DNA from: an uncultured archaeon | GTDB taxonomy: Archaea > Altiarchaeota > Altiarchaeia > IMC4 > SCGC-AAA252-I15 | DNA length: 59,292 nt | Reading direction: 5' to 3' | Assembly: GCA_902384455.1 (NCBI GenBank) | Contig: CABMCB010000068.1 | Coordinates: forward strand, 1 to 59,292 | In this document: positions 1 to 59,292 of the stretch, piece by piece | Layout of the letters: each line of letters begins with the position of its first letter | Position numbering within the stretch: position 1 is the stretch's first letter | Translations under genes and position numbers: made by a program | The notes under the pieces: generated by a model | Database searches by the model: none | What the model saw: only the letters and a program-made list of their open reading frames with translations | What the model was told of the DNA's origin: nothing

Positions 1-40
1 AGCCTTTCTCTCCCATTTATCCAGAAGAACATTATCCCGA

Positions 41-541
41 TTAGCCGCTGTATCCGGAAACGCCCGAACCAGAGTAGCCGGAGTAACCCGATTGACCGGA
101 AGCTCCTTGAATTCCTTGGAAGCCCTGAGGGCCGGAATACCCACTGTATCCGGAAGGGCCGCTGTATCCAGAAGCTCCGCTTGCGCCTGTAGCTCCCGGA
201 GCTCCAATAAGGCCAGAGTACCCACTGTATCCGGAAGGTCCACTGTGTCCAGAGTATCCGGAGCGTCCCGAGTAGCCAGAAGCCCCCGAACGACCTGAGT
301 ATCCAGAGTAACCCGAGCGACCGGAGTAACCGGAATAACCCGAACATCCAGAATAACCGGAGTTACCAGAGTATCCAGTATATCCGGAAGTACCTGAACC
401 AGAATATCCGCTATATCCAGACTGGCCGGTGTATCCGCTGTAGCCGGAAGGTCCAGAATAGCCACTATATCCGGACGGACCGGAATAGCCGGAGTACCCA
501 GACTGACCTGCTGTTGGGGGGATGTAAATTACGCCAGCCAT
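41..541 (-). CDS. Gly-Tyr-Ser (SGYSGY) triplet-repeat protein, probably virion-associated
   Basis: 166 aa, almost all G-x-x triplets dominated by SGY, with a collagen-like GPQGFQGIQG stretch; late-type motif upstream. Confidence 0.7.
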   Translation of the reverse strand: MAGVIYIPPTAGQSGYSGYSGPSGYSGYSGPSGYSGYTGQSGYSGYSGSGTSGYTGYSGNSGYSGCSGYSGYSGRSGYSGYSGRSGASGYSGRSGYSGHSGPSGYSGYSGLIGAPGATGASGASGYSGPSGYSGYSGPQGFQGIQGASGQSGYSGYSGSGVSGYSG

Positions 542-603
542 TAAGGACCTTTAAGGAGAAAGTCTTCCTTAAAGACCCAAAATTTAGGTTTTTTAAGTAA
601 CTT

Positions 604-1125
604 TTAGGGTTTCCAGGTAAGATAAGCAGCAGAGCGCTTGAAGTAGCTGATATCTGGAGCCAAAGCAATACCAACCTGTCCAATCGGTGTAGAGACACCA
701 AGTTGTCCCAAAAGACAGTGGTCCATGTACGCATTTCTACCATAACCAACCATAAAGAAGTCGCGCTTCGTAACAGTCACTGTTTTTGTTACAATGGAAA
801 CAGAAGCGTTGTGAGTAGCCACCGTATTTTCAGAAGTGTCGTTTGTTGTGTGAGTGGTCGTGGTGTAGGCTACATGCCCACCAACAAAGGTAGGCTGAGA
901 CGTAGTTGTTGTCTCGGTGTGGGAGTTAATCTGTTTCTTGAGAGTGTCGTTCTCTGTGGTAAGTGTGACGTTGAGCTTAGTTACCTTCCTATAGCTATAC
1001 CCTAAAATGGTGGAAAGTAAGCCGAGGATAATGACAGCCACAGCCAAGCCGCCAATCAGCACTTTGTGCTTTGTGGCAAAAGCCACGGGTGTTGGGACAT
1101 TAGGTGCGGAATTATCCTCGGCCAC
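604..1125 (-). CDS. Membrane protein with N-terminal TM and coiled coil (spanin-like?)
   Basis: One hydrophobic helix then a heptad-like segment; next to holin-like genes. Confidence 0.45.
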   Translation of the reverse strand: MAEDNSAPNVPTPVAFATKHKVLIGGLAVAVIILGLLSTILGYSYRKVTKLNVTLTTENDTLKKQINSHTETTTTSQPTFVGGHVAYTTTTHTTNDTSENTVATHNASVSIVTKTVTVTKRDFFMVGYGRNAYMDHCLLGQLGVSTPIGQVGIALAPDISYFKRSAAYLTWKP

Positions 1126-1136
1126 GGTCTTTCTCC

Positions 1137-1385
1137 TTAGACAGAAACTGTCATCCCGTTGTAAGCAACAGCATGTGGGTCAGGGCTCGGGAGAGTTTCC
1201 TTATATGCCGAAAGCCATTCAGTCATCCACGTTTGCAGAGTTCCCGCTGTCAGGAGAGAATCTGTAGGAATGGAAGCTGTGGTATTCACGAGCTGGAAGT
1301 TGTAGGCCACCTGAATGGTGGCCGTATAACTTAACCCATCCTCGTTAGGTACCAGATTGATGATTTTGGCTGTTGCGTTTGCCAT
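1137..1385 (-). CDS. Hypothetical protein
   Basis: 82 aa ORF tightly packed in the operon. Confidence 0.6.
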   Translation of the reverse strand: MANATAKIINLVPNEDGLSYTATIQVAYNFQLVNTTASIPTDSLLTAGTLQTWMTEWLSAYKETLPSPDPHAVAYNGMTVSV

Positions 1386-1388
1386 GGC

Positions 1389-1700
1389 TTACGCTTTCTT
1401 TTTCAACACCACGTCAACTACGAAAGCCGCCGTGACGAGAATCAGAGCCAGCAGGACCAAGTAAGGAACTGCCAGGACCAAGGCAGGAACTACGCTCAGG
1501 GCAGCCTTCGAAACGGCAGCCACTACCTTGGCAGATAATCCGATAACAAACCGGCCCACCAGGAAGTATACCGCCCAAGCCGCTACAATCAAAAGAGCAG
1601 CCTTCACCTTTCCGAGCTTGACCAGCATGTTATCAAGGTTGGTACGCTTTTCAGCAACCCAAGCTTTGAGTTTAGGCCAGAAACCTGTAATCTCGTTCAT
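1389..1700 (-). CDS. Small multi-pass membrane protein (holin candidate)
   Basis: 2-3 hydrophobic helices, basic tail LKKKA, AAGGAG RBS. Confidence 0.5.
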   Translation of the reverse strand: MNEITGFWPKLKAWVAEKRTNLDNMLVKLGKVKAALLIVAAWAVYFLVGRFVIGLSAKVVAAVSKAALSVVPALVLAVPYLVLLALILVTAAFVVDVVLKKKA

Positions 1701-1710
1701 CGTATTCTCC

Positions 1711-1995
1711 TTAGTGTGTCAGCTTTACGTTCCCCATCGACGTGAAAATCCAGGTAAAGAGGGCTCCTAAAAACGCACTGGACAGTACGCCCACGATAGC
1801 TCCAATAAGAGCGGCCCTTGTCTGTACAACGGCCATCTTAATCTTCAGGTCACCAATCTCTTTGTAGAGTTCGGTAATGTCTGCTTTTGCTTGTTTGAGC
1901 TCAGACAGCACAAGACGCTGCCACATGGCCCAAGACCCTACAGGGTCATTTCCATTATCCCCGTTGGTCGGGTAGCCGTTGGTTTCGGGAGGCAT
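1711..1995 (-). CDS. Coiled-coil plus C-terminal TM protein (XhlA/holin-like)
   Basis: Heptad segment then TM AALIGAIVGVLSSAFLGALFTW. Confidence 0.5.
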   Translation of the reverse strand: MPPETNGYPTNGDNGNDPVGSWAMWQRLVLSELKQAKADITELYKEIGDLKIKMAVVQTRAALIGAIVGVLSSAFLGALFTWIFTSMGNVKLTH

Positions 1996-2042
1996 AGCTG
2001 TTCCTTATTCGTTAGCCTATAAAAGCCCAAAATTCAACGCTT

Positions 2043-2219
2043 TTATTTGCTATGCTCTTTACCGAGGAAATATCTTTTGATTTCGTTCTTTCCTTGGATG
2101 GCTTCAGTCGGAAGCTCGTGTGCGTTTGTTTCCACCAAACGCATAAGTAAGTCCCGAAGTTTGTCAACCTGAGAAAAGTCTGCTTTCGGCGTCGTCGCCG
2201 TTGCCGTTGCTGCTTTCAT
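2043..2219 (-). CDS. Hypothetical protein (58 aa, not in ORF track)
   Basis: ATG 2219 to TAA 2043, MKAATATATTPKADFSQ...; fills the gap after the fibre gene. Confidence 0.5.
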   Translation of the reverse strand: MKAATATATTPKADFSQVDKLRDLLMRLVETNAHELPTEAIQGKNEIKRYFLGKEHSK

Positions 2220-2233
2220 GCCGGTATTAATCC

Positions 2234-3649
2234 TTACATGTAGTAAATCAGTAGGTACCCGGTTACTCCGGGACCACCCGCTCCGCCATTTACAGGACCG
2301 GCAAAGCCTCCACGGCCATAAAAACCAAGACCTGTAAACGGAAATCCTCCAGTAGGAGAACCGATGCAGAGGCGGGCACCCACGTTACCAAAGTAACCTG
2401 GGTCACCAGCTTCCCAACCATTGCCACCTTTAGTCCCATTCACATTAAGTGTACCACCACTGGCACTTCCTCCAGCCCCGCCCTGTCCTCCTGTAATCGT
2501 AACAGAGGGCGGTGATCCGGTATAGGTGACTGTTAAGTTCTGGCCGTTTCCTCCACAAGTAGCATCCATTTTGGGATATCCAATGGAAGTAAAATCGACA
2601 GCAGTACCAATCCCACTTCCATTATTTCCTACATAGTAAGGAAATACGTTGCCAGGAGTTACAGGTACAATACCTTCAACATACCCACCCCCACCCCCAG
2701 CTCCTCCAAAACCCACATTAACCCCATTTGTGATGACTGTAGGTGCACCGTCTCCTCCAGGCCCCCAGCAGCGAACCCACATGCGGCTTACGCCTGCAGG
2801 AACAGTGATGTTTCCAGAACCCGGTCCGTATGAAACAATGCTTTTAACCCCAGTCTGCAAAACGTTAATCTGAGCCTGAATGTTATTAACTTCCGTAACC
2901 GCATCGTTAATGTTGATGGCTGGAGCTTCGTACCATTTGGAGGTTGGTCCAAGGATATCAGCAATAGCCGCTCGGATAGCAGACAAAGAGTCTGCGAGAG
3001 TAAGGGTTGTTGTCAGGTTGGCTTGGTGAGGGTCACCTGGCCAATTCTGAAGATTCCACACATACGGGAGTGTGTAGGCAAATTGAGAGACAATCGCCCC
3101 TGTCGAATCGAGTGTGAATTTACCAATCCGAGAATACCCATCCTTAGGGGTTGGCAAGTTACTCAAAAGAATAACCGGCGTAGGCGGGTAGTTGGAAGTG
3201 AGAGTGGGAATGATTAGAGCGCCTGCCTGGCGAGTTACTTCACTACACACATTACGTGTTTCAAAAGAATCCGGGTCAAGGGCTTCTGCGTAAGTGATAT
3301 CCACAAAGTACTCTTGATTTCCTGATGTCGGAGGAGTTGCATTCAAGACAGTAGTTTGAATGGGGAGAAGGGACCCACTGTAGTTGTTTGGGTCGTTATC
3401 CAGTGAAAAGAGAATCAGCCCTGCTGAAATGGATACGAGGGCTGGGCTTCCTGGAGTAATGCTTACCTTACACCCGTTAAGAATGCAGCCGGGATAGCCG
3501 AACCCAGCCTGCTTCCCTTGAAAGAAGTTGACGTTGAAATCTTTTGCCAACTGATGCAGGAGAGCAGCCAGGCTGTTGAGGTCAGCAGACGTTACCTCTT
3601 CAGTATCTGTGAAGTTTAGTTTTCGACTTCCTGTAGGGAAGGGAACCAT
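2234..3649 (-). CDS. Tail fibre/receptor-binding protein with Gly-rich C-terminal domain (paralogue 3)
   Basis: N-terminus shared with neighbours; TVPAGV...WGPGG...GGGGGY...VTPG domain; follows baseplate genes. Confidence 0.7.
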   Translation of the reverse strand: MVPFPTGSRKLNFTDTEEVTSADLNSLAALLHQLAKDFNVNFFQGKQAGFGYPGCILNGCKVSITPGSPALVSISAGLILFSLDNDPNNYSGSLLPIQTTVLNATPPTSGNQEYFVDITYAEALDPDSFETRNVCSEVTRQAGALIIPTLTSNYPPTPVILLSNLPTPKDGYSRIGKFTLDSTGAIVSQFAYTLPYVWNLQNWPGDPHQANLTTTLTLADSLSAIRAAIADILGPTSKWYEAPAININDAVTEVNNIQAQINVLQTGVKSIVSYGPGSGNITVPAGVSRMWVRCWGPGGDGAPTVITNGVNVGFGGAGGGGGYVEGIVPVTPGNVFPYYVGNNGSGIGTAVDFTSIGYPKMDATCGGNGQNLTVTYTGSPPSVTITGGQGGAGGSASGGTLNVNGTKGGNGWEAGDPGYFGNVGARLCIGSPTGGFPFTGLGFYGRGGFAGPVNGGAGGPGVTGYLLIYYM

Positions 3650-3650
3650 C

Positions 3651-4997
3651 TTACTCTCCGTAAATCAGAATCAGTCCATCACCCCCCGGAAATCCGGGGC
3701 TTGGGGTAACGATACTGCCTGTGTAAAACCCACGCAATCCTCCACCTCCGTAATAAGCAAAACCATTAGGGGCATATCTGGTAGTATTTTCGTTAGGGTG
3801 AAACAACTGATGATAAACACCCCCCATGACACCCCTTCCATTATCCATTACTTCGAAAGAGCCACCACTTACGGTTCCCGGAGTTCCGTCTGTGTCTGAG
3901 AAAATGCCACCATGACCTCCAAACCCAGCTACTGGGGTAACTCCACCAACAGGACCGAAGCTTGTAGATGTGCCGTTTGTGCTATCTGGACCTCCGCTAC
4001 CCACGGAAAAGTTGATGGTTTGTCCTGGGGTAACATTGAAAATATGTTCAAGGTAGGCTCCGGCACCTCCGCGCCCTCCTGCATTCAGGTACAGAGTAGC
4101 TCCACCCCCACCGCCTCCTCCCCACATCTTTACCAGGATTCTGTGAATTCCAGTAGGAACCACGTAAGGAGAGGACCCGTTATCTGCTTTGGTCAACTTC
4201 TTAACGGACTTAAATCCAGAGGTTAATGCGTTGATGTTGGCAATGAGTATAGAAATCATAGTAGCCAAGGTAGGCAAGTCTGCAGCCGCTACAGAATACC
4301 ATTCGTTTGGAGCACCGAGAATGTATTTAAGCTGTGCTTTAATTGTAGCGATGGAGTCAGCCAATGTTTTAATTTGGTCCGAGTCAAAAGTATTAGGGGT
4401 TCCTGGCCAGAGAACAGCGTCCCAAATCCGAGGAGTTACATAGGTAACAGAAACGGTGGCATCGTAAAACACCTCGACCTGGGCCAAACGAACGTATCCT
4501 GTGGCAGGCCCTGTAGAAGGTGCAGGTACTAAGGAGTAAAGAACCTGAGGCACCGTACTCACAGAAAGGCTTGCTGGAATAACGATGTTATTGACTGTAT
4601 CGAAAACTCTTCGAGCGCTGGTAGCTGGGTCAAGGATTTCAGAATAAGCCAAGTCAATGTAGTAGATGTCAGACCCCGACATTGGAAGAGTAACGGCAAA
4701 GAGGTCAGAAGGTGTATTCACCAGAGTCCCTGTATAGTCTCCAGGAATAGAGGTGTTGAATACAACGACTCCAGTATCGAGGTAGATATTGTAAGAGGGC
4801 CCCCCAGTTAAAGAGATTCCGCATCCGCTCACAATACACCCGAAATTAGTAGGGTCTTGGCTCTCTTGCAAAGCCTGGATAGTAAAGTCCTTAAAGAGCT
4901 TATGGAGCAAAGACGAGACTTTATTCAGGTCACTTGAAGTGATTTCCTGTTTGGGGGAGAAGTTAACTTTTGAAGAATTAGGGTTATTCAGGTCCAT
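3651..4997 (-). CDS. Tail fibre/receptor-binding protein with Gly-rich C-terminal domain (paralogue 2)
   Basis: Same architecture as flanking paralogues. Confidence 0.7.
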   Translation of the reverse strand: MDLNNPNSSKVNFSPKQEITSSDLNKVSSLLHKLFKDFTIQALQESQDPTNFGCIVSGCGISLTGGPSYNIYLDTGVVVFNTSIPGDYTGTLVNTPSDLFAVTLPMSGSDIYYIDLAYSEILDPATSARRVFDTVNNIVIPASLSVSTVPQVLYSLVPAPSTGPATGYVRLAQVEVFYDATVSVTYVTPRIWDAVLWPGTPNTFDSDQIKTLADSIATIKAQLKYILGAPNEWYSVAAADLPTLATMISILIANINALTSGFKSVKKLTKADNGSSPYVVPTGIHRILVKMWGGGGGGGATLYLNAGGRGGAGAYLEHIFNVTPGQTINFSVGSGGPDSTNGTSTSFGPVGGVTPVAGFGGHGGIFSDTDGTPGTVSGGSFEVMDNGRGVMGGVYHQLFHPNENTTRYAPNGFAYYGGGGLRGFYTGSIVTPSPGFPGGDGLILIYGE

Positions 4998-5005
4998 GGT
5001 TTACC

Positions 5006-6457
5006 TTAAGCGTAGTAGACGAGGATGATTCCGTCGCCACCTGTACCTCCAGGAGTGTTAACAACAGGAGGCCAAACTTTAGTGTTGGAAAAACCTCCAG
5101 CACACCCTCCCCCTCCACATCCAAACATAGGGGAGGGTGTCGCCTTACCTGCCCTGTGGAAGTAATCAATGCACGTCATGTTTGGGGCGGCTCTACCGTC
5201 TCCGTATCCAAGAATGCTTCCTTGAAGTCCTGGAAGAAGAACTGCCGTCGAGCTTGTAGCGGTAGGAGTACCTCCGGTACCTCCAGTACCGTCAATGACA
5301 GTGCCTGTATTTGGAATAGAGGCGTTACCTCCATTACCCCCAGCTCCAGCAGAGTAGCTGCCAAACGTAGTGGGATTTCCACTACCTCCAGCACCAACCC
5401 TGTAGTTAATGACTTGACCTGGAGTGACATTCATAACATCTTCAATGTAAGCTCCCGAGCCACCGCCTCCTCCCCAAGCTCTTAAAGAGACAAGAACCAA
5501 AGCAAAGGCTCCATTACCACCATTTCCACCAGGCCCCCACATACGGATGTAAAGCTTGGAACATCCCGCAGGTACTGTATAGGTAGATGGAAGTCCAGCA
5601 CGAAGTACAGACATTCCCTTAAAACCAAGTTTTAGGTTATTTACTGTAGTCTGAGCGTCGTCAAGGAGAGTCTTTGCCGTTTTCAAGTCAATGGCAGGAC
5701 CCGAGTACCAGTCGCACGTAGTCAGATAGGCTAGTTGAGCACGAACGGCTGACAAGCAGTCAGCCAGCGTGTATGTCGTTGCACTGTTCTGTGCGTGAGG
5801 AACTGCAGGCGACCCGGGCCAATTCTGGAGGTTCCAGATGTATGGGATAGCCATGTTGATGTCCCGGTAGATTCCAGTAGACGATACGACAAAGTTAGCG
5901 ATTCGATTGTACCCATTAGCCACCGGGTATTGAGAGACTTGAAGAGGGTCTGCCACTTCAGGCCCTGCGACAAGAGCATATGAATAGGAGGGGACTGTAT
6001 GAATGTTCGCGCTCTTTGCACTTACTAAATCGTTTGGAGCATTGTAGAAGTTTCGAGAAGTAGCGCTTCCCGGGTCGATGTTTTCAGAATAAGTAATGTC
6101 CAGGGTATACATTACAAACTTACCTGAGGCAGGGAGGTTAATGGTTCCTACTCCGCCTGCAGTAATGGGAACCAAAGAGCCACTGTAGTTATCCGCATCC
6201 ACAAGGGACGAAAAGAGAAGCAGTCCACTGGAAATCGAAACATTAACTTTATTCGGAACAGCTTTCAGAGTAGGAATACACCCGTTAACAACGCATCCAG
6301 GGAAGTAGCCAACCTGTTGGTTGACAAAGAAGTTGACATTACGGTCTTTGATGATTTGGTGAAGGTATGTGGAAATGGCGTTTAAATCAAAAGCCATGTC
6401 CTCTTGGACAACCGTAAAGTTGGATTTTCTTGAGTCAGTTGGAAAGGGCGTAGTCAT
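5006..6457 (-). CDS. Tail fibre/receptor-binding protein with Gly-rich C-terminal domain (paralogue 1)
   Basis: Start set at ATG 6457 (MTTPFPTDSRK) after GAGG; same architecture. Confidence 0.7.
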   Translation of the reverse strand: MTTPFPTDSRKSNFTVVQEDMAFDLNAISTYLHQIIKDRNVNFFVNQQVGYFPGCVVNGCIPTLKAVPNKVNVSISSGLLLFSSLVDADNYSGSLVPITAGGVGTINLPASGKFVMYTLDITYSENIDPGSATSRNFYNAPNDLVSAKSANIHTVPSYSYALVAGPEVADPLQVSQYPVANGYNRIANFVVSSTGIYRDINMAIPYIWNLQNWPGSPAVPHAQNSATTYTLADCLSAVRAQLAYLTTCDWYSGPAIDLKTAKTLLDDAQTTVNNLKLGFKGMSVLRAGLPSTYTVPAGCSKLYIRMWGPGGNGGNGAFALVLVSLRAWGGGGGSGAYIEDVMNVTPGQVINYRVGAGGSGNPTTFGSYSAGAGGNGGNASIPNTGTVIDGTGGTGGTPTATSSTAVLLPGLQGSILGYGDGRAAPNMTCIDYFHRAGKATPSPMFGCGGGGCAGGFSNTKVWPPVVNTPGGTGGDGIILVYYA

Positions 6458-6491
6458 GTTTTTCCTCAAAAAAGCCCAAAATTTACAGTTT

Positions 6492-8675
6492 TTACTGGAG
6501 GAGTTGGACGATGACTGCTGTAATTCCAGCCGCTTTCATGCTGTTTACCAAGAAAGCAATACGCTGGACGGGGTCAGATACCGCAAACTGCTCGGTATCC
6601 AGAAAACCCCCGTAAGAAGCGTATCCAGAGCCGGTAGACCCCTGAGGGAGGGCGCTGTGGAACGTAGTGGTGAGGTCCTGACTTCCGGTTGTTGCAAACA
6701 GGTCGTTGAAAGACCCGTAGGTTCCTGAATATCCAGAATAGCCCGAGTATCCCGAATAACCGCTCAAGCCCCCCAAGAATACCCCTCGGTTGTCCACCAC
6801 ATTCGAAGTAAAGACCACATAAATATAGAAAGGTCTTTGGGTCTGAATAAAGGTTAGCGGGGTAGCTACGTTTGTTAAACCCATAGTATTTGAATCAAGC
6901 TCTTTAACTGAGTAAGAGCCGGGGAACGAAAACAAGAAGTTGTAGAGGTCGGTGTTGGATGTGTTCTTCTTGGTTTCGGAGAATCCTGTATTCGAACCAC
7001 TCATCGTAAACCCGTCATAAACTCGAATAGACGGGTCGGACGAGTAAATTTTCTGCAAGAAGGACTGAATACTTGCAAGGGCGAGTTTGTTCCCGAACGC
7101 CTGAAGCTTAATTCTCTTCTTGTAATCATCTTGTGGCTCGTTGTAGATTCGAGGAACACCAAACCCAATACCAACCTGTTCAAGGCAGTTTGGCTTACCT
7201 GGGTAAGTGAACGAATCGTCATCGGCCCCGTAGTCGTTCGTGATGCTGTAGTTTGGCTTAATCGGAAGCGATGAGCTGTAGATTAAGGAGTATGTTCCAG
7301 GAATCCCCGTAGGGTCAACAGCGTTAGGCATGTACTGAAGAGTGGCAGTTCCCCCACCTGGAATTGTTACTTGCATAGGTGTTGTGATTTGGAAGATGTA
7401 ATTAGTCTGAGGAGTTCCATCAACAGCGCTGAGGTCCTGAGCTACGTTACTACCACCCGTGACGATAATGTCAGAACCGACACACAGAACGAAAAGAGGA
7501 GGCCCGGCCACCCCAGTCAAGAACTCTGCAGTAAATGGCGTTGCTGGGGAAGGGAGCGGGATGGGAAGTTTCACAACACGAAAGTTAGAGAAGTCCGTAA
7601 CGTAAAGAAACGACCCGTTGTTAGAGATACCAGCAGGGAAGCGTAATTCGGTGTTTCCTGTACCGAAGGAACCCCAATATGCGGTAAATGGGGTTGCCGG
7701 AGAGGGGAGAGGGAGAGGTAACTGAACCACCCTGGAATTGAAGGTATCTACAACGTACATGTCAGACCCGTTGATTGTGATTCCGTTAGGGCCGTTGAAT
7801 TCTGTAGTTCCAGAACCCGGAGAACCCCAGTAAGCCAGAAACGGCGTAGAGGGGGATGGAAGAGGCAACGGAAGCTGAATAACTCGACTGTTTCCATAAT
7901 CTGCAACGTACAAGTAGGTTCCATCTGTTTTGATGTCACTTGGATTAGACAAGCCGGTAGTCCCGCTTCCAGGGGAACCCCAGGTACCAATCAAGTTACC
8001 GTAGGTATCTGTCTGAACGATTCGACAGTTCACATAGTCGGTGACGTAGACGTAACCGCCGTAGGCCAGGATTCCGTAAGGACCACTGTACTGGTCGTTA
8101 TTTCCGAATGTACTCCAAGAAGAAATAATGGAGCCCTGAAGAGTTGTTTTAATGACCCGGTTATTCGAATAGTCGGTAGAGTAGAAATAGAACCCGTCTG
8201 TAGTAATCCCGTTCATGCTGAATCCGCTGGTTACGGGGTCATTAAAATTCCCATAAGTAAGGTTAATGGGAATGGAAACAGAGGAAGTCGTCTTGTTGTT
8301 GATTGTAGTATAGAACGACTTACTTAAATTCTTTGGGTACCCAAGGAATACCCCGTTTGTATTAACTACTTGATTAAGATTGAACAAGTATCCGGGCAAG
8401 GCTACTTCATCAATCACCCCCGAAACTTGAGAAATGTCGGTAAGCTCGACAGCTTCCACCCCAATCAGAGACTGCTGCTCTCCCGCAGCAACTGCTCGCA
8501 GAGCTTCGTCTGTAACACGAGACACAGCATCCATGAGGTTAACAACATTGGAAGCCCCCACCCGGTAAGTGGTGTTGTCGGTCGGGAAAGGAGCCAGTTG
8601 TCCCATGACCTGAGGATACACCTTAGGGGTGTTCTTCAGGATGATTGGCAGTGAAGGTACGGGGTCTTGAGGCAT
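6492..8675 (-). CDS. Baseplate wedge subunit (P2 gpI-like) with inserted NHL-repeat region
   Basis: LEQVGIGFGVPRIYNEPQDDYKKRI and C-terminal MKAAGI wedge motifs; P.gI....lYV.D..N.RV repeats; follows baseplate J. Confidence 0.7.
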   Translation of the reverse strand: MPQDPVPSLPIILKNTPKVYPQVMGQLAPFPTDNTTYRVGASNVVNLMDAVSRVTDEALRAVAAGEQQSLIGVEAVELTDISQVSGVIDEVALPGYLFNLNQVVNTNGVFLGYPKNLSKSFYTTINNKTTSSVSIPINLTYGNFNDPVTSGFSMNGITTDGFYFYSTDYSNNRVIKTTLQGSIISSWSTFGNNDQYSGPYGILAYGGYVYVTDYVNCRIVQTDTYGNLIGTWGSPGSGTTGLSNPSDIKTDGTYLYVADYGNSRVIQLPLPLPSPSTPFLAYWGSPGSGTTEFNGPNGITINGSDMYVVDTFNSRVVQLPLPLPSPATPFTAYWGSFGTGNTELRFPAGISNNGSFLYVTDFSNFRVVKLPIPLPSPATPFTAEFLTGVAGPPLFVLCVGSDIIVTGGSNVAQDLSAVDGTPQTNYIFQITTPMQVTIPGGGTATLQYMPNAVDPTGIPGTYSLIYSSSLPIKPNYSITNDYGADDDSFTYPGKPNCLEQVGIGFGVPRIYNEPQDDYKKRIKLQAFGNKLALASIQSFLQKIYSSDPSIRVYDGFTMSGSNTGFSETKKNTSNTDLYNFLFSFPGSYSVKELDSNTMGLTNVATPLTFIQTQRPFYIYVVFTSNVVDNRGVFLGGLSGYSGYSGYSGYSGTYGSFNDLFATTGSQDLTTTFHSALPQGSTGSGYASYGGFLDTEQFAVSDPVQRIAFLVNSMKAAGITAVIVQLLQ

Positions 8676-8686
8676 TGCCTTAGTCC

Positions 8687-10015
8687 TTAGTAAGTAGTCG
8701 TAATTACGATGGTGGTTGTAGGGTCGTTAAGAGTAATCTTCGTGGCTAAGTCTGTTGCGGGAAGGTCCCCATTAACGTCAACGGAAGGGCTGTTAATCAC
8801 AACATTACTTACGTTGAGGATTCCAGGAATCTCCATGCACTGGTCGATGATGTTGGATTTGTACAAAGTCCCACCAATCGGGATTTGAAGCACGAACAGG
8901 TCTACGGCGCTCTGGCAAGCCGCAATAATGCTTGTGGTGTCCAGGAAGGTTGGTTCCAGTTTGATTGTGAATGTAATCCCAACCGGAGTAAGAATGGACG
9001 GACGTGTAATGAACGCTTGGATTCCAGCAGCCCGGTATCCGGGGTAAATTGTTGGTTGAGAGGGGTCCCCGTTAATCACAGGTACCAACGGAGGTACAAT
9101 GTCCGAGAATCCGAGAGAACCCTGACCATTATCCACGACAACAACGATATTCCCGTAATGGGTAATGTCGTGTGGGGATTGGGCTTGAGGTCCTTCCAAA
9201 ATCGCTACGGTTGTGGGAGCCCCAGAAACAGGAGGAATACTTCCTGCCAGGTCCTGTGTCTCTTGTGTACCTACAGTAGGAGAACCGTCGTAAATGAGAG
9301 CGTAATTTTCAAGGACCTTGGCTTGGGAGATACCCAAAGGAGCCGAGGTACTCAAGTTTACAGCATTCAGGCAAGCACTGATGATGGAGTTGTTCGTCCC
9401 CTTGGACAGTGATTGAAGGAATGCAATACCACGAGCCCGGAACGAGTCGTCCGTCTCTTGGTCAAACCCATTATACCCGATAGACGTGTTTGTAACTGAA
9501 GTAACCACTTGAGGGTTCGGGTTATTGGTAATTAACCAAGTAGAAAAGCCGATGGTAGGCAGGTTACCCACAATTCCTGGAGTAGTGCAGACAGCGGGAA
9601 TGTTCGCACCTCCGCCTACATCTGCCGTACCATCAGCCGTAGTTACGAAGGTCAGAGAAGGAACGTCTCCAGAGCCTTGTACAGTCACAAGGGTTCCAGA
9701 AGGGATTGGTTGGAGAGGAACCAAGGTAGCATTGGCAGTAAAAGACAATGTAAGGGTAGCGGGTTGCGCCAGCAATCGCTGAAGACCGAAGTCAGAAAGG
9801 CGCTTATCGAGGTCCGAGCCCTGGGCGCTGTTGATGTAGAAACCGTTCAGCATATCCACGAGCTGGAAGTAGGTTTCATCCACCACAATAGCTACAGCTT
9901 CGAAGAATGTACGAGAAACTGCTCCGATATTGTCATCCGACACAGAGGTGTTAGCCGCCATGTGGTTGACCATTGTCGTTACGATTGCATCGTAGTCTTT
10001 TACTAAGAGTGACAT
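8687..10015 (-). CDS. Baseplate J-like wedge protein
   Basis: SAQGSDLDKR...FGLQR, AVCTTPGIVGN and GFDQETDDSFRAR motifs. Confidence 0.9.
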   Translation of the reverse strand: MSLLVKDYDAIVTTMVNHMAANTSVSDDNIGAVSRTFFEAVAIVVDETYFQLVDMLNGFYINSAQGSDLDKRLSDFGLQRLLAQPATLTLSFTANATLVPLQPIPSGTLVTVQGSGDVPSLTFVTTADGTADVGGGANIPAVCTTPGIVGNLPTIGFSTWLITNNPNPQVVTSVTNTSIGYNGFDQETDDSFRARGIAFLQSLSKGTNNSIISACLNAVNLSTSAPLGISQAKVLENYALIYDGSPTVGTQETQDLAGSIPPVSGAPTTVAILEGPQAQSPHDITHYGNIVVVVDNGQGSLGFSDIVPPLVPVINGDPSQPTIYPGYRAAGIQAFITRPSILTPVGITFTIKLEPTFLDTTSIIAACQSAVDLFVLQIPIGGTLYKSNIIDQCMEIPGILNVSNVVINSPSVDVNGDLPATDLATKITLNDPTTTIVITTTY

Positions 10016-10025
10016 GGTAAGTCCT

Positions 10026-11786
10026 TTATGCCGACGTGTTCAGGGAGTTCTGGACCACAATCGGCTGAGTAGTAAGTTTAACACTTACTTCAGCACTGTA
10101 GCTGAGGATATCCCCATTGATACTTACAGAAGCGTTTGTGAGGTCAGATACCCTGGCATCTGACAGGATAGTATCGTGAAACTCGGCAGCAGCTTTTGCC
10201 GACAAGAGACTCGAAGTACGGTATCCACGGAGGTCAGCCATTCCGTAGTGGGAATGAGATACCAACTCCCCTCTACGTACATTCAGCTTCAGGAACATGG
10301 CTTGTTTCATGTTCTGGATTCCAGAGACAAGCTTAATGTCCCCATTCTCGAAGATGATATCCCCGTTGGAGTCGAGAGCAAAGTCCGTTCCCAAAGCAGA
10401 ATCTACCGATTGGTTGCTCGGAGAAGACGACCCAAGAATCAGGTTTCCGGTCACTGTAGCCAGGAGAGTATTTGGGATAGCAATCGACTGTCCAGGGCCA
10501 AAAGTCTTATCTGGCTGCGGAACAAGGTCTGTAACGTATGGATAAGCCAAACCATTAAACTCGGCAATGGCTTTCCAATACTTACTATCCCCAAGAGTAG
10601 TCAAAGAAATACCTTCGATGGTATCCCCACTCTTGATGGTATAGTAGGTTGCAGACTGAACCGTATTGAGGTTGATGAACTGCAGAGCCGGGTCGTACAC
10701 GGTTGTCTGATTTACGAAGTCGGACTTCACGAAAGTCTTGACAAAGCTGTTTGGGTACAGGGCGTAAGCGTCGAGGATTTGAACTGCCTGGTTCAACAGG
10801 TTGTCAACGTAGGGGTCGTAAACGAACCCGGGCGTTTGCCCTGGGTTTGCTGCTGCATCAATCACAGAAATCTTGATGCTGTCCTGAACCCCGCCAAGGT
10901 ATGTTTTGATTTCCTCAATCTGAGAAAAAGGGTAGTTGATGACATTCGAACTGTTTGACAAGTACGAATTGACAGCAGTCTGAAGAGACGCCATCGGAGC
11001 AGTAAGGTTGGTAGTAAACAGCACAGTACTCAGGTGCATTTGATTCAAGAGACTGGTGATTCCCCCCGCATAGGCTGACATTGTAGTCATCAGCGTTGCG
11101 GCTTTGTCGTAAATCGAGCCGAGAGTATTCGTAACGTTTGCCCGGAAAGACTGCGGGTCCATAATGTCTTTAGAGGATGAAGCAGCACGACCAAGACAGG
11201 TAAAGGCCAGTTCGTACCGATACAGGAAGGGTGACCCCTTTGAACGACTGAGAGTGAACCAGTTTCCTGTAGGTTCGATGTTCCAGAATTCGTTATCTTT
11301 AGGGTTGTAGAACTGAAGTTTTGTCTTGGCGTTCTTAGCAGAGTCCGGAGTCATGATGGGATTCAGTCTGTCCAAGTACTTACGGAACATGTCCCGGAGC
11401 TGAAGGACAAGATATTGTCCCGAAGATGTCGGAGAAAGCTGATTACTTCCGAAAAGAGAGTTTCCCGTAGGACGTTGACCGAATGTTCCCGAGAGAGTAA
11501 TTTGAGTTAATCCTGGCCCAAAAGAATCGGAGAAAGCATCCCCGGCTGTGAGGATGACGGACGAGGTTGAGTGCTCGACTTGATTGAACCCTTCAGGAGG
11601 TACAGCCAGCGTAATTTCTTGAATGACGTTGCTGTTTTCGTCCAGAAGCACAAACGTATATCCGAGTGAAGCAAAGTTATTGCTTGGGAGCGGAAGTGGC
11701 GTAGAGGATTTATCTCGGCTCGGTTTCGGATACGAAACGTTTGCTGAGCCGGAGGTGTTGGGCTGTTGGGGTTGATTAGTAGCCAC
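10026..11786 (-). CDS. Baseplate protein: tube-initiator-like N-terminus + LysM + gp25/gpW-like domain
   Basis: LysM YTIKSGDTIEGISL...WKAIAEFNGL; C-terminal LGTDFAL...GDIKLVSGIQNMKQA...RGELVSHSHYG. Confidence 0.75.
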   Translation of the reverse strand: MATNQPQQPNTSGSANVSYPKPSRDKSSTPLPLPSNNFASLGYTFVLLDENSNVIQEITLAVPPEGFNQVEHSTSSVILTAGDAFSDSFGPGLTQITLSGTFGQRPTGNSLFGSNQLSPTSSGQYLVLQLRDMFRKYLDRLNPIMTPDSAKNAKTKLQFYNPKDNEFWNIEPTGNWFTLSRSKGSPFLYRYELAFTCLGRAASSSKDIMDPQSFRANVTNTLGSIYDKAATLMTTMSAYAGGITSLLNQMHLSTVLFTTNLTAPMASLQTAVNSYLSNSSNVINYPFSQIEEIKTYLGGVQDSIKISVIDAAANPGQTPGFVYDPYVDNLLNQAVQILDAYALYPNSFVKTFVKSDFVNQTTVYDPALQFINLNTVQSATYYTIKSGDTIEGISLTTLGDSKYWKAIAEFNGLAYPYVTDLVPQPDKTFGPGQSIAIPNTLLATVTGNLILGSSSPSNQSVDSALGTDFALDSNGDIIFENGDIKLVSGIQNMKQAMFLKLNVRRGELVSHSHYGMADLRGYRTSSLLSAKAAAEFHDTILSDARVSDLTNASVSINGDILSYSAEVSVKLTTQPIVVQNSLNTSA

Positions 11787-11787
11787 G

Positions 11788-12576
11788 TTATTTTACCTTT
11801 GCCACTGTTGTGTAAACACTACTTGGGGGGTTTGTGAACGAAGCAGCCGGGGTTCCTGACATTCCCGGGCCTCCCTGTACACCTGTATGAACGTGTGAAT
11901 TCAGTGCTGTAAGAAGCGTGTTTTCGATGTAGTTCTTGAAAGCATCCCCCATGATGGTAGGTTCAATAGACGAATCACTTCCGAGGTCAACCTCACCTCC
12001 GGAAATCTTACAGAGAATCACCCCACCAATCTTCACTGTAAGTGTACCTCCCGCCTTAACGTCAATCTCGGCGTTTCCATCTTTATCCACCCACCACTCA
12101 GTACCTTGGTGACGAGCCCATTTCATAGGGTAGTTTGCTGCAGTCTGTTTCGAATTTCCCCAAGGTGTGGGAGCCGGGCCAAGGATAATTGGGTTTAGTT
12201 GACTGCCATTCAAGAATCCCACAATCACAGGCTGTCCAACAACGTAGGGGGTTTCTTCGCAGTTTTGTACATCAGCCGGAGGAGTCTGCATGTCCGGATT
12301 GTTCGGTCCGTAGTTGGGGACCTTGAAAGTTTCGTTGTAATGTCCTCCAAGAGACATTGCTGGAACGTTTTGAATCCACTGTCCCAGAGGAGCAAGACGC
12401 ACCGTGTAAAGTGTATATACCCCAGAAGGAATGCCCCGGGTGTTGTCGATGGTGTAAACGTCTTCAACGATTCCGCTTCGAAGAATTTGCGGAACCTTAG
12501 CCATCTTGGCATTATTTTCAGCATCGACAACAGAAGCTTGTCGTCTGCCTCTTAAGGAAGTGTAAGCTCGTTTCAT
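11788..12576 (-). CDS. Baseplate central spike (P2 gpV/Mu gp45-like)
   Basis: VGQPVIVGFLNG...PIILG OB-fold motif and HVHTGV metal-binding tip. Confidence 0.85.
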   Translation of the reverse strand: MKRAYTSLRGRRQASVVDAENNAKMAKVPQILRSGIVEDVYTIDNTRGIPSGVYTLYTVRLAPLGQWIQNVPAMSLGGHYNETFKVPNYGPNNPDMQTPPADVQNCEETPYVVGQPVIVGFLNGSQLNPIILGPAPTPWGNSKQTAANYPMKWARHQGTEWWVDKDGNAEIDVKAGGTLTVKIGGVILCKISGGEVDLGSDSSIEPTIMGDAFKNYIENTLLTALNSHVHTGVQGGPGMSGTPAASFTNPPSSVYTTVAKVK

Positions 12577-14234
12577 AACTGGTTAAAGTACTCCTTATTA
12601 GACGCTTGGTCTAATCCAAGTTCCACTTCTCTTTGAGCTACTTTATTAAACCTTCCCAACTTAGTTTGATTGGTAAGCGCATCCGTGTAGTTCTCGGGGA
12701 AGTGTCCACGAGTAACGGAAATGGTAGTTGTCAAGCTATTTCCGAACTGCCAGTTTTGTTGAACACTTTCAATGTAAAACTCTTTGCCGGTTCTTTCACC
12801 TGCTCCGTTCAGCTCCACGAGTTTAGACCCGATGGTAATCCCGTCTTCCCCCACACCTACACGACCCTTGAGAGAGATTGTTCCTGTTTCGAAGTCTTCT
12901 CCGAAGGAAAACCACCGAAAGAGTTCCCGAGCCAGAGTAGCTTGGGCCTTAATCACATCCAAGGCGGCTGTCTGAGCCACGTTGTTTGAGTCAGTAATGA
13001 AATCCACGTACTTGGTTTTATCTACGGGAAATCTCTTCAATCCAAAGTTCTTCATGGATTCCACATCAAAAATCGGAACACGAGGCCTTCCAAGTTTTGC
13101 ACTGTCAGTTACTGCAGACAGAGCAGCTACCTGGATACTCCCCATGAGTACGTTTTCCATTTCACAGATGACTTGGTAATAGTTATAGATGTTATCTTCC
13201 GAAGTAGCTGTGTTCTGTGCAATCAGGTCCGCAGGAGAGAAGTAATGTTTGTTGAGATTTCTCCAAGCATCCTGAGAAAATGGGGATGTTCTCATGTAGA
13301 ACACATATGGTTGGTTTCCGTCCCCAGCTTGGGGGGGAATAATGTGCTCCTTCTCAACGTTATCCGCCGATTTGTCCTTTGTGGGTCGTCTAAGGTCCAC
13401 GAAGCATTCGTGAAATGGGGGGTCAGAATAAGACTTAGCAATGTCCCAGATGGAAATTTCTACACCTGCCCCCAATCCCGCCAGAATGTAGGGGTTAATC
13501 ATCTTGTTGCCTTTAAAGGCTGTCGAAATCCCCGAATTAAAGTCAATGAGGTCGTTAAGCTTGATTCCGATTGTTTTGTCGTATGCTACAGGCTCGTCCG
13601 AAGGAAGCCCCTTACTTCCTGAAGCCTGGCTTGAAGACTGCCGACCAAACGAAAACCCATAGTAAGGGCTTTCCTTTTTGGGGTCAGCCGCATTAAAGGT
13701 GTTCAGGAAAGCCTGCTCCAAGAAAGCTTTAATGAACTCCGCAGGGTTCTTAGAATTGAAAATTTTCTCCCCTTTTTCGGTTCCGTAAAACACCAAGCCA
13801 CCAAAAGCTGCTGAAAAGTCATCCCCCGTAACATAAGGGTTGAAGAACAGCTTATAGTTCTGAATGGCTTTGGTAAGGTCGAACCCTTCAATCGTCAATG
13901 TCCTGTTCGGTTTTCCCGTAGAGGTATCCACTTTAAAATCAATGAAGGCCCGAGACACAAAGCCAATCATTTCCGTCTTGTAATCTCCCGTAGTTTTGAA
14001 GGAGATTTGAACCAAGTCAAAAGGCTTGACAATGTCAGGGATGTATGAAGTCCCAATCGTATTGGTTTGAGACTTGGCAATTCGAGGAGAAAGAACAATA
14101 GTAAAGAATCCGGAAGAGTTCGCCAAGTCTTTCTGGGTGGTCACTTGAAGAATATCCGCATTGACGGAATCATAAACCAGATTACCGTCCTTAGTAATTA
14201 CTCGAATTTGTGCATGAGTTCTGAGGTTTTTCAT
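12573..14234 (-). CDS. Baseplate hub protein
   Basis: Between tape measure and spike; C-terminal EFYIESVQQNW...TTISVTRG. Confidence 0.75.
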   Translation of the reverse strand: MKNLRTHAQIRVITKDGNLVYDSVNADILQVTTQKDLANSSGFFTIVLSPRIAKSQTNTIGTSYIPDIVKPFDLVQISFKTTGDYKTEMIGFVSRAFIDFKVDTSTGKPNRTLTIEGFDLTKAIQNYKLFFNPYVTGDDFSAAFGGLVFYGTEKGEKIFNSKNPAEFIKAFLEQAFLNTFNAADPKKESPYYGFSFGRQSSSQASGSKGLPSDEPVAYDKTIGIKLNDLIDFNSGISTAFKGNKMINPYILAGLGAGVEISIWDIAKSYSDPPFHECFVDLRRPTKDKSADNVEKEHIIPPQAGDGNQPYVFYMRTSPFSQDAWRNLNKHYFSPADLIAQNTATSEDNIYNYYQVICEMENVLMGSIQVAALSAVTDSAKLGRPRVPIFDVESMKNFGLKRFPVDKTKYVDFITDSNNVAQTAALDVIKAQATLARELFRWFSFGEDFETGTISLKGRVGVGEDGITIGSKLVELNGAGERTGKEFYIESVQQNWQFGNSLTTTISVTRGHFPENYTDALTNQTKLGRFNKVAQREVELGLDQASNKEYFNQL

Positions 14235-14237
14235 TCT

Positions 14238-15890
14238 TTAAAGGCCTTCAGCGGCTCTTTCGTCGCTGCTGGGCAACCCAAACAACGAGTTTGGTGCCTG
14301 CAAACACGTGTTAGAGAGAATCTGTGCAGCTCGTCCCACCTGTTGCATGTAAGCATGGAACGTACCGATATCCCCGCTGATTTGCGAAGCAGCTCTTCCA
14401 CCAGAGGTGTCTGCCATTCCGACTGCTCGGGCTCTTGGGGTCATTCCCACCTGGTTAAAGTTCTTGGGAATCTTTTCGCCCCTCTTGTAAATAACTCTTC
14501 CATCCCGGGTTACGTCGTTAGCGAAAGTACCCAGCATGTACTCGTGAGCTTGTACAAGGTTCTTCTCTACCCCTCCCGGCATCATCGAAGCCAATGCCAT
14601 AACTCCCTGCCGGTTCTTGGGGAGATTTTTAGAAATGGAAGACAGCATTTCCGGAGTAAGCCCCTGTGCCTGAGTCATCATGGCATCGTAGAGGTTTCCT
14701 TTAAATCCGGCAGCTCTCAGCATGAACAGCTTTCCAGCGATTCCTCCTCCAGGATTAGTAATGGCTTCCTGGAGATTTTGAGCGAACGTACCCCCACGAA
14801 CCCCTTGGAGAGCTGCACTCCCTGTCGAGTTAATTTCCTTAATGGTTTTACGGAAGGACTCAGGGTCTGTATTTCCGGCTGTTCTTTGTGCCGCTTCATT
14901 CAGTTCACGGATAGTATCCATGTACTCTCCGGCACGAAGACCAGTCATCCCCATTTCAAACGCATCGGCAAAAACTCTTGTTAAGTCGATGGCTGTAGGG
15001 TTTGTACCTCCCCGAACACCCGTACTCTTATATCCCTTAATTTGCTCCATGCTGTAGCCCATACGTGTCATAGCGAGAGCGTTGGCAGCTTCATCAAAAG
15101 TCGTAGTTCCGCCCGTTTCCCTCAGGCTGTAGAGAGCACGAAGTCTCTCAGAGGGGTCAAAGGACTTATCAATCCCCTGAACCCACAGGTTCTTCTTCAT
15201 TTCTTTGTCCAACTCGTCTCGCTGTAACTTGTAAGTATACAGACCGTAGGGAGTACCCTTCGGGTATTGGGGAGTTCTTTGTGTAGTGTCAATGCCGCCC
15301 CACTCCCCAGGAGTTCCAAGCAAAGAAAGGTTAGCCAGGGTTCTGTTGGACTTCCAGCCTTTCTTGGCGTTTTCGTATGCCGAGGAGATTGTTGTAGTTA
15401 TAATAGCAGTCGTAAGGGCATTCACACCCCGAAGGGCAGCCATCCTGAGCCCACTCGGCTGTTCGGGTTCGGTATCTCCCAGCTTCCAACCACTTGCTGC
15501 ATCGTGAGCTTGCCTTGTTGCTCCCCGAAGAACATTCTGAGTACCCCGAAGCTTGTTCTCAGCCTCACGAGTTTTGGAAAGAGTCTGGTACTCAGGCGTT
15601 CCAGCAATAGGTCTTTCCTTAGCAAGCTTTTGTCTTTGGGCTGTGATGGACTTGAGGGTACGCTCTGTCTTTTCGAGAAGGTCCAAGCTCTTCTGTTCAA
15701 GTGTGATTTGCTTCTGAATCCACTTGTGGGCCTCTTTAATCTCACGAGACGAGAACTTCTCCCCACGGTTAATCTTTTCCTTAAAAAAGGAAATCTGACC
15801 GAGAGTCTTAGTAGTCTCTCGGTACATTTTGAGTAACTGGGACGTATCCTGTTTAATATCGAGGCTTACGCCGCTTCCACCTTCAGCCAT
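14238..15890 (-). CDS. Tail tape measure protein
   Basis: 550 aa helical protein directly after the chaperone pair. Confidence 0.7.
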   Translation of the reverse strand: MAEGGSGVSLDIKQDTSQLLKMYRETTKTLGQISFFKEKINRGEKFSSREIKEAHKWIQKQITLEQKSLDLLEKTERTLKSITAQRQKLAKERPIAGTPEYQTLSKTREAENKLRGTQNVLRGATRQAHDAASGWKLGDTEPEQPSGLRMAALRGVNALTTAIITTTISSAYENAKKGWKSNRTLANLSLLGTPGEWGGIDTTQRTPQYPKGTPYGLYTYKLQRDELDKEMKKNLWVQGIDKSFDPSERLRALYSLRETGGTTTFDEAANALAMTRMGYSMEQIKGYKSTGVRGGTNPTAIDLTRVFADAFEMGMTGLRAGEYMDTIRELNEAAQRTAGNTDPESFRKTIKEINSTGSAALQGVRGGTFAQNLQEAITNPGGGIAGKLFMLRAAGFKGNLYDAMMTQAQGLTPEMLSSISKNLPKNRQGVMALASMMPGGVEKNLVQAHEYMLGTFANDVTRDGRVIYKRGEKIPKNFNQVGMTPRARAVGMADTSGGRAASQISGDIGTFHAYMQQVGRAAQILSNTCLQAPNSLFGLPSSDERAAEGL

Positions 15891-15912
15891 GAAAAACCTC
15901 TTAGAAAGAAAC

Positions 15913-16239
15913 TTACCGAGTTTCCTTCTCCACTACTTCAAAGTCCTCTTGTACGGGCTTAGAGAAGATTTCTCTCAGGCGGGCTTCGATTTCCGCCTGT
16001 TCTTCCTTCTCCATCCACTCGTTATCGGCTGCTCGGTCGATTTCGAGCTCTTCAAGAGTCAATTCGGGATTCTCGGTCAGCCTTTCGACCAACCAGTCTT
16101 CCTGAATCTCTTCGTAGGTAACATCCAGAAATCTGGAGTCTTTCGGAGAAAGGTTGTACTTTTTCCGAAACCAGATAACCAGAGAGCTCTCAGCCCCCTC
16201 CTTAGCCTTAGAGAATAAGGCCGAGAGGGGTTTTGCGAA
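15913..16239 (-). CDS. Tail assembly chaperone +1 frameshift extension (G-T type)
   Basis: Open +1 frame from TCC TTT TTT CGC to TAA 15913, encoding WFRKKYNLSPKDSRFLDVTYEEI; no start codon near its 5' end. Confidence 0.75.
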   Translation of the reverse strand, partial: FAKPLSALFSKAKEGAESSLVIWFRKKYNLSPKDSRFLDVTYEEIQEDWLVERLTENPELTLEELEIDRAADNEWMEKEEQAEIEARLREIFSKPVQEDFEVVEKETR

Positions 16240-16654
16240 AAAAGGAATTGTATGAGCTTACCGCTGTGTAGAGCCCGATAATGAGCTGGGTATCGGTCAC
16301 GTCCAGCAGGTCAAGCTTCAGGTTTTCAAAGCCAACCTGAATGGTAGCCAGCATGTTGTTGAGGGTGGTTGTCTGTTCGTCAACGTTCGTAGAGCCGCCG
16401 TTCAGGGACGTGAGGATATTCCCACGGCGAACCAAGTCACCCATCTTCAGCCGCTTGAGCTGCAGGATGGCTTTGCACTCTTCATGATTGACATCGACAG
16501 TGCCGTTGTTGTAACGCAGAAAGCCAAAGGGAGAGAGAATGTCGACCATTTTCTGGTCAGGGGTCTTCTCAACCTTCGGCTCTACAGCCGGGGGCGGCAC
16601 TTGGAGAGGATTCTCGCCGCCCGGATTTACTACTTCAGTTGTACCGACTTCCAT
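16208..16654 (-). CDS. Tail assembly chaperone
   Basis: Between tube and tape measure; ends YNSFFRK at the slippery site. Confidence 0.8.
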   Translation of the reverse strand: MEVGTTEVVNPGGENPLQVPPPAVEPKVEKTPDQKMVDILSPFGFLRYNNGTVDVNHEECKAILQLKRLKMGDLVRRGNILTSLNGGSTNVDEQTTTLNNMLATIQVGFENLKLDLLDVTDTQLIIGLYTAVSSYNSFFRKTPLGLIL

Positions 16655-16678
16655 GGTTTACTACTCCGTTAAAAGTTT

Positions 16679-17137
16679 TTACGCTGGGTTTCCGCTCCCC
16701 GGCGTTGTACCGCCGTTGGCCTCACTCACGTCAAGCACACGCTTGCAGACGAAGGTGAGGTTATTTGCAACAACCTGCCCAGCGCGGACATCGAAGTTGT
16801 TGCCGTTTGGCTTGATACCTTCAACACGAGCCACAAGCTGGCCCGTGAGCACGTCGTACAGTTCTGCCACCAGCTCAGGCTGGGTCAGGATAGACAGAAG
16901 GTCAACGTGAGGGAAAATCCCCTGCTGTGTGGGGGAGTTTCCGATGACCTTCATGGTATCGGCTGTGAGGGAGCAATCGTAAGACACCTCGCAGAACTCC
17001 TCCACCTCAAGCAAGTCCAGCACGTGGACCGGCTCGTAGTTGATGGTTTGGTTCACGGAGACGCCTGTAGCCAAGGCAATCTTCTTGCCGTTAATCTTGA
17101 AGATGGCTCGGGCCCCTGTATAGGTTTGCGTAGGCAT
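16679..17137 (-). CDS. Tail tube protein
   Basis: 152 aa right after sheath; YTGARAIFKING...YEPVHVL. Confidence 0.85.
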   Translation of the reverse strand: MPTQTYTGARAIFKINGKKIALATGVSVNQTINYEPVHVLDLLEVEEFCEVSYDCSLTADTMKVIGNSPTQQGIFPHVDLLSILTQPELVAELYDVLTGQLVARVEGIKPNGNNFDVRAGQVVANNLTFVCKRVLDVSEANGGTTPGSGNPA

Positions 17138-17156
17138 TTACGTTCTCCTGTTTTTG

Positions 17157-19007
17157 TTAAGCAGTAGCTACCTGTTGCACGGGATTCAGGTTGATGGTGT
17201 GGAAGATGAAGTTGATGGAGCCGATTGGCCGGATACCATACCGCAGGCGGACGATGTCGCCGCTGATGGACACGTTGTCCACCACGATGGCAGGCAAAGT
17301 CACCTTCTGGTTATTCACCAGTTGGGTTCCCTTGATGATGATGTTTGCAGCTTCCAGGAGCTTAGCGTAGGCCAAAAGCTCACCCATGATGGAGTCAGCA
17401 GTGCTTCCGGCTTCAGTGAACAGCGTCCGGGCTCCCAGGAACTTCTGTTCGATGTCCTGGCGGATGGAGTACACGGCGTAGTTCGTAGCCGACCGGATAC
17501 CAGGCTCGGTATTGTAGTCGTTACCGTCCTGGGTATAGGTCGTCAAGGCGCGAACAACGTTCCAGCTCTTGGTTGCGTCGTTGAACTTCATGAACGAGAA
17601 CCGAGCCAGAATCATGGCATCTGCGTTGACCGCAGGGTCCAACATGTCGGTTCCGCCAACGATATCAGGTACGTGAATGGCCTGCAAGACATCGAGGGAC
17701 TTATTAACGAACGATGTTCCTGGAGGTGTTCCGCCCTGGAATCCAGCAGCCATGCAGGCCGACATCCACGAATCGTATTGAGTGGGTGCTCCCAGGTCGT
17801 TTGGAATCAGAACAGCATCACTCCAGAAGTTCACGTTCGGGTTGTTGAATGCGTTAACAATCGCCTGAAGATTGTCAAACGTAGGGGCTGGAGAAGGTGT
17901 GTTCAGGATGTTGGTGCCTACGTGACCGTGGCACTCGTTGACACCCTGCAACGAACTCAGCCAAGGTCCGAAGACCGCAGCCAGGCCGTTGGCAATGGTC
18001 ACGGAAGTTGCCAGAGAAACGAAGTTGATACGGTAGGCCTGGAGAGCTGTCAGGCAGGCCTGGTAGTCCGCGTTTGTCGGAGAGGTTGTAGACCCGCCCG
18101 AGAAGTAAACCGGGGTAGCGTACACCTTCGGAGGAAGCTGTCCGTCTGGGCTTGCTGCACGTGCTGCCGTCACAATGGACGACCCGTTGTTGAGGGCGTT
18201 CACCGCAGCGAACAGTACCCCGTATAGGTAGTTCCCGTTACCGCTGTTGATGATGTCAACGTTGGACATGTAGTCCATGTCAACACCGTTGTAGGTCGAA
18301 GGGCTGCTCAGAGACGTGGACGCCTGGTAGTTCGTGAACGTGTTGATGTAGTCAACCAAGTTCTGAACGGTCGGGAAGGATGCGAATGGAGCACTGATGT
18401 TCTGGTCTGTTCCCGCGCCAGTACCGAGAGTGGTTGTCAGGCCCGAAGAGGTAACTGTCACAACGGCTGTAGCAGCCCCACCCGAATACGTAATCTTGAT
18501 TACGGGGTCCTTGCCGATGTTGTTGTACTGCTCCAGAGCACCGTTGTAGGCCAGCGTGATGTTGATGGCTGGAGTAGTAGGGTACTGGGTAGAAGCCTTC
18601 ACCATTGCATTGATGAGGTTGTTCTGGGTACCGTAGTCCTTGGAAGTCATGACCAAAGAATCCACGGAGTTAGCATCCTGGAGGGTCAAAGCCGACTGAG
18701 TGGCCTGGTCGGCACGAACTACGTACACCAACTGAGGGCGAACGAAGTTGCCTTCGACCTGCTGTGTGGAGGGGCTGAAAGCTCTACGAGCTCCGTCATA
18801 GGCGGGGCCACTTCCCAGAGCTCCCTTAAGCTGTCCAGGAGAGGAGAACACGGTCGGAACCTTGGGCTGGCCGCTCGTGCAGGAACCAACGATGGCAACA
18901 ATCCCGCTGTATCCGAGCTGGGTGTTGTTCAACGCCGAAGCGATGATTTGGGAAGCAGACCCTGGCTGGATGTACTGCTTGCCGTTGAAGTTTGCGGACA
19001 CCGTCAT
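17157..19007 (-). CDS. Tail sheath protein
   Basis: 616 aa; FNGKQYIQPG, GQPKVP, SKDYG, RALTTY and PIGSINFI motifs. Confidence 0.92.
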   Translation of the reverse strand: MTVSANFNGKQYIQPGSASQIIASALNNTQLGYSGIVAIVGSCTSGQPKVPTVFSSPGQLKGALGSGPAYDGARRAFSPSTQQVEGNFVRPQLVYVVRADQATQSALTLQDANSVDSLVMTSKDYGTQNNLINAMVKASTQYPTTPAINITLAYNGALEQYNNIGKDPVIKITYSGGAATAVVTVTSSGLTTTLGTGAGTDQNISAPFASFPTVQNLVDYINTFTNYQASTSLSSPSTYNGVDMDYMSNVDIINSGNGNYLYGVLFAAVNALNNGSSIVTAARAASPDGQLPPKVYATPVYFSGGSTTSPTNADYQACLTALQAYRINFVSLATSVTIANGLAAVFGPWLSSLQGVNECHGHVGTNILNTPSPAPTFDNLQAIVNAFNNPNVNFWSDAVLIPNDLGAPTQYDSWMSACMAAGFQGGTPPGTSFVNKSLDVLQAIHVPDIVGGTDMLDPAVNADAMILARFSFMKFNDATKSWNVVRALTTYTQDGNDYNTEPGIRSATNYAVYSIRQDIEQKFLGARTLFTEAGSTADSIMGELLAYAKLLEAANIIIKGTQLVNNQKVTLPAIVVDNVSISGDIVRLRYGIRPIGSINFIFHTINLNPVQQVATA

Positions 19008-19021
19008 TGTTTACTTCTCCT

Positions 19022-19213
19022 TTAGCTTTTACGGGAGTAAAACTCAGCGCGTTTCGCATCCCACTCGGCAACAGTTTTTCTGGCAAAGCGGTCATCGCTG
19101 GAGAGGGTTTGCTTAAAAACCATGGTATCCAAGCGAGTCAAGCCTTTGGAGCTGCAATACTCGGAAACTGACAACTTGGACCCCGGAGGGGTTGTATCTT
19201 GCGTCTTTGCCAT
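19022..19213 (-). CDS. Small hypothetical protein preceding sheath
   Basis: 63 aa, AAAGGA RBS, late-type motif upstream. Confidence 0.65.
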   Translation of the reverse strand: MAKTQDTTPPGSKLSVSEYCSSKGLTRLDTMVFKQTLSSDDRFARKTVAEWDAKRAEFYSRKS

Positions 19214-19268
19214 GGGTTTAATTTCCTTTAACTCTTAAAAGCCCAAAATTTAGTGGGCTTTCCCCCAT

Positions 19269-19949
19269 TTATTCAGTATTTCCGCCCAAAACCTCGTCTT
19301 CTTGTGGTAGGTCGTGTACCTCTGTCGGCCAGGCAGAAATAACCTCCCGAATCGTAATGGATTGGGGCGACGGAGGCAGGATTGGGGTATCCACGGTGTT
19401 GTAGATACGGCAGTCCATGATGAATTCGCGGTTGAAAATTAAGGTAGGCTGGGTAGGGGTATACGCCAGCTCCCTGCCACTGAATTTGGAAGCTTTAATC
19501 CCAGCAGTCTCCAGGGTTGTACGGTTCTTAAGCATCATCCACTTGAGGATGTTGTAAAGAACCAGCGTCTGCCGAGCTTTTTGAGCCCGGATGATAACGG
19601 AAATACGGCATGCCCAGTCACTACCTTGGGATTGGTAAGGCTGGGTATTCGGGATATTTGCAGCCGCCTCAACAATGTCATTGAGGTACATCTTCCCATC
19701 GGAAGGGTCTTCACCTTCTGCAGCCAAGACGATATTGAAGGCCGGAAGCTGGGCAGGGTCAAAGTAATAGGAGAAGATTGTCTGAGGCTTGAACGCAGGG
19801 TCTGTAATGTATGCCACAGTCTCTGCGATGTACTCCGGAGGAAAGGCAGCCAGAATTAAGGGGACCTGGGCAGCAGCGTTTGCCAGCAGGTCCACGAACC
19901 CGTCGTTGATGATTTTCTCGATGGTTACTTCTGGCGCGCTTACAGCCAT
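19269..19949 (-). CDS. Tail completion/terminator-like protein
   Basis: Synteny between neck and sheath. Confidence 0.55.
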   Translation of the reverse strand: MAVSAPEVTIEKIINDGFVDLLANAAAQVPLILAAFPPEYIAETVAYITDPAFKPQTIFSYYFDPAQLPAFNIVLAAEGEDPSDGKMYLNDIVEAAANIPNTQPYQSQGSDWACRISVIIRAQKARQTLVLYNILKWMMLKNRTTLETAGIKASKFSGRELAYTPTQPTLIFNREFIMDCRIYNTVDTPILPPSPQSITIREVISAWPTEVHDLPQEDEVLGGNTE

Positions 19950-20623
19950 TACTTCCTCACTCTCACCTTATTCAGAATCTTAGGGAACATTTCCTCGATA
20001 TGCTGCTTTACCTGCTCAACGAGGTTAAGTGCCTGAAATCCTGGGTGCCACCAAGCCTTGGGGTTTGAATTCACCGACACGGCCCTGAAAGTCACAAAAT
20101 CACTGCCGTAAGTCTTAGCTGCCCGCTTTGTTGGCTTCATGATTCCGGTCAGCTTATGGGTTGTATGCTTCTGCCCCGTGGTCTTGTTTTTTCCTGCCCT
20201 ACCGAAGTCTTGAGACGACCGCTGGCCGTAATGAAGGTTCTTCACCTTCGAATAGGCCTGCTTCGACATCGCGTTCTTACCGCCCTTATTGGGATTACCG
20301 TGGGTAATGGGGATAACTCGATAGCTCTCCCCAGCAAGTAACCCAGGCTTCATGTCGAAAGGCTCAGCACCTTTTTCCTGCATTTCAGCCAGAGTCCCGT
20401 CCAACTTCAAAACAACCTTGTCCGCCCCGTGTTTTTCAGAGGTAATGCTGTCGATGTACTCCTCGGCAGTGTCTCCAAGGGTCGCCGCAGCAAGATGCTC
20501 CCAATCAGCAAGAGCTTCAGCCTCGACATTGTCCATTACACCTTGCCGAAAGTCCTCCATGTCATACTCACTCTGGAGGTACTTTGGAACATTCTTCTTG
20601 AGGGAGAACTCAATGGAAATCAT
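19949..20623 (-). CDS. Neck/virion morphogenesis protein
   Basis: EKGAEPFDMKPGLL, FRAVSVNS...WWHPG motifs; ATG 20623 after AAGGAGG. Confidence 0.65.
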   Translation of the reverse strand: MISIEFSLKKNVPKYLQSEYDMEDFRQGVMDNVEAEALADWEHLAAATLGDTAEEYIDSITSEKHGADKVVLKLDGTLAEMQEKGAEPFDMKPGLLAGESYRVIPITHGNPNKGGKNAMSKQAYSKVKNLHYGQRSSQDFGRAGKNKTTGQKHTTHKLTGIMKPTKRAAKTYGSDFVTFRAVSVNSNPKAWWHPGFQALNLVEQVKQHIEEMFPKILNKVRVRK

Positions 20624-20634
20624 TTGAGCCTCCT

Positions 20635-21609
20635 TTAAATGTCGAAGAACCACTCAAGACGGCAGATACACTGTCGCCCGAGCTCACGGTAAACAGGTGT
20701 TGGTGTCCCTAACTGCGTGTGGGTAGCACGAACGTCGTGTGAGTACTCAGTGGACAGCATTCTCCACTGGGTCATGTAACTGATTCCATAAGCCATTCCT
20801 GTAGGAGGCTGTCGATGGCTGGAACCATTCCAAACAATCTCGCCTGCAGAACTCAGCGAGAAATCCGTACCGTTTGTATAGCGATTGCCTGCCCGGTCAA
20901 TGATGGGAAGGTCCACAGTAAAGGCAGGAAAACGAAGAGAATCAGTACCATCTGCATCCCCCTTTAAAACAGACTCCGACAGAGGAGAGCTTGTTTCCAG
21001 GAACGTCAGCCGGTCGTAAAAACCAATCTTATTCCTGGAATGTGTGGTTACCTTATACGAACCGATTTGGTAATTACCGTCCGGTTCAAGACTGGAATCC
21101 CGTCCAAGGGCTGTCATGGCAGCGACAATCTGGGTCGGATTTACCCAGATGAAGTGCTTATTCTTGCAGAGAGGGCAGTTCAGGTCCCCCGCATCGTCAG
21201 TTCTTTTGGTACTCACGTTACACGGACAGTTAATGGCTCGTTCCCAGATTACGTTATACCCACGCTCAGTGATGAACTTGTCGAAGGCATCGGGCCAAAG
21301 GTCCGTGCGGGGCATTACAAACTTCGAGCCTCCTGTTTGATAGGGTACGTAAATGGTCTGAGAAGGTAAGCTTTCAGTTGTGTCAATGGTCGTGATGGTG
21401 TAGTAGTTCTCAATAGTCCCGTCGAAAGTAATGTCGGTGTAGGTATATCCTGTAACAGGAGTAGGGTTAATGGGAAGCCCGTAGCCCACGGTGGCCGAAG
21501 AACGCTTGTAGATGTTATAGCCTGTCGCTCCGGGCATGGGATACCAGTTGAGGACCAACTGACCCACGGAGTTAATGCTGAAAGTAATCCCGAGAGGAGG
21601 CTGTGCCAT
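20635..21609 (-). CDS. Head closure protein with N-terminal fibronectin-III-like domain
   Basis: LNWYPMPGATGYNIYK...YYTITTID.TES FN3 pattern; WERAINCPC...CPLC. Confidence 0.65.
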   Translation of the reverse strand: MAQPPLGITFSINSVGQLVLNWYPMPGATGYNIYKRSSATVGYGLPINPTPVTGYTYTDITFDGTIENYYTITTIDTTESLPSQTIYVPYQTGGSKFVMPRTDLWPDAFDKFITERGYNVIWERAINCPCNVSTKRTDDAGDLNCPLCKNKHFIWVNPTQIVAAMTALGRDSSLEPDGNYQIGSYKVTTHSRNKIGFYDRLTFLETSSPLSESVLKGDADGTDSLRFPAFTVDLPIIDRAGNRYTNGTDFSLSSAGEIVWNGSSHRQPPTGMAYGISYMTQWRMLSTEYSHDVRATHTQLGTPTPVYRELGRQCICRLEWFFDI

Positions 21610-22434
21610 TTAGGCCACCGTCATACGGACGCCGTTATAGTAGGACCGAAGGGTACCTACCTCTTTGGCAATCTGCCTCTCCAGAAGTTGAATCTGCTTT
21701 TCGTAAGCAAAAGCAGCCTTACCTACGTTCTGGCTCATGCCGTCAATGGCAATACTCTGGTTGAGGACACCAACGCCGAGAAGCATCGCGCTGACTTGAG
21801 TAAGAACGTCAATCTGGACCTTCTTACCGATAATCTGAAGGATGTTGGCAGGAACTTTGTTGTTCTGAAATCCTGAGTAGTAGGAAATCTTGAAGAGGTC
21901 AGGAAGGAAGTCGCAGGTCTTGAAAATCATAGGAAGCATGTTATTACCCATGCCGATGGTGAAGAAGTTTGCGGACCCCACTCCAGGTACAAGCTGAAGA
22001 AGACCATTTCGGCCTTCCATGTCTGTCTGAACCCATTCCAGGGGGAATACTGTGGTTTGCCCAGTATCCGGGTAGATGACCAAGTACTCGGTGACCTTCA
22101 AGATAGGCACGTGGTTGAGGCGGATGGCTCCGAAGTTCATGTAGTCCGTGGCTACGTAGTCGTGGCGTTCCTGGTTCCAGTAACGCTGACGGATGCTAAT
22201 ACCTGTCTCGTTTTCAAGCCAGTCCGTAGCCGCATCCACCATGTTACGGATAGCGTCGTCCGACATGGTTTCGCCGGTAAGGGTGCTTGTAAGAGGAATA
22301 CCGTAGAGGTACTTCTTCTTGACCTCCTCTACCGTCATAATCGTACTGTTTTGCACGTTCTGGACGGGTACGATGACCTCGTTGGTATTATGGTTTGGGC
22401 CAGGTGCGCCGGGACCAAGGGGGGCTGTAGGCAT
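21610..22434 (-). CDS. Head-tail adaptor protein
   Basis: YLYGIPL, SIAIDGMSQ, LRSYY motifs; ATG 22434 after GAGGGAG. Confidence 0.7.
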   Translation of the reverse strand: MPTAPLGPGAPGPNHNTNEVIVPVQNVQNSTIMTVEEVKKKYLYGIPLTSTLTGETMSDDAIRNMVDAATDWLENETGISIRQRYWNQERHDYVATDYMNFGAIRLNHVPILKVTEYLVIYPDTGQTTVFPLEWVQTDMEGRNGLLQLVPGVGSANFFTIGMGNNMLPMIFKTCDFLPDLFKISYYSGFQNNKVPANILQIIGKKVQIDVLTQVSAMLLGVGVLNQSIAIDGMSQNVGKAAFAYEKQIQLLERQIAKEVGTLRSYYNGVRMTVA

Positions 22435-22511
22435 CCGTAACTCCCTCAAATTTGCTCAATAAAGCCCAAAATTTAGAAGTTTTAGGTAGAAACGGTGTAT
22501 ACTGGCTATCC

Positions 22512-22745
22512 ATGAAACGATGTACCAAGTGCGGTAAATCTAAGCATTTCAGGGAATTTCACCTTAGCCCCTTCTCTAGGGACGGATTAAAGCCGTGGTG
22601 CAAAGACTGCTGTCACCTATACTGGGTGAGGTATTTCAACAGGAATAAGGCCAGCCTTCGGAAGTACTGGAAGGGCCCTAAAATAAGGCTTCAGGAGAAG
22701 TATCGTCGTTACGAAGACGAACTTGTTGCGATTGTACTACGGTAA
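22512..22745 (+). CDS. Zn-ribbon protein resembling the N-terminus of HNH endonucleases
   Basis: MKRCTKCGKSK...F...DGLKPWCKDC; no nuclease core. Confidence 0.6.
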   Translation: MKRCTKCGKSKHFREFHLSPFSRDGLKPWCKDCCHLYWVRYFNRNKASLRKYWKGPKIRLQEKYRRYEDELVAIVLR

Positions 22746-22762
22746 ACGGTGTATACTGGGGC

Positions 22763-23353
22763 ATGAAGAAAACGAACTACATCCAGACCTATAGTGGCAT
22801 TCTATTCTACCCCCTTGAACCCGACCCTGAGCTCATCCTCCTCCCTGACATCGCCCACGGCCTGTCAAACCTATGCCGGTACGGTGGTCACTGCCGTAAG
22901 TTCTACAGCGTGGCCCAGCACTGCCTCATGGTCTGTGAGCTCCTCAAAGAACACGCCCCACATGTCCAGTTGGCAGGGCTTCTTCACGATGCTACTGAAG
23001 CCTACCTTATTGACCTTCCAAAGCCCCTCAAACTCAAGATGCCGGATTACGTAGAAGCAGAGCACAGGCTTCTACAGGCTATCTCGTCCCGATTCCGAAT
23101 CATGGAGCAGCTCCTGGAGGGTGACCTTGTAAAGGATGCCGACAAGGCCTCCCTTGTCATCGAATCTAGGTACTTGATGGCTCCTTTGCACCCAGGCTTT
23201 GCTCTTGGAGCGGTTGACAAGGCAAACGACTCTGGTGTATCGTTTGGGGAGTGCTTATCTCCAGAAGAAGCCGAAAGACGATACCTGGCAAAGTTCGACG
23301 AGCTTTGGCTGATGAGAGAAAATCACTTCCAACAAGAACAAGTACACAGATAG
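22763..23353 (+). CDS. HD-domain phosphohydrolase (YfbR/YfdR-like)
   Basis: DIAHGLSNLCRYGGH...FYSVAQH...LLHDATEAY. Confidence 0.9.
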   Translation: MKKTNYIQTYSGILFYPLEPDPELILLPDIAHGLSNLCRYGGHCRKFYSVAQHCLMVCELLKEHAPHVQLAGLLHDATEAYLIDLPKPLKLKMPDYVEAEHRLLQAISSRFRIMEQLLEGDLVKDADKASLVIESRYLMAPLHPGFALGAVDKANDSGVSFGECLSPEEAERRYLAKFDELWLMRENHFQQEQVHR

Positions 23354-23361
23354 GATATCGT

Positions 23362-23622
23362 GTGAAAAAGGCTATCAAACTTCTCGCCTTCGCCTTTATT
23401 TTATCAGGTATGGCAAAAGCTTCCTCGAAGGCTGTTGACCCCGATTTCCAGAAACCTCAAGTGTACATCACACGAGCCTGCTTCATCCGAGTGTGCATGG
23501 TAGAGCTTGTAAATAAAAAGGATTGGGACACCGTAAAGGCTTTGAGCCTGTGGGCTAAACATCAACCTGCAACAATGTGGTGCCCAGACGGGAAAATCTT
23601 TCCGGGGTGGAGAAAAAAGTGA
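23362..23622 (+). CDS. Small exported hypothetical protein
   Basis: GTG start; signal-peptide-like KKAIKLLAFAFILSGMAKA. Confidence 0.5.
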   Translation: MKKAIKLLAFAFILSGMAKASSKAVDPDFQKPQVYITRACFIRVCMVELVNKKDWDTVKALSLWAKHQPATMWCPDGKIFPGWRKK

Positions 23623-23987
23623 TTGACAAAGATTGGAGTCTTAAACTACTTTTCGTAGTTCTGGTTATTTTAGGATTTTTTATCCTTATGGCTACAAATC
23701 CAAGCTGTAGACTCAGAGTAAAAGTATCCTCCATTCCGGAGATATCGACTCCAACTTACAATGACAAGTGGGAGATATTCAAATCAGACTTGAATGAGAA
23801 GGTCAAGAAAGCGCCTTCTAAAGAAGATATGGATAAACTGCTGGCTGAGATAGATGCAGCAAGAGAAGAAACTAAGGCTGAAGGTGTTATTTTAACCCGT
23901 ATAGAACATAAACAGAAACCCTCTGAAGCTGAACTGGATAAATACCTTGCTTGCAAGAAGAAGTGTAAAGAGCTTCGAGGGTATTAA
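23619..23987 (+). CDS. Membrane-anchored hypothetical protein
   Basis: GTGA overlap with previous stop; one TM helix. Confidence 0.55.
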   Translation: MIDKDWSLKLLFVVLVILGFFILMATNPSCRLRVKVSSIPEISTPTYNDKWEIFKSDLNEKVKKAPSKEDMDKLLAEIDAAREETKAEGVILTRIEHKQKPSEAELDKYLACKKKCKELRGY

Positions 23988-24023
23988 ATAAAAAGCCCCC
24001 GGAAGGTTTCCCTTCCGAGGGCT
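23986..24023 (-). terminator. Intrinsic terminator after the capsid gene
   Basis: Minus strand AGCCCTCGGAAGG-GAAA-CCTTCCGGGGGCT-TTTTATTT. Confidence 0.85.
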
Positions 24024-24052
24024 GGGTTGTAAAGGTCCGTTAGGACCTTGGG

Positions 24053-25498
24053 TTAGACTGTGGCCACCGCGCTCGAAGAGCCGATGTTGATGTACTTCAC
24101 CCACTTCTTCGGGGCGTACACCACCAACACACCGTAGAGCAAAATCATCCAGCGGTATGCAGGCCCCACGATTGCGAGGTCCATCTTCGCCAGCGGCGAG
24201 AGCTGCTTGAAGTGCAGTACGTGGGTGCTCATTTCACCCAGGTACGCCTCCGAAGTGCCAGCCATGATGGTGTCGACGTCATTGAACGTCTGAGTGGCGT
24301 TGATGACACCGCCAGTAGCTGCCAGACCCACACGAGCGATTCTGTAGAGAACCGCGCCGCCCGGCTGGGTACGGTAGATGCTCATGTACTGCGGAGCATT
24401 CGCACCTGCCACAGGCATCGTGATGGTGAGAGGGATGTGCTTCTGCAGGTCAGCGGAGGTCAGCGTCTGAGCGACGTTGCCTGCTGTTGCAGAAGATTCC
24501 CCGTAGTTGTTGCCCAAGGCCACAGCGTAGGCATAGTCGCCAGCGCCGTCCTTGTAGAAGTTGCCGTCAGTGCCGGTAGCTGCACCAACCACAACCGCGC
24601 CGCCAGAAGGAGCCACGGGGGCACCGTTGGCCACGTTGGTCACCGGGTTCGGGGTGTTCTGGATGAACACGTCCGGACGAATACCGATTGGGCCTGCCTG
24701 GGTCACGATGGACTGGATGAAGTAACCGAGGTTACCGTTCGCATCCACCGAGGCCTGCTGGGGCATGAAGCGTTCCTTGCCGTATACCGTCTTGGCGAAG
24801 TCCGCCATTGCACGGAGGGCCAGGAACATGTGTGTCGGCGTACCGTAGTTCTGAGCAACCACGTTCGCGCCTTCTTCGATGACTTCTTCGGACAGCGGAT
24901 TGCCCAGGAGGTCAATCACGTTGTTCGCGTCGATTTGCTGCGAGAGCCCGTTGAACTCCGCACCTTCCTGCCCAGTAGGCATGAGGGTCGAGTTGCCCAA
25001 GAAGAAGGCAGACTCCAACCGACGAAGAATCCAGAGAATGCCGTTCTGGTTTTCCAGGGCAATCACGTCACCGTGAGCTGGCTTAACCAAGCTCAGAGGG
25101 TGGGAGATTTGCCGAGTAGTTCCGAGGAACTTAACCAGGGCGATGTTACGGGTATACGTCGAGTCGTCCTGCTGAGGCAGAACTCCTTCGAAGTTGAACC
25201 CGCCGTTGTCGTTACCGTACTGCGTCAGAGTGTTGTACTCTTCAACAGTAGAGTATGCAGGGGTCTTAGGAACTTCCTGCCAGAACTTGTAGTGACGCTG
25301 AGTGTTGGTCAGGACCTTGAGAGAAGATTCAAGGCTCTGCACACGCAGGGGGCCACCCGTAGTTGTGAAGGCGGTGTTGGCCTGATAACCGGCGCTCAAC
25401 GCCTTACGCAACTCGCTCAACTGCTGGGCCGAGCCAATACCGAACCCGGATTCCATTTCCTTGAACGAGGAGTTTACTCCGAAGTCTCCACCGAACAT
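24053..25498 (-). CDS. Major capsid protein
   Basis: LRKALSAGY...GGPLRVQSLESSLK, STVEEYN, FKQLSPLAKMDLA (SPO1/Twort-like capsid pattern); ATG 25498 after AGGAGG. Confidence 0.92.
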   Translation of the reverse strand: MFGGDFGVNSSFKEMESGFGIGSAQQLSELRKALSAGYQANTAFTTTGGPLRVQSLESSLKVLTNTQRHYKFWQEVPKTPAYSTVEEYNTLTQYGNDNGGFNFEGVLPQQDDSTYTRNIALVKFLGTTRQISHPLSLVKPAHGDVIALENQNGILWILRRLESAFFLGNSTLMPTGQEGAEFNGLSQQIDANNVIDLLGNPLSEEVIEEGANVVAQNYGTPTHMFLALRAMADFAKTVYGKERFMPQQASVDANGNLGYFIQSIVTQAGPIGIRPDVFIQNTPNPVTNVANGAPVAPSGGAVVVGAATGTDGNFYKDGAGDYAYAVALGNNYGESSATAGNVAQTLTSADLQKHIPLTITMPVAGANAPQYMSIYRTQPGGAVLYRIARVGLAATGGVINATQTFNDVDTIMAGTSEAYLGEMSTHVLHFKQLSPLAKMDLAIVGPAYRWMILLYGVLVVYAPKKWVKYINIGSSSAVATV

Positions 25499-25540
25499 GT
25501 CTGCCTCCTGAAAATGCGGAACCTTAAGGTCCCGGTGTTT

Positions 25541-25563
25541 GGAAGGCCCCCGAAGGGGCCTCC
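25541..25563 (-). promoter_or_regulatory. C(UUCG)G hairpin in the scaffold-capsid spacer
   Basis: Minus strand GGCCCC-TTCG-GGGGCC. Confidence 0.6.
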
Positions 25564-25574
25564 CCAATCACTGC

Positions 25575-27119
25575 TTACTTCAGCCGAGCTTCAATCGACT
25601 TAGCAATCTCGGCGTACTTGCCAATGAGCTCTGGGTTGTGGCGGTCGACGTCGAAGGCGAGGAACGTGTCCAGGCCCACCAGCTTGGCTTCGATGCCCTT
25701 TTCCAACACAGCCTCAATCTTGGTCACATCCACAGCAGCGCCGGGAGCTGCACCTGCTGCTTCGGCTCCCTTGGGGGAGTCGGTTGGGATGACCACGGAC
25801 TTGCGAAGATTGGGCGTACCCTTCATCTTCTCCACGTCCTCGACAGCCTGCTTGGCTGCCTGGCCAACCACCGCAATGGCGTCCATGACGCTCTTGCGGA
25901 AATCACGGTCGCTTTCGCTCTTATCAGCCAACGTGTCGCGGAGCGAGTTGTTGGACTGAATCAGCGAAGTGAAGAGGCCCTTCAGCAACGGAGTTGCGTC
26001 CATCGCCTTCTTCACGTCCTCTGGAAGGTCGGCGTCAACCGACTTGTAGAGGTTGTCCTTCTCCAAGGACTTCTGAACCTTCTTGGCCTGGTCCTCGGTC
26101 ATTTCCATCACGAACTTGTCACCGCGACGTGCGATGCGAAGGTCGGTGTCGGTCTTGACAGGAGCGGCCTCCAGGGACTTCTCGAAGTCCTTGTAGGACT
26201 CGATGGCCTTGGAGAGGTGCTTCTGGGTCTTACCCACAGCAGCCACGTGGCCTTCGGCATCTTCCTTCTCGTAGGTTTCGAGAGCCTTCTCGAAGTAGCT
26301 GCCAGCCTTGTTCACACGGGCCAGAACATCAGGGGAAATCTTCTCGCCTGCTTCGACAGCCTTGACGAGAGCGTCCTTGGCTTCAATCAGACGAGCTCCG
26401 GTCTTGTCGAGGTCGGTATCCGAACCATCCTCGAAAGCCTTAGTCAGGTGCTTCTGAGCAGATGCCAGAAGGTCAATGGCCTTCGACATGCCCTTGTTCA
26501 CAACCTTGCCGAGCTTCGGTGCACCGGATTCAGAGCCGCTCGAAGCCGAGGACTTCTCGGAAGGAGCAACGCCCTTCTTCATGCTGGAAGCACTGGAGCA
26601 GGAACCGTCCACGCCCTTCTTCACCGAGGAAGCCGAGCTGGACGAACTTGCGGAAGACTTGGAGCTCTTCGCATCGTCCTTCTTCACGAAGTTTGGAGGG
26701 AGAGCCTTCTTCATGCTGCTCTTCGAAGACTTCGAAGATGCCGAGGAGGCCGAAGACTTGGAGCTCTTGGAGCTCTTTTCCTCAACAGCCTTGGACAACC
26801 CACGGTTCGGGGTAGAAGGAGTCTTCATTTCCTTGTTGGAGTCAGCCAGGCCGTGGCCTTCCTTGAACTTGGTAGCAAAGTTTCCGCTACGCTTCTGTGC
26901 AGGGTGAAGACCCAGCTCAGGATTCTTGACATCCTTCTGCTTGCGGCCAACGCCCGTGCTGGACTCATCGTCCTCGGTCTTCGTTGCCCCGCCCATTGCC
27001 CGCTTGTCAACGGTCATACCCTTTTCGAGTACAACCTTGTTGTCAACAGACTTCTGCAACTGGAGAGTCTCCAGCGCCTTGTCGATGTCTGCTCCGTTTA
27101 CCTTCGCAGTGTCGGCCAT
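25575..27119 (-). CDS. Capsid scaffold-like protein
   Basis: Charged low-complexity 514 aa between protease and capsid; many hydrophobic-x-K-[SAG] motifs. Confidence 0.7.
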   Translation of the reverse strand: MADTAKVNGADIDKALETLQLQKSVDNKVVLEKGMTVDKRAMGGATKTEDDESSTGVGRKQKDVKNPELGLHPAQKRSGNFATKFKEGHGLADSNKEMKTPSTPNRGLSKAVEEKSSKSSKSSASSASSKSSKSSMKKALPPNFVKKDDAKSSKSSASSSSSASSVKKGVDGSCSSASSMKKGVAPSEKSSASSGSESGAPKLGKVVNKGMSKAIDLLASAQKHLTKAFEDGSDTDLDKTGARLIEAKDALVKAVEAGEKISPDVLARVNKAGSYFEKALETYEKEDAEGHVAAVGKTQKHLSKAIESYKDFEKSLEAAPVKTDTDLRIARRGDKFVMEMTEDQAKKVQKSLEKDNLYKSVDADLPEDVKKAMDATPLLKGLFTSLIQSNNSLRDTLADKSESDRDFRKSVMDAIAVVGQAAKQAVEDVEKMKGTPNLRKSVVIPTDSPKGAEAAGAAPGAAVDVTKIEAVLEKGIEAKLVGLDTFLAFDVDRHNPELIGKYAEIAKSIEARLK

Positions 27120-27208
27120 TGACGTGAACCTCGCTTTGATTTTTTCAAAAATGGTTTTTTACTTCGAATGCGTCAAAGAACCCCAAAGTTTTAGGGTTTT
27201 TGCAGAAA

Positions 27209-28195
27209 TTAAATTTCCTGGCTGGGAATTTCACCCTCTTGAGCCTTCAGAAGCCGTGCATATTCGATGAGCTTGAGGGCCAGGGCCATATCCGTAAAAC
27301 CGCCCTTTTCCATCGCATATTTAACGATTTCCTCGTCTTCTTCGGGGGAATTCGTGGTGACTTTCAGCTTATTATCCAGGTCCTTAACCCGGAGGGCTGC
27401 CCCGTCTTTTACATCGGGGGAAGGGGTGCCGTCGTGGCCAGCTTCCATACCCTTACCAAATTCTTCTACATCCTCAGCAATGAGCTTTTTCGCCTCAACA
27501 GAAATCTCTTCTGCCAGACGGACGATTTTCTCGAACTGTCCACGGTCGATTTTCGTGTGCTCTTTAATTTCCTTAAGAGGTACTTCAGATTCTTCGCTCT
27601 TCTTCACCAAGTCGGGTTCTGGCACGATAGCCCCGTACTTTTCCTTGAGCGACTTCAGGAGTTCGGCGTATGTCTTGGTATTGACTGGGTTTGCAGTGAT
27701 GGCAATATCCTTGACCCAACACTTCAAAATTCTACCACCCTGCTGGTCAATGACTTTTCCCTCGACACTGAAACCAACCTGACGGTTGTGATTTCCAGAT
27801 GCCAGGGTCTTCATCAAACGATAGATTCCCTGGGCCTCAGGAATATCTTTCAGAAGATAGCCGCGAACGTACAAACCCTTGTTGTCAACAAAAGCTTCTG
27901 TAGGAACGCCCACTTTATGGGCAGCGCCCTTCTGGTGGTCATCGTTGAAATATCCGAACTTCAAGAAGTACGAGGTGTCGATTCCGTAAGGGTCAATGGA
28001 TTCGCCTTCAAGGTCAGTGTCCGAGCTTGAAGCGTACCCACCGATTTTCCAACTCTTGGGGTCGTTGTCAGCTACCGAGGCTGTGAGTGCCTTTTCGAGG
28101 AAGGACTTCTCCATAGGAATGAAGAAGTGAAAACCCTCTTCCTTCAAGTCGGGTGCTGCTTCGGATGCGTTTTCGAGGGTTGGGGCGTCAGGCAC
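27209..28195 (-). CDS. Prohead (maturation) protease
   Basis: IGGYASSSDTDLEGE, GYFNDDH, VGFSVEG, IAITANPVN. Confidence 0.9.
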   Translation of the reverse strand: MPDAPTLENASEAAPDLKEEGFHFFIPMEKSFLEKALTASVADNDPKSWKIGGYASSSDTDLEGESIDPYGIDTSYFLKFGYFNDDHQKGAAHKVGVPTEAFVDNKGLYVRGYLLKDIPEAQGIYRLMKTLASGNHNRQVGFSVEGKVIDQQGGRILKCWVKDIAITANPVNTKTYAELLKSLKEKYGAIVPEPDLVKKSEESEVPLKEIKEHTKIDRGQFEKIVRLAEEISVEAKKLIAEDVEEFGKGMEAGHDGTPSPDVKDGAALRVKDLDNKLKVTTNSPEEDEEIVKYAMEKGGFTDMALALKLIEYARLLKAQEGEIPSQEI

Positions 28196-28230
28196 GGTTT
28201 CTTGTCCTTAATAGGAAGGTGATAAATATA

Positions 28231-28241
28231 CCCAAAATTTG
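28231..28241 (-). promoter_or_regulatory. Putative late promoter motif (T)AAATTTTGGG, one of 7 copies
   Basis: Copies at 576, 2026, 6475, 19242, 22465, 27182 and 28231, all upstream of minus-strand structural/lysis genes. Confidence 0.7.
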
Positions 28242-28294
28242 AGGGTAATTGCCTCTAAACCTTGGGTTAGGGTAGATTAACCAAGGGGTGCCCT

Positions 28295-28639
28295 ATGGCC
28301 TACCTGGACATTGTGAACTGTGTATTCGAATTTGTAAGCGCTGGGGTTATCTGGTTAAGCGTGTGGCAGCTCTGGACTGATAAGGGTTCCAAAGGCATTC
28401 ACTGGACCCAAGCGGTCTTCTTCTCTCTTGAAAGCCTTTGGAACCTGCACTACTATAATACGTTAGGACAGCCGTTCAGTTTTGCTGCAGGTATCTTCGT
28501 ATTCTTCGGAAACTTAGCGTGGTTGTGGCTGGCTTTCGTGTGGTTTCGGAAGCTAACCGTCCCATTTTCACCAGCGCTCGGTTTACCAGGCTTTTTGCTT
28601 TACTTTGAGAAATTTTTAAAGTCTGTGCGATTTCTCTAA
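28295..28639 (+). CDS. PQ-loop/SemiSWEET-like 3-TM membrane protein
   Basis: Three TMs, QLWTDKGSKGIHW loop; AAGGGG RBS. Confidence 0.6.
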   Translation: MAYLDIVNCVFEFVSAGVIWLSVWQLWTDKGSKGIHWTQAVFFSLESLWNLHYYNTLGQPFSFAAGIFVFFGNLAWLWLAFVWFRKLTVPFSPALGLPGFLLYFEKFLKSVRFL

Positions 28640-29291
28640 AGTTCTGAGCAGGTAGGTCATTCAGACCGAAGTACCTGGAAATAACATCCAGCTCCTCAGG
28701 AAGCAGGCATACCATTAGGCGAGACAGCTCGTCACGAGCTTCCATACGCTCGATAGCCCGCTCGTCCGAATTATGGAGTCGGAAAGCGTTATCGAGCGAG
28801 ACGTTTTTAAACTCGTAGTTCTCCGGGTTATATTCAGAGTGGGGGTCGCCCTTGAGCTTTTCCTTGAACGTCTTTCCCTGGGACTTCGCCTTCTCATATC
28901 TCTTCTTCATCTTCATGTTGGCATAATGGAAGCTTCCAGGGATTCGGACGAGACGAGACTTGTCCTCCAAAGCCCGAAGGATACTTCCGAAGATGTACCA
29001 ACCTGCATGAGTGCTAAACCGTACATTCTTCCGGTAGTCAAAGCACCGAGCAGCCCGAATAAGACCAATGTTTCCCTCTTGGATGATATCAGTCTGGGTC
29101 ATACCCATACTGGTGTAACGGCGAGAAAGGTGGATGACGAGGGGGAGGTTAGCCTCCACCAATTCTTGAATGGCCGTCTGGTCGCCCTTGAGTAGCCGCT
29201 TACCAAGAGCACGTTCCTGCTCTTTGGTCAGGCGGTTAAATACACGAGCGATGTCATTTCGGTATCGGGTAGTGTCTTCAGGTTGGAGCAT
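28476..29291 (-). CDS. RNA polymerase sigma-70 family factor (copy 2)
   Basis: LVEANLPLV, DIIQEGNIGLIRAARCFD, RFSTHAGWYI, SRLVRIP, region 4 HTH. Confidence 0.9.
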   Translation of the reverse strand: MLQPEDTTRYRNDIARVFNRLTKEQERALGKRLLKGDQTAIQELVEANLPLVIHLSRRYTSMGMTQTDIIQEGNIGLIRAARCFDYRKNVRFSTHAGWYIFGSILRALEDKSRLVRIPGSFHYANMKMKKRYEKAKSQGKTFKEKLKGDPHSEYNPENYEFKNVSLDNAFRLHNSDERAIERMEARDELSRLMVCLLPEELDVISRYFGLNDLPAQNFREIAQTLKISQSKAKSLVNRALVKMGRLASETTRKPATTTLSFRRIRRYLQQN

Positions 29292-30126
29292 ATTCAATTA
29301 ACCGTTTCCGGCGTCCGCGAAGTTTAACGAGAGCCTTAGTATAACGGGAATGGATGTTCTGGTATGTACAGCCTTGGAGCTTCCCAATCTGTCTGAAGTC
29401 TAAGCGTTCCTTTCCGTTTAACCCGAAAAGGAGTTCAATGATTTCCCGGTCACGCGGTTTTAAGATTTTAAGCAGAGTATCCAAGGCTTCGTTTCTTTTA
29501 TCTTGGAAATCCTTGTTATCCACCTGCTTAAACTCTTCCAGGGACCTGGGGTCCGGGAACATGTTTACGAACAGCATCGGTTTACCAGTATGACTCGTTG
29601 GGACCTCTTTGTCAAGGCTGACTTCACGGTAGGTGCTCAAATGAGCCAGCTCTTCAATCGTTGACATCTTCAAGTACTTCAAGCGAGTCTTGAGAGCTTT
29701 TTTCGTCGGGAGCTTTCCTTTTCTGATATCGGAAGACATCTTTCGAGTCTTTTGGGATACTCTCACAAGACGAGACTTACGGCTGATGGCCCCGAACAAG
29801 CGGTGCTTGACGGAGTAATATGCGTAGGTAGCAAAGCACACTTTTTTGGAAGGGTCGTAGGTGTTGACGGCCCGGATAAGTCCCAGGTTACCTTCTTGAA
29901 TGAGGTCGGAAAAAGGAATACCGCAACCCACATACCTCTTGGAGAGGTAGATAGGGATTTTCAGGTTGTGCTTAATAAGGAGTTCTCGGGATTCGGTATC
30001 CTCTGGGTTGTGTTGGATACGTTGGCCAAGCTCAATCTCTTGGGCTTTAGTCAGCCTGGGGATTGTCTGCACCATAGCGCAGTACTTGTCAGCGTCTTCT
30101 AAAGTTCCGCCATTCAAGAAAGACAT
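29278..30126 (-). CDS. RNA polymerase sigma-70 family factor (copy 1)
   Basis: LTKAQEIELG, DLIQEGNLGLIRAVNTYD, FATYAY, SRLVRV, region 4 HTH. Confidence 0.9.
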   Translation of the reverse strand: MSFLNGGTLEDADKYCAMVQTIPRLTKAQEIELGQRIQHNPEDTESRELLIKHNLKIPIYLSKRYVGCGIPFSDLIQEGNLGLIRAVNTYDPSKKVCFATYAYYSVKHRLFGAISRKSRLVRVSQKTRKMSSDIRKGKLPTKKALKTRLKYLKMSTIEELAHLSTYREVSLDKEVPTSHTGKPMLFVNMFPDPRSLEEFKQVDNKDFQDKRNEALDTLLKILKPRDREIIELLFGLNGKERLDFRQIGKLQGCTYQNIHSRYTKALVKLRGRRKRLIEYAPT

Positions 30127-30194
30127 GGAAATCCTTTATTTTAAAAGCGTTAATCCACAGTCTCAGTATACAAGTTTTCTGGACGAGACACTAC

Positions 30195-30208
30195 AGACGG
30201 TGTATACT
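30195..30208 (+). promoter_or_regulatory. Putative middle-class promoter motif AAACGGTGTATACT
   Basis: Exact or near copies at 22490, 22744, 30195, 37458 and 40601. Confidence 0.6.
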
Positions 30209-30225
30209 ATAGGTGGAGAGATACA

Positions 30226-30447
30226 ATGATAAAGACACACGAGGTTATGGTCAAGTTGAGCGCTTTGAGGGAGGGTTCTGAGGACAATCCCCTTGCCAAC
30301 TTCTTAACCACCCTGGACAAGGATGAACGAGTCATTGGGGTTGTTAAACTCAACACGAAACCTGTTTTCAGTGAAACTCACATTACAGGGCGCTGTTGTG
30401 ACGATATTACGATACACTTCCTGGTCATAACGAGAACCAAGGACTGA
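30226..30447 (+). CDS. Hypothetical protein
   Basis: GGAG RBS; first gene after the motif. Confidence 0.65.
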   Translation: MIKTHEVMVKLSALREGSEDNPLANFLTTLDKDERVIGVVKLNTKPVFSETHITGRCCDDITIHFLVITRTKD

Positions 30448-30449
30448 CC

Positions 30450-30719
30450 ATGAGTCGCTCCCGGAGAAAGACACCCGTGGGCGGGTTCACAACAGCGGAG
30501 TCTGAAAAGGACTTCAAGCGCGAATGTAACTCGGCCTTCAGGGCAAGGCAGCGCAGGTTGATTCAAAAGCTCCACCAAGAGCCTGAAGGGGATGCAGACA
30601 TTCACCTCCCAAGGCACCTCAGAGACGTGGTTGAGCCTTGGTCGGGTCCTAAAGATGGTAAGTGTTACTTTGGTAACATGGACGACAAGGCCTTCGTAAA
30701 GAAGCACATGCGTAAATAA
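30450..30719 (+). CDS. Basic hypothetical phage protein
   Basis: MSRSRRKTP...SEKDFKR...W.GPKDGK; coupled ORF. Confidence 0.7.
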   Translation: MSRSRRKTPVGGFTTAESEKDFKRECNSAFRARQRRLIQKLHQEPEGDADIHLPRHLRDVVEPWSGPKDGKCYFGNMDDKAFVKKHMRK

Positions 30720-30722
30720 GGG

Positions 30723-30751
30723 TTGACAGCTCCTAGGAAATAGGGTACTAT
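30723..30751 (+). promoter_or_regulatory. Sigma-70 promoter
   Basis: TTGACA-17-TACTAT. Confidence 0.75.
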
Positions 30752-30757
30752 ACACAC

Positions 30758-30934
30758 ATGCGATACGACTTCTACTGTAAAGACGAGTCCTGTGGAGAAG
30801 TGCTACGGGACGTAGACATGTTGTCGACGGACCCCTACCCGTCGTGCCCCAAGTGTGGCAAGCCGGTTGAACGCTTGTTCGACCAGCAGAACATCACACT
30901 CCGTGGGTTGACGACTCCTGGTAGGGGTAGCTGA
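30758..30934 (+). CDS. FmdB-family zinc-ribbon protein (58 aa, not in ORF track)
   Basis: MRYDFYCKDESCG...CPKCGKPVERLF. Confidence 0.75.
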   Translation: MRYDFYCKDESCGEVLRDVDMLSTDPYPSCPKCGKPVERLFDQQNITLRGLTTPGRGS

Positions 30935-30944
30935 CCGGATACAT

Positions 30945-31024
30945 GGCGGGGTAGAGGAGTCCGGTACCTCGGGAGGTTCATACCCTCTGTCATTACGCAG
31001 GTTCAAATCCTGCCCCCGCTACCA
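30945..31024 (+). tRNA. tRNA-Met(CAT), initiator-like body
   Basis: GGCGGGG/CCCCGCT acceptor, GAGG/CCTC D-stem, GGAGG-TTCATAC-CCTCT, GCAGG-TTCAAAT-CCTGC, encoded CCA; Ile2 identity not excluded. Confidence 0.88.
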
Positions 31025-31027
31025 AAT

Positions 31028-31236
31028 GTTCCAGCGCAAGCTGGGTTTTCTCCTACCCCGCACTCGAAGCGGGGACATGGAACTAAGTCTCACCACGTAA
31101 CAGCGGTGAGAATAAGGGTTAGCCGAAAACCCTCCGGTGACAGGAAGGAAATCCGTAGCGACCAACTACGGGGGCCTGGGGAGGTCCATTACGCAGCCGA
31201 GGCAAGGTAAGGCCGTCAGAACCCACTGTCACCCCA
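31028..31236 (+). ncRNA. Structured ncRNA of unknown class, 3' module ending in CCA
   Basis: Series of hairpins; GGTGACAG/CTGTCACC stem followed by CCA-TTTT; no credible plus-strand ORF. Confidence 0.65.
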
Positions 31237-31252
31237 TTTTAAGAGGCGTAGC

Positions 31253-31507
31253 ATGAAAGACCCGAAGGACACCAAGAAAGGACTTAAACCTGAGTACCCC
31301 CAGAACCTGGGATGGAAATGCCCTGTTTGCGGTCGCGGCAATTCTCCATTCACGACAACATGCCCGTGTGTGCAGGCGGTCCCGAAGTGGCCTACCCAGC
31401 CTTCGTGGCCTGACACACCGTGGGTGCCCTACCAGCCGCCGTACACTCCGTGGTACCCTGGTCCGTATTATCAAGGCCCAACCTGTCAGAGCCGTGGAGC
31501 AGTCTAA
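31253..31507 (+). CDS. CxxC/Pro-rich hypothetical protein
   Basis: GWKCPVCGRGNSPFTTTCPC; GAGG RBS. Confidence 0.7.
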   Translation: MKDPKDTKKGLKPEYPQNLGWKCPVCGRGNSPFTTTCPCVQAVPKWPTQPSWPDTPWVPYQPPYTPWYPGPYYQGPTCQSRGAV

Positions 31508-32034
31508 TGGGCAAGTACCTGTCGGCTGAAGAAATAGAACGCCTCCAAATTGGTATGGGTGCTGATGGGTATCCCATAGCACTTCGTGACTTGTACGAAC
31601 CTTACCTCACCATGCTTCGCAGAGCTGTTATCCAAGCGAAGCAGGTTGAGGCTGTCAAAGAAACAGTAGACAGTATAAACAAAGACATTGATGAGTCTGG
31701 CCTTTCACTCGTTCAATATCTTCGACAGCACAAGACCCAGGCCTTCAAGGTTAAGGAGTGGCTCAAGAAGCACGGCGAGATTGGTCTGAAGGAATCCTTA
31801 TTCGAAGACAACGGGATTGGGTCCGCCCGACTGGCCGCTATTATTCACGTGCTTCGTAATCGAGAAAGAATGAATATCAAGACGAAATGGGTGTATACTG
31901 GAAAAAGAAAGCGCGTTGGGCGCTACATCCTCTATAAGGGTGACTGGGATGGCATTATCGAAGAAGCGAAAGCCGCAACCCCGCAGAAGCCGCAAGAAGA
32001 CCTTTTCACAGGACCCACCGTACCTGTCGCTTGA
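31507..32034 (+). CDS. Protein with C-terminal winged HTH
   Basis: GIGSARLAAIIHVLR...I.TKWV...VGRY; TAATG coupling. Confidence 0.6.
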   Translation: MGKYLSAEEIERLQIGMGADGYPIALRDLYEPYLTMLRRAVIQAKQVEAVKETVDSINKDIDESGLSLVQYLRQHKTQAFKVKEWLKKHGEIGLKESLFEDNGIGSARLAAIIHVLRNRERMNIKTKWVYTGKRKRVGRYILYKGDWDGIIEEAKAATPQKPQEDLFTGPTVPVA

Positions 32035-32056
32035 AGACGAACGTGCCTTCCTCCGC

Positions 32057-32374
32057 ATGGAAATGGAAGGACTCGTCGAAGCCAACATCCAAACCGCAGT
32101 TCAAAAAGCTCTCGAAGAAGACCGCGCTCTCACCGAATCCCTTATCAAGGACTGGGGTGAGAGATATTGGGGCAAGCTCACAGCAGAACAGGTCATTGAC
32201 CATGTTCGTTTCTGGAGAGCTCAGGGAGAGCGTAGTGCCCAGAAACGGGTAACTAAACCGGAGGTAGTACATGAAGAAGAGAGTGCTGATGATGTTGATG
32301 GCGTTGTTTGTGACTGCAGCGGTTTCCCGTGCGGACACAGCAACAGTGACGGACGGAAAGCTGACGGTATCTAA
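32057..32374 (+). CDS. Hypothetical protein
   Basis: Fills a gap; overlaps next gene by about 100 bp; start uncertain. Confidence 0.4.
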   Translation: MEMEGLVEANIQTAVQKALEEDRALTESLIKDWGERYWGKLTAEQVIDHVRFWRAQGERSAQKRVTKPEVVHEEESADDVDGVVCDCSGFPCGHSNSDGRKADGI

Positions 32375-32684
32375 GGCGTCCTGGACGGCCTACGTGACGG
32401 CAAAGGGCCAAGCCAAGACGGCTGAAGACTACGCCAAGGTGGCCGAGCTGGCCCCCTTCCCAGCAGGCAAGGCCTGGGCGTGGTACAACGCAGCGCGTCT
32501 CGTCGTCTGGACCCCCGACTTCAAGGTCATCCAGGGGCTCTCCTTGGACCAGAAGAAGAAGAAGAAGAAGGCGGCAGGGTACCTGGCTCACTGTGAAGCC
32601 GTGATGGCCGAAGAGCGCTTCACGAACAAGAAACTGCTCGTGTATATCCAGGAAGTTAAGGACACCATCGAAGGCAAGAAGTAA
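32271..32684 (+). CDS. Exported protein with signal peptide
   Basis: GGAGGT RBS; MKKRVLMMLMALFVTAAVSRA; (AAG)6 poly-Lys. Confidence 0.7.
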   Translation: MKKRVLMMLMALFVTAAVSRADTATVTDGKLTVSKASWTAYVTAKGQAKTAEDYAKVAELAPFPAGKAWAWYNAARLVVWTPDFKVIQGLSLDQKKKKKKAAGYLAHCEAVMAEERFTNKKLLVYIQEVKDTIEGKK

Positions 32685-32696
32685 GCGGTGGCTTGA

Positions 32697-32729
32697 AGGT
32701 CCCCCACCCTTACTGGGCGGGGGGTCTTA
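32697..32729 (+). terminator. GC-rich stem-loop after the exported-protein gene
   Basis: CCCCCACCC-TTACT-GGGCGGGGG; weak U-tract. Confidence 0.45.
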
Positions 32730-32753
32730 AATCCATTGTAAAGGATTAAGACC

Positions 32754-33332
32754 ATGGACTCCTTGACTATCAGCGCAGCCAAAGGGATGCTTGCGGAACA
32801 AGAACTCATTCCGGCTCTCAAGAAGATTGTTGCTTTCTACGGAAAGGTCTGTGATAACTTCGAACTGTGTCACTGCAAAAGTTGCCAGAGTAGCTACGGT
32901 TCCTGGGAAGAAGCCGATAGAGCATTGAAAAACTACGAAGCCGCTTTGGAAGAAATCAAGAGGTTAGACCTTGAAAAGCGAAAAAGAGATTCGGAAAGAG
33001 CTTAAGGACCAGAAGGCTGACCAGAAGCTGTGTACCTGGAGAAAGCCCTGTTCTGCATGCTTCAAGGGAGACGTGACCATCCACGTCCTTGAATGGGTCT
33101 TGGGTAAACGGAAGGACGTCGAAGGGGTCAAGCCAAGGAAGTGGTCTGTGGGGGATAACTGATGCTTCGGGCCTTCCTGTGTTTCTGTGGATATCACCCA
33201 AGGGACCAAGTGGATAGGGTGCATGTTGTAGTTCCTGGATGGGGCTTAAAACCAGGGGAAACCCCCTCAGAATCGTGGAGCTGTAACTGCCACGCCTGCG
33301 GGGGAAGGTGGATGGAGACTTTCAAGGGTTGA
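32754..33332 (+). other. Three small hypothetical ORFs (32754-33005, 32971-33162, 33162-33332)
   Basis: Overlapping/coupled Cys-containing ORFs. Confidence 0.55.
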
Positions 33333-33760
33333 CATTATGGCTTTTAAGAGGTACACTGTTGCCAGGAAGAAAACACAAGTGCCTGAATTGTCCCAAATTA
33401 GTTAATTCTAAGGCATTCAGGTGCAGGCTTTGCTACAGTAAAATCCGTAAAACCAGAAACGGGACATTCGGAGAATACAGACAGAGTTGGACAAGAGTCA
33501 AAAAATACGGGATAGATAACGAGGATTTTGAGGTTCTTTACCAAGCATTCAGGGGAAAGTGCGGGATTTGTGAAAAATCCCTGCTTAGAATTACTAAAGG
33601 GAAATCAACTAAAGACAGAGCTTGCATAGACCACAATCATCTTACAGGAAACATACGAGGAATCCTGTGTCACCACTGCAACACGAGTCTTGGGATGTTT
33701 TTAGACAGCCAAGAACTACTTGAAAAAGCAAAGGACTACTTAAATGGAAACAGGATATAA
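33308..33760 (+). CDS. Endonuclease VII family protein (probable free-standing homing endonuclease)
   Basis: KYGI...GKCGIC...CIDHNHLTGNIRGILCHHCNTSLG; start uncertain. Confidence 0.88.
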   Translation: MDGDFQGLTLWLLRGTLLPGRKHKCLNCPKLVNSKAFRCRLCYSKIRKTRNGTFGEYRQSWTRVKKYGIDNEDFEVLYQAFRGKCGICEKSLLRITKGKSTKDRACIDHNHLTGNIRGILCHHCNTSLGMFLDSQELLEKAKDYLNGNRI

Positions 33761-34787
33761 ATCAGGATTAGCCACCGTACAAAAACTATCCTCTTTAAAA
33801 CCCATTGAGGGGGCCGATAAGATTGAGTTGGCTCAGATGGAAGGTATGGGGTGGGTAGTCGTAGTTCAGAAAGGATTACACACAGTAGGCGACTTAGTAT
33901 GTTTTATTCCTATAGACATTGTATGCCCTGACAAGCCCTGGTTTTCTTTTCTTAAAGACCGGCATTTTCGTGTACGAACTGTACGATTAAGAGGACAACT
34001 GTCTCAGGGAATAATCCTACCCCTAAGTGTTTTAGAGGGCTCTGGATTTAAAGAAGGAGACGACATCACCGAACTTCTCGGAGTGAAGAAGTACGAGAAG
34101 GAAGTCCCCCAGGGCGGCTCTCCTCGCGGGACCCGTCCAAACTTCATCCCGAAGACCGACGAAGACCGCCTCCAGTCGTACCTGCGCCTGCTCCAGGAAA
34201 TCAAGGGCGTCAAGGTCTACATCACCACGAAGTGCGACGGGTCGAGTTGCACCTTCTTCTATCGCAAGTCCCCTGAGCTCGAAAAGGGCGAGTTCGGAGT
34301 GTGCTCTCGCCAGCAGCTCTATGCGGAAGACGACATCAACGCCTTCTCTTCGACAGCCCGCACTTTGGGAATCCACGAGAAGATGGAAGCTTTCGGTTGT
34401 AACATCGCTGTCCAGGGAGAGCTTGTCGGCCCCGGCATCCAGAAGAATAAGATGGGGCTCCCCTCCCTTCAGTTCCTTGCATTCAATGCTTGGGACATCG
34501 ACAATCAGAGGTACATCGGGTACGAAGAGTCCCGAAACATCTTCGCGGCACTTGGGATGACCCCCGTACCTCTGGTCGAGGTAGGCAAGACCCTGGAGGA
34601 AATCTTCGGGAAAGACGATATCACCATCGACGACCTCCTGAAGTATTCCGAGGGCTCCTACGACAGCGGAGAGCCCCGCGAGGGTATCGTGATTCGGCCC
34701 ATGAGTGAAATGTACAGTGACGTGCTGCGTGGACGACTCTCCTTCAAGGTGGTTAACAACAAGTTCCTTGAGAAGTGGAAGGAGTAG
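33744..34787 (+). CDS. ATP-dependent RNA ligase (DRB0094-type)
   Basis: PIEGADKIE, LRGQLSQG, motif I TKCDGSS, QGELVGPGIQKN, REGIVIR, SFKVVNNKFL. Confidence 0.92.
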   Translation: METGYKSGLATVQKLSSLKPIEGADKIELAQMEGMGWVVVVQKGLHTVGDLVCFIPIDIVCPDKPWFSFLKDRHFRVRTVRLRGQLSQGIILPLSVLEGSGFKEGDDITELLGVKKYEKEVPQGGSPRGTRPNFIPKTDEDRLQSYLRLLQEIKGVKVYITTKCDGSSCTFFYRKSPELEKGEFGVCSRQQLYAEDDINAFSSTARTLGIHEKMEAFGCNIAVQGELVGPGIQKNKMGLPSLQFLAFNAWDIDNQRYIGYEESRNIFAALGMTPVPLVEVGKTLEEIFGKDDITIDDLLKYSEGSYDSGEPREGIVIRPMSEMYSDVLRGRLSFKVVNNKFLEKWKE

Positions 34788-34789
34788 CT

Positions 34790-35435
34790 ATGAAGCTCGG
34801 ACCTTTGGAAGTCAACTGGTTTGGGCCAAGACATTTTTGGCAATGGCAATGGGCCCGTAAGTGTGATTTCTGGCTCATCTGGCAAGTGGGCCCTTTAAGA
34901 GTTTCTTGGACCTATAGGCCTAACCTGTGGACCAAGCTCGACCCCGGAGGTGGAGTTCCAGAGAACACGTACATGTGCAACTGCGGAAAGACTTTCAAAG
35001 GTCACTGGGCTCGGGATATCCATTGGTTTGGCTGTGAATCAAACAAGAACCGACCAAAATGAGAATCCCACGGATGAAGGCTTCTAACAAGGACGTAGAC
35101 GGTCGAGTATTCCGGTGCGACAGGTGTTACCAGCACGGGGATGTCGCGGACTTGTTGGAGCAGATAGTAAGGTACCGGGAATACATTGATAGCTTAAACT
35201 CAGACCCGTACTCAAGTGGTCAAAGAATTTTAGCCAAGGACCCCTGGTTTGGAAAGAGAAAGAAGTAATGTTCCAGTGTAAAGGTTGCGGAGTAGACCTT
35301 TCTCCAAACGAAGTAAACGGGTACTGTGGGCTCTGCTGGGTTACCAAAAGGAATGACCCGGAGTACTGTTTGGTAACCCCTACAGGTCGGCCAAAACGTA
35401 GGTACAAGAAGCGAAGGAAGAGGGAGACTGAATGA
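34790..35435 (+). other. Three small hypothetical ORFs (34790-35062, 35059-35268, 35268-35435)
   Basis: ATGA/TAATG coupling. Confidence 0.55.
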
Positions 35436-35932
35436 GAACCATCCTCCTAGGCTTAGTCCTGTCCCTGATGTCTTTGACTGTACAGGCTAAGGTCCCGACT
35501 ATCATCGTATACCTTGGCGGAGTGCCTAATGCCGGACCTCCTTCACCTGAGCTGGAGTTCTTGGACCACAGGCCGATATTTAAGTGTGCTGTAGGGATGA
35601 TTGGAAAATACAACAAGATACCCCACACACCTACAGGGACCTTCAGGGTCATTGCAAAAGTAGTGGACCCTGTGTACATCGACGTGAACGGCGTGAAGGT
35701 TGCCGGTCCATTCAACAAAGAGGTGGGGCCTACTCACTTAAACGTCTATGGGACAAGGCTAATTCGCTTGAACTACGCGAGGAACGGTCGGCACCTGTGC
35801 ATTCATGGTACGAATGAACCATGGCTTATTCCGGGGTACGTGAGTCACATGTGCATCCGAATGAAGAACGAAGAGGTTGAGTGGCTGTTCGACCGAGTAA
35901 AGGTCGGAGACATCGTGGAGATTGTACCATGA
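35432..35932 (+). CDS. L,D-transpeptidase (YkuD family) with signal peptide
   Basis: TPTGTFRV and catalytic CIHGT...SHMCIRM. Confidence 0.9.
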   Translation: MRTILLGLVLSLMSLTVQAKVPTIIVYLGGVPNAGPPSPELEFLDHRPIFKCAVGMIGKYNKIPHTPTGTFRVIAKVVDPVYIDVNGVKVAGPFNKEVGPTHLNVYGTRLIRLNYARNGRHLCIHGTNEPWLIPGYVSHMCIRMKNEEVEWLFDRVKVGDIVEIVP

Positions 35933-36432
35933 AACCTACATTCACCCTCTGTGGGGGTAATCGCATCGACAAAGCCATCTTCTTGGCTACACAGGCACAC
36001 ATGGGTCAGTTGGATAAGGCGGGAAACCCCTACATCCTCCATCCACTGCGCGTGATGCTGACCCAGAAGGACAGGGAGCTTCAAATCGCTGCCGTGCTGC
36101 ATGACGTCGTGGAGGATACCGAGGTCACTCTCGAAGACATCGTCCGGGAGTTCGACCCCAACATCGCCAACATGGTGGACATCCTGACCCGCAAGAAGAA
36201 TCAAAGCCGCAGGAACTACATCAAAAACATCACCCACCATCCTGTGCTACTCTCGGTGAAGCTGCAGGACATGAAGGACAACCTATCCCCGAACCGGATG
36301 TATCACCTAGCTTCCGAAGTCAGGGAGCGTCTCCTGGCGAAGTACAAGAAGGACCTTCTTTACATGAAGAGCTTGGGGTGCAAGAATGAGCTCTTGGACG
36401 AACTTCTTCACAGGTTTGAAAAAGGAGCCTGA
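35929..36432 (+). CDS. RelA/SpoT-type HD hydrolase (small alarmone hydrolase-like)
   Basis: AHMGQLDKAGNPYILHPLRV, AAVLHDVVEDT, VKLQDMKDN. Confidence 0.88.
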   Translation: MKPTFTLCGGNRIDKAIFLATQAHMGQLDKAGNPYILHPLRVMLTQKDRELQIAAVLHDVVEDTEVTLEDIVREFDPNIANMVDILTRKKNQSRRNYIKNITHHPVLLSVKLQDMKDNLSPNRMYHLASEVRERLLAKYKKDLLYMKSLGCKNELLDELLHRFEKGA

Positions 36433-36433
36433 A

Positions 36434-36568
36434 ATGGACATTTCGAAGATGACCCAGAAGGCCAAGAATGACCTGCTCCAGCACTTGGTCAACAAGCTGG
36501 ATGAGTTGGATGAGCAGGATTACTTCGGGACCGAAGGTTGGAAATACTTTTTCAGCGTGGAGGAATAA
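36434..36568 (+). CDS. Small hypothetical protein
   Basis: AAGGAG RBS; LDELDEQDYFGTEGWK. Confidence 0.6.
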   Translation: MDISKMTQKAKNDLLQHLVNKLDELDEQDYFGTEGWKYFFSVEE

Positions 36569-36625
36569 GCGGTAAACTTGCAGTCTCAGGGAAACAGGGA
36601 AAGTAGTTTAGGGAAGACGTTACAT

Positions 36626-36710
36626 TCCTGGGTGGCCGAATGGTAAGGCAGCGGACTGTTAATCCGCCGGGGGAAACCCTGTGTAGGTTCGATTCCTACC
36701 CCAGGAGCCA
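36626..36710 (+). tRNA. tRNA-Asn(GTT) with long variable arm
   Basis: TCCTGGG/CCCAGGA, G73, CCA; GCGGA-CTGTTAA-TCCGC; variable arm CGGGG-GAAA-CCCTG; GTAGG-TTCGATT-CCTAC. Confidence 0.88.
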
Positions 36711-36724
36711 TTTTAAGGAGTCCC

Positions 36725-37458
36725 ATGGAATTCTCCCTGTTGACTGTCATTTGGAACCGCGAGGGTGCCTACTTCTTTGGTCTTGGGTGCCTCACTCAAG
36801 GTGAAGGCCCTACGTTCAGCCTCTTTCACTTCGGAATTGACTTCGAAGCCAGCATTTGGGCTTTGGACTTCTGCTGGTTAACGAGCCTGATGACATGAAA
36901 AAATTACTAGCTGAATACCAAAAACTGTTCGATAAAGTTCGTAAGTCTGACCCCGAAATGGGAATGATTTCAGCCATTGAAATCTGCACAGGGTGTGGAG
37001 AGCCGGGGATGATTCGCTGGACACGCCAGCACGGGATGAAGTGGGACCACGAGTGTAAAAAAGATAAATCGGAGTAAGCCATGGAACGTTCAAAGTTTAA
37101 GGATATGGAAATCATCAAGCTCGTAGTTTCCAAAGAATACTATACCCCTTCTGAATTGAACGATTGGGATTTCGAAAGATTCCACAACTTGGGTACCAAA
37201 AGATTGTACTACTGGTACAGTGATGGGGATTACTGTGGTGATGGTCTTGCCCTAGTCCTCGTAGACGGACTGTGGTATACCCACGGAATGAGCCATTGCT
37301 CCTGTAACGGACCAACAGAAGACGTGAGTTTTTCTCCAAGTGAAGGAAAGAAAAGCCCTGCCGACTTCTTCCCCATGTATGAGGAAGCCGAAGTCTCTGA
37401 CGAGCTTGCGCCTCTAGTAAAAGAGGCTATGCAAGATTTGAGCACAGAGACTTTGTAA
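36725..37458 (+). other. Three hypothetical ORFs (36725-36898, 36895-37077, 37081-37458)
   Basis: RBSs and coupling; the last has HCSCNG. Confidence 0.6.
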
Positions 37459-37492
37459 AACGGTGTATAATGGGGACAGAAAGGAAAGGAAC

Positions 37493-38047
37493 ATGAAAAC
37501 ACTATTACTTACCAGCAGGGATAACTCGCCAAAGAGGGTAGTCTATTTGGACGAGGACTCTTATGAGACTGCAATTAAGTTAAACCCTAAATGGTATTGG
37601 GCAGGTGGAGAAGACATTAACAATATCGGAGCTCGGACTAAAGATTCCGATGGTAAGTGGGTTTCTCTTCACAGACTCGCAGCGGGAGTGTTACTCAATC
37701 CACACACGGCTGTGATTTTCAAGGACGGGAACAGACTTAACAACCTTAGGTCAAACCTCCTGTTGAAGAGCCGGAGTGACCAAAGCAGAGAGAACGCCCT
37801 TAAGGCAAAGGAAAATAAGGAAAAGGCAAAGGCAACCAAGGCCGAAGCGCGGAAGGCAGCAAGGAAAGTAACTGTAAGCACCCCCCTTCTTGAACAGCAG
37901 AAAATCGAGGGTCTTGAATATCGGGAAGCTCAGCTCATGATGCTTGTGGAGCAGCACTTGGTGCCTTCTCAAGAGGTAAACAACCTCTCTCCGAAAGAGA
38001 AGCGTTGGCAGAAGGTAGCTGCCGCTCTGGTGAAAGCTCAAGCCTAA
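37493..38047 (+). CDS. HNH-endonuclease-like protein, probably degenerate
   Basis: SLHRL...VIFKDGNRLNNLRSNL; the usual DH dyad reads IF. Confidence 0.7.
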   Translation: MKTLLLTSRDNSPKRVVYLDEDSYETAIKLNPKWYWAGGEDINNIGARTKDSDGKWVSLHRLAAGVLLNPHTAVIFKDGNRLNNLRSNLLLKSRSDQSRENALKAKENKEKAKATKAEARKAARKVTVSTPLLEQQKIEGLEYREAQLMMLVEQHLVPSQEVNNLSPKEKRWQKVAAALVKAQA

Positions 38048-38057
38048 GGATTGCTCC

Positions 38058-38432
38058 ATGGTATTCGTAGGGAACCTCCGTAAAGGGGCTGTCAACCCTT
38101 CAGGAAAGAGATTCCGAGTGGACCGCTCCAGCCCACTCGGAAACCCTTTCTGGATGCAGTCTGAATTCCACAGGGATGCTGTGTGCGACGAATACGACCG
38201 CTGGTTCCACGAGTCCATCCTCAAGGGAGGTCCCCTCACCCCTCTTGAAAACAAGAATGACAGTATCCGAAAAGCATGGGATTACCTTCTCATGCTCCTT
38301 GACGAAGCTCGAAAAGGCGACATTGTCCTGATGTGCTGGTGTACTCCGAAGCGCTGCCATGCTCAAACCATTTCCAAGTGGATTACGGAACAGTTAGAGG
38401 GAACTACGAATGACAACGTACAAGGACTTTGA
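38058..38432 (+). CDS. DUF4326-like protein
   Basis: VDRSSPLGNPF...LMCWCTPKRCHA. Confidence 0.85.
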   Translation: MVFVGNLRKGAVNPSGKRFRVDRSSPLGNPFWMQSEFHRDAVCDEYDRWFHESILKGGPLTPLENKNDSIRKAWDYLLMLLDEARKGDIVLMCWCTPKRCHAQTISKWITEQLEGTTNDNVQGL

Positions 38433-38883
38433 GGACGCAGTTCAAGCGAACAAGGACAAGTGGGACCGTCGCTTCTTGGAAATGGCTAAGTTGGTGTCTA
38501 CCTGGAGCAAGGACCCCTCCACACAGACCGGCGCGGTGATTGTTCGACCTGACAAGACTGTTCTCTCCGTAGGATTCAACGGGTTTCCCAAGAGAATGCA
38601 GGACACCCCCGAACTGTATGCCGACCGCGAGGTCAAGTACAGTCGAATCATCCACTGTGAAATGAATGCGGTTCTCCACTCCCCTGAATCCGTCAATGGG
38701 TGCATCCTTTACACTTACCCGTTCGCTTCTTGCGACCGCTGTGCAGTCCACATGATTCAGGCAGGAATTTCCCGTTTTGTATTCCCCAAGCTACCTGAGG
38801 ATAAGGTAGAACGGTGGGGAGAAGCCTTGAAAAAGTCCATCGCTTATTTCAACGAATCTCGGGTGGACTGGACGGAGCTCTGA
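38410..38883 (+). CDS. dCMP deaminase
   Basis: WSKDPSTQTGAVIV, GFNGFP, HCEMNA, SCDRC. Confidence 0.93.
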   Translation: MTTYKDFEDAVQANKDKWDRRFLEMAKLVSTWSKDPSTQTGAVIVRPDKTVLSVGFNGFPKRMQDTPELYADREVKYSRIIHCEMNAVLHSPESVNGCILYTYPFASCDRCAVHMIQAGISRFVFPKLPEDKVERWGEALKKSIAYFNESRVDWTEL

Positions 38884-39131
38884 TGTCCAATCAGGGAAAT
38901 AAGTTCCAGATTCATCTGGTAGCCCTGGACGACGGAACACCTCTCGCCAGAATCATTCTGCAGAACGTAGCTAATCCGGACATCTGGCTTGATGTCCTCG
39001 CAACAGCAGATGATTGTGTACAAATTGGAACAACTTTCCTCAAAGCAGCCAGACAACTCAGAGAAGTCAGACCACCAGGGAGCAGTCCAGATGGGAAGAC
39101 AACCGACCCCCATGATGATGATGACGAGTAA
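38883..39131 (+). CDS. Hypothetical protein
   Basis: TGATG coupling, GGAG RBS. Confidence 0.6.
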   Translation: MSNQGNKFQIHLVALDDGTPLARIILQNVANPDIWLDVLATADDCVQIGTTFLKAARQLREVRPPGSSPDGKTTDPHDDDDE

Positions 39132-39537
39132 AGGTCCTGTAAGTTTCGACGAGTTCAAGAAAGCTTGGGCTGCAGGTCTTGTTTCGAACACGAAGCACAT
39201 GTACCTGAGTAACGGTGATATACACGTTATCGACGCACCTTGTGAATGCGAGAAGGTAGGGTATTCCGGATATTCAGGCGTAGTCGGGTACGCAGGGTAT
39301 TCGGGATACTCTGGGCGCTACGGGTTTGAAGATAAAACCCCCACCTTCATCAGTGCTTTCGACGGGCTTGATGAGTGCGGGCCTTTCCCTACACGACAGA
39401 TTGAAATCCCGAAGACCCTTGTGGATAAGGTCTTGAGTACCGTAGAGCCTTACAAAGAAGCTGCTCTGTCGTTCCTTCGCAAGCTCCTGAACATCAAGGA
39501 CCCCAAGAAGGTTGACACTCAGAATCCCTTGTGCTAG
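39112..39537 (+). CDS. Hypothetical protein with GYSGYSG segment
   Basis: VGYSGYSGVVGYAGYSGYSGRYG; start among four tandem ATGs. Confidence 0.6.
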   Translation: MMMMTSKGPVSFDEFKKAWAAGLVSNTKHMYLSNGDIHVIDAPCECEKVGYSGYSGVVGYAGYSGYSGRYGFEDKTPTFISAFDGLDECGPFPTRQIEIPKTLVDKVLSTVEPYKEAALSFLRKLLNIKDPKKVDTQNPLC

Positions 39538-39546
39538 GGTAGTTCA

Positions 39547-39996
39547 ATGGAATGGGTAAAGAACTGGTTTAGCAACATGCTCCCCGCCGACAAGGCCCTT
39601 GTCGACGAAATGGGCATTCAATACCATTCCACGGAGAATTACTACCAGGCAGCCAAGATGCCCGACCGTGAGAGACGCATCAAGATTGCTAACATGTCTT
39701 CGAGGGATTCAAAGAGGGCTGTACGTACAAAAGAATTCCGGATAACGCCTGAGCAGTGGGCGGAGTTCGAAACCCGTAAGCTCCAGGTCATGGAGGATGC
39801 TTTACGTCAGAAGTTCGCTCCAGGAACGTCCTGGTATGCCCAGCTCGTAGCTACTGGGGATGAAGAGATTGTAGAGTGGAACAACTGGAATGACCGTTAC
39901 TGGGGTAAGACCCTAGACGGGGTCGGGGAAAACAACCTGGGGAAGCTGCTGATGAAAATCAGAGCAGACCTTAAAGTAGGCAGCACATGTCCGTAA
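39547..39996 (+). CDS. NADAR (YbiA) family protein
   Basis: FSNM, STENYYQAAK, LRQKF, WNDRYWG...GENNLGKLLMKIR. Confidence 0.92.
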   Translation: MEWVKNWFSNMLPADKALVDEMGIQYHSTENYYQAAKMPDRERRIKIANMSSRDSKRAVRTKEFRITPEQWAEFETRKLQVMEDALRQKFAPGTSWYAQLVATGDEEIVEWNNWNDRYWGKTLDGVGENNLGKLLMKIRADLKVGSTCP

Positions 39997-42900
39997 AAGA
40001 CGGCATCATCGCGTTCCTGGTGGCGGTCAACGTGTCCCTGGCTGTTTATGCTTACAGCCAGCACGACCAATTCAAGACCGCTATGCGAGTAAACACACAC
40101 ATGTTCTGGGCCTTGAGTGACTGTAAAGGGCGGGATGTGAGCTTTGAAGAAATGGAACAGATGGCCCGGTCCTGGTGGTCCATGCACCAAGAAAAGAAAA
40201 ACAAGTGAACAAGCAAACTGAAATCATCCAGAAGACCATCATCGGAATCGGCATGGAAATTAGTGGCTGCGTCTTTATGGCGTCTTCTGGGTTTTTCGGA
40301 TGGTTCCTGGGAATTGGCCTATTCTTAATTGGATGGGTTATGGTTTCCGAGGCAAAGTGAGGACAAAATGGCCGAGCTAAAAAGCGCATGAAGAACACCC
40401 TAAAGCTGGTCATTGTCAAGTGGCGGGACATCAAGAACGAAGGTGCCTGGACTTCCAAGAAAGACTGGGCCACCGAGCTCATTCCTCCTGGCATAACCAG
40501 CGTAGGGTTTTATGTAGGTGAGGCAAACGACGCTCTTTACCTGGCGATGGACGTCGACGACGAAAAAGATGGTGACTTTGGAAGCCTTCAGTGCATCCCA
40601 AAAGGGTGTATACTGTCTGTGAAACACGTGACCCTAACCGATTGAGGAAAACATGGAAATCAAGCATGTAGTACTCACAAAACTCGACGGAGTCCCTGAC
40701 AAGGACGGCATTGCCTTCTCCAAGAGCGCAAAAGTGTGCGGTTTGCCTGCGAACGTGCCCATCAGGGTGGGTTTTGACTCCAAAGACCCTCCGATTGGGT
40801 TCGCGGATATCCGTTTGGAAGGCGATGTTCTTCTCGGTGACATCACCCTCACGGACGAAAAGTACTTCGATAAGAAGCTCCTGGACGTCATTGCGCCTGC
40901 TTTTGCAGGAAGTATCGTCTCCATGGACGAAAAAAGCCAGGTGAGCGAGTTCAAAGTGCTCTCTATCGGACTTGTTCTGGCCCCCACGGCCTCTGACAGA
41001 CACGTAGAACCCCTTGGGAAGTACGTAAAGTGAGAAAAATCGACGGGATTTACACCGAAATCGAGGCGCTTCACGAGGAAATCAAGCAGATTCGCATGAA
41101 GTGCACCCATCCGAGCTACAAAGTCGGCTGGCATTCGTGGCGAGTCGGCTCTATGAACCCAAAAAGACTCTGCACGGAGTGTGACGAGGTCCTTGAAGGC
41201 ATTACGGAAGAGGAAGCAAAGGCTCTTCGAGACGAATTGTACGGAAAAGTCGGACAATCTCCATCTACGGGATTCATAATGGCCACCGAAGAGAAAATAA
41301 AAGAGCTAAAGGACCTGACATGATTCCCATGGCGAACATTGGACTGGGCGTAGCGGACGGATTTCGGTTCCAGTTGGGCGCGGAACTGGCAGATGCTGCT
41401 CTCGGCCTCGTTGTTTTGCTCTTTTTAATCATCGGAGCTGTTGTTGTGGCTCTCATCTGCATGCCCACGGAGACGAAGAGCTCTCCGCGAGAGGAAAAGC
41501 CTCTCAACGGGACGTGGGACGTCCTTTTCCGGACCGGAAACGACCGAAAGAAGTAAGCGATGCCCTCTGACCGATTAAAATCACTGCTGGCTGCCCAGCG
41601 AAAAGCCAACCAAGACTATGTTTTGAGCATGATGACCCCTCCAGAGAGCTCAGACGATGCTGAAGCTCTTCAGCACAAGCTGGACGAGGCTAAGAGAGTC
41701 ATTGTTGGCTTGGTCGACAAGGCCTCTGTCTCATACAGCACTGGTCTGGACGATGGTTCAGTCGTTGTAGAAGAGGTCAAGAGGGTCTACGAAACCAGAA
41801 TCGAAGAGTACGAGGCTCTGGTTGCTGAGTATCGGGGCATCGTTGACGCACACGAAGCCCGGATTGAGGCTCTTGTAGAAGAGCTTCGCCGGAGAGGATG
41901 GCAGGGATGAGGTCAACCATCCGTGATTGGGAGTGGGGTGGAAAAAAAGGCCCTCCACCAGGAAGCGGCCCTCGTCCTCCAAAGCCTGTAGGTTTTGAAG
42001 AACCTCATGGTGAATTCGAGCTTACAAGTAGACACGTTTTTACCGGGGACTTTCAATTCAAAGCCGAGGATGTCATGTTTGGGAAGTACCGGCAACTCCA
42101 CAACTCTTTCAAGTCCTTGATGGGCAACTACCTTAAAACGGCTCGGTGCTTCGGGTATCCTAAGAGGAATGCCAAGATTAAAATCCATGTAGAAATGGAA
42201 CTGATGTAATGAATAAACTTTCACGCCAAGAACTTCTCGATACCCTCATGGCGATGAAGGATATCGACGTTTTGTGCCCCAAGTGTCAAGGGTGGGGTTC
42301 AAAAACTTATAGCAGTACAGCAACATGGCGTGGCGGCATCGGCGGTCAGGTGATGACCACCGACGTTTGTGATAAGTGTTGGGGTTCTGGTGATGCTACC
42401 AAACCCTGGACAGACTTACGAAAACTTCGCTACTCACGAAACACTTCCCCCAACCCAGAGCCTGCTCCTGGGGACGATTCCATGGAAAAGAGTCTGTAAT
42501 GACAAAGAACCAGGCCTACCAAGAAAGCTACGTACTCTTCGAGCGGGCTCTTCAAATCCTTGAAGTATCCGATATCTCCCACGACTACTTGGAAAGCGTT
42601 GATAACGTTTTCTCGACAACAAACAAGTACCAGAGAGAGCGCGAGAAGCTCGTGCGCGAGGCGCGTAAAATCAGGAAGGCCCTGCGTGGCAAGAAGGTAA
42701 AGCCTGTCAACGGGGTCTGCTGTAGTTGTGGATACAAGGGGAAGAAAGAAACCCCCTGTAAAGTACGCGAGGATGACACCCACTGTGAACATTGGTGGGA
42801 TGGTCCCGATATGGAGAAAGCCCCTTGAACCAACCTCCCGTATACAAGCTCGGGACTCGTCGGTGCACTAACCACCGTGGTAAGACCTACGGCTACGGTA

Positions 42901-44401
42901 GCCGCGAGATTACACTCGCGGGGCCCGCCTACAAAGAGTGGGTTATGCCCAAGTATCCAGACAGCAGTGACTGTTGGGATTACCAGCTCCGTCAGAACAT
43001 CGTTCGTCGGTGCTCGGACATGAACACTGCTTTCTGGGAAGGGGCTAAGTACACCTGGACCTCAACGCACACTCCACCACCTCTGGAAAACTACCTGAAG
43101 ACGGTGACACCACAATGAAACCTTCCACAGAAGACAACCCCCGAATCCTGGAGTGGTTCCCAGACGAGCCTCATGTTCATATTAGTGGGGCTTTTGCCTT
43201 CTGGATGCACGACACCTGCGGATACCCAATGGAAATGCTGTCTGATGCTGTCAACGAAGCTTTTAAGGATAGGCCTGCTTCCCGTCAGTTGGCCGTGTCT
43301 GAGGCCTACGACGCTTACCATCATACGGACTACGCGAAGAAGATGCGCGAGAGGCCTATGCTCAAGTTCGACACCCGCGAGGCAATGCAAGCCTACATAG
43401 AAGAGAGACTGAAACAGGCGACACCTCAATGACCAAAAACAATGACCAACGTTGCTACGACTGTCCGGATGGTTCCTGCGACAGCAAGAAGGCTGAGTGG
43501 TGCGAGATTAAGTTAAAAACTCAAATCACTAAGCTTGAGGAACAGGTTGAGTTCTACAAGGCGGAGTGGGAAAACGCGAAGGACTGTAGAATAACACCCG
43601 AAAGCTTCAACTTGAAGGTAGAGGATGCTTCGGGTAAGCTGCTGGTGTTTCACGCAGACACAAGTTCTATACCTGCATGGATGGGTACCTTCAAGGAATA
43701 CCTGAGTAAAAAACTCAAGGAAGCGGGTAAGCCCGATATCGTGGGTATTGTACTTCTCCGAGAAAGTAGCTCCCTGGAGCTTCTTGGGGACGAAGACCTA
43801 CTCAGAATCGGGTTGAAGAGGGTGGAATCCCAATGACAGACAATACCCCAACTGTGAAAGCCGAGGTGGGACAAGTCTGGATAAACACGACTATAGGGGG
43901 CAAGTTTAAGATAGTTAAAATCGTGGACGAGTCCACTCTGGAATACGTCAATTTAAACCGAAGGAAGTCTAAGGACAAGAGGCCTTTGCTGATAAGTAGA
44001 AACCAGTTGGAGAATTCTGAATTCTTCAAGCTGGTTGAAATACAGGAGCCTGGGAACCTCAAGAATAGAATCGAGGAGTTGGAGGATTGTCTACGAGGGG
44101 CTATTCTTTACCTTGAGCACGGACCCCCCATACCGCCTATGTCAGACCACCACTGCGGGCCTGACTCGAACTGCGATACGGACTGTGTGAACTGGGCCTA
44201 CTGTAAATGGCTGAACGACGCCAAAGGGTTACTTAAATGAGCTGCTGCGGTTCCTGTGGCATTGAAGTCCCTGACGGGCAGAGGTTCTGCTCCATGTGCT
44301 ACGGGGACCCATACTATGGCAAGGACGGATACTACCTTTCCGAGCTGGAACGTGAGCAAGAGGCCCTGCAGGCCTATGTTGAGGAGGAACTTAAAAGATG
44401 A
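39987..44401 (+). other. Run of about 15 short coupled hypothetical ORFs (e.g. 39987-40208, 40205-40360, 40388-40645, 40653-41033, 41030-41323, 41320-41556, 41560-41910, 41907-42209, 42209-42499, 42499-42828, 42825-43118, 43115-43432, 43429-43836, 43833-44240, 44237-44401)
   Basis: Mostly overlapping start/stop codons; several TM or CxxC proteins; 42209-42499 has DnaJ-type CxxCxGxG repeats. Confidence 0.65.
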
Positions 44402-44829
44402 GAAACCCTGCTTTCCGGGCCTGGGATACTAAGCTCAAGAAGTACGCCTGTGTAGGCTTCCACGTCATCGGGGAAGTCACAGCTATGGGCGGTATTGAGT
44501 GCTACATACGCGAAAACATCGAAGAGGAGAAGAAACTTGGTATCCCATGCGGCTCACTCCTAGAACGATACAATGACTTTATCCTGGAACAATGGACAGG
44601 CCTCTTAGATAAAAATGGTAAGGAAATATACGAGGGGGACATCGTTACTTGGGGACCTGATATTGGTAACTGGCCCGTAGTTTGGGGAACTCTGAAAATA
44701 GAAGGAAACTACGAAGACGTCGTAGGTACTGGATGGATTACCGGGGAAGATTACAACGATGTGTTTATTGACAGCCGCTGTGAGGTCTTGGGAAACATCC
44801 ACGAAAACCCGGAGATTCTTACGAAATGA
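44398..44829 (+). CDS. YopX family protein
   Basis: FRAWD...QWTGLLDKNGKEIYEGDIV...EVLGNIHENPEIL. Confidence 0.92.
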   Translation: MRNPAFRAWDTKLKKYACVGFHVIGEVTAMGGIECYIRENIEEEKKLGIPCGSLLERYNDFILEQWTGLLDKNGKEIYEGDIVTWGPDIGNWPVVWGTLKIEGNYEDVVGTGWITGEDYNDVFIDSRCEVLGNIHENPEILTK

Positions 44830-45172
44830 ACGTCCACCATCGGGACTGCCCTAAGGTACAGGCGTGGGACTGCGGCCCTGAAGAAGGTGTCTGGTGTCGG
44901 TGTCCTGATGGGTGGCCCAAGTCCCAGGAAGCCTGGGAAGAATGGTACCAAGCAGGTGGATGGCGGGAGTTTCAGACCCCCAGAACCTCAAACAGTGACC
45001 CATACACCCGAGAGGACTGAACCTTGCCTGAGAAGAAGCTCATTCGAACCGAGGTCTTTGCTGGATTCACACGTGCTATCGAATCCAGGACATACCTCGT
45101 TGACGGCAAAGAGGTTACTGAAACTGAAGTGGTCAGACCTCCCGGTGAAAAGCCCTGTGACGGATACGACAA

Positions 45173-45526
45173 GTGCGAACCATCATAGCGGGTAGCCGCG
45201 ATGGCTTCACCTACGAAGAGGTCTGCGAGGGCATCAAAGCCAGTGGCTTCAACATCACCACTGTCATTTCAGGTACTGCGCGAGGGGTGGACAACTACGG
45301 GGAGCGTTGGGCCCGCGAGAATGGTATTCCCGTGGAACGATACCCAGCCGACTGGGTCACTCATGGAAAGTCTGCCGGATACAAGCGGAACGAGCTCATG
45401 GCTTTGAAGGCGGGTATCGGAGGCCAGTGCTTGGCTTTCTGGTACAAGAAGACCCCTGGAACCGGCCACATGATTGACATCGCTCGTAGGTTCAAACTGC
45501 GGGTATACGTAGTGGAGAAGAACTGA
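45173..45526 (+). CDS. SLOG/YspA-like (DUF2493) protein
   Basis: IIAGSR, VISGTARGVD, PADW..HGKSAGYKRN, GTGHMI. Confidence 0.88.
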   Translation: MRTIIAGSRDGFTYEEVCEGIKASGFNITTVISGTARGVDNYGERWARENGIPVERYPADWVTHGKSAGYKRNELMALKAGIGGQCLAFWYKKTPGTGHMIDIARRFKLRVYVVEKN

Positions 45527-45540
45527 GTTATGAGGCTCTA

Positions 45541-46091
45541 ATGCAAAACCATGAAATGTTTGGATTTCCTGGAGAAGTAATCGCCATCTGTAAAAAGTGT
45601 GGGTTTATACTTACAATGGAAGATGCGCTTAGAGTACATTTCGAAGTTACTCAAGACCCTTGTTCAGGAAATCCGACCAAGTTATTTGTGAGTCACATTT
45701 ATCCAGAATTTAGTGACTCTCAAGTAAAAGAATTAGCTATAATGCCTTCCGGTAAAATAGTAGTGATGGTAGAGGACAATCCAGGATATCCAGAGTCTTT
45801 ATGGTTCTATCCGAACGGAACAAATCCGAAAAGTAGGCTTTTGTTTAAACACGACTTGGAAACTAATAAACCATGACCAACGAACAAGCCTATGAAAAAG
45901 CCTGCGACCTTTGGGGCACTGACGCCTGGGTGGAGTGGAGTGCTCCCTGGGACAAGACCCTCCTGGCCAGGCCCTACCGTGTGGGCGCGGGACGGATGGA
46001 AAATATGTCCTGGAAGAACACCCACTATGGAACCGGGGAATGCTGGGAAGAGGCTTTCGAGAACGCCGCTAGACCCACACGCCGAAAGTGA
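45541..46091 (+). other. Two hypothetical ORFs (45541-45876 AT-rich; 45873-46091)
   Basis: Coupled ORFs. Confidence 0.55.
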
Positions 46092-46094
46092 CTC

Positions 46095-46664
46095 ATGGCC
46101 ATATCTCCTAATCTCCTACGCACCATCGAGCCTACTCACGCAGCCCAGATTGAAGCCCTCCTGGAGCAGCTTGTATTCCCCGTCGCCCGTAATACCGTCG
46201 TCTGTCCCAATATCAGCCACGGCTTCTTCCGCTCCCACGAGTCCGACCTCGTCTGTGTCTCTAAGGCAGGTTGGCTCACCGAAGTAGAAATCAAGGTTTC
46301 GGCCTCCGACTGGAAGAACGACCGGAAGAAGTCAAAATGGCAGTCCGAGGATGACGCCGTCTCTGAGGAGCTCTATGATAGGCGAGTACGTAGGTTCTTC
46401 TTCGCAGCTCCCCTTTCCCTTGCGCGTAGATACCAGGAATTCAACATAATGCTCTTCGCCGGGGTCCTCGGCTTCTCCTGGGAAGAGTATCAGCGTACTG
46501 GAAGCCCCTACTGTGTCCCTCGGGTAGAACACATCCGACCCGCGAAGGACCTAAAGGGTTCCCGTAAAGTAACCGACAAGGAACTTCTTACCCTCAGCAA
46601 GCTCTCCTCCATGCGCTACTGGGGTCTACGCCAAGCTATGTCCGGAAACCCCTACAACAAATAG
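46095..46664 (+). CDS. PD-(D/E)XK nuclease-like protein (MmcB-like)
   Basis: HESDLV...LTEVEIKVSASDWKNDRKK. Confidence 0.75.
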   Translation: MAISPNLLRTIEPTHAAQIEALLEQLVFPVARNTVVCPNISHGFFRSHESDLVCVSKAGWLTEVEIKVSASDWKNDRKKSKWQSEDDAVSEELYDRRVRRFFFAAPLSLARRYQEFNIMLFAGVLGFSWEEYQRTGSPYCVPRVEHIRPAKDLKGSRKVTDKELLTLSKLSSMRYWGLRQAMSGNPYNK

Positions 46665-46671
46665 ACCCCCA

Positions 46672-46828
46672 GGTGGAACACAGGGCCCTCCTCGTATGGG
46701 ACCCTAATCTGGTTTTTCCCTGTCTTTTTAAAGGGGTGGGGGTAGGTATGTCTGTCTTACTCGCATAGACAGGGTTTCTTAAAGGTAGTCGGAGGAATAT
46801 CCACACCGCGCCGAGGAATCGTTCCACC
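46672..46828 (+). ncRNA. Candidate rod-shaped structured element
   Basis: Nested inverted repeats GGTGGAAC/GTTCCACC, TCCTCG/CGAGGA, CCCTGTCT/AGACAGGG. Confidence 0.35.
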
Positions 46829-46878
46829 CCTCACCAAGGTGCCTGATTTCTGACATGTTTTTTTAAGGGGGGCCTTGA

Positions 46879-47052
46879 CTAGCGCGGCCCTAACTTGGTG
46901 GGCGTGATAGCCTCCAACATATCCACGCCGTGAGGGTTCATTTCCATAAAGGCCTTGATATGGTCCGCAATGAGAATATCAAGGGCGCTTTGCGCGTCCT
47001 GCTTGTATAGTTCGGCTTGTCTTTCGCTTGTGTTAATCGTGCCTTGTGTCAT
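46879..47052 (-). CDS. Early hypothetical protein (57 aa, not in ORF track)
   Basis: Own TTGACA promoter, AAGGGG RBS, MTQGTINTSERQ. Confidence 0.6.
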   Translation of the reverse strand: MTQGTINTSERQAELYKQDAQSALDILIADHIKAFMEMNPHGVDMLEAITPTKLGPR

Positions 47053-47144
47053 GGCCTGCCCCCTTGGTGCGTCTCCCTGCTATGCTGTTATCCTACCCCA
47101 TACCCCACACCCTGTCAAGGGGTATGGGGTGGGGCTTGTGGGCC

Positions 47145-47567
47145 TTAGGCTATGGCCTCCTCCTTGACGGCCTCAAGGCCTTCGAAGGCCTCAACCGTTT
47201 CGGGGTTGTCGTCCACGGTCGGGGCGGCTTGGGGCGTTTCGTCCATGCGGTCGTTCTCGGCAAGGAAAGACAGGTCAAGGGCGCGGCCCATGACAGCGGT
47301 TAAGGGCGCTTCCGTGGTTTCGTCCGGTTCCACCATGAAAGGGGTGGAAGCGGCGCGGCGCGGCGTGTATTCCTTGGAAGGGTTACGCTTGGAAACCCGA
47401 AGGCCGAAACCGTCCTTATAGCCTTCCTTGAGGTGGGAAAGGTCCGTATCCACGGAAGGGCCATAAAGGCCCATGATGATGCGGCGCGTCCTTTCCTTCT
47501 GGATACGCTCCCGCTTGATGTTGTTACGGCGGATTTTCTGAACCTTGCGGATGGTTGCGGCTTGCAT
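47145..47567 (-). CDS. Early hypothetical protein
   Basis: Own promoter, AAGGGGG RBS; basic N-half, acidic C-half. Confidence 0.7.
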   Translation of the reverse strand: MQAATIRKVQKIRRNNIKRERIQKERTRRIIMGLYGPSVDTDLSHLKEGYKDGFGLRVSKRNPSKEYTPRRAASTPFMVEPDETTEAPLTAVMGRALDLSFLAENDRMDETPQAAPTVDDNPETVEAFEGLEAVKEEAIA

Positions 47568-47650
47568 GTTCGGCCCCCTTGGTTGGTTGTAGCCTTTCGG
47601 CTATGGTTGGACTATAGCGCGTCCCTTAGGACGTGTCAAGAAAAAAGATT

Positions 47651-47809
47651 TTATTTTTTCGCGGCCTCCTCTTTGCGGTTGTTTAAATCCTGCATTACTT
47701 CAAAGGGGTAAAGGCCTTGGGCCGTCTCAAAGAAGAAAAAATTATCCTTTTCGACCGTTCCCGTTTTTGCGTTGTAGGTGTACCATTCACCATCGAAAAA
47801 GATTTTCAT
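47651..47809 (-). CDS. Early hypothetical protein
   Basis: ATG 47809 (MKIFFDGEW) after AAGGGGG. Confidence 0.65.
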   Translation of the reverse strand: MKIFFDGEWYTYNAKTGTVEKDNFFFFETAQGLYPFEVMQDLNNRKEEAAKK

Positions 47810-47900
47810 TGCGGCCCCCTTTTGCGTCCTTCTAAATTCAAGTATACTCAAAGGGGTTGAAGTGTCAAGATAAAAAATGATAGAATGAATTTTTTTCAAA

Positions 47901-48135
47901 GGGGGCTAAAACGTTTTAGTGATATGGGAAAACTAAAACGTTTTAATGGAAAGGGGGCTAAAATCGTTTCAAGGTATTGAGGCTGACAAGGCACGGGCTT
48001 AAAACGTTATGAGGTAAGGACCTCGACAAGGGCGGGGCTAAAATCGTTTCAAGGTATGGGACGCGACAAGGGAAAGACTAAAAACGTTATAAGGTTGTGG
48101 ATAAAAAAGGCTTGCCCTAAAATCGTTCTTAGGTT
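47901..48135. repeat. Degenerate tandem repeat array (40-bp period) with DnaA box
   Basis: CGTT cores at 47912, 47939, 47965, 48005, 48045, 48085, 48124; TGTGGATAA at 48096. Confidence 0.8.
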
Positions 48136-48163
48136 TATATTGTGGTGTCGGTTATTTTACAGG

Positions 48164-48508
48164 TTAGAAGGGCAAGCCCTTTGCTTGTCTTATGGTATTT
48201 TGTACGGCCTCAAGTGTAGGCCGGGCCGTTATCCTGTCATGATAATCATCGAAGGCGTTTTCCAGGAATTCCTCGACATGCTCAAGGGTTTTCAACATAT
48301 CAGGCGCGGCCCCGATTAAATCAAAATCGGCCCTTGCCTGCTCTTGTGCTCCCGGGAAAAGGTGGAGGTTATACCCGCTACGGCAAACCGTGCGGTTTGT
48401 CTTGACACCGAAAAGGGTTTTCCCATCGGGGGTCACAACGTCGAAACTATCGCCGGGGTTGCGCGGGGGTAGGACCTTCCAGGTGGGGGCCGCTGTGTTT
48501 GTTACCAT
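48164..48508 (-). CDS. Early hypothetical protein
   Basis: LIGAAPDML, a common phage LIAAAPELL-type motif. Confidence 0.7.
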   Translation of the reverse strand: MVTNTAAPTWKVLPPRNPGDSFDVVTPDGKTLFGVKTNRTVCRSGYNLHLFPGAQEQARADFDLIGAAPDMLKTLEHVEEFLENAFDDYHDRITARPTLEAVQNTIRQAKGLPF

Positions 48509-48549
48509 GACCCCCCACCCCCTTTTTATTTACAGGCCTTGACTACTGA

Positions 48550-48642
48550 TTACTTCCACCGCTTGACTACTAGGAAAAGGCCCCCGTAAATCAGGATAAA
48601 CATTAACGGGGTGAAAGGCGCAAGGTTCGGGGCGTGGTGCAT
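48550..48642 (-). CDS. 30-aa hydrophobic peptide
   Basis: AAGGA RBS; MHHAPNLAPFTPLMFILIYGGLFLVVKRWK. Confidence 0.45.
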   Translation of the reverse strand: MHHAPNLAPFTPLMFILIYGGLFLVVKRWK

Positions 48643-48665
48643 GGTGTTGGTCCTTGTTTAGGTGC

Positions 48666-48770
48666 TGTTTGGGTGGGGTGGGCGTTCCTGGGGTCCTGTC
48701 GCGTACCCTGTAGGACCTGAGCCCTTCAGGAGGAACAACCTACTGCCAGGCTGGCCCGCCCCCTCCCAAC
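48666..48770 (-). ncRNA. Structured RNA or 5' leader
   Basis: Starts at predicted +1 of TTGACA-17-TATCAT; closing stem plus three hairpins. Confidence 0.55.
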
Positions 48771-48875
48771 AAAACCATGATACCACGTCCCCGGCCTGCT
48801 GTCAAGGGTTATTAGCCCTTGAATTCCGGCTCCTGGCTTTCCATGCTGTAACCCAAAACCTCCCCCTTTCCCGGA

Positions 48876-49091
48876 CTATTCCCAGTCCGTGTCATGCAAG
48901 GCCTCACGAACGGCCTTGACAATGGCTTTCTCGTCGAATAGGATATCTTCCAGGTATTCGACCCGCACCCCGCGCCGTCCGTCCGCATCCGCCCCATAGG
49001 CGGGGTCCACGGTTTTGGTGGCTTTGGCTTCGAAGGTGAATTCTTTCCCGTTGGGTAGTTCGATGGTGAATTCAGCGGAGACTTGCGGCAT
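48876..49091 (-). CDS. Early hypothetical protein
   Basis: ATG 49091 after AGGGGG; DPAYGADADGRRG. Confidence 0.7.
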   Translation of the reverse strand: MPQVSAEFTIELPNGKEFTFEAKATKTVDPAYGADADGRRGVRVEYLEDILFDEKAIVKAVREALHDTDWE

Positions 49092-49155
49092 GGTCGGCCC
49101 CCTGTGTCGTTCAACGTGAGAACATATTACCACGGGGGGCCGGACCTGTCAAGGG

Positions 49156-49473
49156 TTACTTGAGGGCCTTAAGGGCCTTATCCACGGCCACCCGGAAGGT
49201 GTCCACGTCCACCCAGGCCCCGCCGTTGAAAGAAACCTGCAATTTGTCGTTTTCGGGGTTGAGGCGGAAAGACCCCAGGTTAGCCAAGGTGCCGGGGTTG
49301 TTGCTCCCGCCCGTCACGGCCACCTCGATGATGTCTTGCCCCGCCACCTCGTGGGCCTCGACACGGGCCCCCAGGTTCCAGCCCCGGACGTGGCCGGAAA
49401 GGCCGCTTTGCTTGGTGCCCATGCGTGTTGCTTGCCCGCGATTGCCTTGCATGCTCCCGTAGAATTGCGCCAT
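49156..49473 (-). CDS. Early hypothetical protein
   Basis: MAQFYGSMQGNRGQATRMG; own promoter and RBS. Confidence 0.75.
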   Translation of the reverse strand: MAQFYGSMQGNRGQATRMGTKQSGLSGHVRGWNLGARVEAHEVAGQDIIEVAVTGGSNNPGTLANLGSFRLNPENDKLQVSFNGGAWVDVDTFRVAVDKALKALK

Positions 49474-49582
49474 GACTTGCCCCCTTGCGTTTCGGTATCT
49501 GCTACCGTGAAAACATTATATCACGTTTTAAGGGATTGTCAAGGGCCTTGCGGGGTTGGGGTGGGTTGGGCTATAATCTTGC

Positions 49583-49618
49583 AAAAAAAGGCCCCTAGCG
49601 TGTAAACTAGGGGCCTTT
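49583..49618 (-). terminator. Intrinsic terminator
   Basis: AAAGGCCCCTAG...CTAGGGGCCTTTTTTT. Confidence 0.85.
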
Positions 49619-49638
49619 GGGTAGGGCTTGGGCGGGGC

Positions 49639-49971
49639 TTACTTGGCCCGCTTCTTTAGTTCGGCCTTGACGGCCTTAGCCAAGGGGCCGCACCACGTGG
49701 AAGCGTTGCAGGTGAAATAAAGGACGATTGACGCCCCGCTGTCCATGCCGTAGGTGTCCTTGACGTTTTCCAGGTCAAGCATTGCGTCAAGGTAGGGGGC
49801 CGCTGTGGGGTGGATGCGCCCGCCTTTCCAGTTCTTTTTGTCAGCGTACACCAGCCCCGCGATTTCCCGGATGGACAGGCTGTCCAGTTTGGGAAGGGTT
49901 AAGGGCGTCTCAGACACTACGCGCCCCTGTGGGCTTTTCTCGTCCACCACGGCCACGATTAAATCCCCCAT
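49639..49971 (-). CDS. Early hypothetical protein
   Basis: ATG 49971; AAPYLDAM...YGMDS...VLYF..NASTW. Confidence 0.75.
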   Translation of the reverse strand: MGDLIVAVVDEKSPQGRVVSETPLTLPKLDSLSIREIAGLVYADKKNWKGGRIHPTAAPYLDAMLDLENVKDTYGMDSGASIVLYFTCNASTWCGPLAKAVKAELKKRAK

Positions 49972-50078
49972 GCTATGCCCCCTTGTGTTCAGCGTGATAA
50001 CATCATAACACAAAATAAAAAATAGTCAAGCGTTATTTTATTCTTGACACGCAGGCGGGACCGTGGTATCATGTTGTT

Positions 50079-50184
50079 AGTAGGCCACAAGGCCGGGGGA
50101 GGTACTCGTACACCTTAACAACGGATATCGTTTTTAGTCCCCCAAAATAAAAAGCCCTCGACCCTTGACAGGTCGGGGGCTTTT
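50079..50184 (+). ncRNA. Small RNA copy 1
   Basis: TTGACA-17-TATCAT promoter, terminator at 50147-50184, no start codon after GGAGG, homologous to 51584. Confidence 0.6.
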
Positions 50185-50199
50185 GTGCTACGTTGGCCG

Positions 50200-50538
50200 T
50201 TACTTGGGGGCCTTCGTCACCACCACCTTGAGCGATTCCACGGGGAAGGTGTTGATGAGTTTCTTGGCTTTCAGCAGGTCTTCACCGAATTCCCGGATGG
50301 TTTCCTCCAGGCTGATGGAATCCCGGTCGTAGGACGTCACCACGGCGGACAGGCCGTCCACGTCCATGGTGCGGCTGTCGCTCTTCTCACCCTTCACCTT
50401 GGGGATGCCCCGGACCTCGATTTCCTCCAGGATGACGGCCTTGAGTTCCGCCTTGCGCTTCTCGGCCTTGGTGAAGGCCGAAGCCACCTGCCGGTACTCC
50501 GCCAGCACCTTCTTGATGTCCGCATTCGCCGTTGCCAT
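50200..50538 (-). CDS. Early hypothetical protein
   Basis: Own promoter, AGGGGG RBS. Confidence 0.7.
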   Translation of the reverse strand: MATANADIKKVLAEYRQVASAFTKAEKRKAELKAVILEEIEVRGIPKVKGEKSDSRTMDVDGLSAVVTSYDRDSISLEETIREFGEDLLKAKKLINTFPVESLKVVVTKAPK

Positions 50539-50773
50539 ACACTACCCCCTGACTACTGGATTCGGTCACTGTCGACCGTGAAAACATGATATCACGTCAT
50601 TACTGGATTGTCAAGGATTGAATTTCTTTTTTAATTGTGTTAATCTCATTCCACGAATCTATATCAATTTGCTTCCACCCCTCCAACACGCGCAGGCGCA
50701 ACCGCAGGAATTCCAGGCGGTGGGCTTTCTCGTCTATGGCAGGTTGGGCGGTGGGTTTGGGGGTTCTCACGGT

Positions 50774-50977
50774 TCAGGCCTTGCCCACGGTATACCACTT
50801 GGAAACGTGGGCATTATAGTCGTCGGTGCCGGGGATGAGGTCGGGGCGCGTGTCCTTGACGTATTCCTCAAGGAACGTATTGCAGGCTTGCAGGGTATCG
50901 AGGCCAAAGATAACTTCGGATGCCCCCTCGTATACCCGGTACCCCCCTGCCGTTTTCTTCTTGCCCCTGTACCGCAT
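50774..50977 (-). CDS. Early hypothetical protein
   Basis: Own promoter, GAGGAGG RBS. Confidence 0.65.
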   Translation of the reverse strand: MRYRGKKKTAGGYRVYEGASEVIFGLDTLQACNTFLEEYVKDTRPDLIPGTDDYNAHVSKWYTVGKA

Positions 50978-51135
50978 GGCCCCCTCCTCGACTACTGGAC
51001 TACTGACATATTACCAGGATAGGCCCCTCTTGTCAAGGGCCTTGACGGCCTTGCGGTTGTATGCTTTCTTGGAGCCCTTAACCTTGGGGGTTGTCTTGAT
51101 ACCCCAGACACGGCGGGCCCTGTCTTTGGCCTTGA

Positions 51136-51477
51136 TTAGTATGCGGTCGTGGGGCATTCCAGGCCAAGCCCTTTCAGGATTCGCCGGTAAACCTCGGCCT
51201 TGGACATGTAATAATCATAATGCTGTTCGCCGGGCCGGAAGTTCGTCCACATGTTGGCGGACACGTTGCGGGTGATATCCAGGGTGAGGGTGCCGGGTAT
51301 GCGGTAATAATCCATGAAACCGGCCCGGCTATAGTGGGCGATGAAGCCCGAGGCGAGGTACAGGAAATTGTACCCCGTGGAATTCAGAGCGGTGATGTCG
51401 TTGCAGGCCTTCAGGACATTGGCCACAATGCGGTCTTGCATGGCCTTGGTCAACGGAAGAATCGGCTTGTTTGGCAT
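51136..51477 (-). CDS. Early hypothetical protein
   Basis: YNFLYLASGFIAHY; own promoter and RBS. Confidence 0.75.
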   Translation of the reverse strand: MPNKPILPLTKAMQDRIVANVLKACNDITALNSTGYNFLYLASGFIAHYSRAGFMDYYRIPGTLTLDITRNVSANMWTNFRPGEQHYDYYMSKAEVYRRILKGLGLECPTTAY

Positions 51478-51583
51478 GTTGCCCCCTTGTGTTCAGCGTG
51501 GATACATAATACCGCATTACTAGACTACTGTCAATATAATTTATTTTGTTGACAGGCTGGGGGTGCCGTGGTATTATGGTGTC

Positions 51584-51695
51584 AGTAGGCAATGCGCCGA
51601 GGGAGGTACTCGTATACAATAATAACGGATAACGATTTTAGGACCATATAAAAGGACGCCCCCACCACCCCAGGGGGCCGGGATGGTGGGGGCTG
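51584..51695 (+). ncRNA. Small RNA copy 2
   Basis: TTGACA-17-TATTAT promoter; homologous to 50079; followed by GCCCCCACCA/TGGTGGGGGC hairpin. Confidence 0.6.
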
Positions 51696-51737
51696 AATTC
51701 CAGTGGACGAGGGGGCCCGTCCATGGTATCCTGTAGG

Positions 51738-51929
51738 CTAGACCGTGGCGCGATGCGCGGCCCGGAAGGCCCGGGTCACCAACCGACGGCGGGCCGGGGT
51801 CCAATGCTGGGCCTTGAGGCCCAAGGTGGCGAGGATGGCCAGTTCCCGGAGGATATTCCCCGTGCGCTTGAGACGGCGCTTGGTGGTGGTGGCTTTGGCG
51901 AGGTAGTAATTCCCCGGACACTTTTTCAT
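51738..51929 (-). CDS. Basic early hypothetical protein
   Basis: ATG 51929 after AGGGGG. Confidence 0.55.
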   Translation of the reverse strand: MKKCPGNYYLAKATTTKRRLKRTGNILRELAILATLGLKAQHWTPARRRLVTRAFRAAHRATV

Positions 51930-51994
51930 TCTCAACCCCCTAAGGTGGTTTGTCCTTCCCATCACCTACATACTACCACACTACTGGACTACTG

Positions 51995-52729
51995 TCAAGC
52001 CTTTTCGAGGAGGGTCAAGGCGGGGTCCACCACGAATCCCGAGGTATCCTTGCGGGCCTTGCCCTTGGCAATGAGGCCCACAATGGCCCCCTGATAGCCT
52101 TCCTCGAAACGGAGGTCGGTCTTATCCCCGTTCAAGACCTTGCGGCCCAAGAATTCCTTGGGTAGGCTCTTCCCACGGAAGACCACGGCGACATTGATAC
52201 CGGCCTCAAGGGCCCGCATCACGTCCACCATATTACTCTCGGACCTGGAAAATGTCAAGTGGTAATTCGCCACTTGGTTTTCCAGGGCTTTCTTGATATC
52301 CTTGGTGTAGTCGTAGAATTGAATATCGGGGAAGGCCTCAAAGACGGTCTTTCCCTGATAGGGGCGGAAAGCCCCAAAATTGATGTCGGACGTGCCATTG
52401 AGGCGGACGAAAGCCTTCTTACCCGTCCGCAAGGCGGACCGTTGCAGGGCTTCCAGTTCCTCGAAAAGGGTTTGGAAAAACAGGTCCTTGTTCTTGAACC
52501 ACAAGGCGGTTTTCCTCAACCGGCCCTTGATGACAGGGGCCATGACACCCCGGCCCGCTGTGAAAAGGCAGGATTCCTTGCATCCTTGGGAAGCGAACGG
52601 GCAAAGGTTGCCCATACCGCTTTGTTTCTCCGGGGTCAGGTACAGGATAGACCCCACATAGCCCCCCTTGGCTATGCTCTTGGCGGTCTTGTAGTTCTTG
52701 CTTGCGGCTGATAGGACGTTGTCGGCCAT
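51995..52729 (-). CDS. Gene product 88 (GP88)-like Cys-motif protein
   Basis: LCPFASQGCKESCL, VRLNGTSDI, FYDYTK, YHLTFSRSE, GDKTDLRF. Confidence 0.8.
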   Translation of the reverse strand: MADNVLSAASKNYKTAKSIAKGGYVGSILYLTPEKQSGMGNLCPFASQGCKESCLFTAGRGVMAPVIKGRLRKTALWFKNKDLFFQTLFEELEALQRSALRTGKKAFVRLNGTSDINFGAFRPYQGKTVFEAFPDIQFYDYTKDIKKALENQVANYHLTFSRSESNMVDVMRALEAGINVAVVFRGKSLPKEFLGRKVLNGDKTDLRFEEGYQGAIVGLIAKGKARKDTSGFVVDPALTLLEKA

Positions 52730-52829
52730 GCCTTGCCCCCTTGTGTTACTTGCAACGTGGATACATAATAACACAAGCCCACGGATTGTCAATCATAATC
52801 CGAGGGCTTGTATTTCAGGCTTGGCCGTG

Positions 52830-53072
52830 CTACCTTGAGGATAACCGCACCTTTCTCTTTTCCTCCCTCTTCCCATCCCTCAGAATGACCAGCCGCTGCA
52901 GGTCCATGAGGTCTTGCAGGCCGAGTTGTATCTCCAGGCACGTGCTCTCGATGGCATGCCTCTTGGGGCCCGAGGACAGAATACGAGCGTCCCTCTTGGC
53001 CTTGGAAACCATCTTGAAAACCTCAGTGTAGGCCTCCAATTTGTTCCCCGCTTCCAGAACCAAGCTCTTCAT
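52830..53072 (-). CDS. Hypothetical protein
   Basis: AAGGAGGT RBS, own promoter. Confidence 0.65.
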   Translation of the reverse strand: MKSLVLEAGNKLEAYTEVFKMVSKAKRDARILSSGPKRHAIESTCLEIQLGLQDLMDLQRLVILRDGKREEKRKVRLSSR

Positions 53073-53260
53073 GCTTGACCTCCTTGCAATGATGAATCAT
53101 CCTACCACAGCCCCCTCCCTCCGTCAAGGGGCTTGACAACCCCCCACCCCGTGTGCTATACTGGAGGTTTGGCCATTATTATTCACGACTACTGGACTAC
53201 TGAGCCTTGTCAAGAAACTAATCACTTGACTACCGGACTACTGTGTGGTACAGTGGGGCC

Positions 53261-53449
53261 ATGGATAAAAGCCGCTGTCATAAAACCGAAAAGCCTGACC
53301 CTTCCTATGCGGCCCATTTGAGGCTCCTTCGTAAGCATTGGGAAGGAAAGTTGGAATACGCTAAGCAACACGACTATGAGGGAGTAGACTTGCCCCAAGG
53401 TGTTATTCAAGGCCTTTCAATAGCCATCACCCTCCTCGAACAAGGCTAA
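53261..53449 (+). CDS. Hypothetical protein (leaderless)
   Basis: TTGACT-17-TACAGT with ATG 7 nt later. Confidence 0.55.
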   Translation: MDKSRCHKTEKPDPSYAAHLRLLRKHWEGKLEYAKQHDYEGVDLPQGVIQGLSIAITLLEQG

Positions 53450-53632
53450 CCCCCTCCCCCTCAAGAGGTACCCCCACCCCCCCCACTGGACTACTAGACT
53501 ACTGAGCCCCCTTACGTGTGCGAGGGGACAGAGGGAGCACGGACAGGGGAATACTGGACTACTGGGTTGTCGTGTAAATTATTAAGCCCATAAAACCAAG
53601 GTATTACTGGACTATTGAGAACCCATCAATAA

Positions 53633-53686
53633 TGTAAAATTTTTTTACATGTAAAGGGACCTTACACAGTGTAAAGTTCTAATACA
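53633..53686. repeat. Three tandem TGTAAA-N5-(T/C/A)(T/A)TACA boxes
   Basis: 53633-53649, 53650-53666, 53670-53686. Confidence 0.65.
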
Positions 53687-53761
53687 CCCTACCAGTCAAC
53701 CCCCCAGTCCCTTTTATGATTGACTGGGAGTACCCGACTACTGTATCCTGGGACTACTGAG

Positions 53762-54068
53762 TTATTTGTCGAGGTAGAATGAGCACAGGAAGCAAGCGAC
53801 CATGACCACAAGGGATGTACAGTAGTAGATGGTCTTGGAGACGTTGCCTTTTTCGGAGTGGTATTTGGCCATTCCCATGCTATAGACCACCATCAGAACC
53901 ATCAAAGTCTTCAAGTCAATCCTCCTGGTGGGGTTTGGGTTCCCACTGTTGGCATGGGCCAAGGATGTCGTTCTCGGCCTCTTCCTCGGCCTTACGCCCG
54001 GAGTAGCCCAGGGAGAGGTAATGCTGGATACGCTCGGCAATGAGTTCTTCTTGGGCTCCCCGTGGCAT
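53762..54068 (-). other. Two small ORFs (53916-54068; 53762-53914 membrane peptide with TTG start)
   Basis: Promoter at 54126; AGGGGG and AGGAGG RBSs. Confidence 0.5.
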
Positions 54069-54129
54069 GTACTACCCCCTACCCTTAGGATGACTACAGC
54101 GTACCAGGGAAAGGGTGAAGTGTCAAGTA

Positions 54130-54309
54130 TTACTTGACTACTGATTTTCCCTTGTATTTCACACACGGACGTGGTATGATGCCCCTGCGGCATTGTACCT
54201 TGCTCTTCCTCTCGCACCCTACGGCCTCATGGGGGTCGCTCCCAGTGCAGAACCTGCAATGGGAGGACCTTTTATCGGTGTCGGGGCAGATGTATGGGGT
54301 CTTGGGCAT
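54130..54309 (-). CDS. Cys/His-rich small protein (59 aa, not in ORF track)
   Basis: TAATG coupling; YICP...C..C....PH....C...PCVKY. Confidence 0.6.
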   Translation of the reverse strand: MPKTPYICPDTDKRSSHCRFCTGSDPHEAVGCERKSKVQCRRGIIPRPCVKYKGKSVVK

Positions 54310-54821
54310 TACTTACCCGGGTAGGCCACGGCCCATAGTTTCTCACCGATGGCCTGCAGGGGGGCCGAAATGCCGTCGTTGTCCTTGTCCAGGGCGTCCA
54401 GGCAGTCCACCAGGGCCTTGCATTCCTCCTTGGTGAGGAGTACCGTGGTGGGGGCAGGCTTGGGGGACTTGACGGCCTTGAGGGTCACGGTCACGGTATG
54501 GCCCCCGTCGTCGGTGTCGACCAAGACGTAGTCCTCGGAGGGCTTGCGGAAATAATCCGTGTCCTTCAGCACCTGGGACCACTGCTCCTTGAACAGGTAG
54601 CAGGGGTCACCCACGTACACGCCCGTCTGGGTCTTGACAAGGCCCTTGGCCTCGCCATACCCGCGCACCTTGAGGGTGGCGTTCACGGGGCCCTTGGCGT
54701 CGATGTAGGTACACGTGGGATAGAACGAGGTGGGCCGGTATTTGCCCTTGTACTTGGCGATGAATTCCTTCGAAACCACCGCCACCATCCCCGCATCCAC
54801 CGGCACGTCCGTGAGTCTCAT
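54309..54821 (-). CDS. Hypothetical protein
   Basis: ATG 54821 after GGAGG; VDAG and VGDPCY motifs. Confidence 0.7.
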   Translation of the reverse strand: MRLTDVPVDAGMVAVVSKEFIAKYKGKYRPTSFYPTCTYIDAKGPVNATLKVRGYGEAKGLVKTQTGVYVGDPCYLFKEQWSQVLKDTDYFRKPSEDYVLVDTDDGGHTVTVTLKAVKSPKPAPTTVLLTKEECKALVDCLDALDKDNDGISAPLQAIGEKLWAVAYPGK

Positions 54822-54911
54822 GTATGCCTCCCCTATTAGGATGACTATATAATATCCGATTTTATTGTTACTGTCAATACACATTAAACGAATTTAATAT
54901 GTAATATAATA

Positions 54912-54947
54912 AATAAAAGGCCGTGCGGAGGGGAACCGCACGGCCTT
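54912..54947 (-). terminator. Intrinsic terminator
   Basis: AAGGCCGTGCGG-loop-CCGCACGGCCTTTTATTT. Confidence 0.85.
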
Positions 54948-54978
54948 GACCTGCGTGGGTTGGGGTGTTATGATGCCC

Positions 54979-55218
54979 TTACTTCAACCCCTCCACCATG
55001 CTCAAGCGGGTGGCCTTGGGCCAGTTCTCCGCCCGCGCAACCACGCGCCTGATGGCCCGGTTGATGTCGCCCTTGTCGGCGTCACAGATGTACCGGGGGA
55101 CCGAGGAACCCTTGCCGGTGTCTTTATCCCGGCTGAATTCCGTGTGGTCGAAGGACAAATTGCCCTTCTTGGTCTTGCAGATGTAGCACTGCTTGACCTC
55201 GTCGTTCGCATTCGCCAT
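54979..55218 (-). CDS. Zn-binding hypothetical protein
   Basis: CYIC...ICDAD; GAGG RBS. Confidence 0.65.
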   Translation of the reverse strand: MANANDEVKQCYICKTKKGNLSFDHTEFSRDKDTGKGSSVPRYICDADKGDINRAIRRVVARAENWPKATRLSMVEGLK

Positions 55219-55301
55219 GGCAGACCTCTCAGGTGGTGTTGTCGACTACTGACCCAGTATATCCTACCTGGGTCAGTATGTCAACCCCTGGGACTACCAG
55301 A

Positions 55302-55754
55302 CTACTCGAATTTCCGGGCCTTCACCAGCTCGTCCAGGGTCCAGCGGCGCACCAGCTTGGCCTGGGACAGGTCCTTCATGCCCCAAGGGGTGGAGTACAC
55401 CTCGACCCCGAAGTCCTTGGTGATGCGGTAGGCGAACTCGATGTCCCCGTGCCACTGGGTGTCGATTCCGTGGGACAGGAAATCCTGCTTGAACTTCCGG
55501 TTGGCGTAGGCCGGGTCGTTGGGGTAGGACTTCTTCATCTTGCGGTTGAAGGCCTTGCGGTCGGTCACGTCGTCCTGGATGAGGGTGGCCGACAAGTGGG
55601 CCGTCAGGTACGCTGGGTCCCACCCTCGTCCATCCTCGAAGGCGGGCAGAAGCTTCTTGAGTGTCGGAAGCACCCCCGAAGGGTACCCGTCGCAATGCTT
55701 GTACACCTTGGCCTCCTCGTTCTCCTCGACCACTAACTGGCACCGAGTGCTCAT
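55302..55754 (-). CDS. Phage protein with YxHxDGYP motif
   Basis: VYKHCDGYPSGV...HGDIEFAY. Confidence 0.75.
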   Translation of the reverse strand: MSTRCQLVVEENEEAKVYKHCDGYPSGVLPTLKKLLPAFEDGRGWDPAYLTAHLSATLIQDDVTDRKAFNRKMKKSYPNDPAYANRKFKQDFLSHGIDTQWHGDIEFAYRITKDFGVEVYSTPWGMKDLSQAKLVRRWTLDELVKARKFE

Positions 55755-55868
55755 GTCCTTCCCCTTTTCCCCTGTATTATCAACGTGAGAGCATAATACC
55801 TGAATATCCTGCCGCTGTCAATATATTATTTTGGCTTGACAAGGGAATATATTTCGAATATATTGGGG

Positions 55869-56000
55869 GTGTAGTGAGCGGCGCAAGCCGTTAGTCTGGC
55901 TGGGGTCTATCCCCTAACCCGGGAGAAAGCCCTTTACTGCGAAAGCTTTAAGCCACGTAGGGAGCACAGCCTTGGAATCGTGGCCTCACTACGCTTTTAT
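55869..56000 (+). ncRNA. Multi-branched structured RNA
   Basis: TTGACA-17-TATATT; closing stem GTAGTGAG/CTCACTAC; GCAA and GAAA tetraloops; U-rich tail. Confidence 0.65.
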
Positions 56001-56019
56001 TTCATAGGGGAGGTTGTTC

Positions 56020-56325
56020 ATGCCGGAGCCATTCAAAATCAACGGCAAGCATGCCTGCTACGTGGCATTGCACAACGGCATCGGTTTGGTGGTCGAGGGT
56101 GAGCAAGGCTACCACCCCGTGTGCGAGGGCTATAGTGGCCCCAACACCATGAAGGCCTACCAGGACTGGGTGGACGAGCGCAACAAGAACCTGGGCGTGT
56201 CCGAGGAAGACGCCAACGCCCTCCACATCGGGTCCATGATGGGCTGGGATGTCCCCGGCGCGGGGCGCTTCCGCCAGGGGTACAAGTGGCCGGTACCCAT
56301 CACCCGCACACCATGCCGCGCCTGA
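56020..56325 (+). CDS. Hypothetical protein
   Basis: GGGAGG RBS; GSMMGWDVPGA. Confidence 0.7.
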   Translation: MPEPFKINGKHACYVALHNGIGLVVEGEQGYHPVCEGYSGPNTMKAYQDWVDERNKNLGVSEEDANALHIGSMMGWDVPGAGRFRQGYKWPVPITRTPCRA

Positions 56326-56344
56326 GTACTTGACGAGCGCTTGA

Positions 56345-56500
56345 CTACTGAGGCCTCTTCCTGCGGGGAGAGGCCTTTTTATTTGTCTTTTTTACTTGAC
56401 GGGTACTTGACAGTTCTCCGCGAGAGGCCTTTACGTAGGCCTCCTCGATTTCCTTGGCAACTTCTTTGCGGTATTGACTTCTCGTATCGAAGACGTACAT
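56345..56500 (-). CDS. Small basic hypothetical protein
   Basis: GGAGG RBS, ATG 56500. Confidence 0.5.
   Translation of the reverse strand: MYVFDTRSQYRKEVAKEIEEAYVKASRGELSSTRQVKKTNKKASPRRKRPQ
56351..56384 (+). terminator. Intrinsic terminator
   Basis: AGGCCTCTTCC-TGCG-GGGAGAGGCCTTTTTATTT. Confidence 0.8.
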
Positions 56501-56591
56501 GGCACCCCTCCCAGTGTATCCAGTATACACAATGTCAAGTTTAATGTCAAGAATACTTGACTACTGAGGATTTATTTGATAGAGTGTTTTA

Positions 56592-56903
56592 ATGAAAATA
56601 TGTCCCTTAGCCTCCACCTGTAAAAGCACCTGCTACCACAAGCAGCCCCATCAGCGTACGGGCAGCTCTTGTGATTTTGGGGTATCCGACCTATCAAGGT
56701 GCCAGCCTTGTATTGAATATACAGGCGATGTTCAGAATCAGCAGGCTACTCAGGCACCCGCTGTACCAGAGGACCAGCAGTACATTTGCCCCAAGCTGGA
56801 GTGCAGTGAACGAAAAGGCTGCAACCACGCTAACCCACACTCCGAGCGTACAGCCTGCCATTCTTTTGACAGGAAAAGCTGTGTTCCGTGTATCTTTGCT
56901 TGA
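56592..56903 (+). CDS. Cys/His-rich two-repeat protein (leaderless)
   Basis: Two ICP...C...C.H..PH...C...C.PCI units; TTGACT-17-TAGAGT. Confidence 0.7.
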   Translation: MKICPLASTCKSTCYHKQPHQRTGSSCDFGVSDLSRCQPCIEYTGDVQNQQATQAPAVPEDQQYICPKLECSERKGCNHANPHSERTACHSFDRKSCVPCIFA

Positions 56904-56933
56904 CTTACTGATTATTTTATAGTATAATACACC

Positions 56934-57074
56934 ATCGGCTAGACTCCCTTGCCGTCCGAGGCCACGGTTAATACCCGTCCGCCCTAAGAAATATCGGGCC
57001 GGTACCTGGGTAGGGTCCAAACCTCCCTACTACTGGCAATAACAACAGGGAGCCGTGCGCCCTCTATAGGGCTT
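56934..57074 (+). ncRNA. Multi-branched structured RNA
   Basis: TTGACT-17-TATAAT; CTCCCT/AGGGAG and TTGCC/GGCAA closing stems; no ORF. Confidence 0.55.
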
Positions 57075-57084
57075 GACTACTGGC

Positions 57085-58153
57085 CTACAGGTGTACATCG
57101 GGCATACTAATATATTTGCCCATGTTCCATACACGACGTTCCATATCATCACGCAAGCGCATAGCCCAATCTATGTCGACCTTGTAGTGGGCGGAGGTAC
57201 CCTCCAGCATAGGACCGGGTACACCACATGTAGCAGCAATGAGGTCACCCTTAAACTGGTTTATAGCTTGAGCACTGAAATCAAAGGACTGAAATGCTGG
57301 CATGGTATAACCATGTCTTAATACAACCAAACACTTATCACAGCCCGCATGACACTTCTTGCACGTGGTTTGGTACCACGAGTTGGTCATGCTCTGTACG
57401 TCTTTGATATCCTCCCCACAATATGTACGTCCAGTAATGGGGTTTAGGTTGTGAGTATCGCTTAGCACTGGGAGTCTCCTAGCTGGAGGCTTCGCCTTGG
57501 GGCTTGGTCTTCTTCACGAGGGCTTCAATGACAAGGTCGCGTTGTTCGATTTCAGATTTCAAAAGCTCAATTTGTTTCAGGGCTTCGAGGTACATTTGGG
57601 TTTGACACGGTCTGTCCTCGAAGTTGTGCTCACACCGACCTGGAGGGCTGCAGTCAGCCGCAATCGAGAATTCCTCTTCGGGTGTCAAGGGAGGTATGTC
57701 CCAGTAAATAGCCATGTTTTACTTCCTAAAGATGCTGATGGACTGAACCTTCGTGATTTTGGCATTCAAGCTCAGGTCTTCCACTTCGCGGTAGAACTTC
57801 TGGGCTTGCTCAGCCACCTTGACGAACGCTTCCTTATCCTCATCAAGGAGTGCCTGGGCTCCATTGTCGAAGAGGTTGTCACAGTGTCCGCTGATGTCGG
57901 GCATGTTCAGGTCGACACCCATACCATGGAACTTGTCCATGTACCACGCAATGCTTCGGGCCCACGAAACGATGTCCAGCCTCAAGGACCACACGGTCAA
58001 GTCGTTCGAACTGGTGCAAAAGCTACCGTCGCTCACCTCGTGCACGTGTCCGTCTTCGACCCGCTTGACCTGGACAAGTTTGTAGTTGTGCATTCCCCAG
58101 TCACCTACCTTGGGGGTCCAGCCCGTGTTGTACTTTCGGTCAAGCACTCGCAT
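57085..58153 (-). other. Three hypothetical ORFs (57085-57468, 57479-57715, 57719-58153)
   Basis: Tightly packed minus-strand operon. Confidence 0.65.
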
Positions 58154-58844
58154 TGAAGGTGTCTCCCACGATTCGCTCAAGGTTGATTTTCTTCCAGATG
58201 GGAATCTTCGCAGCCTGCAGGGCCCGTACCAGTCTCACGATTTTTTCCTTGGAGGGCTCGGGCAGGCCGGACTTCTTGGAATCAGCTCCGATGTTGACGA
58301 ATTCAGGCTTGAGGTCCTCAAGCCATTCGACCATAGTCTCCACGTCGAAATCGAGAATGGGTTCGATGGTCACGAACTTCTTGACACGTCCGAGGCTCAT
58401 CATGCCTTGGTAGCGGTCATACGGACGGACAGCTTTGGAAATCTCCGAGTAGTCTCGGTTGCTTTCGATGGTTGTACCGACTAGACAGTCGGGGAACACG
58501 TCGAATCGAAACTCTTTCAGGCGGGGTGCGTTCTTGGTCTGGAAGACGTACTTGTTCTTCGGATACTGAAAGCAGTGATTCAAAATGGCAGCCACCCACG
58601 GGTCTTTCACACCTGGGGCGAACATGTCATTCATGTGCTCGATGAAGATGGTCTTACCCTCACCGTAGTTGACCTGGAACTCATGCTCAAGCAGGCGGAT
58701 AGGGCCCTTGTATTTCTCACTGAGCTGAGCCCTGCCACGCTGAACATAACAGTACGAGCACTCGTGAGAGCAGCGGCCACCCAAATGCGTGTGCATATGG
58801 GTGACCCAGTCGTACATTTGACCAGAAGCCTTAACGAGTGGCAT
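58140..58844 (-). CDS. Radical SAM protein (DUF5131/Gp37Gp68-like)
   Basis: CSHECSYCY CxxxCxxC; IFIEHMNDMF, FQTKN, FVTIEPIL. Confidence 0.85.
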   Translation of the reverse strand: MPLVKASGQMYDWVTHMHTHLGGRCSHECSYCYVQRGRAQLSEKYKGPIRLLEHEFQVNYGEGKTIFIEHMNDMFAPGVKDPWVAAILNHCFQYPKNKYVFQTKNAPRLKEFRFDVFPDCLVGTTIESNRDYSEISKAVRPYDRYQGMMSLGRVKKFVTIEPILDFDVETMVEWLEDLKPEFVNIGADSKKSGLPEPSKEKIVRLVRALQAAKIPIWKKINLERIVGDTFNASA

Positions 58845-58863
58845 ATTACAACCTTTGTGTAAA

Positions 58864-59017
58864 TAGAGGGCTCCCGGTAGACCTCACGAGTGGTCAAGCG
58901 CAATGCTTAGGACTCGTTCACCGAGGGGAATAGCTACCGACTTACGATTCGATAGTAGAGCCCCTTAGTAGGTCAGTATCTGCAGCCAACCCTGCAGACG
59001 GTCCCGGCAGCCCTCTA
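58864..59017 (-). ncRNA. Multi-branched structured RNA
   Basis: TAGAGGGCT/AGCCCTCTA closing stem plus four internal stems filling the intergenic space. Confidence 0.6.
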
Positions 59018-59020
59018 GTC

Positions 59021-59292
59021 TTACAGCGCCGAGGTGAAGTTGGTGGCCTGGAAGTACGCCTTCCAGAACTTGGTGCGGAAGTCCTTGCTGAACTCCGGGT
59101 TGGACAGCGCCCGCTGCAGGGAGTAACGGCGTCCCTTCAAGCGGTTGAACTGGTCCTTCGGATGGAGGTGGGCCACACCTTCGAATGCCTCGCCGCCTTC
59201 CGGTGTGATGGTGCAGGACGTACCCTTGGCACCTTCCTTGGAGTTATGTCGGAACTCCAGGGTGAACTCTTTGCCGTCGATTTGGATTTTCA
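59021..59292 (-). CDS. Hypothetical protein (start codon cut by the window edge)
   Basis: KIQIDGKEFTLEF...HPKDQFNRLKGRRYSL to TAA 59021. Confidence 0.6.
   Translation of the reverse strand, partial: KIQIDGKEFTLEFRHNSKEGAKGTSCTITPEGGEAFEGVAHLHPKDQFNRLKGRRYSLQRALSNPEFSKDFRTKFWKAYFQATNFTSAL

Follow-up and report, generated by a model that had tools for sequence, protein, structure and literature searches.

What does a short DNA word do when it recurs, on one strand only, within one part of a phage genome? The window (the whole stretch of 59,292 nt analysed here) is, to judge by its sequence, a fragment of an SPO1-like myovirus, whose full genome is probably much larger than 59 kb; its contig belongs to an archaeal bin, and the phage signals are of bacterial type. 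The original prediction had placed 18 copies of the octamer GACTACTG on a single strand, and an exact search of the window returned precisely these 18, from 48541 to 57075, all on the + strand, with no exact copy on the − strand of the whole window and none in the remaining 50.7 kb outside 48541-57082. Dinucleotide shuffles of the window (100, both strands counted) hold 1.54 copies on average and five at most, and none of the 100 reaches 18.

48541..57082, + strand: all 18 exact octamers, reading CAGTAGTC on the gene strand (exact search; with up to one mismatch, counted from base 46001 onward, 28 copies on + against three on −)

The word-dense region stands alone, since the remainder of the assembly (2.35 Mb) holds 48 forward and 48 reverse copies, that is no enrichment, and comparable arrays are absent from it. 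As a look for Chi-type skew, this balanced count describes the archaeal bin, whereas the phage signals are of bacterial type. Chi and KOPS are genome-wide host words of strict strand polarity, single copies of which are read by moving enzymes; the word resembles them in its strict polarity, but is local, paired and embedded in promoters. The original prediction had offered, as one of two readings, a directional signal for the entering DNA end, which a translocase or nuclease would read on linear DNA as Chi-like protection or a KOPS-like guide. Strict polarity would suit such a signal, and the region may be near a genome end, if only by analogy with the SPO1 terminal redundancy (PMC10531801). 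Phased 8-bp pairs and a fixed promoter register are, however, unexpected of Chi or KOPS, and confinement to 8.5 kb of the 59 kb fits equally badly, which leaves this reading unsupported and, in our view, very improbable.

The copies had also been described as mostly intergenic, and indeed 17 of the 18 lie entirely outside our own gene calls, the remaining one overlapping a doubtful ORF by 6 nt, in a span (48000-57500) of which 69% is coding; the binomial value for this placement, 2.5e-8, is to be read with the non-independence of tandem copies, and with gene calls of our own making, in mind. Individual sites include:

48541..48572, + strand: two single units in an intergenic stretch upstream of ORF 48164-48508, spaced by 24 bp
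54128..54143, + strand: degenerate and exact unit, away from any consensus promoter
56343..56377, + strand: single unit adjoining a two-way terminator-like hairpin (56350-56377)
57075..57090, + strand: exact unit and unit with two mismatches, in the short interval separating ORFs 57085-57468 and 56694-57020

Relatives were found by means of an anchor gene:

51995..52792, − strand: GP88-family gene (PF17338), the anchor

Eighty metagenome loci with a relative of this gene were surveyed, five of which hold at least two copies of the word (gene strand/other: L041 14/0, L042 6/0, L040 4/0, L044 3/0, L059 23/0). The word and its polarity are thus common to five metagenome relatives, or to four independent ones, since the site offsets and identical blast rows of L042 suggest a shorter, overlapping version of L041. 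A word array stands upstream of the GP88-family gene in every word-bearing relative, L040, L041, L042 and L059 among them.

On the gene strand the unit reads C-AGTAGTC, with a 7-bp core AGTAGTC. The predicted 8-bp tandem pairs are there: two consist of exact copies (50990/50998 and 53187/53195) and four of an exact copy and one with a single mismatch (51979, 53228, 53489 and 53549). Allowing up to two mismatches in the 7-nt core, the window has 18 sites (six single, 11 double, one triple), and the window and four relatives together have 60 (23 single, 35 double, two triple), 37 of which are multi-unit, head to tail and at a spacing of exactly 8 bp. The first unit of a pair is nearly invariant and the second looser at positions 1, 6 and 8, whilst the order of units is always direct, exact heptamers standing 78 times on the gene strand and once on the other. 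Nor are the copies all TTGACT −35 boxes, since in only six of the 21 exact heptamers in the window do the two next bases complete that hexamer, and only three + strand promoter-like sites use it as −35.

The word-bearing block, 12.7 kb of small leftward genes, holds 37 host-type promoter-like sites against 7.7 expected; promoters are here consensus matches only, to a bacterial-type consensus. In the window, 17 of 28 such sites have no copy within 80 bp, and word-bearing promoters agree with the host consensus in 10-12 of its 12 positions; a search of 50,697 phage records returned no similar promoter. Eleven sense promoters (two in the window, four in L041, five in L059) carry the word at −30..−24, often with a second unit at −22..−16, and four carry it at the start site (those at 55284 and 51036 in the window, one in L044 and one in L059). 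The window sites of these and related layouts are:

51970..51998, − strand: promoter-like site (consensus match), its 17-nt spacer filled by word pair 51979-51994; its −35 box and the stop codon of gene 51995-52792 overlap; pair-bearing orthologues in L041 (3089) and L059 (2324)
51506..51534, − strand: promoter-like site matching 11/12 of the consensus, with the word at −30..−24 and a degenerate second unit
50990..51036, − strand: promoter-like site 51036-51008, with exact pair 50990-51005 over the predicted start and ending at the ribosome-binding site of ORF 50774-50977
55244..55284, − strand: promoter-like site 55284-55256, with word 55244-55251 at about −1..+6, upstream of Zn-ribbon-like ORF 54979-55218; layout repeated in L044, degenerate unit in L041
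50551..50614, − strand: promoter-like site 50614-50586, followed at about +21..+28 by a single word (50551), which immediately precedes the ribosome-binding site of ORF 50200-50538

Six antisense promoters have the word at −33..−19 and three orthologous ones at +19..+33. Divergent promoters retain the genomic orientation of the word, in agreement with the claim that this orientation is independent of promoter direction:

53133..53162, + strand: conserved divergent promoter-like site, with pair 53187-53202 at about +18..+33, antisense to the promoter; identical layout in L041 and L040
53226..53254, + strand: second divergent promoter-like site, with pair 53228-53243 over the −35 box and spacer, in genomic, not promoter, orientation; orthologues in L041 (1868) and L040 (360)
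56551..56585, + strand: weak promoter-like site 56557-56585, whose −35/spacer contains the word; a degenerate unit precedes the word on its 5′ side, and − strand promoter 56550-56522 stands back to back with the site

Such promoter anatomy would suit an activator as it suits a repressor, and the word could in principle serve positive control, a bound factor strengthening or timing these promoters or loading onto RNA polymerase there: an activator, for example, a protein that tethers polymerase, or an antiterminator that loads between the promoter boxes. Polymerase-loading factors depend on orientation relative to transcription, which could explain part of the polarity, and a small protein encoded at 47145-47567, with a basic N- and an acidic C-terminal part, recalls in its layout SPO1 Gp44, which binds DNA and RNA polymerase (PMC8208478). 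Nevertheless, promoters so close to consensus should need no activator, antisense promoters bear the word reversed at the same place, and the 47145-47567 protein has no sequence match in any phage record, so we give recruitment only a small chance.

In seven copies the distance from the end of the word to a start codon is 11-32 nt, and several of these directly adjoin a ribosome-binding site, a placement that a signal at the RNA level would account for too. In that case CAGUAGUC would be read in leftward early mRNAs by an RNA-binding protein or nuclease, or would pair with rightward RNAs carrying GACUACUG from the divergent promoters of the array, an antisense network leading to silencing or processing. 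Every copy lies on a single strand, as an RNA signal in mostly leftward genes would require, and the conserved promoter at 53133-53162 (also in L041 and L040) would start a transcript about 18 nt before the word pair. However, 11 sense promoters hold the word upstream of their own start and in an exact −35 register, which is needless for RNA, and RNAalifold gives the pair and its flanks from four genomes −4.12 kcal/mol, with compensatory change at one of 14 pairs. Rfam, too, has no match in the word region, its two matches in the window being tRNAs. On balance, we regard an RNA-level role as unlikely.

The densest part of the region is a noncoding array:

53187..53759, + strand: noncoding array of about 600 bp, with pairs 53187-53202, 53228-53243, 53489-53504 and 53549-53564
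53187..53759, + strand: further units of the same array, at 53602-53617 (degenerate pair), 53728-53743 and 53752-53759
53261..53449, + strand: small divergent ORF (62 aa) lying within the array, with weak conservation in L041 and L040; family scans gave no assignment

Three of its pairs can be aligned with L041 and L040 and hardly vary: in a three-way alignment of 65% mean column identity, 40 of their 42 core positions are invariant, the word being conserved across relatives while its flanks diverge. L041 and L040 share a fourth pair, which the window lacks at the corresponding position of the alignment. A dense array of same-sense units, noncoding and upstream of the same gene in relatives, with promoters and G/C runs alongside, might be taken for origin- or centromere-like iterons, that is a site of replication, packaging or partition, the promoter copies being then secondary and autoregulatory. 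Iterons, however, are usually 17-22 bp long and the units here 8 bp; over half of the copies are found away from the array, at many promoters and gene gaps over 8.5 kb, and no initiator, ParB-type or terminase gene was recognised beside it. We hold this interpretation to be decidedly improbable.

A relative nearly devoid of the word is informative in another way. In G001, which is closer to the window by its capsid (68% identical; the anchor gene is 66% identical), the first 40 kb contain 23 leftward promoter-like sites, as in the promoter-dense region of the window, but the whole 73 kb only two copies of the word, neither in a promoter spacer. A promoter-dense region without the word suggests that the latter is an added regulatory layer and not part of the promoter.

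The interpretation we favour, and consider probable by a slight degree, is that the word constitutes the operator and roadblock sites of a putative DNA-binding regulator, probably a repressor of early genes, controlling part of those that depend on the host polymerase. What the sequences show is the word itself, with its phasing, polarity, promoter registers and conservation, and a related early region that lacks it; from this we infer a protein reader, a repressive effect and the ‘early’ nature of the region. The reader would be encoded by the phage or, less likely, by the host. One protein subunit would bind each 7-bp core, and with adjacent subunits in a head-to-tail arrangement at 8-bp intervals a pair would span 16 bp. 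In one class of promoters the pair would fill the spacer that separates the −35 from the −10 box; a second class would have it over the start site or short leader, and in both the bound protein would exclude RNA polymerase and repress initiation. Copies in gene gaps and in the array may act as roadblocks to read-through, or the array may be a region of high-density loading or a sink. An early-gene operator was the other half of the original prediction, and this half gains from the promoter registers, gene gaps, phased pairs, conservation and word-less relative what the entering-end half does not. A candidate binder did not emerge, as scans of the window ORFs (Pfam, PHROGs, NCBIfam; 59 kb) gave no ribbon-helix-helix and no clear helix-turn-helix protein.

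A precedent lies with Cluster A mycobacteriophages, in which the L5-type repressor has asymmetric sites in promoters and in the short spaces between genes, their orientation being linked to transcription, and the stoperator is an asymmetric site of 13 bp to which the repressor binds as a monomer (PMC9283540, TipsytheTRex structure). The word resembles this system (L5 gp71-type) in its many copies, short asymmetric site, and location in promoters and intergenic gaps, but differs from it in having an 8-bp unit (7-bp core) mostly in head-to-tail pairs, instead of a 13-mer for a monomer, and in being limited to 8.5 kb of early genes in an SPO1-like phage with a contractile tail, instead of sites throughout a temperate siphovirus genome. 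In orientation, 78 of 79 heptamers follow the strand of the mostly leftward genes, but the word is not turned round at divergent promoters. Pfam scans of the window ORFs, which represent part of the genome, gave no gp71-type repressor or helix-turn-helix above threshold.

The pairing, on the other hand, recalls Omega/ParB of pSM19035, whose non-palindromic, abutting 7-bp units overlap promoters and bind one dimer each, two adjacent units being needed for tight binding (PMC9499535). Abutting units of 7-8 bp that overlap promoters, multi-unit in 37 of 60 sites, are alike; Omega, however, has runs of 7-10 units, direct and inverted, whilst here runs are of 1-3, direct only and with an 8-bp period, and among the ORFs scanned in 59 kb there is no ribbon-helix-helix gene. 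The P2-like C repressor, Cox and Apl bind directly repeated half-sites in early promoters and form head-to-tail oligomers (PMC1904268, PMC3936717 and PMC7498355), but their repeats lie about one helix turn apart (PMC7498355) and serve one temperate-phage switch, as opposed to 8 bp and a dozen promoters. Finally, some 13 kb of small genes of unknown function, many host-type promoters and SPO1-like structural genes are reminiscent of the SPO1 terminal redundancy and kayvirus LTR promoters, for which the portions available of PMC10531801 and PMC6445280 mention no conserved promoter-spacer word; the early proteins of the window have no match in the host-takeover modules of SPO1 or kayviruses.

Occlusion of promoters by an operator-bound protein needs no single orientation, yet 78 of 79 exact heptamers share one and divergent promoters retain it, which suggests that something beyond occlusion is at work. 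The word could be a direction-sensing element, a speculation to which we attach little probability, in either of two forms. In one, a head-to-tail protein array would stop or load RNA polymerase from one side only; if true, this would be a polar ‘stoperator’ shutting down host-takeover genes in a lytic SPO1-like phage. In the other, a two-strand RNA device, rightward RNAs with repeated GACUACUG from the conserved divergent promoters would pair with CAGUAGUC near ribosome-binding sites or between cistrons, one antisense RNA thereby silencing many early genes.

The bin of this contig is itself a caution that archaeal bins can hold phage contigs with bacterial signals. How SPO1-like phages time the shut-off of their host-takeover genes is understood only in part, and the literature searched on these phages, as far as its text was available, held no DNA word of this kind. 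The present lineage offers a clean case for its study, with a 16-bp site at a fixed place within consensus promoters, relatives with the word and one without it, and a polarity that goes beyond plain occlusion. Once found, the reader protein would provide a compact, portable repressor-operator pair for strong promoters of Gram-positive type, and could reveal whether polar roadblocks occur outside the temperate phages of actinobacteria.

Exact matches to the octamer GACTACTG (hereafter the word) number 18 in the 59,292-base window, all 18 on the + strand, and they lie at precisely the 18 coordinates for which one-strand copies had been claimed, with none elsewhere in the window. Dinucleotide shuffles of the window gave a mean of 1.54 copies and a maximum of 5, and 18 copies were reached in none of 100; when up to one mismatch is allowed, 28 copies on the + strand and 3 on the − lie at or beyond position 46,001. 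The rest of the 2.41-Mb bin, in which the window is one whole contig (C68), shows no such skew in a strand-specific count (48 copies forward, 48 reverse), and none of the remaining contigs holds a comparable array. The copies are also, as originally proposed, mostly intergenic: 17 of the 18 fall outside coding sequence within a span that is 69% coding, a count that uses our own gene calls and in which tandem copies are not independent. A two-site restriction enzyme can be escaped by avoiding inverted sites, and such avoidance could produce a strand bias, but it leaves an enrichment so far above chance unexplained and was rejected.

An archaeal RNase P protein subunit is encoded elsewhere in the bin (G000:C32:37623-37877), and a control search for it matched archaea only. 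The contig of the window shows promoters of bacterial type, Shine-Dalgarno sites and a pair of sigma-70-family genes, and is therefore probably a mis-binned bacteriophage fragment, so that the bin is unusable as host; a test of word skew with the bin as host was dropped because the bin is archaeal. The structural genes (PHROGs and tblastn) are those of a contractile-tailed, SPO1-like phage, with a major head protein 47% identical to its counterpart in Bacillus phage SP-10 and with tail sheath, baseplate and prohead protease genes also present; the window probably covers well under half of the phage genome. By analogy with SPO1-like phages, the two adjacent sigma-70-family genes of the window probably direct middle and late expression.

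Sigma-70-family genes of the window
28476-29297, minus strand: sigma-70-family gene with regions 2 and 4
29278-30126, minus strand: sigma-70-family gene with regions 2 and 4

Three neighbouring paralogous genes (2234-6469, −; 448-487 amino acids) have in common a C-terminal tail-fibre-related domain (phrog_863). The window also encodes a dNMP phosphatase (22763-23353, +) and a dCMP deaminase (38410-38883, +), a set that accompanies phages with a modified base replacing thymine.

Beyond about 46.6 kb, the rest of the contig is occupied by small ORFs, of which most point leftward and most have no family assignment. Interspersed with them are 37 promoter-like sites of the sigma-70 type (7.7 expected), many of which have TG preceding the −10 box. 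This block resembles the host-takeover module that is described as carried by the terminal redundancy of SPO1, with 24 genes in 13.2 kb (PMC10531801), and it is also like the long terminal repeats with host-type promoters described for kayviruses (PMC6445280); because of these resemblances we infer that it is an early region. It includes a DUF5131 (radical-SAM-like) protein (58140-58844, −) and a GP88-family protein (51995-52792, −), and no link was found between either of them and the word.

With the GP88-family protein as anchor, a search of metagenomes gave 80 loci, five of which have at least two copies of the word, always on the gene strand (gene strand/other: L041 14/0, L042 6/0, L040 4/0, L044 3/0, L059 23/0). 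L042 looks like a shorter overlapping copy of L041, with a constant site offset of 1,559 bases and identical blast rows against the window, and it was excluded from later counts. A further locus, L043 (1,069 bases, anchor protein 73% identical), has no octamer and one heptamer. Identity of the anchor proteins of these relatives with that of the window ranges from 74% to 50%, and L041 is syntenic with the window over 46.7-53.3 kb. Taking the window block, L041, L040, L044, L059 and L043 together, exact heptamers number 78 on the gene strand versus 1 on the other.

The exact 16-nt tandem occurs at 31 IMG/VR loci, none of them a relative and all of them chance pairs except L039, a microsatellite-like array. 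The promoter-plus-word pattern had no match in IMG/VR, and its three matches in species genomes, with one or two copies per locus and no array, were set aside as chance. Searches of cultured-phage records with the region and with one 42-nt promoter (megablast, blastn) gave nothing meaningful, no relatives of two early proteins were found in IMG/VR, and among the matches listed in a full-text literature search for the word, all were unrelated (cell, animal and method studies).

Read along the strand that encodes the leftward genes, the unit is C-AGTAGTC, with a variable first base and an almost fixed 7-nt core. The early block of the window and four relatives hold 99 units at 60 sites (23 single, 35 double and 2 triple); sites were seeded on exact cores and then extended to neighbours at ±8 bp with up to two mismatches, so that every one of the 60 has at least one exact core by construction. 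Within pairs, unit 1 is nearly invariant and unit 2 more variable at positions 1, 6 and 8. Close neighbours are spaced 8 bp apart in 8 of 13 pairs (window), 9 of 12 (L041) and 4 of 5 (L040). A Chi- or KOPS-like reading fits such anatomy poorly.

Exact cores were then placed relative to the predicted starts of promoter-like sites, defined by at least 5/6 matches in the −35 box and at least 9/12 overall. A core lies within 45 nt of the start in 17 of 54 sense promoters (those facing as the leftward genes do) and in 14 of 41 antisense ones. In 11 sense promoters a unit occupies −30..−24, the last two letters of the −35 box being the first two of the unit, and in several of these a second unit at −22..−16 makes the pair fill the 17-nt spacer; a twelfth case is truncated at the end of L059. 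In four sense promoters the word is at the start site.

Sense promoters with a unit at −30..−24 or with the word at the start site
Window, 51998 and 51534: unit at −30..−24
L041, 3089, 3877, 4953 and 7460: unit at −30..−24
L059, 1104, 2324, 2624, 3073 and 3590: unit at −30..−24
Window, 55284 and 51036: word at the start site
L044, 219: word at the start site
L059, 4755: word at the start site

A few sense promoters have the word at about +23..+30. Six antisense promoters have units at −33..−19, including an orthologous set (window 53226, L041 and L040), and three orthologous ones (window 53133, L041 and L040) have a pair at +19..+33. The original observation that the word keeps one orientation whichever way the promoter faces is thus borne out, the same core-promoter stretch being occupied both ways and the word never flipped. 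There is no copy within 80 bp at 17 of the 28 promoter-like sites of the window, including the whole 47.1-50.1 kb run. That the word could itself be the promoter of a phage sigma factor was rejected, as the arrays lack a −10 partner and the flanking boxes fit the host consensus.

Remaining copies in the window
48541/48565 and 57075: in short gene gaps
56343: adjoining a two-way terminator-like hairpin
53187-53759: noncoding array

In an alignment of the array from the window, L041 and L040, mean column identity is 65%, 40 of 42 core positions are invariant in the three aligned pairs, and the boxes of one divergent promoter are invariant too; a fourth pair is common to L041 and L040, with no window counterpart. 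One word pair is bracketed by a 7-8-bp inverted repeat, imperfect in the window (53168-53232) and in L041 (1868-1932) and perfect in L040 (365-410) and L059 (665-710 and 1041-1086); both arms are conserved in sequence, and the repeat may be a second protein site. Two short palindromes with similar half-sites, as well as long G or C runs, adjoin the word arrays of the noncoding region (53625-53680 and 53450-53490). In L041 the word array is interrupted by an inserted ORF of 117 amino acids (965-1318, +), a possible homing endonuclease in which inspection by eye showed paired Cys residues and a motif of H-N type. In L059, two almost identical stretches of about 50 nt, each a cassette of promoter plus leader, stand ahead of different genes (2324-2375 and 2624-2675), and word-bearing promoters seem to have spread by duplication.

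The IMG/VR contig G001 (72,981 bases) is a relative of the window phage by its capsid (68% identical) and anchor (66%) proteins, and 2 of the 28 early ORFs of the window are matched in it. Its first 40 kb hold 23 leftward promoter-like sites of the window type, with spacers unrelated to the word, which occurs twice in the entire contig; complements of ribosome sites and −35 boxes apart, no further 7-mer with strong strand bias stood out. As its promoters are present and their spacers lack the word, these promoters would function as a class without it.

Phased pairs, fixed registers over the −35/spacer stretch and the start site, and footprint-like conservation, together with the restriction of the word to some of the consensus promoters and the existence of a related early region without it, are jointly what would be expected of a protein-binding operator. 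Among described systems, the operator/stoperator network of Cluster A mycobacteriophages comes closest: there, according to PMC9283540, a monomeric repressor binds more than 20 asymmetric 13-mers in promoters and short intergenic spaces, whose orientation follows transcription and whose reversal abolishes repression. The 8-bp head-to-tail pairs of the word recall ribbon-helix-helix regulators such as Omega of pSM19035, described as binding 7-bp non-palindromic units that overlap promoters, with one dimer per unit and two units for tight binding (PMC9499535), and also the direct-repeat operators described for P2-like phages (PMC1904268, PMC3936717, PMC7498355). Since each of these families differs from the word system in at least one tested feature, the element is kept outside the Cluster A, Omega-type and P2-like families as a variant.

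As for the protein that reads the word, Pfam, PHROGs and NCBIfam revealed no ribbon-helix-helix and no convincing helix-turn-helix among the scanned ORFs of the window, and the sole NCBIfam match among 12 early ORFs was a weak radical-SAM one at 58140-58844. Two ORFs can be offered as leads only.

Reader-protein leads
47145-47567, minus strand: small basic-N/acidic-C protein, conserved in L041 (9089-9535)
54979-55218: Zn-ribbon-like ORF; in the window and L044 its promoter has the word at the start, in L041 a degenerate form

The first, which has 12 K+R among the 35 N-terminal residues and 17 D+E among the 66 C-terminal ones, recalls SPO1 Gp44 as described in PMC8208478, by layout and not by sequence, and possibly combines DNA-binding with DNA-mimic parts; it had no sequence match among phage records. 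The second has no family in the protein atlas. The small divergent ORF at 53261-53449 was discarded as a reader because its identity of 29-42% between genomes with an invariant word is too low.

Repression would be the simplest effect of a word-bound protein, as the promoters already agree with the host promoter consensus in 10-12 of its 12 positions. The copies in gene gaps might then act as roadblocks, and the noncoding array as a region of dense loading or a sink. Occlusion does not account for the strict polarity, which may come from a polar roadblock, head-to-tail spreading, a role at the RNA level, or the history of duplicated promoter cassettes. The evidence for an RNA-level role is suggestive: copies adjoin ribosome-binding sites, and the conserved divergent promoters would yield complementary rightward RNAs. 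For the repeat-flanked pair, no consensus fold was supported by RNAalifold; an Rfam scan of the window returned only two tRNAs, both outside the word region. Within this group of phages, the word, a candidate operator through which early promoters would be repressed, is an extra layer gained, or retained, by one sublineage.

Follow-up and report, generated by a model that had tools for sequence, protein, structure and literature searches.

Lambda OOP RNA and similar phage RNAs are short, have their own promoter and run convergently, antisense to the 3' end of an early gene. The RNase III sites of SP82 and T7 take the shape of long interrupted helices between or before early cistrons. RNase III targets in the early RNA of SP82, a relative of SPO1, are cited in PMC4838370, and the STAB-SD element and the polypurine 5' stabiliser of Bacillus mRNAs appear in the reference list of PMC3997798. 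Herelleviridae such as phage K and vB_SauM-515A1, in the same broad phage group as the phage described here, encode non-coding RNAs, some short and some long, whose function is unknown according to PMC10383478; these were found by expression (RNA-seq) and the long ones resemble ROOL and GOLLD, whereas the elements below are predicted from sequence. The host-takeover module of SPO1 (terminal redundancy, genes 37-60), as far as published abstracts describe it, holds dense small genes of unknown function behind strong host-sigma promoters.

The phage and its early region

The window, the whole stretch of 59,292 nucleotides analysed, is the entire contig of a myovirus distantly like SPO1. It encodes sheath, baseplate and major head proteins and, as in SPO1, the phage's own sigma factors (two), and its major capsid protein shares 44-47% identity with its counterparts in Bacillus SPO1-like phages. 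It differs from SPO1 in having no DNA similarity to any of 50,697 phage records and a G+C content of ~51-53%. The contig continues into a second one through a 127-nt overlap, and ~23 tRNA genes lie just past the window end.

Positions 47000-59292 form an early region that does look like an SPO1-like host-takeover region. It is dense in host-type promoters, with 37 promoter-like sites against 7.7 expected (sd 2.8); their consensus is of the sigma-70 type. Among 25 of its small genes, 7 match PHROGs, every match being labelled 'unknown function', and 2 pass the Pfam cut-off. The region would consist of many small promoter-gene-terminator cassettes transcribed by the host RNA polymerase. Most early genes have leaders of 20-41 nt, and plus-strand promoters convergent on early units lie at 48916, 50044/50165, 51549, 53720, 54946 and 56900. 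The relatives compared were loci L095, L096 and L097, fetched via the neighbouring GP88 gene (74% amino acid identity), of which L097 repeats L096; gene order varies among them, pointing to frequent cassette rearrangement.

The initial annotation singled out six units in this region, at 48666-48770, 50079, 51584, 55869, 56934 and 58864 (units 1 to 6, Table 1). They are probably non-coding parts of the SPO1-type early region, of four kinds whose every function we infer. Units 2 and 3 would be paralogous small-RNA genes (class A), units 1 and 4 leaders, unit 5 the start of one among several convergent antisense transcripts toward the 3' ends of early units, and unit 6 a four-way junction in an operon spacer.

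Table 1. Coordinates, strands and predicted folds of the six units and neighbouring features (z, fold z-score from 200 shuffles per fold)
Feature	Position	Strand	Details
Tandem array	47895..48140		7 copies of a part-palindromic motif (period 40, then 27); outside the six units
Micro-protein ORF behind unit 1 leader	48550..48642	-	30 aa, hydrophobic; conserved in L096
Unit 1 structured 5' leader (class B)	48645..48771	-	~15-bp interrupted closing helix; MFE -56.1 kcal/mol
Unit 1 promoter	48777..48805	-	TTGACA-17-TATCAT with TG extension
Unit 2 promoter	50044-50072	+	TTGACA-17-TATCAT; kept in all 7 family members
Class A core, unit 2	50079..50149	+	P1 hairpin, SD-like G run, GGUACUCGUAC, 8 variable nt, AACGGAUAUCGUUUUUAG, C run
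Two-way terminator hairpin	50150..50186	both	Common to unit 2 and convergent gene 50200-50538(-)
Unit 3 promoter	51549-51577	+	TTGACA-17-TATTAT
Class A core, unit 3	51584..51653	+	Paralogue of unit 2
Terminator of convergent unit (GP88 gene and 63-aa gene)	51658..51693	-	No U tract on + strand
Unit 4 promoter	55836..55864	+	TTGACA-17-TATATT
Unit 4 5' leader of gene 56020-56325(+)	55871..55994	+	8-bp closing helix, then U-rich tract; two GNRA-type loops
Unit 5 promoter	56900..56928	+	TTGACT-17-TATAAT
Unit 5 untranslated transcript start	56935..57084	+	Runs into 3' end of convergent gene 57085-57468(-)
Unit 6 four-way junction	58866..59014	-	Between genes 2 and 3 of a six-gene minus-strand operon
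Unit 1 fold		-	z -2.4 / -2.5 (3/200 shuffles); + strand z -0.75
Unit 2 fold		+	z -4.47, terminator hairpin included
Unit 3 fold		+	z -0.92
Unit 4 fold		+	z -1.2 / -1.4
Unit 5 fold		+	z -1.1 / -0.5
Unit 6 fold		-	z -4.15 (0/200 shuffles); + strand z -3.44

Probable leaders, a probable antisense start and an operon spacer

Unit 1 is, on sequence comparison, the conserved minus-strand leader of a conserved 25-30-aa predicted membrane micro-protein. The leader, 128 nt long against 20-41 nt for most early genes, has a homologue at L096:8175-8300, and a similar closed-stem leader lies at L096:5866-6030. The closing helix is conserved between the two sequences compared, both partners having changed at 7 of the 26 predicted pairs. 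The micro-protein is without a PHROG match and is 42% identical over 24 aa to a 25-aa ORF at L096:8310-8387 (pairwise E 3e-6). The leader of unit 4 is also long, at 149 nt against the same 20-41 nt, and appears to follow the same general design; both leaders may serve in mRNA stability or processing. No terminator separates unit 5 from gene 57085-57468(-).

Unit 6 is, in the modelled fold, a very stable four-way junction within a minus-strand operon. Its MFE is -68.1 kcal/mol and the MFE structure makes up 0.185 of the ensemble. It may act in processing or stability, as do the signals that RNase III cuts in early phage mRNAs: like the sites of SP82 and T7, unit 6 and the closing helices of units 1 and 4 are long interrupted helices between or before early cistrons. 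These predicted folds have no sequence relation to those sites, and unit 6 forms a four-way junction instead of a simple hairpin.

Units 4, 5 and perhaps 6 might instead be spacer DNA left by cassette shuffling, with real promoters in front of functionless untranslated stretches. Units 4 and 5 fold at background level, none of the three has a homologue among the sequences searched, 0 of 15 examined relatives of the DUF5131 gene have a spacer like unit 6, and the varying gene order of the relatives fits such shuffling. Yet few folds of the region are as stable as unit 6, whose ensemble is dominated by the MFE structure, and 100-165-nt leaders closed by a helix turn up repeatedly in L096, with one more in locus L013. 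We regard functionless spacers as possible, though on the unlikely side.

The class A family

Units 2 and 3 share 78% identity across 97 nt (E 1.3e-15) and belong to what is apparently an undescribed family of ~70-nt small-RNA genes, each with its own extended -10 promoter and set against the flanking genes. Seven copies occur in three related phages, the only three lineages from which the family is known: units 2 and 3, three copies in L096, one in L095 and a further, divergent one at L095:465-510 (nhmmer E 0.0026). Pattern scans of IMG/VR and the genome collection returned chance matches only. The promoter of every one of the seven copies is made up of TTGACA, a spacer of 17-18 nt that includes TGn, and TAnnnT. 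Placement is orthologous: the gene 50200 homologue precedes unit 2 and copy L096a, and the GP88 unit precedes unit 3, L095a and L096b. The c-type copies stand between same-strand genes and are thus antisense to nothing. A second plus-strand promoter-like site (50165, TTGACA-18-TACGTT) lies inside the terminator hairpin behind unit 2. The best reading of units 2 and 3 is that they are genuine small-RNA genes from a conserved family.

From lineage to lineage the first hairpin changes in both sequence and length but is retained as a hairpin; it is better than shuffles (p<0.03) in three of the six distinct sequences. Two blocks are invariant, GGUACUCGUAC and AACGGAUAUCGWUUUUAG. They can pair with each other, in 94.6% of cells, two of the pairs being G-U on the plus strand only, and would enclose an 11-nt loop that contains the 8 variable bases. 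A proposed closing helix, P2, pairs in just 61.9% of cells, and the core of unit 3 alone is nearly unfolded (-6.7 kcal/mol). A covariation check found no compensatory change at any pair of the core, shuffles equalling the real alignment.

The class A transcript would oppose the flow of early genes and end in, or read through, the terminator of the convergent gene, and its 3' end may overlap the terminator of the convergent mRNA. It would be a stable, trans-acting RNA whose invariant blocks are recognised by one factor. As with lambda OOP, units 2, 3 and 5 and the other convergent promoters aim at the 3' end or terminator region of early genes. Antisense pairing cannot explain the conservation of class A, because the conserved 70-nt core lies outside the overlap; in this, and in c-type copies antisense to no gene, the family differs from OOP. 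Like the STAB-SD and polypurine stabilisers, class A has a strong SD-like run, GGGGGAGGU, 17-25 nt from the predicted 5' end and with no start codon behind it. This run could be a 5' stabiliser through putative 30S binding and protection from decay, here in a small RNA rather than in an mRNA as in Bacillus.

Over 11-16 nt the tandem array near unit 1 matches the class A core in its 3' half. A syntenic array at L096:8795-9030 has units in both orientations, with the half-site variants TTTTAG and TTATGAG interchanging freely. An array of this two-way kind is as compatible with a DNA-binding site as with an RNA motif.

The class A core could be a DNA-level site, for instance an operator, an iteron or an origin segment, that a dimeric protein binds sequence-specifically, with the adjacent promoters regulated by that protein or firing into the site and the RNA product having no function of its own. 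The core is built of palindromic pieces (GTAC..GTAC, GATATC, AACG..CGTT), lacks compensatory changes and aligns through its 3' half to array units that an AT-rich stretch follows. A conserved basic/acidic protein gene (47145-47567) lies directly downstream of the array in both phages, and the mixed orientation and swapped half-sites in L096 are of a piece with these features. A DNA site does not explain why a consensus promoter stands at fixed distance and orientation in 7 of 7 copies, why the first hairpin survives sequence change, or why the block pairing relies on G-U pairs possible only in plus-strand RNA. Moreover, all nine motif copies in the window would have the same sense in RNA if transcribed in the local gene direction, a count in which the array copies, as tandem duplicates, are not independent. 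A purely DNA-level role is improbable.

An open frame also runs antisense across the class A core. This raises a type I toxin-antitoxin-like pair, in which a 21-26-aa peptide (..LK[ST]ISV..YEYLPR..) on the gene strand is silenced by the fully complementary plus-strand RNA. The frame is open for 29-55 codons in 7 of 7 copies, with ATG (unit 3, L096b) or GTG (L095a) 9-11 nt past a GGGGG run, and the layout resembles that of ibs/Sib pairs. Against it, the a-type copies (unit 2, L096a) lack a suitably placed start codon, the interval from the upstream terminator to the frame contains no promoter, and the C-terminal frame is thrown out of register where the first hairpin differs by 1 nt in length. 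By hand count, variable sites fall 6/6/6 over the three codon positions, with at least 8 codons lacking synonymous change. Such a pair is very improbable, and a small-RNA gene is the reading preferred for class A.

The six units as a set

A consensus -10 box had been reported in front of five of the units, with a 5' stem beginning ~7 nt past it. Consensus promoters of the sigma-70 type do stand directly in front of units 1 to 5, but unit 6 is preceded by nothing better than a 9-of-12 site (58818, +). Pairing starts 6 nt past the -10 box in units 1 and 4 and 10-11 nt past it in units 2, 3 and 5. The description of the units as ORF-less does not hold mechanically, as ORFs of at least 30 aa overlap all six; none of the nine such ORFs tested matches PHROGs or Pfam.

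Their description as structured applies to some. The regional background was gauged over 46501-56475 on both strands from 264 windows, each 150 nt long and shuffled 30 times; z averaged -0.69 (sd 1.32), with three windows at or below -4.09, some within genes. Against this, units 3, 4 and 5 are at regional background. The topology ascribed in common to units 1 and 6 was not borne out: unit 1 on the minus strand is one long interrupted hairpin, unit 6 a closing stem round three hairpins, and the two have no sequence similarity.

None of the six units is ToxI-like, because none has internal tandem repeats. The bin, said to be archaeal, has no CRISPR array for a crRNA comparison and no CsrA gene, the latter uninformative in such a bin. 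The tests made here gave no support for an anti-defence role.

The least probable reading makes all six units parts of a single, coordinated RNA-based arm for takeover or anti-defence (protein sponges, antitoxin or crRNA mimics): all lie in the early region, five behind strong promoters, and the motif common to class A and the nearby array could be a repeated RNA binding site, but the units occupy both strands and four distinct contexts, only units 2 and 3 are similar, three fold at background, tandem repeats are absent from all six, and no Rfam family, ROOL and GOLLD among them, matches any unit, class A included. The single battery thus gives way to a minus-strand mRNA leader, another leader, an antisense start and an operon spacer besides two small-RNA genes. 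What stands of the proposed RNA arm is its setting in the takeover region and the two class A genes.

The early region and its six proposed units

The contig under study (C68) is one of 103 in its bin, and its long ORFs match a tail sheath, a baseplate, a major head protein, a head protease, an RNA ligase and two sigma factors. With its counterparts in SPO1-like Bacillus phages, the major head protein shares 44-47% identity. The last 127 bases of C68 are identical to the start of the next contig (C4), so the phage spans at least 128,379 bp. Since the phage has sigma factors of bacterial type and promoters of sigma-70 type, and its bin is classed as archaeal, we treat C68 as mis-binned; its presence among Altiarchaeota is probably a binning error, and host inferences from the bin are unsafe. 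No DNA match to cultured phages, near or distant, was found in 50,697 phage records, and none in 20 genomes of the bin's family. ARAGORN places 27 tRNA genes on the joined contigs, with 22 clustered just past the window end at joined positions 61230-69025 (C4:2065-9860), in agreement with Rfam, whose sole matches over the first 20 kb of C4 are tRNAs. Several of the clustered genes lie directly behind early-type promoters. GATC occurs once in the whole phage (C68 + C4, 128,379 bp) against about 402 expected, and ATCGAT not at all against 17.5 expected, so that sites of restriction type are strongly avoided.

Between 47000 and the window end, genes are mostly small and mostly on the minus strand. 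Seven of the 25 tested match PHROGs, all labelled 'unknown function', and two pass the Pfam cut-off (GP88 and DUF5131). A promoter scan found 37 sites where shuffles give 7.7 (sd 2.8); 24 of the 37 match at least 10 of 12 positions. The leaders of most early genes measure 20-41 nt. The SPO1 host-takeover module has the same layout of small genes and dense promoters, which makes 'takeover region' a fair label.

Here the initial annotation had placed a battery of six ORF-less structured RNA units (units 1 to 6), each with a promoter in all but one case. Consensus promoters do precede five of them, the promoter and predicted transcript of unit 1 lying on the minus strand; unit 6 has only a weak plus-strand site. 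'ORF-less' is not literal, since mechanical ORFs of at least 30 aa overlap all six units, and none of the nine tested matches PHROGs or Pfam. Folding of each unit was scored against 200 dinucleotide shuffles (see table). The control comprised 264 windows of 150 nt on both strands of 46501-56475 with 30 shuffles each, positions 56476-59292 lying outside the scan, and gave a mean z of -0.69 (sd 1.32). Three windows reached -4.09 or lower, the twentieth best scored -2.77, and several of the best-scoring windows lie inside genes. By the yardstick that the initial annotation set for itself, folding better than background holds for unit 6, is marginal for unit 1 and fails for units 3, 4 and 5. Half of the supposedly structured units fold no better than the surrounding genes, and promoter-adjacent, gene-free DNA without homologues in regions of this kind should therefore not be taken for RNA genes.

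The topology ascribed jointly to units 1 and 6 was not seen: unit 1, on its transcribed strand, is one long interrupted hairpin, and unit 6 is a closing helix around three hairpins. At gathering score the whole window yields only two tRNAs (Rfam 15), and with E up to 10 nothing in 48000-59292 matched the body of any unit. The nearest matches, His_leader (50146-50258) and Thr_leader (50150-50184), fall on the terminator hairpin of unit 2; the best, RefA9 at 54883-54947, reaches 38.5 bits where its gathering score is 49, and it also sits on a terminator. Among public sequencing runs, no RNA run was listed as containing the stretch, and four DNA runs shared less than a tenth of its sequence words.

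Units of the early region with folding z-scores, and predicted layout of the class A RNA from 5' to 3'
Feature	Position	Strand	Description	Fold z
Unit 1	48666-48770	minus		-2.4 / -2.5
Unit 1 promoter	48805..48777	minus
Unit 1 leader	between promoter and ORF	minus	128 nt
Unit 1 hydrophobic ORF	48642..48550	minus	30 aa
Unit 2	50079	plus	terminator included	-4.47
Unit 3	51584	plus		-0.92
Unit 4	55869	plus		-1.2 / -1.4
Unit 5	56934	plus		-1.1 / -0.5
Unit 6	58864	minus		-4.15
Unit 6	58864	plus		-3.44
Class A, 5' end			AGUAGG
Class A, next			hairpin of 4 to 8 pairs, sequence and length differing per lineage
Class A, next			CCG(G/A)GGGA
Class A, next			GGUACUCGUAC
Class A, next			8 variable bases, number fixed
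Class A, next			AACGGAUAUCG(A/U)UUUUAG; UAUGAG instead in three copies
Class A, next			C-rich run
Class A, 3' part			A-rich run and hairpin

Class A, a candidate family of small-RNA genes

Units 2 and 3 are 78% identical over 97 nt including the promoter (E 1.3e-15) and belong to one family, class A. Relatives were reached through the neighbouring GP88 gene, which has homologues on four short contigs in one metagenome scan (L095-L098, 73-74% protein identity) and on one contig in IMG/VR (L013, 66%). A search by nhmmer with filters off found all copies: one clear and one divergent (E 0.0026) in L095 and three in L096, which L097 repeats; with units 2 and 3 this makes seven distinct copies in three phage lineages. 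Class A copies are absent from L013, the other loci and the rest of the bin. Pattern scans of IMG/VR returned 4, 1 and 13 loci, all chance matches on alignment or inspection (L203 by eye), and a scan of the genome collection returned two more chance matches.

Every copy carries TTGACA and TAnnnT, separated by a 17-18-nt spacer whose last bases are TGn. At the 3' end of the predicted RNA, the A-rich run and hairpin are the convergent minus-strand gene's terminator in reverse reading, and a plus-strand U tract follows that hairpin in unit 2 only. Placement is orthologous: unit 2 and its a-type counterpart in L096 follow the homologue of gene 50200, while unit 3 and the b-type copies of L095 and L096 follow the GP88 unit. 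The c-type copies of L095 and L096 lie between same-strand genes with another promoter directly after; the window has no c-type copy and keeps the second promoter, at 53133. A stand-alone small-RNA gene has its own promoter, no coding frame, a terminator and conservation across relatives; units 2 and 3 fit this description through the promoter kept in all seven family members, the terminator hairpin and the seven copies in three phages. They differ from the L096 copies exactly at the bases that would make ATCGAT.

RNAalifold pairs the invariant blocks, GGUACUCGU with ACGGAUAUC, which puts the eight variable bases in an 11-nt loop. This helix is paired in 94.6% of cells and the helix between the G run and the C run in 61.9%. 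None of the 14 core pairs is changed on both sides and shuffles reach equal scores, so the core is not supported by covariation; the core of unit 3 alone reaches only -6.7 kcal/mol. Pairing is kept despite sequence change in the variable first hairpin and the terminator stems only, and in three of six distinct sequences the first hairpin scores better than shuffles (p<0.03). From the invariant promoter geometry, the variable but preserved hairpin, the constant loop length and two G-U pairs possible on the plus strand only, we infer from sequence that class A is a real small-RNA gene. It would form a conserved family with two or three copies per genome in fixed placement against early genes and, if expressed and stable, its RNA would be a compact candidate effector or regulator of early infection.

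The class A promoters fit a wider design, in which plus-strand promoters are aimed back into minus-strand units (48916, 50165, 53720, 54946 and that of unit 5). Such promoters may exert antisense control or make polymerases collide where early units end.

Small RNAs of phages, structured leaders of early genes and RNase III sites are all established types of element, and SPO1-like takeover regions have so far been studied protein by protein. Neither the class A family nor that of the unit 1 leader has an Rfam match. A survey of the literature on SPO1-type phages, RNase III and STAB-SD, aimed at those subjects rather than at these sequences, found nothing like either, a result that does not show the two families to be unpublished. 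For Herelleviridae, PMC10383478 reports that non-coding RNAs, both short and long and with functions not known, are expressed.

Alternative readings of the class A core and the repeat array

The class A core could instead be a DNA-level site for a dimeric DNA-binding protein. We regard this as unlikely and nevertheless give it weight, because a part-palindromic motif usable in either orientation is what such a protein would recognise. The relevant motif recurs in an array outside the six units, reported by Tandem Repeats Finder as a 40-nt repeat at 47955-48095 (3.5 copies, 69% matches). Read on the minus strand, 47895-48140 holds seven copies of ACCUUNNAACGWUUUUAGCCCC, then an AT-rich stretch; the consensus is ACCTTNNAACGWTTTTAGCCCC, and two of the seven units are the perfect palindrome CTAAAACGTTTTAG. 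Array units and the 3' half of the class A core can be aligned over 11-16 nt. Furthermore, the syntenic array in L096 (8795-9030) has units in both orientations and two half-site variants that swap. In the window and in L096 alike, the array precedes a conserved gene for a basic/acidic protein (47145-47567); this protein looks mostly disordered in sequence, and the array itself looks like an operator or iteron cluster.

An extra exact copy of AAAACGATTTTAGCCCC lies at joined position 64062 (C4), on the minus strand in a gap of the tRNA cluster, against the direction of the tRNA genes.

A broader proposal joins the class A RNAs and the seven-copy array into one RNA network, a sequence-programmed early arm of host takeover. 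All copies would show WAWCGWUUUUAGNCC to a single host or phage factor, and the fixed-stem hairpin of class A, through its eight variable loop bases, would direct each paralogue to its own target. The nine copies in the window would read alike in RNA if each is transcribed in the local gene direction. We judge such a network quite improbable. To our knowledge, the only effectors known for SPO1-like takeover in this phage group are proteins.

In a type I toxin-antitoxin pair, a small hydrophobic peptide, which has a promoter, a Shine-Dalgarno sequence and a start codon, is overlapped by an antisense RNA. That class A is a pair of this sort, with a micro-ORF on the antisense frame, is very improbable: the frame is open in all seven copies (..LK[ST]ISV..YEYLPR..) and has a start codon in three b-type copies, but the two a-type copies (two of the five a- and b-type copies) lack one, no promoter lies on that strand, and the substitutions follow no codon pattern, variable sites being spread 6/6/6 over codon positions with no synonymous change in invariant codons (our own count).

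The units were also compared with known RNAs of the roles first suggested for them, as protein sponges, antitoxin or crRNA mimics. Sponges of the CsrB/RsmZ type carry many GGA motifs in hairpin loops and act where the host has CsrA; in class A two GGA motifs occur at a distance of 25 nt, neither of them in a clear loop, and the absence of a CsrA gene from the bin carries no weight, since the bin is probably not the host. ToxI-like RNAs are tandem direct repeats of about 34-45 nt, and none of the six units contains a tandem array. For crRNA mimicry, a crude repeat scan of the 103 bin contigs, the bin not being taken as the host, found no CRISPR-like array that could serve for comparison. Pairing of the variable loop with neighbouring mRNA was dropped as an idea: a single 10-bp match exists, in which the loop of the a-type copy in L096 meets the start of the leader at L096:5866, with none in the window or for other copies. 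Pairing of the C run with the GGGGG ribosome sites of early genes was likewise set aside, as it gives 5-6 pairs by eye and unit 3 has no C run.

Structured leaders and the remaining units

The early region also holds conserved structured leaders, one of which serves a membrane micro-protein. This is unit 1, which stands as a conserved RNA element and not as a free RNA, since it is the mRNA leader of that protein. The assignment follows from L096, where promoter, ORF and cassette are kept (promoter at 8146, leader, 25-aa ORF). The first 20 nt of the L096 leader are almost those of unit 1, it ends in the matching C-rich strand, and its ORF is 42% identical to that of unit 1 over 24 aa (pairwise E 3e-6). 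The closing helix, about 15 pairs in unit 1, is kept between the two leaders, and the interior differs; of 26 predicted pairs, 7 are changed on both sides, in a comparison of two sequences only. A second leader of this design in L096 precedes an acidic 57-aa ORF (z -3.9), and L013 has a leader of ~100 nt (promoter 6570) with two ends that look complementary on inspection. A pattern scan for such leaders returned six loci, all chance matches. Of the parts of a type I toxin-antitoxin pair, unit 1 has the peptide, but no convincing antisense promoter was seen. The ribosome site lies outside the helix, which suggests that the leader acts in mRNA stability or processing. An RNase III site is about two turns of interrupted double helix in an early polycistronic transcript. 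Such targets are on record in early RNA of SP82, a relative of SPO1; PMC4838370 refers for them to Panganiban and Whiteley 1983 and to Mitra and Bechhofer 1994.

A promoter at C4:449 serves an operon of six minus-strand genes, and unit 6 occupies the 175 nt that separate genes two and three. Its minus strand folds into a four-way junction (-68.1 kcal/mol, 0.185 of the ensemble) with a closing helix of 14 pairs and two interruptions, and may be a processing or stabilising signal. No similar spacer occurs in the 15 inspected relatives of the DUF5131 gene that lies downstream (52-59% identity for most) among 16 loci, L196 being left out because its match begins at base 3, and the bin holds no second copy.

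Unit 4 is the 149-nt leader of the plus-strand gene 56020-56325 (phrog_10280). It has an 8-bp closing helix, then UUUUAUUU, and two GNRA-type loops, with stability at background level; a search for homologues through the neighbouring gene gave 19-aa matches only. Units 1 and 4 both start right at the predicted transcript start. In the put-type antiterminator RNA of HK022, two hairpins follow an early promoter and RNA polymerase ignores downstream terminators. In unit 5, transcription from a near-perfect promoter would enter the convergent gene 57085-57468 at its 3' end, with no terminator between.

Other features accompany the early promoters. On C4 (also listed as L197), positions 1237-1633 hold a promoter, then a gene-free leader of ~370 nt (358 nt, 1268-1625) and a small membrane protein; the leader at 1268-1625 has no Rfam match and folds at shuffle level (z 0.08). 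Of 32 copies of the motif GACTACT(G) in the 128-kb phage, 21 lie within window positions 48541-57075 (8.5 kb), all on the plus strand. The motif is often doubled as GACTACTGGACTACTGA, is present also in L095 and L096, and often occupies the spacer just after the -35 box (TTGACAGTAGTC.. or TTGACTACTGG..); it probably serves as operator for a protein that regulates early promoters. Finally, two genes begin 7 nt past a -10 box (window 56557-56903 and C4:413-449), namely a Cys-rich ORF of 103 aa at 56592 and the gene that opens the operon containing unit 6, a spacing that suggests leaderless mRNAs.

What the first reader, a model, noticed from the sequence alone, without database searches (positions are those of the whole stretch)
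50044..51695. Duplicated sRNA with an orphan SD, a GGA motif and the reverse complement of the array core
Seen: two promoters divergent from the early genes both reach AGTAGGC at their predicted +1 (50079, 51584), then a GGC/GCC hairpin with different loops, GGGAGGTACTCGTA, AACGGATA, CG(T/A)TTTTAG and a terminal hairpin. No start codon follows GGAGG. The 3' part is complementary to the CTAAAA(T/A)CG core of the 47.9-48.1 kb array. Known: CsrA/RsmA binds ANGGA. Inference: a CsrA or ribosome sponge, an anti-repeat RNA, or a shared DNA-binding site.
Basis: partly seen in the sequence, partly recalled or inferred. Interest (0 to 1): 0.7.

Follow-up and report, generated by a model that had tools for sequence, protein, structure and literature searches.

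The report
Duplicated phage promoter control cassette
Two (in relatives three) copies of a strong bacterial-type promoter followed by a conserved, non-coding 50-base cassette sit among the early genes of an uncultured tailed phage; the cassette carries a ribosome-binding site without a gene and a symmetric protein-binding site that also forms a nearby array, so it looks like a new regulatory module rather than a classical small RNA.

Summary
Both window copies have a near-consensus sigma-70-type promoter, a 5' hairpin, a start-codon-less Shine-Dalgarno run, the box GTACTCGTA, a 9-base spacer and a 16-base site. The same cassette occurs in seven distinct copies in three related phage lineages from metagenomes, at syntenic places. 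No Rfam family matches. The core has no conserved fold. Only one of seven copies has a terminator called on its own strand, so a discrete, terminated sRNA holds for copy 1 only. The complementarity to the array comes from dyad symmetry. Twenty sites (13 array units, 7 cassette sites) share one symmetric consensus around a central CG. This fits a double-stranded DNA operator for a dimer. Best reading (0.4): a promoter-proximal control cassette, with hairpin and orphan SD stabilising the RNA and an operator shared with the array. Rivals are a decoy sRNA and an antitermination loading site. The CsrA test was void: the bin is an archaeon and the contig is a mis-binned bacteriophage. Function is untested. 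Interest is moderate.

The parts
50002..50029 (-). divergent early promoter of the 110-aa gene (start 49971), part of the duplicated block
   Evidence: TTGACT-16-TATGAT, 10 of 12. Its leader and RBS are identical over 21 bases with copy 2.
50044..50072 (+). copy 1 promoter P1
   Evidence: TTGACA-17-TATCAT, 11 of 12, TG before the -10.
50079..50094 (+). copy 1 predicted transcript start (AGTAGGC) and 5' hairpin GGCC/ACAA/GGCC
   Evidence: Hairpin -6.1 kcal/mol, z -3.8 against shuffles.
50095..50110 (+). copy 1 purine run (start-codon-less Shine-Dalgarno) plus box 1 (TACTCGTA)
   Evidence: Columns 1-16 of alignment A3, 13 of 16 invariant in 7 copies. No start codon follows.
50111..50121 (+). copy 1 variable spacer of fixed length
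   Evidence: Nine variable columns and no length change in 7 copies.
50122..50137 (+). copy 1 box 2: 16-bp dyad-symmetric site of the array family (+44 to +59)
50154..50185 (.). hairpin after copy 1: bidirectional terminator (A-run before, T-run after)
   Evidence: Called on both strands. It ends the - strand gene 50200-50538 and would end the + transcript at about 107 nt.
51506..51534 (-). divergent early promoter of the 113-aa gene (start 51477)
   Evidence: TTGACA-17-TATTAT, 11 of 12.
51549..51577 (+). copy 2 promoter P1
   Evidence: TTGACA-17-TATTAT, 11 of 12, TG.
51584..51598 (+). copy 2 predicted start and 5' hairpin GGC/AATGC/GCC
   Evidence: The same 31 bases are present in relative L091_c2.
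51599..51614 (+). copy 2 orphan SD plus box 1
51626..51641 (+). copy 2 box 2, dyad site (+43 to +58)
51658..51693 (-). hairpin next to copy 2: terminator of the - strand gene 51738-51929, with no T-run on the + strand
   Evidence: Called on the - strand only.
47906..48132 (.). array of 7 sites of the same dyad family (periods 27, 25, 40, 40, 40, 39 bp); units 1 and 2 are perfect or near-perfect 14-bp palindromes
   Evidence: A comparable array stands at the syntenic place in the relative.
47145..47567 (-). 140-aa protein with a basic N-terminus and acidic tail, predicted disordered; candidate site-binding factor (inference only)
   Evidence: Its homologue lies directly downstream of the relative's array. 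No family is known.

Best explanation
Each copy is a promoter-proximal control cassette of a bacteriophage early region. I do not read it as a free-standing regulatory sRNA.

Anatomy. A near-consensus host sigma-70-type promoter fires against, or between, the early genes. It is followed by four parts:
1. a short GC hairpin close to the 5' end;
2. a strong Shine-Dalgarno run with no start codon;
3. the invariant box GTACTCGTA;
4. after exactly 9 variable bases, a 16-bp dyad-symmetric site.

Proposed mechanism. The dyad site is read as double-stranded DNA by a dimeric phage regulator. The same regulator occupies the 6-7-site array 2 kb away. Bound at +43 to +77, it would gate elongation from these counter-directed promoters by roadblock or looping. 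The hairpin and the orphan SD would protect whatever RNA is made from 5' decay, as in the SP82 and STAB-SD cases.

Shown: the anatomy, its conservation, the symmetry of the sites, and the lack of coding or folded-RNA signal. Inferred: DNA binding, the identity of the binding protein, the roadblock, and the stabiliser role.
For: Conservation. Seven distinct copies in three lineages keep the promoter: TTGACA, a 17-base spacer and TG before the -10 in 7 of 7. Twenty-two of 49 core columns are invariant. The flanking genes are only 47-74% identical in protein.

Site symmetry. Twenty sites were aligned on the central CG. The left arm and the reverse-complemented right arm give the same consensus: C at -7 in 16 of 20 in both arms, A at -4 in 19 and 17, A at -2 in 20 and 20. 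Array units 1 and 2 are 14-bp palindromes in both phages. The relative's array has units in both orientations. L091_D carries a literal array unit. A half-site also lies in the spacer of the 12-of-12 promoter at 49515-49542.

No RNA or coding signal in the core. Fold z-scores are -2.1, +1.3, -0.7, +1.1, -2.9, +0.3 and -1.5. No Rfam family matches. No start codon follows the SD.

5' end features. The 5' hairpin differs in sequence and length but is present in each copy (combined p about 0.01). The purine run varies only purine-to-purine. By my reading against the 16S 3' end as I recall it, it keeps about 8 pairs with the anti-SD.

Precedent. Strong SD sequences stabilise transcripts without a start codon, and RBS mutations shortened the half-life of SP82 phage mRNA (passage read in PMC7509114).
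Against: An operator at +43 to +77 is an unusual place for a repressor. Its distance from the start varies between copies, so no fixed geometry with the promoter exists.

Box 1 with the purine run is conserved more strictly than the operator, and in a directional, non-symmetric way. This is read more naturally on the RNA or on the non-template strand.

No DNA-binding protein was identified. The early genes have no known families, and the 140-aa candidate is predicted disordered.

At one mismatch, half-sites are not enriched in the window as a whole: 49 found against 48.4 expected. Only the cluster and the exact forms are enriched.

There are no expression data: no RNA run holds the stretch.
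Confidence: 0.4

Rival explanations
1. A stable trans-acting small RNA or decoy. The abundant transcript uses its single-stranded conserved core (SD run, box 1, box 2) to titrate 30S subunits or an RNA-binding protein (CsrA-like or phage-encoded), or to pair with a target mRNA.
For: The promoters are very strong. A 5' hairpin is present. The core is unstructured and so accessible. Copy 1 has the promoter-to-terminator layout of an sRNA of about 107 nt. Six of 7 copies hold GGA in both the SD run and ACGGAT.
Against: Only 1 of 7 copies has a terminator call on its own strand. The third type runs straight into another promoter and a gene. L091_D lacks the second GGA. No extended complementary target exists in the window or the bin, although the bin is not the host. 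The dyad symmetry of box 2 has no reason in a single-stranded RNA, and box 2 cannot form the hairpin in the cassettes (my pairing by eye).
Confidence: 0.2
2. A cis-acting loading site for processive antitermination, working like lambda nut, HK022 put or the RfaH ops element. RNA polymerase is modified as it passes box 1 and box 2. It then reads through the hairpins and terminators that follow, giving long counter-transcripts or expressing the scattered + strand genes.
For: The cassette always lies just after a promoter, at a variable distance. Its conservation is directional. There are 2-3 copies per genome, each followed by a hairpin or terminator. + strand genes lie further on at 53243, 56020 and 57497. 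A basic, disordered 140-aa protein is encoded next to the array, a lambda N-like profile by recall. Box 1 resembles the ops 12-mer as I recall it, which is a lead and not a test.
Against: No conserved boxB-like or put-like structure is present. Downstream of copies 1 and 2 the + strand is antisense to real genes. No NusG-, Q- or N-family protein was found in the window. The array is left unexplained.
Confidence: 0.17
3. A recently copied promoter module in which only the promoters matter. The rest would be conserved by gene conversion between copies.
For: The duplicated block includes the divergent promoter pair. Copies look mosaic: win_c2 and L091_c2 share 31 identical 5' bases but differ in the spacer and site.
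Against: The same boxes are kept in three lineages at syntenic places, while hairpin, spacer and flanks have diverged. Other early promoters of the phage lack the cassette.
Confidence: 0.1
4. An anti-repeat RNA that pairs with transcripts of the array.
For: There is 9-11 bases of complementarity to array units. A weak + strand promoter (47857-47886) and a hairpin (48167-48182) flank the array.
Against: Because of the dyad symmetry, both strands of the array pair about equally: duplex z -2.2 and -3.6 for copy 1, -2.1 and -0.15 for copy 2. Three copies match the array in the same orientation. There are no CRISPR features.
Confidence: 0.05
5. A tiny gene translated from a non-canonical start after the SD.
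For: The frame starting right after the purine run is open for at least 14 codons in all 7 copies, and the spacer is exactly 3 codons (my reading).
Against: No ATG, GTG or TTG lies within 20 bases of the SD in 7 of 7 copies. The peptide ends differ in length and sequence. An open frame of about 15 codons is expected about half the time by chance.
Confidence: 0.03

Closest known systems
5' mRNA stabilisers made of a start-less Shine-Dalgarno or polypurine run (STAB-SD of cry3A; early RNA of Bacillus phage SP82)
   Same: A strong SD near the 5' end with no start codon, in a phage early transcript. The role is taken to be protection from 5' decay. (A passage of PMC7509114 and the reference list of PMC3997798 were read. 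The original papers were not held.)
   Different: Here the SD is fused to an invariant box and a DNA-type dyad site, comes in 2-3 copies, and the host and its RNases are unknown. Stabilisation is not tested.
Operator or centromere arrays with dispersed single sites (F sopC 43-bp repeats with inverted repeats, phage N15 dispersed centromere sites, lambda ori iterons); recalled, not looked up
   Same: A tandem array with about 40-bp period in which each unit holds a 14-16-bp inverted repeat, plus single sites of the same family near promoters elsewhere.
   Different: No ParB/SopB, Rep or O-like protein was found in the window. The sites lie inside transcribed leaders. The phage looks lytic.
lambda nutL/nutR and HK022 putL/putR
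   Same: Duplicated conserved elements just downstream of early promoters and upstream of terminators.
   Different: No conserved hairpin of boxB or put type. Downstream DNA is antisense to genes.
Short phage counter-transcripts such as lambda oop RNA (recalled)
   Same: A strong promoter opposite to early genes. Copy 1 ends at an intrinsic terminator after about 107 nt.
   Different: Copy 1 does not overlap a coding region before its terminator, and the other copies lack a terminator on their strand.
CsrB/RsmZ-type CsrA sponges
   Same: GGA-containing motifs, one resembling an SD.
   Different: At most two GGA per RNA, not presented in conserved loops, and one copy has only one. CsrA in the true host could not be checked.

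Membership tests
Any Rfam family | Match at or above the family's gathering score | tested here: not met
   The whole window gave only two tRNAs. A permissive scan of 49900-51800 gave 9 hits, all far below their gathering scores and mostly on the terminator hairpin.
Terminated bacterial/phage sRNA gene | Own promoter | tested here: met
   Seven of 7 copies have TTGACA-17-TAnnnT with TG. This is a consensus match only, with no expression data.
Terminated bacterial/phage sRNA gene | Intrinsic terminator on the same strand | tested here: not met
   A + strand terminator is called for window copy 1 only. The hairpins of the other four hairpin-bearing copies are called on the - strand only, and the two D-type copies have no hairpin.
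CsrA-sponge RNA (CsrB/RsmZ type) | Several GGA motifs, mostly in hairpin loops | tested here: not met
   Two GGA at most. The core has no conserved hairpins. L091_D has lost the second GGA.
CsrA-sponge RNA (CsrB/RsmZ type) | Host encodes CsrA | not testable with these tools
   The bin has no PF02599 match, but by RpoB it is an Altiarchaeota archaeon and not the host. The host is unknown.
tracrRNA / CRISPR anti-repeat or solitary-repeat RNA | CRISPR array (repeats of about 28-37 nt with spacers) and long anti-repeat complementarity | tested here: not met
   The array period is 25-40 bp in all, with conserved parts throughout. Shared sequence is 9-11 nt. No CRISPR-like repeats or Cas1 are in the bin, with the host caveat.
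Dyad-symmetric operator family shared with the array | Both arms of each site fit one half-site consensus around a common centre | tested here: met
   In 20 sites the constrained positions of the left arm and the reverse-complemented right arm agree.
Dyad-symmetric operator family shared with the array | A cognate DNA-binding protein | not testable with these tools
   No candidate with a known DNA-binding fold was found.
STAB-SD / polypurine 5' stabiliser | SD-like run near the 5' end without a start codon at translational distance | tested here: met
   The purine run lies at +17 to +45. No ATG, GTG or TTG lies within 20 nt in 7 of 7 copies (by eye).
STAB-SD / polypurine 5' stabiliser | SD-dependent increase of RNA half-life | not testable with these tools
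   This needs half-life measurements.
nut/put-type antitermination element | Conserved RNA stem-loop(s) recognised by the factor or by polymerase | tested here: not met
   The only recurrent stem is the 5' hairpin, whose sequence is not conserved. The core z-scores scatter around zero.

The most novel reading that the evidence does not exclude
The cassette would be a new kind of loading site. As polymerase leaves three counter-directed early promoters, the orphan SD and box 1 recruit a ribosome or a phage factor to the nascent transcript, making transcription terminator-resistant. The dyad site and the nearby array of the same sites act as a titratable gate that times this event. Antisense sweeps through the early genes would then shut them off and switch on the scattered + strand genes. 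This would be an early-to-middle switch built from convergent transcription.
Probability: 0.1. Interest if true: 0.75.

Novelty: new variant of a known kind. Interest (0 to 1): 0.42.

Why it matters
The early regions of large uncultured phages are almost blank. Here a non-coding module is kept in 2-3 copies per genome and across three lineages, with more invariant positions than the proteins around it. It links a promoter, an RNA 5'-protection device and a DNA site family that also forms an array. If the reading holds, it gives a handle on how such phages time early transcription. It would also add an orphan-SD stabiliser in a phage whose host is unknown, beyond the Bacillus cases read here. 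If the bolder reading holds, it would be a new route to antitermination or to gene shut-off by convergent transcription. The work also shows that the contig is a bacteriophage mis-binned into an archaeal genome. This matters for anyone using that bin.

Tried and rejected
Searches for relatives:
- Rfam gave nothing.
- blastn of 47-53 kb against GenBank phages gave no match.
- IMG/VR relatives of the GP88-like neighbour gene: 169 found, best 66% (L003). None carries the cassette or the array.
- The exact box pattern in IMG/VR gave 4 hits, all inside coding sequence and unrelated.
- A relaxed two-box pattern gave 13 IMG/VR and 22 genome loci, none with the flanking features. The stricter pattern gave 0 in the genome collection.
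- In the metagenome scan, 2 of 7 loci (L092, L093) were unrelated coding hits and were dropped.
- Protein searches with the 110-aa and 112-aa neighbours in IMG/VR found no relatives.
- A sequence-only model of the core found no further full copy in the window or the related loci.

Expression and reads:
- No RNA holder is listed.
- The four DNA runs gave only short, identical, low-depth contigs.

Host-dependent tests:
- CsrA, Hfq and Cas1 are absent from the bin. The results are void because the bin is archaeal.
- A simple repeat scan of the bin found no CRISPR-like array.

Other tests:
- A search for trans targets of boxes 1 and 2 in the bin found only the copies themselves and a few 11-mers expected by chance.
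- A - strand peptide across the copies has an ATG in copy 2 only.
- The array as a folded repeat RNA showed no repeated unit structure on either strand.
- The duplex test of sRNA against the array did not discriminate between strands.
- The small hairpin with an AGGGGGCC loop after copy 2 is better read as the spacer of a further + strand promoter that is conserved in the relatives.
- The ESM Atlas gave no usable hit for the 140-aa protein.
- Hue et al. 1995 was not held.
- The motif strings are not in print in the held library. The only 3 hits are unrelated papers by their titles. A word search for a comparable phage RNA listed nothing apt (listing only).
Full report
CONTEXT

The window is a whole contig (C68) of a 2.41-Mb, 103-contig bin. 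It encodes baseplate J, a tail-tube initiator, a sheath initiator, two sigma-70-family proteins, an RNA ligase, a GP88-family protein and two tRNAs. From 45 kb to its end it carries 37 sigma-70-type promoter matches against 8.7 expected. Almost every small - strand gene there has its own TTGACA/TATAAT promoter and a G-rich ribosome-binding site. This is the early region of a tailed bacteriophage.

The bin itself is an archaeon. Its RpoB fragment is 71-80% identical to Candidatus Altiarchaeota genomes. The contig is therefore mis-binned, and nothing in the bin says anything about the host. The closest IMG/VR relative, L003, is a 73-kb fragment rated 42% complete, so the phage is probably well over 100 kb.

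THE OBSERVATION

- promoters at 50044-50072 and 51549-51577, both 11 of 12 with TG before the -10;
- AGTAGGC seven bases after each -10;
- a small GC hairpin with different loops;
- the 14-mer GGGAGGTACTCGTA, exact only at these two places in the window and in the whole bin;
- AACGGATA, and CG(T/A)TTTTAG.

No start codon follows. The duplicated block is wider than stated, about 170 bp. It includes the back-to-back - strand promoter and 21 identical bases of the - strand leader and RBS.

Two points need correction. The hairpin after copy 2 has no T-run on the + strand and is called as a terminator on the - strand only. The hairpin after copy 1 is bidirectional.

RELATIVES

A two-box pattern found nothing in the species-genome collection. 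It found 7 loci in JGI/ENA metagenome contigs. Two of these were unrelated coding hits. Five were true relatives from four contigs.

One 10.6-kb contig (L088/L089) is syntenic with the window. It has a copy next to the homologue of the 112-aa gene (metaA) and a copy before the GP88 homologue (metaB). It also has a third copy after it (metaD), found by BLAST and not by the pattern. A 2.1-kb contig (L091) has a copy-2-type and a third-type copy.

That makes seven distinct copies in three lineages. A sequence model of the core finds no others in the window or in these loci. Looser patterns and neighbour-protein searches in IMG/VR and the genome collection gave only chance hits or nothing. More distant GP88-bearing phages lack both cassette and array.

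WHAT IS CONSERVED

All seven copies have TTGACA, a 17-base spacer with TG, and a TAnnnT -10. After the predicted start comes a GC hairpin whose sequence and length differ: 3 to 8 pairs, within 15 to 34 bases. Each folds, with a combined p of about 0.01 against shuffles, which is modest and driven by copy 1.

Next comes a gap-free 49-base core with 22 invariant columns. It consists of:
- an 8-base purine run (GGGGGAGG, GAGGGAGG or GAAGGGGG);
- TACTCGT(A/T);
- nine variable bases of constant number;
- a 16-base site.

The purine changes are all purine-to-purine. Each form keeps about eight pairs, with one or two G-U, to the 16S 3' end as I recall it. The third form equals the phage's own usual RBS. 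This is a genuine strong SD, yet no ATG, GTG or TTG lies within 20 bases in any copy (by eye).

One reading frame stays open for at least 14 codons in all copies. It has no start, the ends differ, and chance alone gives this about half the time. I reject coding.

IS IT A FOLDED RNA OR A DISCRETE sRNA?

The core has no common structure. MFE z-scores are -2.1, +1.3, -0.7, +1.1, -2.9, +0.3 and -1.5. Rfam has nothing.

Only window copy 1 has a terminator call on its own strand. The hairpins beside four other copies are terminators of the upstream - strand genes. The third-type copies have no hairpin and run directly into another + strand promoter and a + strand gene. In the relatives a second + promoter follows each copy (L088 3069 and 5937, L089 4540, L091 1648).

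The constant unit is therefore promoter plus cassette, and not promoter-to-terminator. The + strand beyond copies 1 and 2 is antisense to real genes. The 113-aa and GP88 genes have homologues in other phages, the 112-aa gene has a 56%-identical homologue in the relative, and the + strand ORFs look like antisense artefacts.

THE LINK TO THE ARRAY

The array at 47906-48132 has seven units with periods of 27, 25, 40, 40, 40 and 39 bp. A comparable array stands at the syntenic place in the relative. There two of six units are inverted, and one unit has the cassette's own left arm. L091_D carries, in place of AACGGATA..., a literal array unit in the array's own orientation.

I aligned all 20 sites on the central CG. 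The left arm and the reverse complement of the right arm have the same constrained positions: C at -7 (16 of 20 in both), T at -6 (10 and 16), A at -4 (19 and 17), A at -2 (20 and 20), and W at -1 and -3. Units 1 and 2 are 14-bp palindromes in both phages.

The site is thus a 14-16-bp dyad, and the cassette's box 2 is a complete site. Symmetry of this kind is the mark of a dimer on double-stranded DNA. A single-stranded RNA motif has no reason to be symmetric, and in the cassettes the two arms cannot pair with each other (my pairing by eye).

One more half-site sits in the spacer of the perfect 12-of-12 promoter at 49515-49542, where the relative has the other repeated motif of this phage instead.

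Against over-reading: at one mismatch, half-sites are not enriched in the window as a whole (49 against 48.4 expected). The exact forms are enriched (7 against 0.9 expected; 9 of the 14 in the bin lie on this contig).

MECHANISM

I commit to a promoter-proximal control cassette (confidence 0.4). The dyad site at +43 to +77 is bound as DNA by a phage dimer that also fills the array, and it gates these counter-directed promoters. The hairpin and orphan SD protect the RNA 5' end.

The last point has precedent. A review states that transcripts lacking start codons were stable as long as strong SD sequences were present, and that RBS mutations shortened the half-life of SP82 phage mRNA (PMC7509114, passage read). 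The STAB-SD and Hue et al. papers were seen only as references, and the original was not held.

A candidate binding protein, by position only, is the 140-aa protein at 47145-47567. It is basic at its N-terminus, acidic at its tail and predicted disordered. Its homologue lies immediately downstream of the relative's array.

Weak points:
- the operator position is unusual and its distance from the start varies;
- box 1 plus the SD is conserved more tightly than the operator, and in a directional way that suggests reading on RNA or on the non-template strand;
- no binding protein is identified;
- there are no expression data.

RIVALS

- A trans-acting decoy sRNA (0.2).
- A nut/put/ops-like loading site for antitermination (0.17). 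This fits the promoter-proximal, directional, multi-copy layout and the N-like look of the 140-aa protein, but lacks a conserved stem and leads into antisense DNA.
- Mere promoter duplication with gene conversion (0.1).
- Anti-repeat pairing (0.05). Duplex scores are similar on both array strands.
- A tiny ORF (0.03).

CsrA could not be tested, for want of a host.

NOVELTY

No Rfam family matches, and the motif strings are not in the held literature (the only three hits are unrelated papers by title). No comparable case turned up in a word search (listing only).

The parts are of known kinds: operator arrays, orphan-SD stabilisers and phage counter-promoters. I did not find their fusion into one conserved, multi-copy cassette described. 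I rate it a new variant of a known kind, of moderate interest, with a 0.1 chance of something bolder.

Noticed in passing
whole bin G000; marker at G000:C18:43885-44997 (L130): By RpoB the bin is a Candidatus Altiarchaeota archaeon (71-80% identity to such genomes). Contig C68 has sigma-70 genes, sigma-70 promoters and SD sites. The phage contig is therefore mis-binned, and host-dependent inferences from the bin are void.
   Followed up: yes
window 45000-59292, e.g. 50986-51001, 53189-53204, 51512-51528: A second repeat family, the 8-mer CAGTAGTC, is often found as a tandem pair. It lies at transcript starts or in the spacers of many early promoters on both strands: 18 copies on this contig against about 2 expected. 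It is also present in the relatives. It is probably another operator or an initiator element. AGTAGGC at the start of the cassette transcripts is a near-copy of it.
   Followed up: partly
window 55793-56325: A third back-to-back promoter pair (55821 on the - strand, 55836 on the +) has the same AT-rich centre but no cassette. Its + transcript begins with a CGGC/GCAA/GCCG hairpin. It has a leader of about 150 nt with a terminator-like hairpin (55979-55993) just before the RBS of the + strand gene 56020-56325. This is a possible attenuator.
   Followed up: no
window 47857-48190: A weak + strand promoter match (47857-47886, 9 of 12 with TG) and a + strand terminator-like hairpin (48167-48182, inside the end of the - strand gene) bracket the array. 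The array could therefore also be transcribed as a + strand RNA of about 300 nt. Neither strand showed a repeated unit fold.
   Followed up: partly
window 51705-51735; L088:5937-5966; L091:445-475: Downstream of the copy-2-type cassettes there is a conserved stretch with the spacer AGGGGGCCCG and a TG-extended -10. In the relative it scores as a + strand promoter (TTGACG-18-TATACT). In the window it falls below the scan's threshold. The ATG at 51723 with a good RBS opens a 123-codon + frame. That frame is not conserved beyond its first four codons.
   Followed up: partly
L091:396-530 (- strand): In this relative the 63-aa gene next to copy 2 is missing. In its place a perfect 12-of-12 promoter (530-502) drives a - strand transcript of about 100 nt with no ORF. 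It ends at the terminator 417-396 and would overlap the + strand transcript from the cassette. This is a possible sense/antisense RNA pair.
   Followed up: no
window - strand leaders at 49975-49995, 51480-51500, 49100-49125, 52740-52765, 55760-55790: Several early - strand promoters share a leader of the form TCACG(C/T)TGA...ACAAGGGGGCA before the ATG. The early promoter-leader units therefore come in families, and L003 has a similar design.
   Followed up: partly
window 48550-48805 (- strand): The promoter at 48805 is close in sequence to the copy 1 promoter. It is followed by a leader of about 140 nt and a 30-codon ORF for a small hydrophobic peptide (48550-48642), ahead of the 114-aa gene.
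   Followed up: no
L091:1339-1520: A + strand promoter (TTGACA-17-TATAGT) has an ATG only six bases after the -10. This suggests a leaderless mRNA for a 49-aa protein just upstream of the third-type cassette.
   Followed up: no
window 51995-52792 versus L003:5473-6762: The order of the GP88-like gene and the 113-aa gene is swapped between the window and the more distant relative L003. This fits shuffling of promoter-bounded early gene modules.
   Followed up: no
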